From positions 4,322,490-4,386,489 of the forward strand of contig OZ316893.1 in assembly GCA_973895155.1 (NCBI GenBank): a stretch of 64,000 nucleotides of DNA, read 5' to 3'. The stretch comes from Marsupella aquatica (taxonomy: Eukaryota > Plantae > Marchantiophyta). The notes under the pieces are model-generated. The model was not told the DNA's origin. It made no database searches and saw nothing but the letters and a program-made list of their open reading frames with translations. Position numbers and translations under genes: made by a program. Below are positions 1 to 64,000 of this stretch, piece after piece. Every line of letters begins with the position of its first letter. The first letter of the stretch is position 1.

Positions 1-539
1 ACAGCTCATTGTGGGCCATGACCTCCCAGAATACAAGGGCTTTTGCTCAAGTTTAGAGGGCTGTTATTGCAGATAATGCCCTTGTAACAGGGCTTAATAG
101 ACTTAAAGGCCTTAAAGGTTTTTACTTTTACTATTTTCACTGAGAGTGGAGGAGAAGCTTAATGATGCCATGATCAAAATCTGGATTGTGCATTCTTCTC
201 CATATTGCACCAACAGTTACAAAGAGAAAAATTAGGAAGGGCATTAAATTCCGAAACAAGCTATATATACCATCCCTATGCATGACAGGTCAGGACTGGA
301 TGATGGATTGTTACCTGGTACTCTGGAAAGGGGGTTGGGCAAGGGTGACATTTAAGGCTTTTTGTTTTTTTGTCAAGATGGCTAATGTCAAATCTTCTGT
401 GGAAAAAGAAGATGCTTAGCTTGTTCCTTCTCTAGTTCTGGCCGGTAGATTCATTTGTGACTGTCAGATCTCTCTAGATGTAAGGACAACCTTGTCTAGA
501 TCTCCCTAATTTGAAGGATAGCTACAAAGGGTGGGAAAC

Positions 540-615
540 TGGCTAAACCTTTCCAAATTTTGCCAAAAGTGGCTAAAACCTTTCTGAATTTTGCCAAAAG
601 TGGATTAAACTTTTA
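540..615. repeat. Short degenerate tandem repeat, ~31-bp unit, ~2.5 copies
   Basis: tggctaaacctttccaaattttgccaaaag / tggctaaaacctttctgaattttgccaaaag / tggattaaactttt. Confidence 0.7.
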
Positions 616-674
616 GGTGAGTGTGGAATTTTGCAAATTTTGGCCTCAAATAAAACACTGGGTTTGGCGTTCAG

Positions 675-1021
675 TGTTGAGGAGCATAGACGGCATTCGC
701 AACGGCAAGCCCATGAACCATCCAACGCACAAGAGTCGACACAAAGAGATACGTGGTTCACCTCCACATGAGGCTACGTCCACGAGAACACACAAGAGCT
801 TTATTGCACTCTAGGTCGGCCGGCCATACAAAGCATCCCTAGCACAAGCTCTCCCTATCTCTCAACTAGCTCCGTAAGAATGAGCCTAAGTTCCACCAGG
901 GTCTGGCATCAGCCCTGGCTATATGCACAACAGCACTACCGCTAACATTAGCTAAGTCCTATCCCAAGTTAGACTAACTATAATTAGCTCATGAGTCACA
1001 AGACTAGAACAATATCTAACA
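675..1021 (-). mobile_element. Solo LTR of the copia family found at 1683-31214
   Basis: TGTTGAG...CTAACA termini. Colinear with LTR 1683-2026. TTCAG on both sides (670-674, 1022-1026). No PBS or PPT adjacent. Confidence 0.95.
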
Positions 1022-1402
1022 TTCAGGACCGTGTAGCTTAAACCATTGTCTACAGTAGACTTTTGTGTTGTATTTTTTAACCATTGAATGTATAGATTTT
1101 AGCTTTGTATAATTCCTACAGATTATGTCCTTAACTATACTAAGAAGATGAATCCCCATGGACTGAGGTTTGGGAACATGCTCCCAAGGACTTAGTGGGG
1201 CCCCTAATCGATCTTCATTATTAAAGAAGAATCCTTATTAGTCCATTGGAGTTGTATGGGTTGTGGCTATGGTACTCATGAGTAGGAGTTTCATATAGTA
1301 AAGTTTTCATGATAATATTCTAATAGCTCGATCTAAACACTTGTCTACTATAGATTTTCAAAAAAATGCGTATTGTAAAAGCTTTGGAGCAATGGATGGC
1401 AG

Positions 1403-1682
1403 TGTTAGGTATTTACTCTTATGCCTAAGGTAACGGCATGTAACCATAATTAGGCTAACTATGGTCAGAGACATGGTTAGGTTAACTAAATTGCACACTA
1501 TATACTAGGTTGTACTTGCTAGGATAAGTGGAACTAAGACTCATTGTTACGGAGCCACTTGAGAGATGATGAGAGCTTACACTGTGGAGACTTGGTATGG
1601 CTGATGGACTTAGAGTTCAGTAAAGCTCTCTTGTCTGTTCCCGTGGACGTAGCCTTATTAAGGAGGTGAACCACGTATCTCT
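1403..1682 (+). mobile_element. Older, diverged solo LTR of the same copia family, left part (split by the copia insertion)
   Basis: Starts TGTTAGG. Reverse complement of the copia LTR (e.g. ggaggtgaaccacgtatctct). Preceded by GGCAG (1398-1402). Confidence 0.85.
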
Positions 1683-2026
1683 TGTTGAGCATAGACGACA
1701 TTCGTAATGGCAAGCCCATGAACCATCCAACGCACAATAGTCGACACAGAGAGATACGTGGTTCACCTCCACATGAGGCTACGTCCACGAGAACACACAA
1801 GAGCTTTACTGCACTCTAGGCCGACCGGCCATACCAAGCATCCACAGCACAAGCTCTCCCTATCTCTCAACTAGCTCTGTAACAATGAGCCTAAGTTCCA
1901 CCAGGGTCTGGCATCAGCCCTGGCTATATGCACAACAGCACTACCACTAACCTTAGCTAGGTCCTAACCTGAGTTAGCCTAACTATGGTTAGCACAAGAG
2001 TCACAAGACTAGAGCAATATCTAACA
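1683..2026 (-). repeat. Copia 3' LTR
   Basis: TG...CA ends, direct repeat of 30871-31214, adjacent to the PPT. Confidence 0.97.
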
Positions 2027-2040
2027 AACTCCCCCTTGAC
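2027..2040 (-). promoter_or_regulatory. Copia polypurine tract
   Basis: Minus strand reads GTCAAGGGGGAGTT immediately before the 3' LTR. Confidence 0.9.
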
Positions 2041-2204
2041 TCTTGTCTTGGGGACTGGACTAAATGCTACCATATGGAATCCTCAGCGGGAAGTTCTAGA
2101 CAATCACCAAACCAGGTCTCCCCCTAAAAACCACAAGGGTTAACTAAGGGTTAACTAGAACTAAGCCGTAGCCTAACAGGAATGAGTAATCCATATACAA
2201 ATAG

Positions 2205-5200
2205 TCACACATTGCTAAATAACTCTACTTGCACTACAACTGCAAAACTTGCAAAGTAGTACGGTGTCTTGAGAAACTCTCCAAAGGAATCACTTTGGTA
2301 ATTTAGGCATCAGCGGGATTGAGCTTTCCATCAATCTTGACTAGCTCAAAAGTTTTATCAGACATTGCTTGCCTGATAAAATGGTACCTGATATCAATGT
2401 GCTTCACCCTGCTATCCATCACCTGGTTAGCAGCCAAGTGAAGAGCACTCTAACTATCACAGTTTAGAGTCATTTTTCCATGCTCTAAACCCATCTCCGC
2501 GATCAACTTATCCAACCAAATTGCTTCCTTTGCTGCTTCTGCTGCTACAACATACTCTGCTTCTGTAGTAGACTGAGATATGCACTTCTGCAAGGTAGAT
2601 TTCCAACTGATACATCCTCCTCCAAGAGTGTATACAAACCCAGTTGTAGACCTCCTTGTATCCAGACAGCCTCCATAGTCAGAATCTACATAGCCAACTA
2701 ACGTTCTATCTGATCTGTTATCAAATAGTAATCCATAGTCCTCTGTTCCCTTCAGATACCTAAGAATCCACTTCACAGCTTCCCAATGTACCTTCCCTGG
2801 ATTTGACATGAATATGCTAACCTTGCCCATCGCTAGGGCCAAGTCAGGCCTAGTACAAGTCATCAAATACATCAGACTGCCTACTGCCTTCTCATAAGGA
2901 ATCTTAGCCATCAGACCTTTCTCCACATCATCCGTAGGAGAGAAAGCCGATGATAACTTGAAATGTGAAGCTAAAGGAATACTCACTGGCTTACAGTTCT
3001 CCATGTTGAATCGTGCAAGTACTTTCCTCGCATACTGGCCTTGACTCAAGCACAACTGTCCAGTCTCAGAGTTCCTAAAAATCTCCATCCCTAAGATCCT
3101 CTTGGCCTTACCAAGATCCTTCATCCTGAATTCAACGCTCAATTTCGCCTTGAGACTGTCAACCTCAGATTGATCTTTAGCCACAATTAGCATGTCATCC
3201 ACATAGATCACCAGAATGATGAAACCAAATACATCATTCTTGACTGATTTCGTATAACACAAGGATCATACACCATCCTTGTAAAACCTTGAGCAAGCAT
3301 GAAATCATCAAACCGCTTGTTCCATTGTCTGGGAGACTACTTCAATCCATACAAGGATTTGAGCAATCTGCAAACTAAGTTCTCTTGGCCCTTCTTCATA
3401 AAGCCTAGTGGCTGTCTCATGAAGATCATCTCTTCCAAGTTGCCATAGAGAAAAGCAATAACAACATCCATCTGATCCATCACCAGATTAAAAAACACAA
3501 CAAGCTGACACAAGATCCGAATTGTGGAATACTTAGCCACCGGTGAAAAGACCTCATTGTAATCCACTCCTTTCTCCTGAGTGAACCCCTTGGCAACAAG
3601 CCTTGCCTTGTAGATCTTATCTCCACCCTCTGAAGGACTGTCCTTCAACTTGTAAATCCACTTGCTGTCCACCACTTGTTGACCTCTTGGAAGCTCCACC
3701 AGCTCCCATGTCTTGTTGTCACTCAAAGATTGCAACTCCCTCTGCATTGCTGCATTCCACTCATGCTTATGCTCTGAAGCACAAGCCTCACTATACGAAG
3801 AAGGCTCTCCTTCTTCCAAGATCAAAGCCATATCATCTTCATCAGGTGCAATGTCAATATCATCTAGCTTAGATGAGTCTGCCCATTGACCATACCTGGT
3901 AGGAGCTCTAGTAGAACGACTGGAAGTTCTTCTAGTAGATGACTCAGGCTGATCTGTTGTTGCTACTGGTTGAATTTGAGGTACCCCAGTAATAATTTGC
4001 TCCTCTTGTTCCATCATAGGAACCAGCTCCAAGCTCGGAGCTTCTCATCTCTCCTGTCATGAACTGCATCATGACTAATCTCCCCCTCAACCCGGTCCGG
4101 GATGAGAGATTTCCCCTTGTCAGTATGGGAGTCCTGAGAACTCTCCCCCTCCTTTGATGATCTGGATTCATTAAAGGACACATCTCTACTGACAATTAGC
4201 TTACAGGTTACTGGATCCCATAACCGATAACCCTTCACACCTTTCTGATAACCAAGGAAAATGCACTTCTTCGACTTGGACTCCAGCTTGGATCGAAGCT
4301 GGAAAGGTGTAAGCACATAAGCATCACATCCAAAAATCCTCAGATGTGAGTAATCTGCTGGACGCCCGTACCTCATTTCAAATGGCGTCTTGAATCCAAT
4401 AGAACTGGATGGAGAAAAATTTACCAAATAAGCTGCAGTGTTGACAGCTTCAGCCCAAAACTCATGTGGTAAGCATGATTGACTCAACATACTCCTCGAG
4501 CGGTCCAATAGTGTTCGGTTGAGTCTCTCTGAAATACCATTCTGCTGAGGAGTATAGCTTGTTGTGAGATGGCGGGTAATCCCCTCTCCTTACAATACGT
4601 TCCAAATTCACCGGAACTGTATTCACCTCCGTTATCCGATCGAAGATATCTCACCTTATTACCAGTCTGATTTTCAACTTGGGCTTTCCACTCCTTAAAA
4701 ATGGCAAAAACATCAGACTTATTGTGTAGAAAGTATATCCACACATACCTTGAGTAATCGTCAATGAACGTGACATAGTATAACCATCCAGAATGTGAGG
4801 GAGTAGGGGCGGGACCCCACACATCACTATGTACATACTCAAGTACCTCGCTGGTGTGAGTTCCAACTCCGAAGGGTTTCCTGTGCTGCTTCCCTAGCAC
4901 ACAGTGCTCACAAAATTCCAACTTACAAGATTGCAAATTAGAAAGTAATCATTTCTTCTGAAGAATAACCAAACCTTTTTCACTCATGTGGCCCAAACGG
5001 AAGTGCCACAGCCGGGCCGTCTCCTCATGAGATAAGGTTACATTGGTTTCATCATAGACTACACTGCCCTCCATAACGTATAGATTGCAATGTCTCTTTC
5101 CCTTCAATATAACTTTTATACCAGTTGAAACCTGAAGGACACCATTAGCAGAACTCCATTGATGGCCATTTGCCTCTAAAACTCCAAGTGAAATGAGATT

Positions 5201-6505
5201 TTTCATCATGCTGGGAATATGTCTCACATTCCTCAATGTTCTCACAGCACCATCAAACATCTGAAATCTTACAGATCCAAGTCCAACAACTTGACATGGG
5301 ATTCCATTTCCCATCAACACTGACCCGTTGGAAACCGTGTAAGAACTAAAACAATCTCTTCTAGAGCAAATGTGAAAAGTACATGCACTATCTAGAATCC
5401 AGTCATCACTACCTGGATTTGACACTACGTTGAGAGCATAACCTTGACATCACAATATGTCATCATCATCGAGTAAATTTACCTCATGCGAGCTTGATGC
5501 TGCGTTAGCAGAGGTAGTAGGGACCTTTACTCGACAATCCCTTTTCATGTGGCCTGGCTTGCCACAATTCCAACATGCAAGAGGCTTCCTCTCTTGCAAT
5601 TTTCCTTTGGATTTAGATCTCCCCCGTGATGTAGATCTAAACCTGTTCTGCCCATTCGTGCGCTGCATTGCTCTTCCCTTGTTCACATTGAGCGCAGTGC
5701 CAGAAGAAGATGTTGTCTGTGATTGACCCAGCTTCTTCTGAGCATCATTAGACAGTAAAGAGCTTACCACCTCATTATACGAAATGGACTTCAGATCTCT
5801 GTACAAGAGCACCTGTTTCAAGCCCTGATATGACGGCGGTAAGGAGCTTAGCAGAAGCAAGGCCTTATCCTCATCTTCAACTCATTTTCCCAGGTTTAAC
5901 AGATCAACCGCTAGACTGTCAAACTCATCCAGGTGATCCTGCATCTTGCTCCCTTCCTTGAGCCTGAGGCTCATCAAGAGAGACTTCTTGTACAGCCGGT
6001 CTGACGCATCTTCCCGGTAGTACTTCTCTCTTAGAGCCTTGAACAGTGACGCGCAATCCGCATAATCATCCAGTTGCTTGATGATGTGCGGCTTGAGATA
6101 TAGCATCACTGCATTGATAGCAATCACCTGCTCCTGTCTCCACTGTCTCACAGAAATCTCCTCCTCTCCATCATACTGCTCTCGCGAAGAGAGCAGATGA
6201 GCTAAGCCCATGGCCCAAAGAACACCCTTCACTTGCTTCTCCCACAGCAAGTAATCAGTACGACCATCGTACTTCTCCACCTCAAACTTCACTCCTCCAA
6301 ATCTAGCCATCTCCCTCTTCTTCCCCACTACCGACAGCTCTGGTAGTAGTACAGCTTCCTCCACTGCACGTCGCACCGGTGATCGTACCGGTGTTACTTG
6401 TTCCTCCTCAAACGGTAGCAGCTCCTCCTCAGACTCTCCGCCTAAACGTCGCGATCCTAAAGCTCCACCGACGCCAATTCTTCCAGTATCCTCCAAGTCA
6501 CTCAT
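2205..6505 (-). pseudogene. Copia gag-pol polyprotein disrupted by stops and frameshifts
   Basis: Gag FEVEKYDG, zinc knuckle CWNCGKPGHMKRDC, protease WILDSACTFH, integrase HFRLGH / CEHC / VHSDVWGP / LRSDNGGEY, RT YKARLVAKGF / YVDDML, RNase H GYVDSDYGG / STTEAEY. In-frame stops at ~5882, 5450, 4949, 3337 and 2450. The 3' end is approximate. Confidence 0.95.
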
Positions 6506-8034
6506 ATGAAACAATCACGAAAAAACGTCTTTTTCAAAACTTCTCACAAAACTCAAAACTCAACACCGCCGCGTAGCCCACGAAGCTAGGAGTCCAATAC
6601 TGAAATCCGAAATCAAAATCGAAATTCGACAAAAAAGTTATTTAAATTTTGGTCGGGGTGGGTAAAACCTTGGGAAACTCCCCCGTGTTGACCACCTCGG
6701 AGAATAACCAAAATACCAAATACAACCCGTCATCGGAATTGCGATGTGATCGGTGCGCCGCGTTGCTAACTCCAGTGGCAATGTCCTCACCGAAAAAGAA
6801 CCAAAAAAGTTACTGTTCGGCGGACGGAATCTTTGTCGAACGGCCAAAAAACAACTCTCTATTTTTTGGGAATATTCCCGCACAGTCCGATAGGTCTCAC
6901 AGGGGGCCGTTCCCCCTGTGGGAGCGGTTAAAACGGAGGGCGGCAGGTCCCGGCACAAGAGGAAAAGCAAGGGGAAAGAAAAAGGCTTAAAATAGGGCCC
7001 TAAAGGGGGTGCAAAGCCCCTTTAAACAAGAATACATGTAAAAGGGCCGTCATACGCACAGGGGGTATACCCGGGCGGCTGCATACGCAGCCGTGTATGC
7101 CGTATGCTAGGCCAGGGAACAAAAAAAAACTTTTGCGAGGAGGAGTGAGGGACGATCGGCGGCCGGCAGGTCGCGTGTAGAAGGAGGCAGGGCTCAAAGG
7201 GCATCGGGGCCGGCCGAAGGAAGGAAAGCACAAAAAAATTCCCCCCTAATGTAAACACAAAAATTTGCCCGGCTGCTTTGCAGCCGTGTTCATTCAAACC
7301 GGGCCAGGGGTCGGGGTGGCTACCATTGCGCTGGCCGGCGCTCCGAAAAACAGTCGTGACAAGAAGTGTGCAGGACGGGGGCGCGCGGGAGGACGTATCT
7401 GCGAGGGGAGGGTGCGGAAACGGGATGTGTATACACACTACATGTGTATACACATGGAAAAAATTAGCCCTAAAGTAACCCAGAAAAAAAATGCTAGTTA
7501 CACACCTTGCCGCCGTTTGAGACAAGGAAAGTGAATGCCGCCGACGGTAAAAAATGGCCGAATTTCACCGGCACTGTCTGCTGCTCCAGCAGAGTAGAAA
7601 TTTTTTGCCGCGACGCCTTCACTCCGCGTCAAGTGCCAATCCTGGGCTCAAAACGACCGCCTCACCGCGATCAAACCGTTGAGCCGTAGCACTTCGCATT
7701 TCTTTCACCGGGTCGAACGTCACGAAGATAAACCCGGTTCAGTTGTGAAAAAGCTCCATAGCTTGTGAAAAAACCTGAACGCCTCCGTCACTCGTCACGT
7801 CGCACTTGGTAACAACTCGGCAGCAATCCAGCAACCGAAACGACCATCTCGCTTCAACCTTCAACTTGAGCTATCATGTGTGATCCCTCCCGTATCGCAC
7901 AACTCACTGTAAACGATAAAAATTACACCGGCGATATTATAGTTTTTCTTTAGGTTTAGAAGTGTCAACTAGAGGTCAACCAAGAGTATTTAGGAAGTAG
8001 TAAGCAAGGACCAACGGTTATTCATTTTGTGGAG

Positions 8035-8640
8035 ATGACAGAAAGGCTGGAAGTAGGGGAGGCAACGATCATCTCGATTAACGGTCGTGTAGGAGTCGAG
8101 TTCTGCTATGAAGGCTGCGATGGCCTACTAGCAGATGGCAGAGTATGTGCCTTAGGCACAAGAGCTCGACAGAGAAGGCAAGGGGGGGCGAATATAGGAA
8201 CCCCTGTTAGCAGGAATCGGTTAGCTCATGAGTGTAAGTCGCTAGGAGAAGGAGTGCCTATGTTCATGTTCACTATTCGGATCAAAGAAGGAAGCTGTCG
8301 TGTATGGGATGCGGCGGGGCAACAATTGTTCAGAATGAAGGGCGAAGAGTTCCGCCAACGATTCACCACCGGCGAGGCCATCGAAGAACTCTGTAGAAAG
8401 GTCATGCGGAAGAAATGGAATCTGCTGCTAAGACGGGATAACAGCCACGATCAGCGGATTACGTGGCGATTAATCACCGCCGAACAAGTAATCGTGGCCG
8501 GCAAACCGAGCAACCCCAAGGAAGATGATAGAAGTCAGGAGGTCGAGGCACATATGGCAAGATTAACAATCGGGAGTCCGGAAGCTTCCGGATCAGGCGC
8601 AACCAAAGGGAATCGAGGAGGCCGTTGCACAGTTCAGTAA
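8035..8640 (+). CDS. LTR-encoded ~201-aa protein, RPA70 C-terminal OB-fold-like (5' LTR copy)
   Basis: Intact ORF with motif series CYEGC..C..HEC..FMFTIRIKEGSCRVWDAAGQQLFRMKGEEF..KKWNLLL. Resembles RPA1 DBD-C (YxAC..CxxC..YxLxxxIxDxTG..AEQLLGxxAEEL). Product call is by eye. Confidence 0.55.
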   Translation: MTERLEVGEATIISINGRVGVEFCYEGCDGLLADGRVCALGTRARQRRQGGANIGTPVSRNRLAHECKSLGEGVPMFMFTIRIKEGSCRVWDAAGQQLFRMKGEEFRQRFTTGEAIEELCRKVMRKKWNLLLRRDNSHDQRITWRLITAEQVIVAGKPSNPKEDDRSQEVEAHMARLTIGSPEASGSGATKGNRGGRCTVQ

Positions 8641-8966
8641 CCAGGAAGACAGAACTTCTTGACATAGTAATCAGCAGTTCTTGGCTTCCACTCATCGTTC
8701 TGGTAGGCATTAGTTAGCGTTCTTGATGAACGAGCGAAGGAGATCAAAGAGGAGGCACGAGTCGTCCAACTGTAATCGGCGCACCCCAAGAAGTAGTAGA
8801 GGCCTCGGGCAGAGACGGACACGAGGCATAGGTATTTAGAGGCTGTGGAGCGCTAGGCGCTCTGTCACTTTTTGCTAGAAGTCTGGGGGCAAGGTAGGGC
8901 TCCGCTCACCTTAGGAATGCCAGCAATTTTGTAATAGTGTCCCTACTCAGTTGAGTAGTCTTTGAG

Positions 8967-8973
8967 TATAAAG
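8967..8973 (+). promoter_or_regulatory. Putative TATA box of the gypsy LTR promoter
   Basis: TATAAAG mid-LTR, downstream of the LTR ORF, followed by a (GA)n tract. Confidence 0.5.
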
Positions 8974-9776
8974 AGAGAGTTTGGAATGAATGCAACAGAG
9001 TGAAGTCCGCACTTGAGCAGTGAATGAGAACGTCAAATCAGAGAGAGAGAGAGAGAAGGAATTTGCCTTATGCAGCAAGTCGTTACTCGTTAATCGCAAC
9101 GATGAATGAATATCGTCTCATTGCGAACCAGAACCTTACGGGCCAGCGCCTCAAGGTATAGGTTGAACAGACAGCTAGTGAGAAGCGGTGTCTGGTTGGA
9201 GATAGTGTGTTTTGAAGGCGATACACTGGTCGTCATACACCTCCATCATACAAGGGTAAACGTGATACTGGGGTACTTGCTTAGGGTAACCCTGTCATAG
9301 TCACCCACACAATCCGGAAATCAATTGCCAGGTAGGCTGATTCAAAGGACAGTCGGACTTAATCAGGTCACGGCTACTAAAAACCATGAACGCAGACAGC
9401 AGTGACGACAAGTCTTGCTCCTTGATTACCTTAAGATCACTGGAACTGTGGATCTGTTCTATCGGCACCCATCTTATTTCCTGTCAGTTACTATACGAGA
9501 ACATTCTGATTTGCTTGATCACTTACCGTGAGTGGTGTGGGTTCATTGAGATTGTGTATAGAGAGGGGTTAGTGTTGGCCGAGGCTGAAGTGCCTAAGAA
9601 GTGGAAGACGGAACTCGACATTCAAGAGCACTTGGTCGGATTCACTTACGGGGACTGTGTCGAGATAGACGGAGTGCCGCCTCTCGAAGGTCGATTAATC
9701 GTTTAAACGAGATTACTGAGGAGAAGGTAGTTAAACGGCCATTAATTGCAAGGTCGAAGTAGGCGTTTAACATTTT

Positions 9777-9794
9777 TGGCGACCATACTGGGGA
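9777..9794 (+). promoter_or_regulatory. Gypsy primer-binding site (probably tRNA-Arg type)
   Basis: TGGCGACCATACTGGGGA 4 nt after the 5' LTR. tRNA identity inferred from resemblance to TGGCGAC-type Arg PBS. Confidence 0.8.
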
Positions 9795-9890
9795 ACGCCT
9801 CGTTGGGGGTTCCGAAAGAGGAGCAAATGCTACGACCAGCAGTCCGAACCAAGAGAGAAACGCGCAAATCCAGAAAGGCGAACGGGTGAC

Positions 9891-10473
9891 ATGAACTCGC
9901 CGAAGGAGTTCTGGACGATGTTCTACTTTGAGAAGGATGCCGAAGCAGCAATCATAGCAACACTGAACGAGAAAGAGCACTCGATACTAGCCAACGGGAG
10001 AAGTAGGGCACGAGAAGGCGATGTTATGATAATTGCTTACACCACACCCACACACACAGAGTTGGTACTTTGAGAAGCGCATGGAGGAACCTAGAACGTG
10101 AGGAGGCGAGCAATTCATTTGCAATCCTCTATTCGGAGCAGCGTTTACAGCAGCGACCATGCCACCAAGTGATCGATTACCTCAAGGCTACACGCAATAC
10201 CGCCTACCCAAGAGAAAGGAGGACCTTAGAAAACTCTTAGAATGGTGTCATTGGAATTGAAATGAGTACCCGGTTGCGATAGCATTCCAGATAGGCAGAA
10301 TCGCTAGGAAATTAAGTTCTAAACTAGAGGAAACCGCAGGAGCTTGCCCAAGATGTATGATGTGGAGTCAACATGACAGTTTTGAGTTTTCTGTGTTAAA
10401 CCAGTTATTAACGATGTGCTTTAACGAGGAACTCATGGCTCCAGAAGCCTGCACTCCTAGTTTAAGCGAATAG
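9891..10473 (+). pseudogene. Degenerate extra ORF upstream of gag
   Basis: Frame from 9891, then a frame from 10081 (MEEPRT*GGEQFICNPLFGAAF...LLEWCHWN*NEYPVAIAFQIGRIARK...CPRC...) broken only by two TGA codons (likely CGA>TGA). Confidence 0.45.
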
Positions 10474-10695
10474 GAGTCATTTTGCAGAGGGCATAGCCGC
10501 AGTTGAGCAAAGGAGAGAGAGGAACTGATTAACATAAGTTATAGCATTAGACAAGTAAAGGAGACAGTAGAAGGTCTCCGTTTTTGTGAAAAGTAACGAG
10601 TAATAAGATCTTGACATCACTCTTGTAAAGAAAGACCTGATCGTTGAGTATATTGCTTGAAGGCAGAGAAAAGGCTTTGCTAACCCAGAAGATAA

Positions 10696-11812
10696 ATGGG
10701 CAAGACGCCCATCAATCCCAACGAAGGGGAAATGGCAGAGGAGTTCGAACCTTTCCAAGAAAGCAGACTCAGACTTGAGGTCAAAGAACGAATCGAGACT
10801 TCAAGGGCTCAAGATAAGGTCGAAGAACCCCTGGAAGAAGCCATGGAACGACTTAAAACCCACCAAGGAGCTGGCATTAGTTCGAGATCGGCTCCTACCA
10901 GAAGGGTTAAAATACCCATGTTCAAGGGAGCACCTGATGAAGATGCCGATACCCACTTAGCACGTTTCAAAGAAATGCTCAGAGCTAACCACGAACAGAA
11001 CGACACAGCCCGATTAGAGCTGTTTTCCAGCTCACTGGACAAGGAGGCTTTTGTATGGTACACTCAATACCCAGCTGACCATTTCAAAACTTGGCCTGAG
11101 TTTTCAAAAGAATTCTTAGATCATTACAGAAGGGCTAAGGAAGAATCTGATTTGTATAGCATTCTGCAAAACATGACTCAGAAGAAAGGAGAACCAGTAC
11201 AGAACTATATTGGACGGTTAAAGGTAACAATGAGGCGATTAACTAACAAACCGTCCGACGGGCAACGAATTAGCTGGATGAGAAAGGCTGTGAAGGGAAG
11301 TCTAGTCACAGTGGTAGAACAAAATCCCACTTCTAATGCTGACGAATACGAGAAAAGATTAATACGGCTAGAAGGCATTACTCAAATGCTTAACCAGGAA
11401 AAGAACGAGAGCAGTAAGGATGAAGAGAGGGTTAACCGGAAAACAGAACCTTCTAAGGTAGAAGTCAAGGAAAACCGAGAGCGAGGCGAGCTTAGTACGC
11501 GTAAATTCTGTGAAATACATATGAGGCCTGGACATACTACTCAGGAATGCAACCAGAATCCTTTTAAAAAGAAACCTAGCCTAGGTGTAAATCAGGTAGG
11601 AACAAGCAAACAAGATGGGGATAGGATGGAGAGTAGTCAGGGATATTACAATCCGGATCATAATGCAAACCGAAGGCCCTATAAGGATGGTGGTACTAAA
11701 TACCCACCGATTTGCTATTACTATCGACTAACTGGCCACATCAGGGGGCCCGATTGTGAATTATGGATGAAGCACATGAAAGAAAAAGAAGAAATAGCGG
11801 GGAAAGCCCCAG
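10696..11812 (+). pseudogene. Gypsy gag, N-terminal part (interrupted by the insertion at 11813)
   Basis: Retrotransposon gag motifs KIPMFKG..D..HL..F / AFVWY / TW.EF..EFL.HY / QKKGEPVQNY. Knuckle-like CEIHMRPGHTTQEC. Confidence 0.9.
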
Positions 11813-14800
11813 TGTGGTGCGTCCCATGGCTCCCTAAACCCAAGAAACCCCCCAGCTCAAGCCGATTCCCGCAGGTTTCGCGCTTGGCAAGGCCGTTTCC
11901 GCGGCTTAGCGGCATGGGACGCTGTTAACCTTCTACTACTACTGTTAACATTTTACACACATATACTGGACAGATCCTTCATCGGGTCATGAGATACGTA
12001 GCCGGCCTAATCTAGGCCTTCCCCTGTCTTCCCCTACGTCTTGTTAGGTATGTTTGGATTCCGCCGCCGGAATGATCCCCAATAGGCTTGGTTAAGCCGC
12101 TAAGACCTCTCTCAGCTCGACACATCCAACTCTCACTCCCCTGCTTACTTTCCTTCCTTTTGGTTGATGTGGGCACTCTTCACACAAGTTAATGCGACAC
12201 ACAAATAGCAAAATGACTCATTCTGACTGAGTCATACCATGCACTTGCCATACAAACAGTACATCTCATACACAAGCTCTGCGAACTAAGCCGTGAGGCC
12301 AACTCTATTCAGCTCTTAGGCATGAGGAAACATGAATATACACAAGGGTCACTATATGACTAACCGAGAGCTTCTCGTACTACTTGATCCCAGCCCGGCC
12401 GGTGCAAACTAAAAACTTGCTAAAGAAGAGGCCCTGAGCTCCCCGCTGCCCAGGTACTTATCCTGGTAGTGGATCCGCCATTCTTTGCATCGTAAGCCTA
12501 ATCTACCTAACAGTAATCTACTTGCCCGAATCTACCTATGTACAGCAAGGCAGGAGCACAAGTGTTGCTCCTACCAGTGGAACCGCAATCCCACTAAGCT
12601 AAGTGTCAGGGCCGCTCCTGGTCCTGATCCTAATCCTAAATTTGGAGATCAGTGCCCACCCTGCCCACTCACGCCTCCTCCCTCCACGTCCGCCCTCCCT
12701 AAAAGGAACGGCGCCCTTGCACCGTCACGACACCGGTGGAGGATCCTTAATGGACGCCCCCAACGCTTCCTCCTCAGCCACTGCCGTAGGTTCATTCTCT
12801 GACAGATTACCTGCCCTTGACTGAGTCAACTCTCCATCGGTCTGACTGGGTCCACCATCGGCATCGGCATCGGCTCGGGAATCGGTTACGGCCTCAGCCC
12901 CGGCTACGGTCTCCCCGGCCTGCTCAAGAGGCGGATCTGGAATACCGGCCTCATTACTGAGTAGTTCGGCTTGGGCCGCACCACCCCCACCTATGATGAT
13001 AGCGGGATCTATTGCCGTATTCATGCCGGAGGATGGTGCTGGTTCTACCTCCTTGGTCACCACGGCTTGTGGAGTCGGATTACTCCTTGACCCTGAAGGT
13101 TTCCGCTTTTTCTTCTTTTCTGGTTCGGCAGCTGGTCCCTTCCCCTTCCCACTTACTTCCCGCACTGGTGTAGGTGGCGCGGCTTTTTCTTCGGCCAGTA
13201 CCACTCCTGGTAACTTGGTTGCCCCAATTGGAGTTGGGCCTGATGAAGACAAGCACTTAAATACTGCGGCTTGTTTCTTTAGCCGCTCCGTTTGGTTGTC
13301 GGCCCGCCGCTGGAGGTTCTCCATCTTCCTCGTGATTTCCTCCAACTCCTCCTGGGTCTCATCCAGGTCCTTGCGTGCCTCCTCTAGTTCCTTCTGGGCT
13401 TCCTCCCATTCTTGTTTCAAGGTAGTCCTCTCCTCCCGGGTTGCTCATAGCTCCTTGTCGAGCTCTGCAATGATGACAGACTCCATCTGGTTCATCTTGG
13501 CGTAAGTCTGATCGAGCATCTCGTCCTTCTCCCTGAGGTCGGCCTTGAAGCTGGCCGTCAGGGACGCAAGCTCCTGCTGTAGCACCATAATCCCTTGATA
13601 GGATTTCCCTAACTTGGCCTCCTTCTGCTCAAGGGCTCCGCGGATTTTCTCGAGCTCCCCCTTCAACGCCCATTCCTTTCTTTGGGTCTCCGCCATGGCC
13701 CGGTTGTTGGCTGTTATGTGGGCCTCCTCTGTATTCTTCAGCTCTTGCTTCCACTTCTCCCTCTCCCTGATCGTGTCGGCCAACTCTCCCTGCGTCTGAG
13801 TCAGTTTATCCTTGATATTCTGATTATCAGCCTGCGCGGTGTCCAACTGCCCCTGCATGATGTTCAGCTCATGCCGTTTAATCCGCAGTTCATCTTGGGC
13901 TTTCTTGGCCGCCCTTAGATCTTCAATCTCGGCTTCCCTCCTCCTAAGCCGCCGAATGACCTCGTCCTTCTTGCTTCTCTCTAAAGCCACCGCTTCTTCT
14001 AATTGGTGCTTCTCCAACTGCTCCCTATGGAAAAAGGGTCCTACCTCCAACTCCTCTCCAAAGATGCCGAGCGCAAGTTCCCCACACATCTCACCATACT
14101 CCATGGCTCTATTCTTAGCGTAGGTGGAGTAAGTAGAAGTGATCGGCATCGCCCATCGCGGCCTCTGCTCCCAAGCCGTCTTGCGGATCTCTTCAATCGT
14201 GGCTAGAGGTTTGCTTCCTTTTTTGGCTAGCCGCCTGATGTCCTCCGGCCAATCTCCTCCTGGTAAATCCTTTTCCCTAGCCAGGGCTGCCTCCTCTTCC
14301 TGCCTGATTTGCTCCTGAAATTCCTGCACCGTCTGTTTTATGCCGTCGAAGCTCGGGGGAGCAACATCTGGTGGGGGAGACTCAGGGCTACTCTGCTGGT
14401 TGGGGTCCCCTCGCACTATCCTTGGAAGTGTGGGGACAAACCGGCCACAGGTCCTGGAACGTGATGGTCCGACCCATAGCCGGAATTATCATGGCTGCAG
14501 TCCTCCACTGCCTCCTCTACTTCTTGGACGTCCGGCTTCTCCCTCTCCTCTTCGTCGGTAGGAGCTTCAGGCAATTCTGCCTCAGATTCGGAGCTTGAGA
14601 TTCCCACATACATTCGAACACCTGGCTTGGATTCCGGCCTGATTCTCTCCTTATCTCCAACAAAGGGGTTTTCTCTTGTGAGCCGGTGTAGGCCTACCTC
14701 TGTAGTAGTGTCCTGCATTGTTGCCGTTGCCGTTGTTGTTGCCGATGCCAATTTCTTTTCTTTCTCCAGTAGTTTCAGCAGACTCTGCATGCCTGGTTGC

Positions 14801-16468
14801 TGCATCGGCAAGTCCTCCTTCCTGGGCCTAAACACCTGCTCGATCGTAGGGCTAACAGGTGGTTGAGGCTTCTCAGCCAACGGCCTCGGCATTGGAGCTT
14901 CCTCGGGTGCCCTTACCTGCAGGGGAAGTACTGGGGCAAAAGTCTGACCTCTGGCATACCGGCACAACAGCGGCATGTGATAGCCAAGCCGCGACACGCT
15001 CCCCATGCCAATTACCTGCTGCTCCTCTTTTAAGATCTTCTTCAATTGGTTAAGGAGGTACCCGTTGTAGTCCCGGCTTGGGTCTGGCCTTTCTGCCAGA
15101 TAGACCTGTGCCTTGCCGATCTCTGCCCTCGGCAAGTTATAATGCATGGTCACCCGCAAGAAGTCGATCATCTCTCCTATGTGCGGGTTGGTGCAGGTGT
15201 TCCGGAAGAAGCCATTCTTCGTTGATGGCCCGGGGAACGACCGGAACTCCTTGTCAGGCAAGGTCTTCCTGGTATCAACTTTGGTCTTATTGCCTATCAG
15301 CAAGCCAAACACTTCGGCAATTACCTTGGGAGTAAGATAGAAATCCTTCCCATATATCCTCGTGCAATTGGTCTCGGGTTCCCATGACCCCACAAATTCT
15401 AATAGGTCGGACTCCGGTACCTCCGGCTTCAGCCATGGTAATCTTACAAAGGCCTCTAAGCCGGATCCGGCCATGAAGCCTTGATACTTCTTGGTCTGCA
15501 TTGCCGTAAAGCAAGCATCCTCCTCCCGTGCAAAATGTAGTTGCACTTCCACCGGTAGGGTTGCTGCCCAGCCCTTCCAGGTGTCATCCCTGGTTGGAAT
15601 GGCCTTGATGGGATCGACCTCCTCCTCCTCGGCTTCTCCCTGCCTCCTGCTCTGCTGCTCGGCTGGCTTCTTTGGTGCCGCCGACCTCGTTCTTTTTGCC
15701 GGGGTGGCTTCATCGTTGATGGCTCCCTTCCTCTTCATCTCTGCTGTCATGGAGGTTTCTCCTAGCACCGTTGCCTGGGTCCACCTTTCCATGCTACCCT
15801 TTAATTCCCAGTGTATGTCGTTGCAGTTCTTGATGGCCTCTCGGATGCCGACGACGCTGTCTTTGCAAAACAGAAGATCGTCGAGTCGATTGGAAGTAGG
15901 CGTCCACAGGAACTCGTCCTTGATGAGTTTGCCTCCTAAGAAAGCCGTCTTCTGCAGCTCCCACAATCGAGCGAGCTCCTGCCGTTCTCGAGCTGCCCTT
16001 TCTGATTCCTCGTCCTCGTAAGTCTTGATGTACTCAGTTGCCCGTTCGAACAGGCATCCCCAGAAATGTGCCGCTTGATTGACATTGCTCATACCCTCCT
16101 TAGGTCGATCGTCGGTATCTACTCTCTCCCCGAGTGCTTGCCTAAGCAGCTGACAGTAGTTGGCCTCCCGTAGTCGTCTGCCTAGTTCGTGCTCGCAAAT
16201 GAGCCACCATCTCCTGCAAGCGCTCCTTACCCCTCTCCTCTGCCGGTCCTTCTTCCCGTTGATCCTTCCTAGCCGCCGACGCTTAACGCGCCCTAACCCT
16301 AATCGAGTTTTCACCCTCAGCGTCCTTACCTCCGGCCTCGGCCCGGGTTCCATGGTTGCCCCTAATGGTTTATATTTTCCTTGTTTTGTCCCTATACTAA
16401 GGTGTTCCTAGGGTGCCTTCCTGTTTTACCTACTTAACTGGCCGAGTGATTCCTGTCTAGGCATCACA
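11813..16468 (-). mobile_element. 4656-bp TG...CA element, copy 1 (giant coding solo LTR or non-autonomous integrase-mobilised unit)
   Basis: Ends TGTGGTGC...GCATCACA. TSD CCCAG at 11808-11812 and 16469-16473. Reverse complement of 21456-26091. Confidence 0.93.
12725..16353 (-). pseudogene. ~1200-codon ORF of copy 1, broken by a 7-bp deletion (~14452) and a TGA (13445)
   Basis: ORFs 14416-16353, 13445-14416 and 12725-13420 are colinear with the copy 2 ORF. Confidence 0.85.
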
Positions 16469-16473
16469 CCCAG

Positions 16474-19400
16474 CACCTGTGAATACTGTGCAGGTGTCAA
16501 CATACGTGGTGACAAGATCTCAAGGGCAGCCAGAGAACTCAACCCAAACCAATTCCCCGGAGACGGAGGGGGGATTCGATTGGAGCCAAATGGATGCAAC
16601 CACCCGAGAAATGGCGGATGAAATTCGCCACAAACAGCGGAACAAGACTTTGCCACGACCTGAACGATTAATGCGTTCAGAACCTTACGCAGAGACAGAT
16701 ACGGAAATTCTAGAGGAGGGAGTGACGATGGGGGGATTCGATCAAGAAACAGGACAACTTCCACGAGACGAAGAACCACCGAATAACCCTGCCAAAGCGA
16801 ACCAGCGAATAGTGGATAAGCTAGTGCAACTCATCGCGAAGACCCGAGTCAACATCACTGTCGAAGAACTGTTCCAGTTAGCACCACAGTGTAAGGAAGC
16901 AGTAATGAGACGGTTGGGGGGCAGAATTAGTCCTACCACATTACCTGGAGTACCACTGTACCAAGCTGGGAAGATTCCCCTAATTGACAAAGGAGCCATA
17001 GTACAGATCAGCGTAAGGGGCATCAAACTAAAGAACGTATTGCTGGATGGAGGGTCAGCCGTAAACCTCATGAGTGAGCAGACCTACAGACTGCTAGGCA
17101 GAGTCAAACTCTTACCAGCCCCTTTTAATTTAATAATGGCCGATCAAAGCAGCTGTCACCCACTGGGTTACGTGCCAGACTTACCAATGCTGATTTCAGG
17201 CATCAAGTACAATTTAGGAGTGGTAGTTTTGAGAGAAGCAGATTCCACCCGAGGACAACCCATGTTGTTAGGACGACCTTGGCTAAGACAGGCCAAAGTA
17301 AAACAGCACTGGGGGGAAGAAAAAGATTATATCAAAATAGAACACGGAGGAGAGACTTTCAAGATCAGAACCAAGGCTATCGAGGACGGTGTACCACCTA
17401 TGGCCAGAGTCTATACCTTGAACTGGGCAGAGGGGTTGAATGAGGATGAAGAAGAGACCTATTTAAAATGCCGTCCAGACTTAGTCCCAATTTCAGATAT
17501 GGAAATAGTCAAGCTCGACGAGATGCAAGGAATGACCACAAAAAAATGGATCATGATCTACGAAACGATCTGTTTAAACACATAGACCCGCAAGGCATTC
17601 AAGAGTGCTCATTAAAGGAGGAAGAAGCACAGACCACCTTACAGGATCTAGCAGAAAAGGTGGTGGGATGGAGTGCCACCGAGGAAGAGCACATTCAGAA
17701 GGTCGATTTGAGTGACAGTGAACGACCACGAGAAGTAAAGATAGGGAAACACCTTTCCCCCGAGCTCAAAGAGGAACTTGTTACCCTACTCGCCGAATTC
17801 CGAGATGTTTTTGCCTGGGATTACACGGAGTTAAAGGGAGTTCCAGAGTCAATTGGCGTACATCGAATCCGACTCGTACCAGGATCAGTACCGGTGCAGA
17901 CACAACGATATAGGATGAACCCCAACTATGCGGAAAAGGTAAAAGAAGAAATCCAAAGGCTCCTTGATGCCAAATTCATTGAACCTGTTAAGCGTTATAT
18001 GTGGCTATCCCCGATAGTCGTAGTACCTAAGAAAAATGGGAAGTTAAGAGTCTGCATTGATTTCAGAAAATTAAACGCAGTGACCATAAAAGACCCTTTT
18101 CTGGTACCCTTTCTAGAAGCAGTTCTGGATGTGGTAGCAGGAAAGTCAGCTTATTCATTTTTAGATGGGTACAGCGGGTACAGTCAGGTCCGGTTAGCCA
18201 CAGAAGCAAGGGAGCTGACCACTTTCATTACAGAATGGGGCGCTTTCCAGTGTCTCGTATTACCCTTTGGATTATGCAATGGGCCTAGTACATTCCAGCG
18301 ATTAATGATGATGTTATTTCATGAGTATTTGAATCAGTTTATGCAAATCTTCCTAGATGACTTCACCATATACGGAGAGGAAGAGCAACATATAGGTCAT
18401 CTCAGATTATGCCTCTTAAGATGTAGGGAAGGGGGAGTCAGCCTGAACCCTGATAAGTGCACCTTCTTTGTACCATCGGGCAAGATATTAGGACACATAG
18501 TTTGTAAACAGGGCTTGTTAGTAGACCCAGATAAGATAAAAATCATTAAAGAGATGCCAGTCCCCAATAGTGCAACTCAAGTCAGAAGGTTCCTAGAAGT
18601 GGAGGTTTCTATCGTCGTTACATCAAGAGTTACTCCCAAATCAGTGCCCCGTTGGCACGATTAACGGGTAACCATCAAACGTTCACTTGGGACGACGACT
18701 GTCAGAAAGCGTTTGAAGAAATCAAGGACCGGTTGTGCCATGCACCCATACTCAAGGAGCCAGATTGGAAGAGGGAGTTCCATCTACATACAGATGCTTC
18801 TCTGGTGGCGGTGGGGGCAGTGTTAGCACAGAAGGGAGAACAAGGTATTGATTTACCAGTATACTATGCCAGTAGACTGTTAAACGTGCATGAAAGGAAC
18901 TACACCACGACTGAGAGGGAAGCATTAGCCATGATATTTGCAGTAAAGAAATTTAGGCATTATTTACTTGGGAATCGATTCATATTCTATGTAGATCATA
19001 ATGCCTTGGTCAACTTAGTAAACAAACCACAGCTGTCGGGCCGAATTGCAAGATGGATTTTGTTATTAGCTGAGTTTGATTACACCATCATTTATAAACC
19101 CGGGAAAACCCATGTCATACCCAATTATTTGAGTAGACTCAAATCAGGAGAGACAGGCAAGGAAGAAGACGATCAATTACCGGATATGGAGCTATTTCAA
19201 GACGCCAAGGAAAGGCATCCTGTAAATCTAGTGACCTTGGATGACGAACCAGCATTAGAAAGGTATTTACGCACAGCGGTATTCCCCGAGGGGTTGTCCA
19301 GTAAGGAAAGGAAGGTCTACGCCTATAAGGCAAGACCCTACACCTTGATCAACCACGTGCTTTATTACCAAGGGCCCGATGACATACTACGAAGAGTAGT

Positions 19401-20490
19401 TCCGGAGGAAGAACGGCCAGAAGCCTTAATCGCGGCACATGAATGACTAGGAGGGCGACATTTCGGCACCGAGATCACCCTGAGGAAGATTCTTCAGCAA
19501 GGACGTTGGTGGGCAACTGTCCATAAAGACACTCAGGAGTTTGTAAAAACGTGCGACCTATGTCAGCGTACAGGACCTATGAAGGAAAACATGGAGTTCA
19601 GGCCTATAATCGCCCCTTATATTTTTCAGAAATGGGGACTAGATTTCATAGGACCCATCACTCCATCTTCCAGATACAGTCAGAACCAGTATATTTTAGC
19701 AGCAATAGAGTATGTACCACAAAATGGGTGGAAGCAGTGGCAACTCAGGAGAACACTGCCCGAGTAACAGCCAAGTTCTTGTACCAAAACATCATCACGA
19801 GATACGGATTACCAGGTGAGCTAGTGAGCGATCAAGGTTCACATTTTCTGAACAAGGTTATCCAGGAACTGACGGATAATTACCATATAAGCCATCGGTT
19901 TTCGACTCCCTATTACCCTCAGTGTAACGGACAAGCGGAGTCAACAAACAAAGTCTTACTCAACGTTTTACGGAAAGTGGTTAACGAACAGCAAAACGAT
20001 TGGGACGTTCAGCTGCCGGCGGCAGTATGGGCATTCCGCACGGCATATAAGGTAACCACGGGCCACACCCCTTTTCAATTAATGTTTGGAGTTGAGGCCC
20101 ATATGCCGACAGACTACGAATTACCTAGTTTGCAAATCGCAGCGAGATACGACATAAATCAGAACCCGTGTTTAACTAGACGGTTAAAAGCACTATTGGA
20201 GGTTACCAAAACCCGGAGAAGGGCCGAAGAACGATTAGAGTATGTACAAGGACAACGCAAGCGACAAATAGATGATCAACGGGAGGTAACCACGTTCACG
20301 GAAGGGGAATTAGTACTATGGTGCCGAAAGCGGGCACGAATAAAAAAAGGAAAGTTGAGACTTAAATGGGAAGGACCCTTTACCGTCCTCAAGGCGTGGG
20401 GAAACAGAACCTTTGAAATTACCAGCTAGGATGGGAGCGAGCAACAACGGGTGAACGGGAATAAGATAAAGTCATACCACGTAAGGAATG
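16474..20490 (+). pseudogene. Gypsy gag C-terminus, protease, RT, RNase H and integrase (frameshifted, with stops)
   Basis: Rejoins gag in frame across the TSD (KAP-APVNTV). LLDGGSAVNLM, WLSPIVVVPKKNGKLRVCIDFRKLN, FLDDF, TDAS..GAVLAQ..EREALA, CDLCQR, WGLDFIGP, SDQGSHF, PQCNGQAE, WEGPF, RVNGNKIKSY. Confidence 0.95.
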
Positions 20491-21455
20491 ACGTGTACTT
20501 ATGAGAAGTAGAGGATACGGTTAACGACTACCCAGGGGAAAGCGAAGTCGGCAACGACTCCGATACGGTACTGGCGCTCAACAAGGACGACGACAACTAT
20601 CAACTGCCGACAGCACCACCTAGCGAGAATCAAGCGGATGGAGAAGGGTACGAGCTACCCATTAAAATGGTAGCCTGTATCGGCGTGACCCCCGATCAAG
20701 CATCTACGGAAGCCACCGGAGGGGCACTCACCGCCAAGAACAAGGAACGACCCTTAGCACACGCAAAGAAGCTAGTCGCGACCACCACAGGTGACACACT
20801 ACGATGAGAAGAAAGCACCAATGAACAAGGACGAGAACTAACGATCAAGGAGTACCCGTTAGAGGATTACGTAAACGGAACCATTCCATCAAACAAACCA
20901 ACGGAATCAGGTCAAATCAAGTCAGTGGTTCTAGCGGAGGAGGACCTATATCTGAAATCTTTCAGATCCACGATTGGAAGCACAAATTACCCAAAGGCCA
21001 GGAAGAGAGGAGGAGAAGGTTTCCTTATAGAGTAGTAATCGTAGGATGTACACACGGACCCTTTTCCACATGGATTGCAGATCGGATTTTGATAGGACCC
21101 AACTCGATACCCTGTATTGAGGACTACTCCACGGGAAAATTACATGTTATACTAGAAGTTCAGGATACACTAGAATCCAAAGGGCGAGCACCATCACCCG
21201 CAAAAGAACTGTTAAACCAAAAACCCTATTTCCGACTGGCAAGGAGATTACGAGAGAACCCCGAGTGGAGTGGCTATCAGCGCGAGGTGAAATTCGAATG
21301 GTCGAGGGTCGGTAATAGGCATTACACATTACCGGTGGGCATGAAGACTTTGAAGTTGAAACGATCAAACGAGTTTGAGGACGATAAACCGAGGAAGCGC
21401 GTTACTATCAACGAACTACTCGAAACCCCGGCGATGGAGGAGACACCAGCCCCCA
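20491..21455 (+). pseudogene. Post-integrase extension / start of the 3' extra ORF
   Basis: The integrase frame continues with isolated TGA stops to ~21030. After one frameshift the frame is open to the insertion at 21456. Confidence 0.55.
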
Positions 21456-24400
21456 TGTGATGCCTAGACAGGAATCACTCGGCCGGTTAAGTGGGTAAAG
21501 CAGGAAGGCACCCTAGGAACACCTTAGTATAGTGACAAAACAAGGAAAATATAAACAATTAGGGGCAACCATGGAACCCGGGCAGAGGCCGGAGGTAAGG
21601 CTGAGGGTGAAAACCCGATTAGGGTTAGGGCGCGTTAAGCGTCGGCGGCTAGGAAGGATCAACGGGAAGAAGGACCGGCAGAGGAGAGGGGTAAGGAGCG
21701 CTTGCAGGAGATGGTGGCTCATTTGCAAGCACGAACTAGGCAGACGACTACGGGAGGCCAACTACTGTCAACTGCTTAGGCAAGCACTCGGGGAGAGAGT
21801 AGATACCGACGATCGACCTAAGGAGGGTATGAGCAACGTCAATCAAGCGGCACATTTCTGGGGATGCCTGTTCGAACGGGCAACTGAGTACATCAAGACT
21901 TACGAGGACGAGGAGTCAGAAAGGGCAGCTCGAGAACGGCAGGAGCTCGCTCGATTGTGGGAGCTGCAGAAGACGGCTTTCTTAGGAGGCGAACTCATCA
22001 AGGACGAGTTCCTGTGGACGCCTACTTCCAATCAACTCGACGATCTTCTGTTTTGCAAAGACAGCGTCGTCGGCATCCGAGAGGCCATCAAGAACTGTAA
22101 CGACATACACTGGGAATTAAAGGGTAGCACGGAAAGGTGGACCCAGGCAACGGTGCTAGGAGAAACCTCCACGGCAGCAGAGATGAAGAGGAAGGGAGCC
22201 GTCAACGATGAAGCCACCCCGGCAAAAAGAACGAGGTCGGCGGCACCAAAGAAGCCAGCCGAGCAGCAGAGCAGGAGGCAGGGAGAAGCCGAAGAGGAGG
22301 AGGTCGATCCCATCAAGGCCATTCCAACCAGGGATGACACCTGGAAGGGCTGGGCGGCAACCCTACCGGTGGAGGTGCAACTACATTTTGCACGGGAGGA
22401 GGATGCTTGCTTTACGGCCATGCAGACCAAGAAGTACCAAGGCTTCATGGCCGGATCCGGCTTGGAGGCCTTTGTAAGATTACCATGGCTGAAGCCGGAG
22501 GTACCGGAGTCAGACCTATTAGAATTCGTGGGGTCATGGGAACCCGAGACCAATTGCACGAGGATATATGGGAAGGATTTCTATCTTACTCCCAAGGTGA
22601 TTGCCGAAGTGTTTGGCTTGCCAATGGGCAATAAGACCAAAGTTGATACCAGGAAGACCTTGCCTGACAAGGAGTTCCGGTCGTTCCCCGGGCCATCAAC
22701 GAAGAATGGCTTCTTCCGGAACACCTGCACCAACCCGCACATAGGAGAGATGATCGACTTCTTGCGGGTGACCATGCATTGTAACTTACCGAGGGCAGAG
22801 ATCGGCAAGGCACAGGTCTATCTGGCAGAAAGGCCAGACCCAAGCCGGGACTACAACGGGTACCTCCTCAACCAATTGAAGAAGATCTTAAAGGAGGAGC
22901 AGCAGGTAATCGGCATGGGGAGCGTGTCGCGGCTTGGCTATCACATGCCGCTGTTGTGCCGGTATGCCAGAAGTCAGACTTTTGCCCCGGTACTTCCCCT
23001 GCAGGTAAGGGCACCCGAGGAAGCTCCAACGCCGAGGCCGTTGGCTGAAAAGCCTCAACCACCTGTTAGTCCTACGATCGAGCAGGTGTTTAGGCCCAGG
23101 AAGGAAGACTTGCCGATGCAGCAACCAGGCATGCAGAGTCTGCTGAAACTACTGGAGAAAGAAAAGAAATCGGCATCGGCAACAACAACGGCAACGGCAA
23201 CAATGCAGGACACTACTACAGAGGTAGGCCTACACCGGCTCACAAGAGAAAACCCCTTTGCTGGAGACAAGGAGAGAATCAGGCCGGAATCCAAGCCAGG
23301 TGTTCGAATGTACGTGGGAACCTCAAGCTCCGAATCTGAGGCAGAATTGCCTGAAGCTCCTACCGACGAAGAGGAGAGGGAGAAGCCGGACGTCCAAGAG
23401 GTAGAGGAGGCAGTGGAGGACTGCAGCCATGATAATTCCGGCTATGGGTCGGACCATCACGTTCCAGGAGTAAGGACCTGTGGCCGGTTTGTCCCCACAC
23501 TTCCAAGGGTAGTGCGAGGGGACCCCAACCAGCAGAGTAGCCCTGAGTCTCCCCCACCAGATGTTGCTCCCCCGAGCTTCGACGGCATAAAACAGACGGT
23601 GCAGGAATTTCAGGAGCGAATCAAGCAGGAGGAAGAGGCCGCCCTGGCTAAGGAAAAGGATTTACCAGGAGGAGATTGGCCGGAGGACATCAGGCGGCTA
23701 GCCGAAAAAGGAAGCAAACCTCTAGCCACGATTGAAGAGATCCGCAGGACGGCTTGGGAGTAGAGGCCACGATGGGCGATGCCGATCACTTCTACTTACT
23801 CCACCTACGCTAAGAATAGAGCCATGGAGTATGGTGAGATGTGTGGGGAACTTGCGCTCGGCATCTTTGGAGAGGAGTTGGAGGTAGGACCCTTTTTCCA
23901 TAGGGAGCAGTTGGAGAAGCACCAATTAGAAGAAGCGGTGGCTTTAGAGAGAAGCAAGAAGGACGAGGTCATTCGGCGGCTTAGGAGGATGGAAGCCGAG
24001 ATTGAAAATCTAAGGGCGGCCAAGAAAGCCCAAGATGAACTGCGGATTAAACGACATGAGCTGAACATCATGCAGGGGCAGTTGGACGCCGCGCAAGCTG
24101 ATAATCAGAATATCAAGGATAAACTGACTCAGACGCAGGAAGAGTTGGCCGACACGATCAAAGAGAGGGAGAAGTGGAAGCAAGAGCTGAAGAATACAGA
24201 GGAGGCCCACATAACAGCCAACAGCCGGGCCATGGCGGAGACCCAAAGAAAGGAATGGGCGTTGAAAGGGGAGCTCGAGAAAATCCGCGGAGCCCTTGAG
24301 CAGAAGGAGGTCGAGTTAGGGAAATCCTATCAAGGGATTATGGCGCTGCAGCAGGAGCTTGCGTCCCTGACGGCCAGCTTCAAGGCCGACCTAAGGGAGA

Positions 24401-26091
24401 AGGACGAGATGCTCGAACAGACTTACGCCAAGATGAACCAGATGGAGTCTGTCATCATTGCAGAGCTCGACAAGGAGCTAAGAGCAACCCAGGAGGAGAG
24501 GGCTACCTTGAAGAAGGAATTGGAGGAAGCCCACAGGGAGCAGGAGGAGGCCAAAAACGAGCTGGAGGGGGCACGTAAGGACCTGGATGAAACCCAAGAG
24601 GAGTTGGAGGAAATCACGAGGAAGATGGAGAACCTACAGCGGCGGGCCGACAACCAAACAGAGCGGTTGAAGAAACAAGCCGCAGTATTTAAATGCTTAG
24701 CTGCAGCAGGTCCATCTCCCGTTGGGACAAACCAGTTACCAGGGGTGGTAATTGCCGAAGGACAAGCCGCGTCAACTGCACCAGTGCCGGAAGTAAGTGG
24801 GAAGGGGAAGGGACCAGCTGCCGAGCCACCAACGAAGAAGAAGCGGAAACCTCCAGGGTCAAGGAGTAATACGACTTCACAGGCCGTGGTGATCAAGGAG
24901 GTAGACCCAGCACCGACCCCAGACAGGGTCACGGCTAAGGATCCAACTACCCTAGGGGAAGGGGAGGCCGAAGCCGTGGGAGTGGCTGAGGCCGAAGCCG
25001 TGGGTATTGCCGAGGCCGGTGTCGAGGCTGAAGCCGAAGGTGGACCCAGTCAGGCCGATGGAGAGTTGACTCGGTCAAGGGCAGGTAATCTGTCAGTAGG
25101 CGGGCCAACGGCAGTGGCTGAGGAGGAAGTGTTGGGGGCGTCCATTGAGGATCCACCACCGGTGTCGTGACGGTGCAAGGGCGCCGTTCCTTTTAGGGAG
25201 GGCGGACGTGGAGGGAGGAGGCGTGAGTGGGCAGGGCGGGCGCGGATCTCCACGTTTAGGATTAGGATCAGAACCAGGAGCGGCCCTGACACTTAGCTTA
25301 GTGGGATTGCGGTCCCACTGGTAGGAGCAACACTTGTGCTCCTGCCTTGCTGTACATAGGTAGATTCGGGCAAGTAGATTACTGTTAAGTAGATTAGGCT
25401 TACGATGCAAAGAATGGCGGATCCACTACCAGGATAAGTACCTGGGCAGCGGGGAGCTCAGGGCCTCTTCTTTAGCAAGTTTTTAGTTTGCACCAGCCGG
25501 GCTGGGATCAAGTAGTACGAGAAGCTCTCGGTTAGTCATACAGTGACCCTTGTGTATATTCATGTTTCCTCATGCCTAAGAGCTGAATAGAGTTGGCCTC
25601 ACGGCTTAGTTCGCAGAACTTGTGTATGAGATGTACTGCTTGTATGGCAAGTGCATGGTATGACTCAGTCAGAATGAGTCATTTTGCTATTTGTGTGTCG
25701 CATTAACTTGTGTGAAGAGTGCCCACATCAACAGAAGGAAGGAAAGTAAGCAGGGGAGTGAGAGTTGGATGTGTCGAGCTGAGAGAGGTCTTAGTGGCTT
25801 AACCAAGCCTATTGGGGATCATTCCGGCGGCGGAATCCAAACATACCTAACAAGACGGAGGGGAAGACAGGGGAAGACAGGGGAAGGCCTATATTAGGCC
25901 GGCTACGTATCTCATGACCCGATGAAGGATCTGTCCAGTATATGTGTGTAAAATGTTAATAGTAGTAGTAGAAGGTTAGCAGCGTCCCATGCCGCTAAGC
26001 CGCGGAAACAGCCTCGCCAAGCACGAAACCTGCGGGAATCGGCTTGAGCTGGGGGGTTTCTTGGGTTTAGGGAGCCATGGGACGCACCACA
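21456..26091 (+). mobile_element. 4636-bp TG...CA element, copy 2
   Basis: Ends TGTGATGC...GCACCACA. TSD CCCCA at 21451-21455 and 26092-26096. Confidence 0.93.
21571..25170 (+). pseudogene. 1199-codon ORF of copy 2 with one premature TAG (23761): basic N-terminus, transposon-protein-like domain, acidic linker, coiled coil, NLS-like KKKRK
   Basis: ORFs 21532-23763 and 23779-25170 share one frame. Copy 1 has CAG where copy 2 has TAG. Confidence 0.88.
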
Positions 26092-26096
26092 CCCCA

Positions 26097-28648
26097 CGCA
26101 CACAGAGGGAGAAGGGCCGACAACAGCAGAGGGCATGGAGCTGGAAGTTTCTGAGTCAGCGGAAAGGTAAAGGAGCAACCCCAAAGATGATCAAGAGATC
26201 GTGAGTCAGGGACCTTCAGCGGCTGACCATCTCTCGGAAACTATAGCCAAAAGGGAAGGGCAGGGGCCCGCCGAGGAGCCAACCCTAGAGACACAAACCG
26301 AATCAGTAATCGAGGCACCAACGGAGCAAGCGGCCGAGCAGACAGAAGAACAACAGGGAAACCAACTAAACAAACTTCAACGAGAAGGGAGACGGAAGCT
26401 GACCATGGCAGAATTGTTAGCCAACCAGGATCCCACGGAAGCAATCACGACGGTCACCACAGCGATAATTGAGGAAACAACTCCTTCTAGGACCAAGAGG
26501 AACCGCAAGGGGACAGCCAAAACGATTAAACTTGAGCCGCCAACGATGAGGGAGGTGCGATCCGTAAGGGGAAAGAGCAAAATAGTCGAATACGAGGAGG
26601 AAGAACCGGAAGAATCCGACAGTGAAGAAGAAGAAGAACCAGCAGAAGAAGCAAAAAGTAGGACCAGGAAGGCGACGCGCGCCGCAAAGGCGAGTCCAGG
26701 GGAAACAAGTCATGTTTTGAAATTTGAGAGAATGGGGCCACAGATATTGCAAACTATGCGCGGACAAGCACACAGGAAATTTCTACAGACACAAGGATTG
26801 GAGAAATTCATGAAACTAAAGTGGAATCAAACCACGAAGCTACAAGCAGAGGACTACAGCGAGTTCATCACCACGTGGAAACCCACCGAAAATCAGGGAA
26901 TATGTAGGGGCCAAGTCATTAAGACGAATACTCGGAAGCTTCAGGAGCTTTTCAAACTGCCAAAGCAAGGAGCGAAGATCAAGAAACGGATGGGGAAAAC
27001 TTGGCAACCTGCCACATTTCCACAACACAAGGACGTAGACGACAACAGGGGCTATCCGACCAAGCATTGCACGAATGAGAAAATCAAGGAAAGGCTCGAA
27101 TTCGTAACCCATGCATTACATTGGAAGAGGCCCAGATCAGAATATCCTCGATTTATGATTAAAATTGTAGAGGAGGGAGACGGGAAGCAAAAGGATTGGT
27201 CGGCCTTTTTCCACGAAGGGTTTCATGCAGCCATCAAGCGAACTAAATGATTAATCAGCAGTAAAAGCAACCTGCCAGTAGAGATCGAGTCGCATCTCCA
27301 AGTGCTAATCGAGAGTCAGCTTACAGGGGAAGACGGCGGAAAAACGGAATCAGCAGCAACCATTTACCAACCAACGAGGAGTGAGGGAGCCAAGAAGCAG
27401 GAGGGCACCCTGCCAGAAGAGGAAGCAGCCAACAAAGAGCAAGAGGGGGACGCATCACCAGTGCGCACCACCAGGAGGAAAGAAACCAATCCAACACCGA
27501 CCAAGAAGGAGTCAGAATCAGAGGGTCAGGAACCAGCGGAGGAAGACAAAATGCGAGCAGAAACCAAGGCTTATAGGACAGCGCCCATTGATGACGACGA
27601 CCTCAAGTACGCCCTCTCAACCGTAAAAGAAGGTGATGAACAACAATTACGGGAGAAGCTGGGGATCGAAGTATTGAAAGAGAAGATCAGCACAGTGCAA
27701 AAAGATAGCATCTTTACAGTCATGATCGGACAAATCGCCAGTCAATTAGCCATTTATCAGGGAATAACGAGTTCGCTAGTACACTTGGAGTGGAACAAGC
27801 GAGAAGAAGAAATCGCCGAGGACTTAGCCGGGAAGGAGGAGGCAGATAAATGGGCAGTGGAGGCCGAGGAGACCATCAAGGAGTTACTAAATTGTAACAA
27901 AGAGCTAATAGCAGATAAGGATCGACTGACAACCATAGGAAGAGGCTGGAGGCATGAGGAGGCAGCCACACAGGAATTGGCTGATTACCTAGGAATAGAA
28001 GGGTTACGTCCAGGGGGACTAACGACAAATTACCAGGAGGTTGTCATGGCCATCGGAGCAGCCATAGCCACAGTCAAAGCAGATAGCCAAAAGATCAATT
28101 CACAGCTAAGGGAGGATAACGAGAAACTCAAGGAAATAGAAGAATTGCAATCGCAACTCAAGGATGAAGCAGCAAAGCAACGCAGAACAGCCGGTGAATG
28201 GGCAGTGGAACGCCAAAGGGTGGAGGAATTGAAGAAAAAGCTCCAGGGTCTGGAAACCCAACTCCAGCAAACCACCGCAGTCAAAGGGGACCCCACGGAG
28301 AATCTGAACAAACAAGCCCTACTGGAGGAGCAACTGGGGAAGCTCGGAAGAAAACACTATGAAGTATCGGAGAGTTGGAGAATCACAGAAGACGACTATA
28401 AGTGGAAAATTGCTGAGTTAGAAGCCACGGTGAAGCTACAGGGCACTGGAGAGGAGAGTATCACTGAACAGACCAAGGAACTCGAGCAGTTGAGGACAGA
28501 GAACGATCAGCTTTCGCAAGAATTGGAAGATAAGGAACGATCAATTTTGGATTTAAAATCCGAAGTGAGGAAGCTGAAGGCACAGAGTAGAGTTTCGATA
28601 ACTCCAACCAGGACGACCAATGTTAGCGAGGGTAGGGGAGTGAAGTAG
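26097..28648 (+). pseudogene. 3' extra ORF of the gypsy element: acidic/basic region, plant transposon-protein-like domain, long coiled coil
   Basis: One frame throughout, in frame with the 21089 ORF across the TSD. Only two internal stops (TAA ~26168, TGA 27248). Heptad-rich C-terminus. Confidence 0.8.
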
Positions 28649-28710
28649 ACCGGTGACAACTTGTCCCCAACGTATACCAAGCATAACGGATATCGAGGAT
28701 GAATCCGTAG

Positions 28711-28725
28711 GTAAGCAAAGGAGAA
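28711..28725 (+). promoter_or_regulatory. Gypsy polypurine tract
   Basis: GTAAGCAAAGGAGAA immediately before the 3' LTR TG. Confidence 0.75.
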
Positions 28726-30592
28726 TGTAAACGATAAAAATTACACCGGCGATATTATAGTTTTTCTTTAGGTTTAGAAGTGTCAACTAGAGGTCAACCA
28801 AGAGTATTTAGGAAGTAGTAAGCAAGGACCAACGGTTATTCATTTTGTGGAGATGACAGAAAGGCTGGAAGTAGGGGAGGCAACGATCATCTCGATTAAC
28901 GGTCGTGTAGGAGTCGAGTTCTGCTATGAAGGCTGCGATGGCCTACTAGCAGATGGCAGAGTATGTGCCTTAGGCACAAGAGCCCGACAGAGAAGGCAAG
29001 GGGGGGCAAATATAGGAACCCCCGTTAGCAGGAATCGGTTAGCTCATGAGTGTAAGTCGCTAGGAGAAGGAGTGCCTATGTTCATGTTCACTATTCGGAT
29101 CAAAGAAGGAAGCTGTCGTGTATGGGATGCGGCGGGGCAACAATTGTTCAGAATGAAGGGCGAAGAGTTCCGCCAACGATTCACCACCGGCGAGGCCATC
29201 GAAGAACTCTGTAGAAAGGTCATGCGGAAGAAATGGAATCTCCTGCTAAGACGGGATAACAGCCACGATCAGCGGATTACGTGGCGATTAATCACCGCCG
29301 AACAAGTAATCATGGCCGGCAAACCGAGCAACCCCAAGGAAGATGATAGAAGTCAGGAGGTCGAGGCACATATGGCAAGATTAACAATCGGGAGTCCGGA
29401 AGCTTCCGGATCAGGCGCAACCACAGGGAATCGAGGAGGCCGTTGCACAGTTCAGTAACCAGGAAGACAGAACTTCTTGACATAGTAATCAGCAGTTCTT
29501 GGCTTCCACTCATCGTTCTGGTAGGCATTAGTTAGCGTTCTTGATGAACGAGCGAAGGAGATCAAAGAGGAGGCACGAGTCGTCCAACTGTAATCGGCGC
29601 ACCCCAAGAAGTAGTAGAGGCCTCGGGCAGAGACGGACACGAGGCATAGGTATTTAGAGGCTGTGGAGCGCTAGGCGCTCTGTCACTTTTTGCTAGAAGT
29701 CTGGGGGCAAGGTAGGGCTCCGCTCACCTTAGGAATGCCAGCAATTTTGTAATAGTGTCCCTACTCAGTTGAGTAGTCTTTGAGTATAAAGAGAGAGTTT
29801 GGAATGAATGCAACAGAGTGAAGTCCGCACTTGAGCAGTGAATGAGAACGTCAAATCAGAGAGAGAGAGAGAGAGAAGGAATTTGCCTTATGCAGCAAGT
29901 CGTTACTCGTTAATCGCAACGATGAATGAATATCGTCTCATTGCGAACCAGAACCTTACGGGCCAGCGCCTCAAGGTATAGGTTGAACAGACAGCTAGTG
30001 AGAAGCGGTGTCTGGTTGGAGATAGTGTGTTTTGAAGGCGATACACTGGTCGTCATACACCTCCATCATACAAGGGTAAACGTGATACTGGGGTACTTGC
30101 TTAGGGTAACCCTGTCATAGTCACCCACACAATCCGGAAATCAATTGCCAGGCAGGCTGATTCAAAGGACAGTCGGACTTAATCAGGTCACGGCTACTAA
30201 AAACCATGAACGCAGACAGCAGTGACGACAAGTCTTGCTCCTTGATTATCTTAAGATCACTGGAACTGTGGATCTGTTCTATCGGCACCCATCTTATTTC
30301 CCGTCAGTTACTATACGAGAACATTCCGATTTGCTTGATCACTTACCACGAGTGGTGTGGGTTCATTGAGATTGTGTATAGAGAGGGGTTAGTGTTGGCC
30401 AAGGCTGAAGTGCCTAAGAAGTGGAAGACGGAACTCGACATTCAAGAGCACTTGGTCGGATTCACTTACGGGGACTGTGTCGAGATAGACGGAGTGCCGC
30501 CTCTCGAAGGTCGATTAATCATTTAAACGAGATTACTGAGGAGAAGGTAGTTAAACGGCCATTAATCGCAAGGTCGAAGTAGGCGTTTAACA
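28726..30592 (+). repeat. Gypsy 3' LTR (1867 bp)
   Basis: Direct repeat of 7908-9772, preceded by a purine tract. Confidence 0.97.
28853..29458 (+). CDS. LTR-encoded ~201-aa RPA70C/OB-fold-like protein (3' LTR copy)
   Basis: Same ORF, intact, 2 amino-acid differences from the 5' copy. Confidence 0.55.
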   Translation: MTERLEVGEATIISINGRVGVEFCYEGCDGLLADGRVCALGTRARQRRQGGANIGTPVSRNRLAHECKSLGEGVPMFMFTIRIKEGSCRVWDAAGQQLFRMKGEEFRQRFTTGEAIEELCRKVMRKKWNLLLRRDNSHDQRITWRLITAEQVIMAGKPSNPKEDDRSQEVEAHMARLTIGSPEASGSGATTGNRGGRCTVQ

Positions 30593-30856
30593 CTCACTCC
30601 GTTGAAAAACGCAAACTCTGGTCTCTCCCCCAAAAATACCGTCGAACACGAATAAAACCCTGAACAATGCAAACTTCGATTCCTCCGCACCACGGATACC
30701 GATCAGCCAGTTCTAACCACCGTTAGAAAGCCCTCTCACTAACCTATCCGCACAGCCACACACATTCAAGTTTCATGCGACGAAACCCCGAATGTACCAT
30801 CAACAATGAACGCTAGAAAAACCCATCATGAAAAAACCTCGTCACCTCCCAGGCAT

Positions 30857-30868
30857 GCTCTGATACCA
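30857..30868 (-). promoter_or_regulatory. Copia primer-binding site (tRNA-iMet)
   Basis: Minus strand TGGTATCAGAGC, 2 nt after the 5' LTR. Confidence 0.95.
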
Positions 30869-30870
30869 CT

Positions 30871-31214
30871 TATTGAGCATAGACGACATTCGTAATGGCA
30901 AGCCCATGAACCATCCAACGCACAATAGTCGACACAGAGAGATACGTGGTTCACCTTCACATGAGGCTACGTCCACGGGAACACACAAGAGCTTTACTGC
31001 ACTCTAGGCCGACCGGCCATACCAAGCATCCACAGCACAAGCTCTCCCTATCTCTCAACTAGCTCCGTAACAATGAGCCTAAGTTGCACCAGGGTCTGGC
31101 ATCAGCCCTGGCTATATGCACAACAGCACTACCGCTAACCTTAGCTAGGTCCTAACCTGAGTTAGCCTAACTGTGGTTAGCACAAGAGTCATAAGACTAG
31201 AGCAATATCTAACA
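30871..31214 (-). repeat. Copia 5' LTR
   Basis: Direct repeat of 1683-2026. Its inner terminal CA has mutated to TA. Confidence 0.97.
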
Positions 31215-31286
31215 TCTCTTGTGTCAACTACTTGCGCGTTGGATGTGTCATGTGCTTACCATTGTGAATGTCGTCTATGCTCAACA
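31215..31286 (+). mobile_element. Older solo LTR, right part
   Basis: Continues the reverse-complement LTR to ...gtcgtctatgctcAACA. Followed by GGCAG (31287-31291), matching 1398-1402. Confidence 0.9.
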
Positions 31287-33416
31287 GGCAGGTTGGGACA
31301 AACTTATCCGTGGAGGGGTGCAGTTGGTTGGGTTAAAAATGTACTGCTCACTTGTTTTGCTATATTTTGCATTGGGGTGTAAAAAATCAGAAACTGTACT
31401 CCATGTGATTGGATGTAAAACTCATTTGCTCTTGAAAATATTTGAACATATGAGCAGGAGGGCTATGGGTATGACAGCCAACAAGGTGGAGGCAGGATGG
31501 CTAGAGGCAGATGACTGAAGGGTAGGTGGCTAGAGGGCTATGGCAGCCGACTAGGTGAAGGCAGGATGGCTGGGAAGGCTATGGCAGGTGGCCAGAGGAC
31601 TATGGAGCATTATTCCCCTAACCAAAGTGGACAACAAGTGTGGCATTTGACAACAGCCGATGCGGGAACAAGAAGACAACTACACAGCCTGACAAGCCAA
31701 TGAATCATGCAACCTCCTGGTCCATGACACCTTCAACACTACTCCTTGACACCCTTCTCATTTCCAAAATTTCTTCAATTGCAAAAGTGCACCTTCAACT
31801 TCCCTTGATATAAAAATTATTTGGCTCTACTTTGTTCCCTCGAAGCGGGCCGCTTGGAAAGATCTTTCCAACCTGTCCAATATCTATAGTTTTATGAAGA
31901 ATTGATTGAGCTATAAATTTCCAAATATCACTTGTCACTCATCGTCCACTCTGCACTGCCAAAAGGTTACCTAGACCCTGCCTACAACTGCCTTGGGTTG
32001 ACCCATACAACTTTGGAGTAGTTCATTGGAAAGTTGATTGCATTCCAGGAACTTTGTGGTAGAATTTGTTCTTCTATTGGAACTGAATTGAGGTGGGATG
32101 AAGGTGAAGGCTGACCAAGAAATAATCTCCCTAAACTGCTATGCTTCAGAGATGCAAGATAGGCTCATTTATGCTCGTCTTGTACAGCATTGATAGTAAA
32201 TACCAACGTATGGTTCTTGAGTTCAATCCAACATAAAGCAGGGGTTATTTGGTCTCAAGTTCAACCCAGCATGAAGTATGGGTTCAAGTCCAAACCATGG
32301 GTCAACTAAAACATGGATTCTCTGACAAATAGTGGGTCAAATGTGGTAATTATAGACATTGATATAAAAATACAACCTACTGTAGGGATTTCTCTGCCTG
32401 CAGGCTTGCTCAATGACTATGACAACCTTCTTAGCAGTTCCCCCTTTTTGATAATCATATGTGTTTCAGCTTTTAATAGTAAATTCTCAAATTAAATAAT
32501 AAAAAATTCGGTTCCGAATTTGAGAAGCCGTTTATGAAATGATTGCATAATCTCAGTTATTATGCTCGAGTCATCCTGTACGATTTGCAGAGGATTTTCC
32601 AATTTTCTTGGTGGAGACCGATTGAATAAGAATCTAGAAATACTTCTCGGTCATCTTTCGTCGCTATTTCAGGTTTTCTTAGGTGTGTTCCTTGAATGCA
32701 ACACACTTCATCTGGTCAGATCCAGAAGTATTGATTTCTATAGTTGCCCAGCCAATCATCTTCCGACAAAACTCATCTTTGCAGTTGAACATCGTCTACT
32801 CTACTAAGAGTGCCAAAGTAATTACTTTGGAACATGGATATACATACCGCATGGAAGGATCAATTCAACCCTTCCCTGTACAAATTTCAATACTACCCAC
32901 TGTCGGCTCCACAATACTCATCTATCCTTTACTTCGAGTCTAACCTACTAGAGGAATGTGTCCTTCCCACCCCTACTGTGGGAGTCTGATGTGTATGAGA
33001 ACAATTGAAAATCTAAAAACCACCTCTCGCCACAGGTGAGATATACTTTTTGACTGTCCTGAACCGGCATTCTGTACTGTTACGCTAGCAGATTCCTGAA
33101 CGCTCACATAACCGACAATACGATCAGTGGATGCTCCACTGCCTGAGGAATGAATGATGACGGAAAAGTGAGATACCTCTTCAAAGCTGCAAATTCTTGG
33201 GTGACCTCTTGTTGTGAAAGGATATTGAGACTACACATCCAAAAACTCCTCCATGCGTTACTAAAACGCTATGAAGGAATACCAAAATGACTACAGGGAG
33301 CAGCACATTCAAAAAAACCTTGGAGGTTGTTCTCTTGTTCCTCCAAGCAGAGTAAGCCTCAGGACAAAAAGGCTAGGAGATTGGGTACTCTGTGTCTTAA
33401 ATGGCGAGAAGCCAGC

Positions 33417-35719
33417 TTAAGGCTGCCCGAATTCCCAGTCTTTGAAAGATAGGAAGTAGCTCACTCCACAAGCTGTTACGAAAGACATATATAAAATGAA
33501 TTTTGCCGTCAAAGAAGAATTTACAGCAGATTCCGCTCCCGCCTTCCAGAGATATAACCAAAACGCACCGGCCGCACTTCCCACTGAGCAGCCCACCAAA
33601 ACTTGAGGGACGGTGTGTAATCCCTCCCGAACACGAAGCCAAGACTGCAAAAACGCCAAATCAGTATTTAGTTGCTCGTCACTGGTCACTGCCTCCCACA
33701 GCTACTGTGCTCGGTTCGCTAAAATTATCGTAGGATTGCTCAAAAAATAGCTGACCGCACAAAATTCACCGAGGTTCAAGTTATTCCGATTTTGATCTGT
33801 TAGACACTTCCGTTGTTCTACCAATCATCCTCTCCAGACTCCAACTAGCAGATGCCCTTACATCTTGCATTGATCTATCATTTTCAAGCACCTTACCAAG
33901 TATCCACTGCTCATAAGTATCCCTAATGCACTTATGCACGACCAAACATTTACGCCTTGCCACAAGAGAACTGCCACAAGCCAACGAAACTTGTCAGTAT
34001 TGAAAGAAATGTGCCCTAACAACGAGATTACAACGCAATCGACTGATCAAGCTAGAAGGTGTTAAGTAGGGATGTAGCGAACGGGGTCATGTTAATATCC
34101 ACACATGACCCTCGGCATCGGGATGTTCCCTCTAAATATTACATTAACCATCGACTTCTTCTTAAACTCTTGCAATTATAAGTACGATCAAGTTTAGAGG
34201 TTCGATCCGTAACACGGAACTTCAATTCAAATCAAGTGAAGTCAGTTAAAATCGCTTCAGTTCAGTTCAGTTCAGTTCAATAAACTTAACTTAACTTAAC
34301 TTAACTTAACTTCATTTCAATTCAAATTCAGGTCAGTTCAATTGAGTGAATCGAATTGAGGTGAGGTGATTTCAAAGTCTTGCAGACCTAGGAAAGAGCA
34401 TTCCGCGTCTGGCGAAGCTGTAGAGCCGTAAACCATGTAAATGTTGTTACTCAGAAGTGTGACGGCTTCAAGAGGAGGTCAGTGGCTTGCGGTTTGACAG
34501 TCACAATCGTTGCTTCGAAAGCAGGGGGCAGCAACAGTTGCACATGGAAGATAAAGCGAGGCACAGGGAAAGAAACGTACAGGCGAGAGAGGTATAAGAA
34601 GCAAGATAGAAGAATCCCTGAGCATGAGATGATGGCATGCCAGGATCCCCCTTGACTCCATCAGCAGTTGAAGGTCGATTTTCATTGATGAGATACTTAA
34701 GGAGCTTGCAAAAGCCCCCACTTACAACGGATCCTATGGCAAACCATACCGCGTGATCGTCATGCCTCCACAGAATTCCTGCCGCGACCAATCCCACCAC
34801 CACCCATTTGGACTGCAGCAGTGCCCGGGACAGGATTTGTTAGAATCACGCTATATCGCTGCTTTGTTGCACATGCTAAGCTGCTCATTGAGAACCTAGG
34901 GTGAAAACTACAAATGATCCTCATTCAGAGAAACATTCCGCATTCCCCGAAGATACCGGACGAGACATGCAAGGGCACTGGAGGAAAAAATATTCAATTC
35001 AGTGGCCTTGTAACAGTGTTGAGACGATCAACTCTTAAAGACTTTCATCGGCAGACGATAACTCTTGTGTAATTGATAGTCACCGGAGGCCACTTGGCCA
35101 TGCACACAAAATGTAAAGTAAGATCGGAATTGACTAGATTGGTGTCAAATTGTAGTATGCAAGGGCAAAGAAAGACTCATAAACGAATTGCCATTAAATG
35201 CTACATCAGTAGGCAGGGACCAGAGAGAGGACGAAAGAATGAATGAGTGACTGATTGAAATTGAACTCGGAATTGAACTCCATCCGGGCGCAAACGGAAA
35301 CAGAGCGGAGAACAGAGGGACACTGGTCGAAGGAATGAAAAGAAAGACAACCGTACCGCTTTATTTATCTCCGAATTCAAAGTCGAACTCCGTTTCAGTC
35401 CCGGCTCGCCCACTACTAGTGATTCTAACTCAATGGCATCTGCGGCCCTCTCTTCCACGCCAGAATTCTCCATCCCTACTACACCACTTCCCCTCCAACT
35501 CCTTCTCTGAATTCTGCTCCTCAAAGTGCTGTCAGTGGCCCTGGATCTACTCCTCAACCCTTGATTCCAATAAACATACTTTCTTTTGCACGACGCAATC
35601 TCCAAACCCAACAAGAACTTCCTCTGCCTCTCCACCACCGATCGCCCACCCGGACCAGCCATCGTCGACAATCCCCATGGCTGTTGCTGCTGCTGCGGAA
35701 GAGCACCAATTTGCAACAT
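33417..35719 (-). CDS. LPPE: Lipid phosphate phosphatase epsilon-like (PAP2 family, probably plastid). Exons 35719-35357, 34812-34581, 33970-33897, 33644-33417.
   Basis: PAP2 motifs KYLINENRP, PGMPSSHAQ, SWLRVREGLHTVPQVLVG. GT-AG junctions keep the frame. Arg/Ser-rich N-terminus. Start codon less certain. Confidence 0.9.
34255..34312. repeat. Intronic pentanucleotide microsatellites (TTCAG)n and (AACTT)n
   Basis: ttcagttcagttcagttcag followed by aacttaacttaacttaactt. Confidence 0.85.
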
Positions 35720-36116
35720 CAGGCCAGTGATGCAAATGCCTCCACAAGAAACAAGAAAGAGGCGAGCAACAACCAGACCCACAAGCTCAGCTCAGCTCAG
35801 GTGATCCGATCCGCTTCTTTGCCAAATCTCAAGAACAGTGAACGAGCCCAAGATTCTCACGGTTGCTCACTCAATTCTCCAGACTGTAAGAGGACTGTAA
35901 GAGGGATAACAAAACAGTCTTGACAAGCGCGGGAGTGCATCTGTTTTAAAAAGGGGACTTCTTAAAAGGAAGATGCGCAACTACAGGTTTTATTCAGTCA
36001 GGTAATGTCACAAACACTAACGGCCCTCCAGTCCAATTCCGGGGCGGGGACCCCTTATGGAGTTGAGGCCGTTTGTCTAGGTTTACAGGCAATGGTAGGT
36101 TTTTAGGGGGGCTTTA

Positions 36117-36905
36117 GAGCATCTTCAACCATAGCGGATCATTTGGCGCCTGCCAAAAATGGAGAGTTGCCCCCTTCCACGCAATCCCCACCAACGACAC
36201 CCCATTCTGACCCCCATCCCATGAAGCTTGCATACGAGCTGGGGCCCACCTGGTCCAAAATAACGTGAAGTGGGTTGTGGCACATTGCCCGTGGTTTTGC
36301 GTGTGTTTCTGTTCCTCTGGTTCTTGCAGACCTCGACTCCCTTCTGGCAAAATTGGATGTCACAGGAAGCATGTCAATCCTACGGAGTGAATTTGTTGGG
36401 GTTGATTTGTGCTCCGTGCTTCCCTTCAGGTGTTCGCTTTCACTTTACGGCCAGCTTTACCTGGTTTTGATTGGGAGAAATTAATCAGTCTTCACAAACC
36501 AGGTTGTGCTTAATTCATCTATTGAGAATGGACCTGGAAGGGTGGCTGGCAGATCTCAAGGAAGAATTGGACGAGGAGGAGGTTGATTGGGATGAGGAAC
36601 AAAGATTTTGGGAGTTGATGATGTTCACGGGACCCCTTTCTATTCTGAATTTGGGCCAGCAACCAAGGAAAAGAAAGCACAGAGGGTCTAGACCAGGCAA
36701 GAGTGAGAATGTGGAGAAACATAGAGAAAAAGAGGCAGAAGACCTATGGAATGATTATTTTTCTGAGACACCAACCTATGATGAATTGAAATTCAGGAGG
36801 CTATGAAGAATGAGCAGCAGTTTGTTTAACAAAATACTTCTTGATGTGTGTGCTCATGACACTTATTTCCATCTAAAGGTTGATGCTGTAGGAAAGGGAG
36901 GTATT
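36117..36905 (+). mobile_element. Truncated PIF/Harbinger DNA transposon with transposase N-terminal remnant (~36528-36905)
   Basis: TTA followed by TIR-like GAGCATCTTCAAC. Translation HRGSRPGK..LWNDYFSETPTY..KFRRL*RMSSSLFNKI..HDTYF..KVDAVGKGG is typical of Harbinger-derived plant transposases. Other end not found. Confidence 0.8.
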
Positions 36906-38049
36906 CTATGTTGCAAGCAAACAGGAGATTTTGATAGCGAGGAAATGTTATTAGCAAGACACATTACTTTGGTGTCAGTTCTATTTTTGGTGTTTTTTAA
37001 AGACTCCAAATGGCTAGCGAGCTCGCTAGCAAAATGACTAAATTTGGCAATACTTTGCTTGATTGTGCCCCCAAGTTTATGTAAAGTGAACTGTGGCCTG
37101 TTCTCACATTTGAATGGCTAAGATTGCATCTCACACATGGAGAAAATTAAGGGAATTGTTGCCCCTAAGTTCTTGAATATAAAGCCACCCTTAGTTTCTC
37201 GTTAGTGTAGTTGGGGACTTTTGCTAGAGACTCTCAGGCTTTTTGTCTTTTTGAGTTGTTCACCTCTATGCCTCCCCTTTCTTGGGTCTCTTGCCTGTGG
37301 GATTGTCCCGGATGGGCATATAATTTTGTTTTTTGGTTTCTCCTAGAATGATGGGGGGCCTTTTGCTTTTGGGGGGCGACTTGTAATATATAATGGGAGG
37401 TTGCCCTGGATCACAGCAGATTGACACTCTTTGCTGTCACCCAAAAATTTGAGAAGAATTATTATATTGAAAAGAATTGGTGATTTAGAGGTGACAATGT
37501 TTTTGGTGGGTAAGCCTAAACTGAATCCATTCTAATGTTTGGCAGACTAGTACCTGACCACATGCATGATTGTGTTTGTGTGTATGTAGGCAGAAAAGCT
37601 TCCTATGTGTTGAGGTGTAAGCAATAAAACTTTCCTGGCTATATGTTGGGGTGTTTCAAAACAATTGAGAACATAGCAGAATTAAGTTGGACAGTCCGTG
37701 ATGACTGCATTTGTAGCAGGATTTGTAGCTTGCACGCAGGAAAAACTTGGTTTATTTCTTTGGATTGTTGATATAATGTATATTATTAGTCTATGTTCAT
37801 GACCTATTCTGCAGAGTGAAGCTCTAGACCATAATTTAGCTGGTAACAGTTATTTTAATATATAAATTATACTTGTGAGTAGGGACAAACATGGGAAGTA
37901 TGGGTGCATGGATCCCATGGTGTGCATACAAACAAGTATTCTTGTTAGTTATTACAACTACCTGCACAAGTGCCTGTAGCACATATTAACACATTTAACT
38001 CACCCAATGAAAGAGGTTTGACCTGCAACCCCTATTTCATGCAAGCAGG

Positions 38050-38441
38050 TCTTGCCATCTTTTTCTCATCTCGCCATCATTTCTCACATTAATTGACATC
38101 TTTTATATTTCACCACGACATCTTATTCTCATCCTCAACTTTTTTTTCTCACCCTCGACATTTTCTTGCTCCTTGACATTTTTAATCACCTTGACATTTT
38201 TTCTCAACTTGACATCTTATCTTTGTCTCACCAAAATATCATTCCTTCAACATTGATATATTTTCTCTCCTTGATGTCTTTACATGTTTTTCTCACCTCA
38301 CCATCTTTTCACTCCTTGACATATTTTCCTCACCTTGGTATTTTTTTTCTCTCATTGACATCTTTTCTCAACATCTTTTTCTCACGTCGACAACTTTTCT
38401 CACCTCAACATCTTTTGTGCAACACACGGGTATTGGGCTAG
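38050..38441 (+). mobile_element. Non-autonomous Helitron-like 3' part with ~20-bp degenerate minisatellite
   Basis: Ends ttttGTGCaacaCACgggtattgggCTAG-t. Internal repeats like ttttctcaccttgacatc. 5' boundary approximate. Confidence 0.6.
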
Positions 38442-38453
38442 TTATATATATTA

Positions 38454-38820
38454 CTAGGCTGATGCATGTGCATTGCACAAAAGATGTTGAGATAAGAAAA
38501 GATGTTGAGGTGAGAAAAAGATGTTGATGAAAGAAAAGGATGTCAAGGTGAGGAAACAAAATCGAGGTACTACATATATAAGAAAAACCAGAAGAAAAAC
38601 ATTTTGGGGAGAGGAAAGATAGCAAAGTGAGAAAAAGATGTCAAAGAGAGAAAGGATGTCGAGGGTGAGGGAAATATGTCATGGTGAGATACATATGTCA
38701 AGGTAAGAAAAAGATGACAAGATGAGAAAAAAGATAAGATGTATGTCAAGGTGAGAAAAGATGTTGAGGTGAGAAAAACATATCAAGGTGAGAAAACATC
38801 TAGATGAGAGAAAAAGATGA
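38454..38820 (-). mobile_element. Non-autonomous Helitron-like 3' part (same family, opposite strand)
   Basis: Minus strand ends ttttGTGCaatGCACatgcatcagcCTAG-t. Same minisatellite. Confidence 0.6.
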
Positions 38821-38823
38821 GGA

Positions 38824-39390
38824 GGCTACCCTTCTTTGCCTCCCGTGCCTGTGCCTAGGGTAGCCTTGCTCAAAATGCCTTCATGTTGTTGCATAACACA
38901 GGTCCTTTGGCAAAGGAGTTGCGGCAAAAAATGGTGGTGAGTGCAAGATTTTTGCCCAATTGTTGGATCAGACCAATGAGTCCCCCAATGCTCAATCCTT
39001 GCTAGCCCTGCCCTCCTACCCCAGCCAGATAAAATTCACCTCACCCTCAATTGAAAGAAAATAAATACAACGCCCCGCACCATCCAAATAACTGGAAGGG
39101 CCAAGGTGAACAGACAATTACCAACCCTAACACCCTCTTTACAGGAGGCCATAAAAAACAAAACCTAGTACCTAGGCTAAGAAAACAAAAACGCCTTACC
39201 AACTAAACTTCTTCTTTTAAAAGTGGAGTTTGGGAAAATAAAAACAAACGGACAAAAAATAGGGGAAGCCTACTTAGGAGCATGAAGGCATTGTGAGCGA
39301 GGCTACCCTAGGCCAGGCATAGGCAGCCTACGTGGATGATTGTAGGGATTGTGGGCCAGGCTAGGCACAGGAGGCAAGGAAGGGTAGCTT
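38824..39390. mobile_element. Fold-back / MITE-like element
   Basis: ggctacccttctttgcctcccgtgcct...cctagggtagccttgctcaaaatgccttcatg is mirrored by catgaaggcattgtgagcgaggctaccctagg...aggcacaggaggcaaggaagggtagc. TSD not resolved. Confidence 0.55.
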
Positions 39391-39890
39391 GGGCACGGGC
39401 TGCCACATAGCACAGTGATCTAGGCCACAAGAATTGTGGGCAATAAAGAAAAGTCACTTTTGGGTGATCCAAAGGTAAGGAACATATACTTTAGATTCAA
39501 CAGCTGAGATTGATTCCTGCCCACATCTGCTTTTGTAAGCAGAGAATGGCCCCTCTGGGGTTTCACTTCCACAAAAATGGTATATCACGTGCGACGAAGG
39601 ATAGGGTCATTTTATTGTTGTAAGGGAAGACTTAAGAATTTTTGTAGAAGAACAATAAGGTCTTTTAAATTCAATTTTGAGACTTATAAGAACATTAGAG
39701 CCTTTTTAATAAATCCAATTTTTGGAATATTCCAAGAATATTCCAACTTTATAGGGGTTAAAAAATAAAAAAAATTCTTACATTTTAGGGGGTCCAAAGC
39801 CTAAAAACGTCGCAGGTGATGGGGAGGTCCCCATATAGTGAGACCCCCGAGGATGGCCCCAAATGGGCGAGATTGAGTATTATAGAGTTA

Positions 39891-40600
39891 CCAGCCCGAT
39901 GCCTGTGCATTGCACAAAAGATTTTGAGGTGAGGAAAAGGTGTTGAGATGAAAACAGATGTTGATGAGAGAAAAAGATGTTGAAATGGAAAAAACTGTCG
40001 ATGAGGGAACCCGGGTGAGAGAAAAAGATGTTGAGGTGAGAAAAATATGTCGGGGAGAGAAATGATGGCAACTTGGTGAGGAAATGATGTAAAGATGAGG
40101 AAAAAATGTTGAGGAGAGAAAAAATGTTGTGGGTGAGGGAAAGATGTCATGGGGAGATAAAGATGTCAAGATGAGAAAAAGATGACAATATAAGAAAGAG
40201 ATATGATGTTGATGAGAGAAAAACAATGTCTAGGTGAGAATTTAAAGATGTAAAGATGAGGAAAAGATGTCGAGGAGAGAACAAAATGTCAAGGGTGAGG
40301 CAAAGATGTCACAGTGAGATAAAGATGTCAAAGTAAAAACGGGAGTAAAAAAAAGATGACAATATAAGAAAAAGATGTTGAGGCGAGGAAAAGATGTTAA
40401 GGTGATAAAAGATCTTGAGGAGAGAAAAAGATGTCAAGTGGAGAAAATATGTCAAGTGAGGAAAAATATCATGGTGGGGTAAAGATGTGAATGTGGGTGT
40501 AAATGTGAAAAAAGATGTCAAGACAAGGAAAAGATGTCAAGGCCAATGTGGAAGAGCAATAAATATGTGAAGAATGATGAGAAAAAATGCTAAGGTGAGG
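39891..40600 (-). mobile_element. Third Helitron-like copy with a long ~20-bp minisatellite array
   Basis: Minus strand ends ttttGTGCaatGCACaggcatcgggCTGG-t (CTRR). Repeats of gatgtcaaggtgagaaaaa. Confidence 0.6.
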
Positions 40601-42079
40601 GCATATAAAGGAGCTTTGCCATGTAGTTGTTGAGGTATTAATGTTGTGCGTGATCGTGACCATATAATTGTTATGGACGTGTTTTGTAACTCGTGTTGCA
40701 CATAAAAATTGGCGACGCAAGATAACGGCCAGCAGATCATAGAGTCTAACCGAGAGACCAGAAAAATTTGCTTTTTTTTCAAGTTTTCAATTTTTAGAGA
40801 AATAAGCATTTCTATATTTTATTTACTTTCCATAATTTTTTAAATCATAAATTTTCCCCATTTTTCTAAATATAAATACAGTTAATTATTGAAAATTAAG
40901 TTTGCATCTTGGGTAGGTGCAGGCTGGCTAAATTGTAGCTTGGGCAGGCATTTATGTTAAATGGTGTGTATGGATAGATCTGACGATGTAAAAAAACACT
41001 GTTTTGATAAAGGTCTAAGAGCGATTCCTTTGCTTATGAGTTTGGAAAAGAACTATATATCCCATCTTTTTGGTGGGATAGGGTATTATAGGGGAGACAC
41101 TCCTTCCCCCCTTTCCCTACCTCAAAGACAAATCAAAAGGAATTATTATTTTTTGCTTTTTGAGAAAAAATGAAAACAAAACTGCACAAATTCACTTAAA
41201 CCACAACTTGCCCTATATAAGGGGAAGTGTCCAAGACCTCCCCCCTTTTGCACATTTCAATCATTGTTCTCCTCTAGCATGTAAGTTTTCTCCACAATTT
41301 CAGGAAAAATGGTAACTAGAGGTAACCCGTAACCCGTAGCTTTTGAAGGGCAATTGTGGTTTTACTGATAAATCTATTGTTCAAAATTATATACACCCAT
41401 TTTATTTGGAGAGTGTTACTGATTATACATCTACTTCCTTCCAATAATACAAAGGACTTTAGCATGTAATGATTGAGTACACTATTAAATATTCATTTGT
41501 GACAAAATATTCCTTAACTTGTGCCAGCTAGGTGTTCACTCACAATTATTATCACCTAATGTAGGTAGCTTATTGTCTTGTTTGCTTTGTATACACTCAT
41601 TCTAACTGAGTGATCAAAGGTGGAAATAAACTATAACACAAATCCAATGGTAAATGAGTGTTCCCACCAAATCTTGTTTTGTAAACCAATGATTGACAAC
41701 TTTTGGCAGGATTGAGGATTATAGTTGATTGACTGTAGAAGATAAAGCATAATAGCCCTAAAAGCTTGGGCTTAAACTCTCCATTTTAGAGATATTATAG
41801 TACACAATGCCCTGGAGACAAGGCATTACTATTATAGCATACTCATCCTAGGACATAAAAAGTTAATTTGTCCTATGCGGGAGATAAAAACAGTTACCCA
41901 TGCAGTGGGGGCAATGGGAAAGTGAAAGGGGATGAGTATACTTAGGGGTATCCGTAGCACAGGGGTATCCAAGGCACTAGGTGTCAGGGGTTTCCAATGT
42001 GAGGTATACGTTTTCAAAAGCATATAGGGCAAGGGCAAGGGCAAGGGTCAGCGTGATGTATCGGAGCTCATGATTGGCT

Positions 42080-43150
42080 GGCTGCATTTGTGCTCCTCGC
42101 ATTTGTGCTCTCATTTGCTCCCAGCTCTTGCTGATGCTCGCTCCCGACTCGATGTCAATGTGCTCTCATTTGTGCTCCTAGCTCTCAACTCTCGTTCTCA
42201 CTCTAGCTGCTCAGTTTTGCTTTCACTGCTATCTCGATGTTGTGGTGGCTGATCAGATCGATACCAACTCAATCTTGTTGGCGCTTTTGCTGCTGCCTCG
42301 ATGTTGCTTGATGTCTCCCTCTCGATGCTCTATCTTGCTGCTCTCTTGATGCTGCTCCCTCTCGATGCTGCGCTTCTGAGAATGGGGCGATGGTGATGGG
42401 GAACGCGGGGGTCCAGATCATCAGATTGATGCTTGATGCTGCTGGGTGCTGCCATGCTCATCGTTCTCGTGCTGCTTAGGCTCATCGCTCTTGTGTTGCG
42501 ATGTTGCTGGGTGCTTGGCTTGATCGTTGCAACTTGGCTGCTGCTTGTGCTTGTGCTCGAAGCTTGGCTGCTGCTTAACTTGTGCTGAGGCTCATCGTTG
42601 CCCTCGCTGCTTTGACTCTCGTTGTGCTATTTCTGGAGCTGTTGTGACTTTGTTCTCAATGCTGCCGCCCTGGTAAAATGTTTTGCTCTTGTGGGACTTC
42701 GCTCGGTCTGCCTCTGAATGCTGCCTCTCTCATTGATGCTGCTTCGCTCTCGTGGGACTTGGCTGATGCTCTCGTTGATGGCTGCTTCGCAGCTGATGCT
42801 GCTGCCTCTCGCAGTTGATGCTGCAGCTGCCTCTTGCAGCTCGCCTCAATCTGAAGCATATACTGCAGGTAAACTGGTCTCTCGCTGCTGCTGTAAGGTT
42901 GATAGCTTGGCCAGCTTTCAGTGAGATTTGGTCTCGATCGCTGCTGTCGTTGCTGTGACATTGAGCTGCTGGATGCGAGCTGCTTTCTTGATGCGCTCTC
43001 GATGCTGTCGCTGCTGTTTGCTGTGACATTGCTGGATGCAAGCTGCTCGGTCTGCTGGAGGCTCAGTGACTCGCTGCTGGGCCTGATTGTTGCTTTCCCT
43101 GCTTTGCTCTACCTGCTGCTGTTGGGCCTTGGTGCTACTCAGACCTCTGT
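42080..43150. repeat. Low-complexity, strand-skewed (GCT/CTC/GAT-rich, A-poor) tract, probably decayed TE sequence
   Basis: Recurrent gctgct / ctcgatgct motifs, no recognisable protein. Confidence 0.45.
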
Positions 43151-45839
43151 GCTCAAACTAGTTTTGAGCTGGGCTATGAGTTGGCTGTGTGCTTTGCTCA
43201 ATTTTGGCTCTTTCGGCACATTTCTGACTTGTTTTGGTGCCATGGCTGCTCGTTTTCTCCTCAATTTTGGTCTCAATGCATTATGCAAGGTTTGCCTTCG
43301 ATGCTACTTGTTTGGCTCGATGCTCCATGGAGGTCCATTTTGAGCTGTGTAAGCCCAGACAAGTTGGCTTGGGCAGGTGTTCTATTACCTTCAGCATCTT
43401 TGGAGATTTTCAAAGTCTTGACCAATGCTCAATGCTCAGTTTTTCAGACAGTGGTTACTGTGCTTGGGAGGCTATCTAGTTCTCTAGACAGTTCATGGTT
43501 CAATTCCCTGACATAGTTTTGAGTGAGTTCGAGGAAGTTTGAATATTGCTTGGGTTTACTGCTCACCTCTTGCATTGGCACACCTCTTGTATGTGCTTCC
43601 CCTGAAAAAAATTCCACCATTGCTCCAATAAACTTTTTATTATTTTGTCTTTGGAAGAAATTCTGTAATTGCTTGGTACCCAAGTTGCTTCTCACACAGG
43701 AAATTTTGGTGTCATTTGCCATGTGCAGGGCCCGGTGCTCTTGCAATTTGTTCTCAGAAAAAATTCTGCCAATGCTGGGATTTGGTTTAAACTTAAAACT
43801 TAGATTTTTCTAACTAGGGGCAAGAAAATAAATCAAAAGTACTGGTTTCTTTTATTGCATTCAAGGGGTTTGAAAATCACACCTAGGGTAACTATTTGGA
43901 GAAATGTCTTACCTTAACAGCACATTAAAACTCTAATTTATGCTAAAATAAAACAGGCTTCAAAAGAAACATAGCCATGGTTTGCCATATAGCAATGTCG
44001 GAATTATATGCAAAAAATTACAATTTAAGACAATAGAAATTCATCCCTGAAATTCTAGGTTGCTTCTAGATACGATTTAAAACCAACATAAAATGATGGG
44101 GTATTATCTTTGATTATAATGACCTACAAATCAACATAAGAAACCCTAGACTCAGTGCCAAGTAAAATAGAGAAAATTCAAGTTAGAAAACAAGTTTGAT
44201 AGGAGAAAGCTCTCATCGGCCAATCCATCACAGTGTGAAATAACAAAAAATGAGTTAGTAGCTCAATCCCTCTACTGGTCACTCCTTTCCTAAGATGATC
44301 CAACTTAGTTACATAAAAGACAGTTCTAGAGGATCCTTATTTTTCCTTGGTATAATAAGTGGGTTTTGCCAATGAAATCTCTTGTGTTCATATGGGAGTT
44401 TGTAGACTTACCTACAAACACTCGTCAGCACTACCCACAAAAGTTTTAAACAGAGTATCAACTGTGGTCTACAAAATAGGCCAATTAATGAGTTCTAAAT
44501 GGGTGCCCATGCATACACTTACTCTGACTATTACAAAATGAAATTCCCAACAAAATTATCCTCATTGGTTTTTTCCAACCTGAATTTTCCTACTTGGCTA
44601 GCTTACGCACTTCTTATTTTCCCCACTTTTGTGCTAGCATGCTAGGGAAAAGGGTTTGTAAGTGGAAGTCTTGCCAACATAGGAGCGTGTCCATTTTGCC
44701 CAAGTGTGCCCGATAAGTGTGTCATCAGTGCACTCATTGGTCACACTTTGCCCATCCAAAGTTTTTGACCACTCGATCAGCTAACTTTGACATTCACTAT
44801 AGCACTTAATATTCCGAGTATGGATTCCTTTTACCAGCATGGAAAGATATTTCCCTGAGAATTGAGAGACCTAGAAATTTCCAAAGATGGCTCTCTCATT
44901 GGCTTGCCACATTTTACGCATCCATGTAATATTATGCACTATATATAAGGAAAAAGGACCGAGGGTTTTGGCAAAAGTGGAGGTCCATACACGATTCAAA
45001 TTTGAAAAGAGTTGAATAATATAAAAATGTGAGGTATTACCTGAAATGACAAATAAATTTTGTTTCGCCCACCAGGTTGGCATTAAGTTGTCTATGTCTA
45101 GATACCAAATCAAACACATTGAAGGAACCACGAGAAGTTACGTTTCCTGAACCTGGCCGCATTTGGAATTTACCGTCTTCTGTCACATAGTTTAATTCAA
45201 CAAAGGTATTTTGGTCTGGCTTTCGTTGGAAATTTATGTTAATTAATAATTAATATGCTTGCTTCGAAGCGTCCGGCAGTATCGATCAGGCTCGAATTCG
45301 CTCCAGGGTTTTATTGCACTGTCAGCTGGAATTTCCTGATTTGCTGAGGAATTTCCCGGTTCTCACACCGGACACCTGTAAGGTACCACTTTCGGCCAAA
45401 TTGAACTTGCACGGACCTTCTTTAGAAAGTTTCTGGCAGACCGTCATAGGTGGGGACCAATTCCACATAGAGTATGTGAGAACTAAGTTAGTAGCTGGGT
45501 CGGCCTTTTTTTTTTCGTTCATCCTGGGTCAGATGGTGAGAAATCTCTGCGTCTCTTGTTCTAGTTTGAGGCATTCGGTGTCAAGTTCGACTTCGAGTTC
45601 GGGGTGGTGCGTACTGTACTTGAGTTGGAGTGGAAGGCAGGGTATTTACTGTTCTGAGAATATTTCGTCTGTCGTCTCAATGATACGTTTCCAGCCAATA
45701 ATATCGACAAGGTTAGGGCTACACTCCAACTCAAACCATACATTTTGCTGGAACCACACTTTCAATTGGGAATTTTGGCAGCAACTGACCATGATGTGAT
45801 TCGTTTTAATTTCTTTGCTGTATATTCCTCGAAGATCCA

Positions 45840-47016
45840 GATTTAAGGGCAGCCAAAATTCAGGCAGTCAAAATTCAACTATTGTGAGAGGCTTAACACA
45901 CTGGCTTATAGTAAACGCAAATTGACAACGGGATTGCGAATAGATAGGGGGCCGGGACCATGCAAGTTCAACTTAATTTGGTTTCTGAATCTTATTTGTT
46001 GTCCATATATGCATCATACTAAGCTGGCTCCGCGTCTGAGATATTGCGCAGCGTTTTTAAGAGTTTTTCCGTGTGGTTAATATGGCTATTGACTAATTCA
46101 CACTAATAGACTCTGATCACCTCCTCCAATATTTCTTCCCCGCCGCCTAGTGCGTTGTTCAGACCTGTACTTTTTTCGAATTAAGGATGACCTACAAATT
46201 ATACCCAAGATATATACACTTTTGAGTATGGGAGAGAGTCATGTACATTGTTGCGTTCATGCAGATAGTGAGGTTAATTAGAAGTGCTCAAATGTAGACA
46301 GTTACAAAATCACTGTTATGCTACTCATTTTGCAGGGATGGAAAGCAATTTTATATAGGCCAGTACTTACCTTAACAGCCCAGCATGTTTCTACACGCAT
46401 CATGCAGTTCTTTCGTCACGCATTCATTTCCTATTAGTAGCAATTATATAAGAGGCATTCAGGTCAACACTATTTTCCGTGTCCTGACGATAGTTCTAAG
46501 TGCCCTCGTTCTTATCTATTCCAGGTTCATATGGATCAGCTACAGAGGCAGCCAGGTCATCTCCAAATTTGTTTTAGTTGAAATGTTCTCTTCCTTTTTC
46601 TTTTTCTAGATTTGTCTTGTGGTGAGGAATAGAAAATTCACATCAGTTGTGTTGAGTCAATATTTGTCATCAAGGAGTTCAGATTTTATATGCACAATTG
46701 TAACCGTCATGGCCAATCTCCAGTTCGTTGTTTGAATAAACTGGTCTGCAGCCTATGATAAAGCAAGTACGAAGCATTTGGATGCTGCAACTGCCCAGCA
46801 GAACTACAGAGGCATCTGTGATTATAGCCGTAGATGTTAAGGAGGATATGTCAATACCTGTCTGAAATTGGTGATCGTCTGAGATTTGAGGGCAGCAAAA
46901 TTCAAGCAGTGAGTCAATATTTAACTAATGTCGGAGGCTCAATAAATTCACTTATGGCAAACACAAATTGACATCGAAATTGCGAATAGATAAGTGGACC
47001 ATGCAAGTTCAACTTT
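45840..47016 (+). repeat. Diverged ~135-bp direct repeat pair (45840-45975 and 46882-47016)
   Basis: Both read gattt.agggcagc.aaaattca.gcagt...caaattgaca.cg..attgcgaatagata...ggaccatgcaagttcaactt. Confidence 0.75.
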
Positions 47017-50000
47017 GGGCCGTTACAGCAGTCCCAAACTAAACGTACATGACCCCTAGGGAACTTTGTTACAGTGTTGTTTCTGATCAATCATTTGCTA
47101 GGTTAGCTGGCCAAAACAGCTGTGAGCCACTGCACTTTGCGTGAGCTTCAAAATGCTCTGGCTGGGCAACAGTTTAGCCTGCCTACACTGCGTAGGTTGC
47201 CCGAGTGCATGCTTTCGATGGCTCTGGCTGACCTCAGTCTCTCAAATCCTTGACAAGCAGGACGACGGATCGATCCTTTTCATATGTCGACCGTATTTTC
47301 AACACCTTGGCTAGCTTGCATTGTGGTATTGAAGACCTCGAACACGGGATAAGTGCAGCAGAGCGGGGAACTTGTAAGATACCTACTATAATAAATTCCT
47401 TTTATGTCTGGACCAAGCATCTCTTTGGCTACGGTACATTAAATATTGTAGGCCTTTCCCGATCGAATTGAAGCAGATGGTAAGTTTATCCAGGAGATCG
47501 AGTAACAGAGCCACATATTGCTCGGCTTCGAGGTTGTAATTCCACCTTAATTAATCTTTTCCGTGCAGAAGCTCGCAGAAGATCTATATACAGACTACAC
47601 TGCCTTTAAAATGGATCGCCACTCTGAGTCTAAGGCTTGTCAGAACAACTTTTCCTTCATATAGCAACCAGATTCTCGATGAGGTCTTCAATTTATCCTT
47701 TTTAAGTCGTTCACGCAGGTTAGGGCCCAATGATCCTCGAACAGTTTGCACACTATTGAGCTTACAATCCTTTAAATGTTGGCCGATGTCGCGGCCCTAC
47801 ACGTGGGCCTACACGATCCAGCCAATTATTGTCAGTATCTTACAACTACCTCGTTGTACTGCAGCTGATCCCCCGTGTTCCAGGTCTTCAACGTCTTAAC
47901 GCCACAATGCAATCTAGTCAAAGGGTTGGAGATACGATCGATATAAGCAAAGGAACTGAACGTTCGCAGGACCTGAAGCTGATCATGGTCAGTTGCCGCC
48001 AAAATGATGGAATTGTGTTTCCACCAAATTCTATGAGTTTAGTTGAAGTGAAGAACTTGCCTTCTCCATGTATTTGTCTGGAAAATTTAATTTCGATTGA
48101 GCCGGCAGACGAATATTCTCAGACTGTACCCTGTCTCAGACTCCCACTCCTACTTATCAAAATCGCAAAATCCTGGACGACTCAGTCAAACTTGACACAA
48201 ACGCCTCAAACAAGAGACGCAGAATCCGTCGCCAGACCAGAAAGCCGGACCAGCTGCTAACGTGGCGCTTGCACACTCAGTTTACCCAACCCTACCTGTC
48301 ACCTAGTCAATGTTGGATTGGTTCCCAATCTTACTCTGCAGGTGAGGTTTACAATGTGTTTGCAGTCAGGCCTTTTCAGGTAGTTCCATTGTAGTGGTAC
48401 CTATCTTCATTATGCTTAATTCAGCAATCTTAATGCCCGACTTCATGGTCTGCCTTCAAGTTTAAATTCAGATCGATGGTTAAGGTAAATTTCACGCACC
48501 GAAGGTGGGGCTCAGCCAAGCATAGCGCTGTTGCGAGAACTGACGGCTATATCAAATATGTGCTGTGGATAGATTTAATTCAGAACTGAAGACTCGTAAC
48601 ATCTGAATCTTTTCCGGAGTATGTGATTATGTTAGCTTGACAGTTTCCAGAGGAGGGCAATGCGAACATGTGCGTTTGTGTTGTGTAAGCCACAACCTTG
48701 TGTTGATCGACTGGTTATCACCTTCAGACAAGGGCATATTTGATTGCATCGTTCAAATATGACATTGAATGGAGTAATTATGGGCCATAAGGATTTCCAT
48801 GACGTTTTCTTGATACGTTCAATTCACGACATGACTCTAGACGGTGTCAATCGCACACCACCTAGAGACCGTGCGAGCGCTCGTTAGATCTGCGATTCAG
48901 CTTGATAATCTGAGTCGCTGGTGCATTGTTATAGCAATTCAACGCCGGTTCTCGATGAGGGACAGTGACCGAAGGAATCCAGTTTTGTGGATATCGCGAC
49001 GTGTTGGGTACTTTGGGAACTTCGCCAACTCGTGCATATATATACAGTAGAATATGCCACTTTCACTGTTGAGTATAATTCGGTAAGGTGTTGACAAAAC
49101 CGATCAGTACGTCCCAGACTTTAGATTCCTGGAGGCTAAAATTCTAATGGACTCCAGTCTTAGAAATATATATCAGCGGTCCTTTCAGGGCCATTTGTAT
49201 ACATCAGCGCAGCTCTGATGGATGCACGCCGACCACCTGGTGCGGGGAAACTTCAGCACGACCTGGTGCTTGTTCATGATCATAGATATATATATAAAAC
49301 GTTACATATATATCAGCAGCTAGAGTCCGGTATGCGTCCAGCTACATCTGTGCCTAATTCGGATATGACCTCGGACATGCAGCTTTATGCGAGCTAGGAA
49401 GCCATAGCGAGAGCGAGCGGGGAAGCAGAGGGAGAGACTCATGCAAGCAGGAAAACTGAGGAGCGTAGGAGAAACAGGACTGGAGCGTGCAGTCGACAAG
49501 GGAACTCCAATATGATGATCGTGCCTTTGAAGGTAAGGACCATGCATAGTCGTGCCAGGACTTGGCTAGACATGTACGCACTCTTGCTAGAGTACCAATT
49601 GAAAAGTGAATTTAAGTAAAAAGTATGCCAAATCCAAGTGGCTGAGCGCCATCTGCTTACGTTATGTTTGCAACGAACCCATTTCAGAGAATTCCATTCC
49701 AAGAAGCAGCGCGCAGATGTGCGTCGTGACTTATGAGCTGCAAATGGTTAGTTTGAGGTGGTCTAACGTATAGACCTGTGGCTCCAAAGAGGCACCATAT
49801 AAGTCCTACCTAGCTCCAGCCTCTGTATCCCTCGTTTCAAGACTGATTCCTCCTAGATGTGGAGGCTCTCTCGGTAGTCTGCCCTCATTCTTATTAGTTC
49901 TGGCTGCTCCATAAAAGGGCATGGAAGTGGGGGCGATTGGTTAGTCGATCCGAGGCTTCAATTTCTTGCATTCGACGTCAAAGTTCCATCTCATTCGCTC

Positions 50001-51625
50001 AAATCTAAAGTCTATGACAACATAGCACATGAAAGAACCCTACAATCACGGTAAAAGTGTTGTTGGTGGATGTATGTTAGCTCAGACGTACCATGAACAA
50101 TAGAACTAGAGTGCTGATGACTCGTCACAGCGCTTGATTAGAATGATTGTAATGTCTAGTATGGGACACTAGTGTCGGAGAGAGTATATATCTGCAGCTA
50201 GGCACACGTACGAACGACGCCCTGACTTCCAGTAATTGATTTTGAATACATCCGACAGTCGCACCGACTGAGTTCGAGCAAATATAATGACATTTGGTAT
50301 AATTATGTAGAATCTCATCCACTATAAAGCATGGTTTGACCGTGTCAAGTCTTGTACAGAAAACCTGAGCAGTTTGGTTGAGAAAAGTCGTTGAAGCCTC
50401 AAGTGCATGCTCAGGCATAGTTATGGTGTGTGTGGGGGTGGGCATGTCGGTCCGTAGCTGAGTCCATCCACCGCGTGTTACTAGTCTATCGGTTGATTTG
50501 TCTCACACTATTTGCGGTAGATTCAGTTTAAAAGCTTTTCGAATCGTGCGAATCGAAAAGTGAAGGTAACACACGGTCCAGAAAAGAAGACGGTTTTAAC
50601 TTTTCTTCTGTGAGACATGATTGTTCTTTGTCAACATCTGATTTAACTGCTGCAGCATTAGTCTTCAGCTGACGTTAGTTCGGATCGATAGGTATACAGT
50701 GGTCTACCTCCCATTGAATCTGGGATAGGAAATTTGCTCTCATCAGAAGTGACCGCAAATAATGTTAAGCGGTTTAGTTGAAATTTATGCAGCGATGTCA
50801 CGTGGAGAGGTAGAATTGTGGTTAGTCTGCAGCACCAGGTTGAATAGCCCTTCTAGATATGATTCATTACAACTTGGAGTGTGAGTGCCTAATCCAATGT
50901 GTTCACTTTGTAATCCAGAGTTTATCACTTGTATATGAGGAACCGGTGACCTCAGTTTGGTATATATAGTCTAGATTCACCAGAGAGCCCGACTTTGGCT
51001 GAGAACAGTCGTTGCCTTAATATGCTATTGCTATTGCTCAGCGGAGATATAGATAATCCAATCTGCACGAGTATGGATTCCTTTCCACTTATATGTCAGC
51101 TTAGAGCTTCACGTAGCAGTTTCTTGCCTCATATCAGCAATGGACCTGCAGAGAGCATCATACAGACATAATTACGTAGCGTTTTAACTTGAATAGTTTT
51201 TCAATTTTCCATTTGAGGATGTTGTTGTTCGGTCAATATGAGTTGTGCGCATCGATCACAGAGTAAGTACTGCAAACGAGCTGTCTTTTGAAATTTTTTC
51301 GTCAACATTACTCTGTACATGATCGACACTCACTCGCATCTACACTCACTCTGCCTTTGGGTCTACTGCTGATACTTCAATTATTGTTGTGCAGCTGCAG
51401 CCCACACCGACGAGTGACAATGCCGACCTCTGCAGACTCGGGGTGTATAATGGGCGAAGAAGTTTATCCACGTTTACTCCTCGTCAGGCGTCATGTTGCG
51501 CTTCTTTTCGTGAGCGAGGTCCTCCGCCCCATCTGCTCCTGCAGCAGCACCGGGACTGGTCGGTTTGGAGGTCGAAGGCCAACAAAGCCGAGGCCCGGGG
51601 GCGAGGTTGCCGCGGGAACTGCTCG

Positions 51626-54600
51626 ATGGCCCCAACTCCCAGAAACGAATCTGTCTTTGGTGGCGGAGGAAGGCTTCCATTGGGGGTACCCAACGCTAGT
51701 TCGAACAACACGGGGGACCTAGCTACAGTTCAGGTGGTGGATAACGCTTTCAATGTTGCTTCGGGTGCGGCTGTGGCGATAAGCGGGCAAGCTATCGATT
51801 CTGAAGTGGATGTAGTAGTTCCCACCGAAGAATTTCGTAGAACTGCTCTAATATCATCCAAGCAAGAGGTACTCAGTGCACGTTTGACATCGCCGAGCTC
51901 GTAATTTTGATGCTTTAGTCTGCCAATTTTCGTGAGCTTTCCAGTCTACCGTGTTCCGTTCTGCGCGATCCATACCTCTTCAAGCATTGATGAAAGCTCA
52001 GGTCCTCATTTCTGACCGGGAGTTGTAAGCGACTGGAACAAGTCTTAATGATCTTCGTTTTCTGAATTCCAAGTAAAAAGCGTCGTAGATTTGCGTTCCC
52101 GGAAACACAATGTAAATTTTCTGAGACAGGTTGGAGTTCTGTACTAATCATCCAGTCAATCACTCCAGTTACTGTGTTGGTCTGACTTACTCATCGACGG
52201 GATCTTGCTGGCCTTAATTTGCAGTACGATGTGTTGTACAAGAAGTCAGTTGAGGACCCTGATAGCTTTTGGAGTGAAATTGCGTCCCAATTCTACTGGA
52301 AAACCAAGTGGGAAGTGAATGATGGAAAAATCCACGACGAGAATTTTGATGTCCGCAAGGGCCCCGTTGCTGTTGAGGTAGTTACAGGACTTTGATAGTT
52401 GACTAAAACTGCTGCAGCGAAGAGTTTAGGGGAATATCTTCTTCCCGCCAATCCCACTTGTTCATTTGCGTAATTTGGCTGTTACAAGTAACTGATTGTC
52501 ATCCAAGGTCATTATATGTTGAACTGACTCGATGAGGAATGTCGTTTTGAAAATCTTTCTAGAGGCAGCCTTACTGAGACAAAAGACTCCGGCCTAACGT
52601 GCTTCAACTGTGGTGTCGCTTTAGTGGTTCAAAGGTGGCAAGACAAATATTTGTTACAATGCGGTCGACAGACATGTGGAATCCAGGGGTGATGATATCG
52701 CCCTCATTTGGGAGGGAAACGAGCCAGGATATGACAGCAAGCTAACATTTCGGCAGCTTAAAGACGAGGTTTGCCGGGTAATGGACTTACCTTGGTGATT
52801 CTTCATTTTTTCCTGCAGCTGAGTGCTGTAGCGCTTGACCGTACAATAGTTCAGTCTCAAGTCTTCTGATTTGGATTTGTGGTTCATCGTATATCTTCTC
52901 AACGGACTTGATGTACTTAACGTGGTGTGTTCTGAATTGTGCAAACGTTCACTTCTTCTGATCTGGAGTTGTTGAGACAAGCTTACGGTCGCTTCTAACG
53001 TTTTGCGGGGTTGTCTGTTTTGCCTAACCCAGGTCGCAAATTATCTTCGCTCTGTCGGGGTGGGCAAAGGCGACGCCGTCGTTATTTACATGCCTATGTT
53101 GATGGAGTTGCCGGTAGCAATGCTGGCCTGTGCTCGAATTGGAGCGGTCCACTCGGTATGTAGCTGGATTTTGATGTGGGCGCCTCATTGCTCCAGAACA
53201 TGACTCTCTGATCCGTTTCCATTAGTCACGGATATGGAAAATATGGAAATTTTCAAATATCGAAATATGGAAAATTTGAGCGTTCTCTGCGCTGATTGGG
53301 GAACCTATGATTTCGGTCATAGAACGTAGGTTGCCAAGTAGTTGAATTTGATATAGGTGCAGGTCTCTGCCTTCCGAATGGGAGAAAGTAATGCAGAGCT
53401 GGAGACAATTATATTCCATCGTCCCTTACATAGCCTCGAATATCTGCTCAGGTTGTCTTTGCAGGCTTTTCGGCAGATGCACTTGCTCAACGGATTCTGG
53501 ACTTCCAGCCTAAGGTTGTATTGACAGCCAATGGCGTAATGCGAGGTGCAAAGTCAATAGATGTCAAAGGAATCGTTGACGGCTCTTTGCATATTGCTAG
53601 CAAGAACGGATTTTCTGTAGGTAAGCCTTTTCTTAAACTCCTTTGGAGAGATTGACCGAATTCTCGAGTAGGCTTGTGATTCAAAATGAGAATTAGATCC
53701 ACCGTGATGTGAAACAAAGATCAAGTTGAGGGCGTGCTCCCAATCTAGAGACCAGGACAGCCGTCAAATAACCTTAGAGGTTGCTGTCTTACTTAATTAC
53801 AATTCGGAGAAACTTAGCGGTTTCTGATCTTGTCGCCTACATTCACCACCCAAACATTATAATTGTCCTGGACTTCCTGCGCCAAGACCAGTCAATGCCC
53901 TTGTCTGGGAACGAGCAAAGTCTGTCATGGGATTGTGCACGTTGCTGGAGCACCTCTGCTCATGGGAAGGGTTTTCTTTGCAGCGAATTGGCAGTTTCTG
54001 GCCTGCTTGATTTCTGAGCAATATTATGATTACTGTTGTTTCTCCAGATACGGTTTTGGTGTATGCCAACGATGTAGCCATGTCAAGAAAAGAAACAGCT
54101 TTTCAAGCTGGAAGAGATGTGTGGTGGCAGGTCAGTACAAATACGGCTCGTTGGCTGGGCATCCAACGATAGAATAGAGAAGTTAACCTAGCCTTAAACA
54201 TCCATTTTACGTATACGTATCTCTATCCCTACAGACGCTCCGAAGGGTTGTGTTGTGGAGAACGAAACCCTGGCGGTTCTGAGAACGAAACATGTCCTGT
54301 TGAACCAGGTTCTGAAGATATTTGCTATGGAAATGAACCTTCATTTCGTTCTCAAACACGAAATATTCCTTGTATGCAATTCTTTGAAGGAGTTTCTCCG
54401 AGTCTGGTAATTGTGCTACGGACCAACTGGCGCTCCAACTGCCTGACTGGATTATATATGTTAGTCTTTGGACCGTTCACGTTCCTTGTGACCTGTTTCA
54501 GGATGTTATACCCACCCATTCCACCCAATGTGCAATTGAGTGGGTTGATGCTGAAGACCCTTTGTTTCTGCTCTACACAAGTGGAAGTACGGGCAAGCCC

Positions 54601-57600
54601 AAGGTAAGGTAAATAGTCATGCGGTTGAAAATTTCAGAGTCCACTAGTTACCAATGGAGCAGTCTTGACGTGTAAATCGCCAAGAATAACGTATCAGAAG
54701 GCTCCTCTACAGGATCATACTAGTACAATTAATTGTGATTGCAAGCTGAATCTTCACAAGTTGTGGTAGGCTATGCTTTTATGTTCGGACATTCCAGGTT
54801 ACATCTAGCTGCTGTACAGTGTGGTTCTTGGCAAAATTGTTCCCTCGATGTGTGAAAGGTGTTCACTCACAGTGCAAGGTGATATTGCAGTAGAGTACTT
54901 TTATATAAGACCTAGCTATGTGGACTTGCTGTAATGAGTGATTGCGATGATCGTCAGGGTGTTGTGCACACCACGGGAGGTTACATGGTTTGGACTGCCA
55001 CCACTTTCAAATATGCGTTCGATTATCATCCTGGTGACATATTCTGGTAAGGATTGTAACTTTGTTCAAAGTTTGTTGCCAAGCATCAATTGATTTCTTC
55101 ATGATTCTAAGTAATCATTAATTGATGGGTCTCAATTGCAATGACCATCGGGCTGTTTGAGATAGAGCTCTGAAATGTTTGATTTTGTAGGTGTACAGCA
55201 GATTGTGGATGGATCACTGGACACAGTTACCTCACTTACGGTCCTCTGCTCAACGGAGCTACCGTACTAGTTTTTGAAGGGGTAATGATGCTGTCCTGGA
55301 CCGTCCGAGGCTGACTTGTTTTCGGTAGAATCACATTTGTGGATATTGTCTACTTATTCTAGTCTGGAAAATGCTACACATTCGGTTCAGACTTGACTTC
55401 AAGGAGACCAAGCAGCGTCAACTTAACAGGATTGGCGGGAGCCTAATACATGATTTGGAAAATTCTCTGGTTTGCTCTGTTACTCCACAGGTTCCAACTT
55501 ACCCAAACGAGGGCCGATGTTGGGAGATAGTAGACAAGTACAATGTTAGCATATTCTATACTGCTCCAACAGCAATTAGGTCTCTCATGCGAGCTGGAGA
55601 CGGGGTAAGTCTCACTCCCAACCAACGGTTCCTTTACTAACGATATTGAACCTTCTGACTTTTCCCTAGTGAATTGGATCATAAACTCACAGTGGAAGGA
55701 ATCTCAGCGGGATCTATGACCGTCGTAACATATTTAGACTACCAGCACAGAAAACTCTCAAGTGAGAATTAACGAAAGCTTGCAGAAGCTGATATAAGTA
55801 ATTAATGAACTTTCTAAGAGAGGCTTCTGTGTATGTTGTGGGAGCTGTTTGATATTCCTGGACATACAGGTACTTTTTTAGCAAGTCGTAATTTTGATAC
55901 GGATGGCAGAACTTGTCGACAATGTTTTACAAATCTTTCCTTCTTTTAGGATACTAATATGAAACATGCAGTGAAGGTGAATTTTCTTTGTGATTTGTAA
56001 CCTTCCAGCCTGTGAAGAAGTATTCGCGGAGGTCCTTGCGGGTGCTAGGAAGCGTTGGAGAGCCCATTAATCCGAGTGCATGGAGGTTCGCTCTCTCCGC
56101 CCGTCAGTGTTCCCACTGATGTCTTTGTTTGCAATCAGTCCGGACACGTGCAATTAGAAGCCATTGATTGTCCTTACTGCGACAGAAGTCAGTCTTCTCC
56201 CTCTGCAGGGACTTCTAAGTCAAAAAGATTTGGCGTTTGTTTTCCTGTCTTTTTGAGACGGATTGTCTGAGCTTTAACTGTATTTGACTGTCGATGAAGA
56301 CACAAATCGTTTTGCAAGCACTTAATCAGATTACGCACTCGCTAGACAGCTGATTGGCGTCAGATGCCCTAAAACATACAGGAGTCCTTTAATTCGCGAA
56401 GCTCAACCATAGGATTAGGCAGAACACAGCTCGAGCTCTGCAATGACAAGTTGGGTACGTGTGAAGGTGGTATCATGACGTAGTGGGGGACGGGCGTTGT
56501 CCAATCAGCGATACGTGGTGGCAAACTGAGACTGGTGGCTTTATGGTATGATTACTAACCTTCATGAGAACCGTTTATAAGCGACCGGAAAAGTACTCTA
56601 CTTGCATTCATTCCACGATTTCTTAGCACCTGGGATACGTTTATGGAGCCGGTTTGCGGATCCTCATCAGTGATGTTGCATTGCAGATCACACCAATCCC
56701 CGGCGCCTGGCCTCTGAAGCCAGGATCTGCGACATTTCCTTTCTTTGGAGTTCAGGTCATTCAAAATTTCCTTTTCCTAGCTGCCATTGCATGGAATGTT
56801 TTGAAAACTTTCTGTAAACTTACGCTTAGAATCAATGAAACCCCATTCTGTGACCTCTTGGGGGTTTCTTTCCAAATATACTCGATTGAATTAGTATAGG
56901 TGATTCGACAAACTCTCGGGGGAACTCTCTATGGCTTTAGTACTGAAACAATTGAAACTGGCATGTCAGCCTGCAATCGTTGACCAAGATGGAAAGGAAC
57001 TCGAAGGGGAGTGCAGTGGGTATCTCTGCATGAAGGCCTCATGGCCCGGCACTTTCAGAACCCTGTATGGGGATCATTCACGATACGAGACAACATACTT
57101 CGCACCTTTCAAAGGATATTATTTCAGCGGCGATGGCTGCCTCAGGTGGGATCTGCTCTGCTAAGAAACATTTTAGTTGACATATTCCTAACCAATTGCG
57201 CAAGGATCTGAATGCCCGTCTGAATGCCTGTGGACGTGACGTATTTCTCAACGTATTTTGAACCCTATGATATCTACAGGGATAAAGATGGCTACTACTG
57301 GCTGACGGGAAGAGTGGATGATGTCATTAATGTCAGGTGTGAATCTTGTTCAATTGGGTGTGACAATGCTTTTGTCCAGTGTTAGATTTCTCTTCTTAGT
57401 TTTGAGGTGAAGCTAGTGAACCTCGTTCCAAATGTCGACTCTGTTCAAAGCTGCTGATGCGAACGGGTTGTGGGGATCTCAGTGGCCACCGAGTTGGCAG
57501 TGCAGAAGTCGAATCGGCTCTTGTCTCACATCCTCAAGCTGCTGAAGCGGCTGTAGTCGGATATGATCATCAGGTATGGACTGGAACTTGATGAACATCA

Positions 57601-58276
57601 AGCCAATGATCCATTTTGTAGGAGTTGCAGTATAGTTACCAATTCCCTGATCGCTGGAATGGTTTATCCACAAGGCCCTTCAGAATGAATATGGGTACTT
57701 CTTGCTGAATGTGAGAATTGAGTCTTGGATTCTGAACGGCGTGGTACTGTGAATTTCAATTAAGTTTTCCTAGTATAACCTTATGGCTGGGATGACATTG
57801 AGTGACTTTGAGATGCAGGTCAAAGGGCAGGGCATCTATGCATTCGTTACCCTTCTAGAAGGCGTGGAATACAGCGATGAACTGAGGAAGAATTTAGTTG
57901 CAAGAGTTCGAGCTCAGGTGGATTTCTTGTAATTCTGGGGATGGGTGAACGCCTTTTCTAGTTCACCATTCATTACCACAGGTTCCTTGCTTGGACGTTT
58001 TCCGCTGAATAACGCCCCTCATACATCAATGCAATTACTTTGTAACGACATAATCCACTTTCTGACCGTATTTGATCTTTGTTTGAACAGATCGGTCCTT
58101 TTGCTGCGCCTGACAAGATTCATTGGGCTCCTGGTTTACCCAAGACAAGGAGTGGCAAGATCATGCGCAGAATTTTACGAAAGATAGCTTCTAATGAGAT
58201 TGACCAATTAGGTGATGTGAGTACTTTAGCTGATCCGAAAGTTGTGGATCAACTCATTTCCCTCCGAGATAAGTAG
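51626..58276 (+). CDS. ACS: Acetyl-CoA synthetase (AMP-forming), 18 coding exons: 51626-51868, 52225-52377, 52625-52777, 53033-53155, 53452-53620, 54048-54130, 54502-54603, 54958-55046, 55191-55281, 55491-55604, 56009-56085, 56467-56545, 56687-56755, 56970-57145, 57280-57336, 57483-57573, 57819-57917, 58091-58276
   Basis: Motifs [108 protein letters not shown]. All GT-AG junctions keep the frame. The true start may be upstream (frame open from ~51389). Confidence 0.96.
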
Positions 58277-58319
58277 GGCTTTCTGGCCACCAGGCCATTA
58301 TCTTTCGTTACTTCTAAAC

Positions 58320-58370
58320 TTAAATGATAGTACGGGGGTCATACTAAAATGATAGTAGGGGGGTCATACT
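58320..58370 (+). repeat. 25-bp tandem duplication in the ACS 3' UTR
   Basis: aaatgatagtacgggggtcatacta / aaatgatagtaggggggtcatacta. Confidence 0.8.
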
Positions 58371-59391
58371 ATAACTGTCGATAGAATTTATCTAGGATTT
58401 CGTTCTTCCGTAAGGACTTAGCCTGTCAGATACCATCTCATTCTTATATGTACGTGTTTGACCAGTCTTGTAAGTTAAATTTGAATTATGGTCAAGCTAT
58501 CTATTCATATTCTGCTGCTTCCCAAACTCATGTACTTCATTCCGCGTTGTACTTTTTTCGTTCCATCTGTCTTGTCCAGCATTTCTTTCCTGTATTCCTT
58601 TCTGACGCCCCTGCACAAATTTTTCATCATCGCCCACCATTTTCTCGTCGCCTGTGTAACCAACATGCGTTCTCAGGGCAATGATGTCCAATTCATCGAA
58701 CCGATTTGTTATGATAATTTCACATCAATTGATCAAGACTCCACATCCAATCCTCCTTGGAAGTCAATAGAACATTGGCAAACTTAACACAAAGGCGGCA
58801 GAGATTCCTCACTCAGTTGATTCCAACAATGTTTACCGGTCAAGTTTTTAGTGACTAGACTTTGGAACTGTACTTCGTGTACATCATCACTTGCATCAGC
58901 CGACTCACGAAGGCTGAAGGAAACCTGTGGAAATATTCAAAAGCTAAGCCAAGTGTCTACTGTAGTAGCAGGCTGAAAGGAACACTGACTCATGAATCTT
59001 TCCCCGTGTATCACTGAAGATGCCACAGGGCACGTCCCGCCTGTAGCTAAAACAAGGGCTCAAATTTAGAGACAAAAATTTATGGTATAGTGAGTTTAAC
59101 TGAGACAGGCATCACCCATCAGCTCCCGATACAATAATATACCCGGATCCTCACGAGTTCGGCGGTAAAGTAGACTGATGTTGATGATAATTTATAGGAG
59201 AACATGATTGCAAGTCTCCCCCAGGAGCAAGCATATCCACATGACGGTCTCTCTGCTCTTGACAAAATCTGCCAGGTGTGCCAGGTGGAAAGGATGACCC
59301 ACTCGAGATAGAGTGCATCACACGGTTTCTCGATCCACTTGGACTTGAGTCCGCAGAATATCAAGCGTTGTAAGTTACCTGCTCGTCCTTA

Positions 59392-59906
59392 CAATGGCAC
59401 TCCTGTTTGGTGTGGGTATCTGGTTGGGGGTACCATGCAAGCAAATAGGAACCCTTCTCCTGGCGTGAGGAGAAAATATTTTCTCGCACTGCCAGCACAG
59501 GATTTCAACCATCCTTTCAATGGCACTCCTGTTTGGTTGGGGGTGTCTGGTTAGGGGTACCATGCAAGCAAACAGGAACTCTTCTCCTGGTGTGAGGAGA
59601 AAATATTTTCTGGCAGGATTTCAAGCTTCCTTTCAATGGCACTCCTGTTTGGTTGGGGGTGTCTGGTTGGGGGTACCATGCAAGCAAACAGGAACTCTTC
59701 TCCTGGTGTGAGGAGAAAATATTTTCTGGCAGGATTTCAAGCTTCCTTTCAATGGCACTCCTGTTTGGTTGGGGGTGTCTGGTTGGGGGTACCATGCAAG
59801 CAAACAGGAACTCTTCTCCTGGTGTGAGGAGAAAATATTTTCTCGCAATCCCAACACAGGATTGCAACCAAACAGGGACTCTCCCGGTGTGAGGAAAACT
59901 TTTCTC
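59392..59906. repeat. Tandem array with a 116-bp unit (~4 copies plus a partial)
   Basis: caatggcactcctgtttgg starts at 59392, 59518, 59634 and 59750 (spacing 126, 116, 116). Confidence 0.95.
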
Positions 59907-60886
59907 GTAGTACCTTATTTTTCCTCATAAGAGAAAGAACTCCTAATTTAATATTCAGCACTATGCTAGCGTCTAGTCCCTTGCTAGCTCATCAAAATTT
60001 AGTTTCAAATATTCTTCATTTGTGTGTTGTTGTTTTTTTCAGAAAATAGGATGTTTGGAGTCCTTTTCTGGCTTGCAAACTCAGGCTTGGCAGAGGCACA
60101 GGAAGGGCTCCACCTACCCAGACTCCCCACCCCTGTGCTCCCTACTCGTCGCTCAGCATGTGGAGTCCTACAAATGCACTAGAAATTCCAAACGTTGGAG
60201 GCTAGCGACCTTGATGATGAAGGGGTGCCTGAGAAACTTGGTAAATTCATAACAAAGTTGGGGACGGCTGTGACTGGTTGGCAATACCCATCATTGTGGG
60301 CTAAACTGCTGACAAAATTCCTGTTTGCTTGCATGTTACAAACCCTCTTTAGATGGCTTTTTCCAAGCATGAAACTAGTGACATGTTAGGTTGAGTGTTG
60401 AGGATGTAAGTTTGATTGGGCAAACTAGTAAGTGGTCCAAGAGTTTGTCCTTGCTTCAAGAATGCTAGACTTGTCATCACAACAATTATTTATCTTATTT
60501 TGTTAAGGAGTGGTAGTGCATTTACAGAGGGCCCACGGTAGATATCGTATTTGAGAGGATGATATACCACAAATAAGTGTAAAGAACTCCAAGGTGGGAA
60601 GAAAGTAACTTAGTTATCTAAGCAACATGGAAGTATTTCAGGACATACTCTTTTTAAGGGCAATAAGCCAATTTATTGACACTCATGAAGCGCCACCAGC
60701 GCCTAGCAGAGGGACAACGAGACCCAGCTGAAAAGGGGCAACCCAAGTAGGAGGTGCAGCACCACCCATAAACGAAGTTACGCATACATGCAAGAGTCAC
60801 TTAGTTAGTGTCTAGCAAGGATGGAAATTAAATGTGTCAGCACTGTTGCTATAAGGAAAAGACTTGTGAGATTCATTAACGTATTA

Positions 60887-60993
60887 ATGTAAGTTCTGGG
60901 TGAAGGGTTTTTCATTTGGGCAATGAACTATCCATTATACTCTTAATAGGTAACATCAACTTTCAAGTTGAACCCTTCACCCAGAACTTACAT
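60887..60993. repeat. Perfect 23-bp inverted repeat with 61-nt spacer
   Basis: atgtaagttctgggtgaagggtt (60887-60909) and aacccttcacccagaacttacat (60971-60993). Confidence 0.9.
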
Positions 60994-61729
60994 CTTATCA
61001 ATGTCAGAACACCATTAGATTATTAATAGACTAAGACATTGATAAGATTACGTCTTAGTGTGCTCAGAACTCCAATAGCATCACAAATGATCTGGTGGTC
61101 AGCACACATGTATCTATACTGTCTTCTATACTATTATTTGGGTCCTGGTAACTACACATCAAAAATGACATATACAGTGTATGACATCCTTACATACCAT
61201 GATAATCCTTATTACTGTCTTTAGATAAATAAGTGCACACCTTAGATCAGCACATTTTTATGTGTGGCAGGGCTATAATTTGCAATGTAACTCTACCCTT
61301 CATGACCTACTCCAGAGACTGAAGCCATAGGCCATGATTATCTTATAATAACAAAACCTTGGTATTAAGAACATGCTTGTGGAGTCTTTACAGCCAGCCC
61401 TGGCTTGATGTGCATATGCACATGTATTTGGGCTAGTGTGAGATATTCACAATATGATCTGTTGAAGCCCCAGTTTTGTGAAATCCAAGAACTCAGAAAG
61501 GAAGTAATTATAGTATGATTACAAACATTTGAGTGCACTATTAGGATCTTCGTGATTTCAAGTACACAATTGTGTGCATCTTGACGCCTTTTCCCGCTTT
61601 TAAGATTGAAGGAATGGGTCAGCTACCCATGTATCTTGGCTGTTCACTTGGAGACTCTCCACGCACAATACTAACATCATTCTTTCATTGGTGGAAGTTC
61701 CTTTTCATTGGGTACGTGTCTCTTTTCCC

Positions 61730-61918
61730 CCTTTTTTCTGCCTTGAATTCAATTTTTGGTGTCTTTCACTTTGTATACTTTTTGTTGGGTCTTTAACTCT
61801 TGTTGTTTCTCTACTCAGCTTTTCCTCTTTTTTCTGCCTTGCATTCAATTTTTTTTGTGTCTTTCACTTTGTCTACTTTTTGTTGGGTCTTTAACTCTTG
61901 TTTGTTTCTCTACTCAGG
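61730..61918. repeat. ~98-bp T-rich tandem duplication
   Basis: Two copies of tttttctgccttg.attcaattttt..gtgtctttcactttgt.tactttttgttgggtctttaactcttg.tgtttctctactcag. Confidence 0.85.
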
Positions 61919-64000
61919 TTCTTAGATTTGTGTTTCATTAGACATGCAAATACCATTGCAGGCATATTGGAGGCAAGGAGGGGTGTATGGGTGGCTCTAT
62001 GGTGCAAAACATTTGTTTTTGATGAATGGCCAGGATTGGCTCCCCTTTTCTAGTGTAAACAGATGATGCAACCTTTGGCACAATAAAGTATTACAGTGCT
62101 TGATGATTGATGGTTTTGTACTATATATTCTCTAAAAGGCCCTTGTGTTCTTGACCTGGCTCATGGAGACTCTACTTGTCTTCTGTTTATGTAGCCCTTC
62201 CTTCTTTTAGCTATTATTTCTAGTTCAAAAAATTGTGTTTTTTCTAATTTGACCTACTTAGTCAATTAGGGGAGACATGAGGAAAACAACAAATGAGAAT
62301 GTCCAAATTTACTTACCAAGTCCTAATAAAGTACAACAATGAAGATAAAAGGTCCCCAAGGGAGAAGGAAAAGAAAAGAAAAAGAAAGATAAGAGACAAA
62401 GAAGATGTAGAAAATTGTATATTACAGTGGCAAGGGGCAAGAACGCCAAGCTGGGAGACATGGTCCCAATGGCAAAGCAGCGCAACAAGGGGTGGGGGGA
62501 GGAAGGGGAAAAGATCCCAAGAAAACCAAAGAAGTCTAACACCCCAAGGAATCCCCTAAAACAACAAAGGAACAAAGACAAAGAACTCACTAATAGTTGA
62601 GAAGAGTAACACTCTATTGAACGGAGAACTAAAAAGCCTGGTAAAGTTCCAGAGTAAATCACTTAGGAGAGTCAGGAAATGGAATATATCTAGAGGCCCT
62701 ATATATGAAGGAGAGTGAGAGCATGGACCCTTTGAAGTGCAAGAGACCCTGTTTGACAAATGGAGGCAGTGAGGACAGATACAAGGGGGTAAAGCCTCGG
62801 CTGGATACAAAAAAGTGTTATCAAGTTGGGAAAAGCAAGCACAAAATGAACCAATTGATAAAGCACAAACAAATGAAACATGGAAAGCTAAATCTGGAAC
62901 CAGCTAAAACAGATGCAAATATTTTGTTTGTTTGAGGTATTACTTCTCAGTTTTACATTGTTTTATGGTTATGCGGTCTAACTATTTTTCTTTGTCTTGC
63001 CTCAAACATGAATAGCCATGTTTGGTTCTTCTTGCATAAGTTATTGGTCTTGTTTGTGACCAATAGTGTTGATGAGGCTACATGTGCTTCCAGGGATTTT
63101 GGAAGGAGTTGGGTAAACTAGGGATTGAAAAACTTTGGATGGTTATAGTCATTGATATTAGTATTTTCTGGTAATTTGCTTCAATTTTTCTATTTGAGTG
63201 GCAAACTTTTGAAATAATGAGGGTAGAAAGAAACTCTGCAGTTTCTAGGGTAAAGTAAGAAATCCATTTGGTTACTATGGACAGTCAAATGCCAAGGGAA
63301 TGTAAGAAACCTTTTTGGTTACCATGGGAATGTAAAATACCCTTTGGGTACTTCACATTTTACATGGACTGTATGGAATGTCATATGGGTTGTATGGACA
63401 TCTAGGAATACCAAGGGAATGCTTGGACTGTTACCATGAATACTCTTCTTTTTTGTCCTCTCATCTCCATACTCAAACCTATTCTACTATGCAACTCTTT
63501 ATCTCTCCAACTTGTTCATTAACAGCCAACTTACATAACCAAGGGGTCCTCTAACTAATTGTAAAACTTTAGTTATAAAATTGGAAGGCAAGAAAAATAA
63601 AGCGGACAGAGGAGCGACAATAATCCTATTATTATTTTTGTCCCTAAGAATGACACTTTGGTCCAAAAAGTAATAAAGAAGGTAGGCTAGTCCCATGGCT
63701 TTAGTTGATGTTTGACGAAAGTAAAAGCTTGTAGGCCAGAAGTTTTCAAATGACTTTTCTTTGTCATTATTCAAAATATAAAAAATATATTGTTATTTTC
63801 TTTGGCATTTTGTAAATTGAATATATTTGAGCATCAAAAAGAGAGGGTGAATTTTCATGACAAAGGAATCAAATTTTGGGTTGAGCTTGCGTGATGGGTC
63901 CCCAGTCGGGAGGTAGGGGCAGGACAATTTCTGGCCAAGCAGGGGATAAAAAAATGCAACTTGCATGAAGGGGATCTCATCGGAAGTTCAAGGGATCACA

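What the first reader, a model, noticed from the sequence alone, without database searches (positions are those of the whole stretch)
21456..26091. A 4.6-kb TG...CA unit with no gag/pol that is almost entirely one ~1200-aa gene, inserted twice with its own TSDs
Seen: two near-identical copies (also 11813-16468), each with TGTG(A/G)TGC-type inverted ends and a different 5-bp TSD. There is no internal LTR pair, PBS, PPT, RT, integrase or DDE motif. About 78% of the unit is one ORF, and each lesion is private to one copy, so the ancestor was intact. Known: TG..CA ends with a 5-bp TSD are the LTR-integrase signature. Inference: either a giant solo LTR whose U3 carries a large accessory gene (by analogy to MMTV sag or HIV nef, unusual in plants), or a single-gene parasite mobilised in trans by a gypsy integrase. 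Both copies being solo and inside a gypsy element with a homologous gene is notable.
Basis: partly seen in the sequence, partly recalled or inferred. Interest (0 to 1): 0.9.

Follow-up and report, generated by a model that had tools for sequence, protein, structure and literature searches.

The report
Giant solo LTR carrying a gene
A 4.6-kb repeat, inserted twice inside another jumping gene in what is likely a liverwort genome, is three-quarters one conserved protein gene; it is likely the leftover end-piece (solo LTR) of a retrotransposon, and its protein is weakly predicted to resemble VANC, a factor that frees plant transposons from silencing, so each leftover would carry its own counter-defence gene.

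The parts
21456..26091 (+). Unit copy B, TG...CA, 4636 bp; likely a solo LTR in sense orientation
   Evidence: read depth drops at both ends in 4 of 4 runs
11813..16468 (-). Unit copy A, 4656 bp, inserted in the host's gag-protease frame
21451..21455 (+). TSD of B (CCCCA), repeated at 26092-26096
11808..11812 (+). TSD of A (CCCAG), repeated at 16469-16473
21550..21555 (+). TATAAA, the only one in the unit on either strand, 21 bp before the first ATG; telobox-like TAGGGTT at 21620. Candidate promoter of the gene; if used, translation would start at a later ATG (inferred)
21571..25170 (+). 1199-codon frame of B, broken by one private stop at 23761-23763
22348..22980 (+). Conserved globular core (aa 260-470); predicted PMD/VANC-like fold, Transposase_32/ATHILA-like by Atlas features
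   Evidence: dN/dS 0.07 for aa 231-480
23923..24690 (+). Long coiled-coil region (about aa 785-1040)
   Evidence: sequence; weak sub-threshold hits to coiled-coil Pfam families
24450..25150 (+). Patch 16% diverged between A and B (2.4-2.5% elsewhere): likely a recombinant between subfamilies
25171..26091 (+). 921-bp non-coding tail; inferred to hold the polyA region and R-U5
   Evidence: 10 of 12 listed indel places fall here; no repeated motif above shuffles
12725..16353 (-). Same gene in copy A, broken by a 7-nt gap near 14456 and a stop at 13445-13447
7908..9772 (+). Host gypsy 5' LTR, TSD CTCAC; followed by 4 nt and a non-Met primer-binding site (9777-9794)
10696..20429 (+). Host gag-protease-RT-RNase H-integrase, decayed, interrupted by copy A; no extra RNase H or chromodomain hit
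20825..28648 (+). Host sense accessory ORF between pol and 3' LTR, interrupted by copy B; homologous core at 26717-27268, then coiled coil
28726..30592 (+). Host 3' LTR, 0.8% from the 5' LTR, preceded by a purine tract

Best explanation
The unit is likely a solo LTR of an abundant non-chromovirus (Athila/Tat-like) Ty3/gypsy family whose 4.6-kb LTR carries a conserved 1199-codon accessory gene, weakly predicted to encode a VANC/PMD-like DNA-binding protein that would counter silencing of the family. Shown: integrase-type ends and TSDs, purifying selection on the frame, high copy number, and homology to an accessory gene that in the host element lies just upstream of the purine tract and 3' LTR. 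Inferred: (1) the purine tract that sets the LTR's left edge moved upstream of this gene, so the gene became part of U3; (2) full elements integrated into the host copy, and recombination between their two long LTRs left solos with intact TSDs; (3) the gene is transcribed from the TATA box at the LTR's left end and ends at the LTR's polyA site, so every LTR, paired or solo, is a complete transcription unit; (4) the protein (basic patches, globular core, long coiled coil) oligomerises, binds family-specific DNA and opposes methylation or Polycomb silencing. Odds: coding LTR of a gag-pol family 0.65; anti-silencing role given that, about 0.45.
Confidence: 0.6

Rival explanations
1. Stand-alone single-gene parasite: the 4.6-kb unit is the whole element, moved in trans by a gypsy integrase and kept by the benefit its anti-silencing or packaging protein gives to itself or its helper.
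For: 2 of 2 copies are single with their own TSDs, both inside one gypsy copy within 5 kb; the unit has a TATA box at its left end and a UTR-like tail; the loose ends behind 26091 are mostly diverse (agreement 0.38-0.63).
Against: No internal repeat pair, primer site or purine tract, so known reverse transcription cannot rebuild both ends. The shared-flank hint points to an internal region. Diverse flanks are also expected of solos and 3' LTRs.
Confidence: 0.12
2. LTR of a non-autonomous LARD/TRIM-like element: two coding LTRs around a short or non-coding internal part with PBS and purine tract, moved by a helper's gag-pol; the window copies are its solos.
For: Fits all that the best explanation fits, including the primer-site hint; no gag-pol of a second gypsy family lies in the window.
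Against: No short end-to-start joint of the unit is among the 15 best-supported joints listed (97 not shown); one window says little about where gag-pol lies.
Confidence: 0.12
3. Coding LTR, but in the other orientation: the gene is antisense to gag-pol, as in Retand/Grande, and is read from an antisense promoter at the U5 end.
For: Antisense accessory ORFs with TRP28 and SMC-like coils, with their own promoter, are the rule in Retand (PMC11963269, passages; PMC7264820); a TATA box 95 bp from one end fits an own promoter.
Against: The host homologue is sense to pol; the primer-site hint lies behind the gene's 3' end.
Confidence: 0.1
4. DNA transposon with integrase-like ends (Ginger-like, recalled), autonomous or carrying only an accessory gene as VANDAL elements do.
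For: Single copies with TSDs; the best fold match comes from a DNA transposon protein.
Against: Only 7 of 9 terminal bases are inverted; no rve or transposase Pfam hit above E 0.1; the sequence homologue sits in a gypsy element.
Confidence: 0.05

Closest known systems
Sense accessory ORFs of Athila/OTA Ty3/gypsy elements (ATHILA ORF1 PF03078, Transposase_32 PF20167); PMC7264820 (main text read), PMC11728184 (section 2.5 and passages), PMC6317226 (passages)
   Same: Non-gag-pol gene kept in most copies, globular core plus coiled coil, basic patches; the host's homologue sits in the textbook place between pol and 3' LTR.
   Different: Here the gene lies between the TG and CA ends, so inside the LTR, and is left behind in solos; 1199 codons; no Pfam hit.
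VANC21 of VANDAL21 (PDB 9lnk; PMC5735166, passages) and PMD proteins MAIN/MAIL (PMC5418596 and bioRxiv 10.1101/2024.09.27.615353, passages)
   Different: VANC is in MuDR DNA transposons of eudicots; 10% identity; no target-motif array found here; activity untested.
Retand/Grande antisense ORFs with TRP28 (PMC11963269, passages)
   Same: Accessory gene with own promoter, predicted DNA binding, SMC-like coils.
   Different: Those are antisense, internal, in flowering plants, with short LTRs (about 635 bp on average).
MMTV sag, HIV nef: genes in or overlapping U3 (recalled, no call)
   Same: A gene inside the LTR.
   Different: Far shorter genes of animal retroviruses, unrelated proteins; no transmembrane stretch here.
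[not shown]
   Same: The host element has a non-Met PBS and no extra RNase H hit, and named relatives of the gene are from a liverwort.
   Different: No RT tree was built; the unit's own RT is unknown.

Membership tests
Solo LTR of a Ty3/gypsy retrotransposon | TG...CA ends with short imperfect inverted repeats | tested here: met
   both copies, 7 of 9 bases
Solo LTR of a Ty3/gypsy retrotransposon | 4-6-bp TSD directly around a single repeat | tested here: met
   CCCAG and CCCCA
Solo LTR of a Ty3/gypsy retrotransposon | Same sequence elsewhere as direct repeats around gag-pol | not testable with these tools
   no assembly is held; metagenome and viral scans empty
Solo LTR of a Ty3/gypsy retrotransposon | PBS next to the 3' end in paired copies | tested here: inconclusive
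   7 of 9 match to the host's LTR-PBS junction in 1 of 3 listed loose-end rows, P 0.002 post hoc
Solo LTR of a Ty3/gypsy retrotransposon | Purine tract next to the 5' end in paired copies | not tested
   no loose-end row for 21456 among those shown
Solo LTR of a Ty3/gypsy retrotransposon | U3 promoter, R and polyA site | tested here: inconclusive
   one TATAAA at the left end, no AATAAA in the tail; no transcript data
Athila/OTA accessory ORF (PF03078, PF20167, PF10536) | Profile match to the family | tested here: inconclusive
   0 of 17 aligned proteins hit these Pfams; Atlas neighbours at 0.89 carry PF20167 (87% of members) and PF03078 (73%)
Athila/OTA accessory ORF (PF03078, PF20167, PF10536) | Position between pol and the 3' LTR | tested here: not met
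   inside the TG...CA unit; met by the host's homologue
VANC / PMD anti-silencing factors | DUF1985/PMD fold | tested here: inconclusive
   [not shown]
VANC / PMD anti-silencing factors | Coiled coil for self-assembly | tested here: met
   long coil at about aa 785-1040; assembly itself not tested
VANC / PMD anti-silencing factors | Arrays of short target motifs in the element's non-coding DNA | tested here: not met
   no 5-7-mer above shuffles in either copy's tail; the internal region is unseen
VANC / PMD anti-silencing factors | Sequence-specific DNA binding and loss of silencing marks | not testable with these tools
   needs experiment
VANC proper | Encoded by a VANDAL (MuDR) DNA transposon | tested here: not met
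   TG...CA unit with 5-bp TSD and no transposase hit
Ginger-like DDE DNA transposon (features recalled) | Long terminal inverted repeats | tested here: not met
   7 of 9 bases only
Ginger-like DDE DNA transposon (features recalled) | Integrase-like DDE domain | tested here: not met
   no rve hit in either half of the frame, whereas the host and copia integrases are found
env-like gene | Transmembrane helix | tested here: not met
   highest 19-residue hydropathy 0.98
LARD/TRIM | Paired LTRs around a non-coding internal part | not testable with these tools
   no assembly is held

The most novel reading that the evidence does not exclude
The unit is a complete, stand-alone parasite: a single VANC-like anti-silencing gene between integrase ends, with no LTR pair, spread to very many copies by a gypsy helper through an unknown route, and landing in gypsy elements that it would help to unsilence.
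Probability: 0.12. Interest if true: 0.92.

Novelty: new variant of a known kind. Interest (0 to 1): 0.65.

Why it matters
Recombination to solo LTRs is how plant genomes normally delete retrotransposons. If the LTR itself holds a complete 3.6-kb counter-silencing gene, deletion leaves that gene behind in every solo, and its dose rises with the family's history, not with its live copies. The reviews I read place plant accessory ORFs in the internal region (PMC7264820; PMC6317226). My searches listed no plant LTR that is mostly one gene; they cover open-licence papers only, and supplements were not read. The finding also makes an open question testable: what Athila/Tat accessory proteins do. 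A VANC-like fold in a likely liverwort gypsy element would put this protein group outside the angiosperms, where PMDs were described (PMC5418596), and bears on whether PMD began in retrotransposons.

Full report
Observation. The window holds two copies of one unit in opposite orientation: A at 11813-16468 (minus) and B at 21456-26091 (plus). Each starts TG, ends CA, has 7 of its first 9 bases inverted, and has its own perfect 5-bp TSD, CCCAG and CCCCA. There is no direct repeat inside the unit. One frame runs from ATG 21571 to 25170, 1199 codons or 78% of the unit, broken in B by one stop at codon 731 and in A by a 7-nt gap and a stop at 13445-13447. The copies are 95.5% identical, but unevenly: 74 of 2987 and 22 of 931 sites differ outside 24450-25150, against 111 of 680 inside.

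Context. Both units sit in one Ty3/gypsy element with LTRs at 7908-9772 and 28726-30592 (15 of 1864 sites differ, 0.8%), TSD CTCAC, a non-Met primer site 4 nt after the 5' LTR and a purine tract. It encodes gag, protease, RT, RNase H and integrase, then a long sense accessory ORF. A interrupts gag-protease and B interrupts the accessory ORF. This element in turn lies in a copia element. Non-Met primer sites and sense accessory ORFs mark non-chromoviruses (PMC6317226, passages). Liverwort Tat-like elements lack the extra RNase H (PMC13468544, passages), and none was hit here. I built no RT tree, so the lineage is inferred. The units differ three times more than the host's LTRs, so they were copied from different sources before landing.

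The gene is real. Between A and B, aa 231-480 show 15 synonymous and 4 non-synonymous changes (dN/dS 0.07, Fisher p 1.5e-7); aa 1-960 give 0.25 and the whole frame 0.36. Codons 1-87 are uninformative (4 differences). Of the five indels between A and B within the frame, four keep it and one is A's lesion. In public runs 18 of 32 listed in-frame variant places are third positions (444 rows not shown), 10 of 12 listed indel places are in the non-coding tail (5 not shown), and B's stop is absent from 88-100% of depth in 4 of 4 runs.

It is an abundant family. Of 16 listed runs, 14 hold part of the unit and 6 hold half or more, from 4 organism codes and 4 studies; one may be the window's source. 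Summed contig depth inside the unit is 166,000-804,000 in X1 and 322,000-1,288,000 in X2, against 320-2,400 in the flanking host bins, and it falls at both ends in all four runs. That is not a copy number, but it makes two insertions in one host unremarkable. Joints from the unit's ends into its own middle show it also inserts into itself.

Solo LTR or stand-alone element. No assembly is held and collection scans were empty, so no paired copy was seen. One indirect clue: the majority letters of 37 contig ends running on behind 26091 in run X2 match the host's own LTR-to-primer-site junction at 7 of the first 9 places, with no shift (10 of 21 overall). Simulated random flanks give 7 of 9 with P 0.002 and agreement 0.344 +/- 0.009, against 0.38 seen; about 6 shared flanks among 37 reproduce both. 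The comparison was made after seeing the data, the tool's measure of agreement may differ from mine, and the rows for X3 and X6 (3 and 4 contigs) do not show it. Mechanism also favours an LTR (established knowledge): without a repeat pair, primer site and purine tract, a lone unit cannot be rebuilt by LTR reverse transcription. Long LTRs recombine to solos readily, and the 16% patch fits template switching between co-packaged RNAs. LTRs near 5 kb are known in non-chromoviruses.

How it likely works. In the host the homologous gene ends 78 bp before the 3' LTR. If the purine tract moves upstream of such a gene, the gene becomes U3 and is copied into both LTRs (inferred). The only TATA box in the unit is 95 bp from its left end, next to a telobox-like motif. 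With the LTR's polyA site in the 921-bp tail, each LTR, paired or solo, would be a complete transcription unit (inferred; the box is only 21 bp before the first ATG, so a later start codon is likely, and no TATA was found for the genomic RNA). The product would enter the nucleus, oligomerise through its coil and bind family DNA to oppose silencing (predicted, about 0.45).

Comparison and novelty. Plant accessory ORFs are described between pol and the 3' LTR or before gag (PMC7264820, main text; PMC11963269, passages; PMC11728184, section 2.5). Genes inside LTRs are known from animal retroviruses (MMTV sag, HIV nef; recalled). Two unchecked notes of this scan report 270-370-codon genes in fungal solo LTRs; I did not test them, but they suggest coding LTRs recur. 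Seven literature searches listed no plant LTR that is mostly one gene; closed papers and unread supplements may hold one. Verdict: a real, conserved, abundant coding unit; likely a solo LTR with an engulfed PMD/VANC-like gene; new variant of a known kind; interest 0.65. The stand-alone parasite remains possible at about 0.12.

Noticed in passing
window 7960-8640 and 28778-29458: The host's own, clearly paired LTRs each carry a sense 226-codon open frame near their left end (Met at 8035), behind a splice-acceptor-like run. By eye it resembles a zinc-ribbon OB fold (RPA-like); Pfam, PDB and Atlas gave nothing. A second case of a coding LTR in this lineage if real.
   Followed up: partly
window 11801-11812/16469 and 21444-21455/26092: Both target sites in the host are similar, AGCCCC followed by AG or CA within Ala-Pro codons, though the units face opposite ways; n = 2, possibly target preference.
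   Followed up: no
window 20825-21455: The host accessory ORF has an N-terminal 211-codon part before copy B with no Pfam hit; the whole gene would be about 1060 codons with one stop at 27248-27250.
   Followed up: partly
window 671-1021, 1676-2026, 30864-31215 and 2450-7564: A minus-strand copia element with about 345-bp LTRs encloses the gypsy host; a third, 92% identical LTR lies at 671-1021.
   Followed up: no
window 38050-38840 and 39890-40545: Degenerate 19-bp purine-rich tandem arrays, partly inverted around 38447.
   Followed up: no
window 59371-59870: Four copies of a 116-bp tandem unit, three at 97% identity.
   Followed up: no
window 24960-25040: Short peptide repeats (EAEAVG[VI]A) in the tail of the unit's protein, differing in number between copies A and B (48- and 6-nt indels); VANC proteins also have repeat-rich variable regions.
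   Followed up: no
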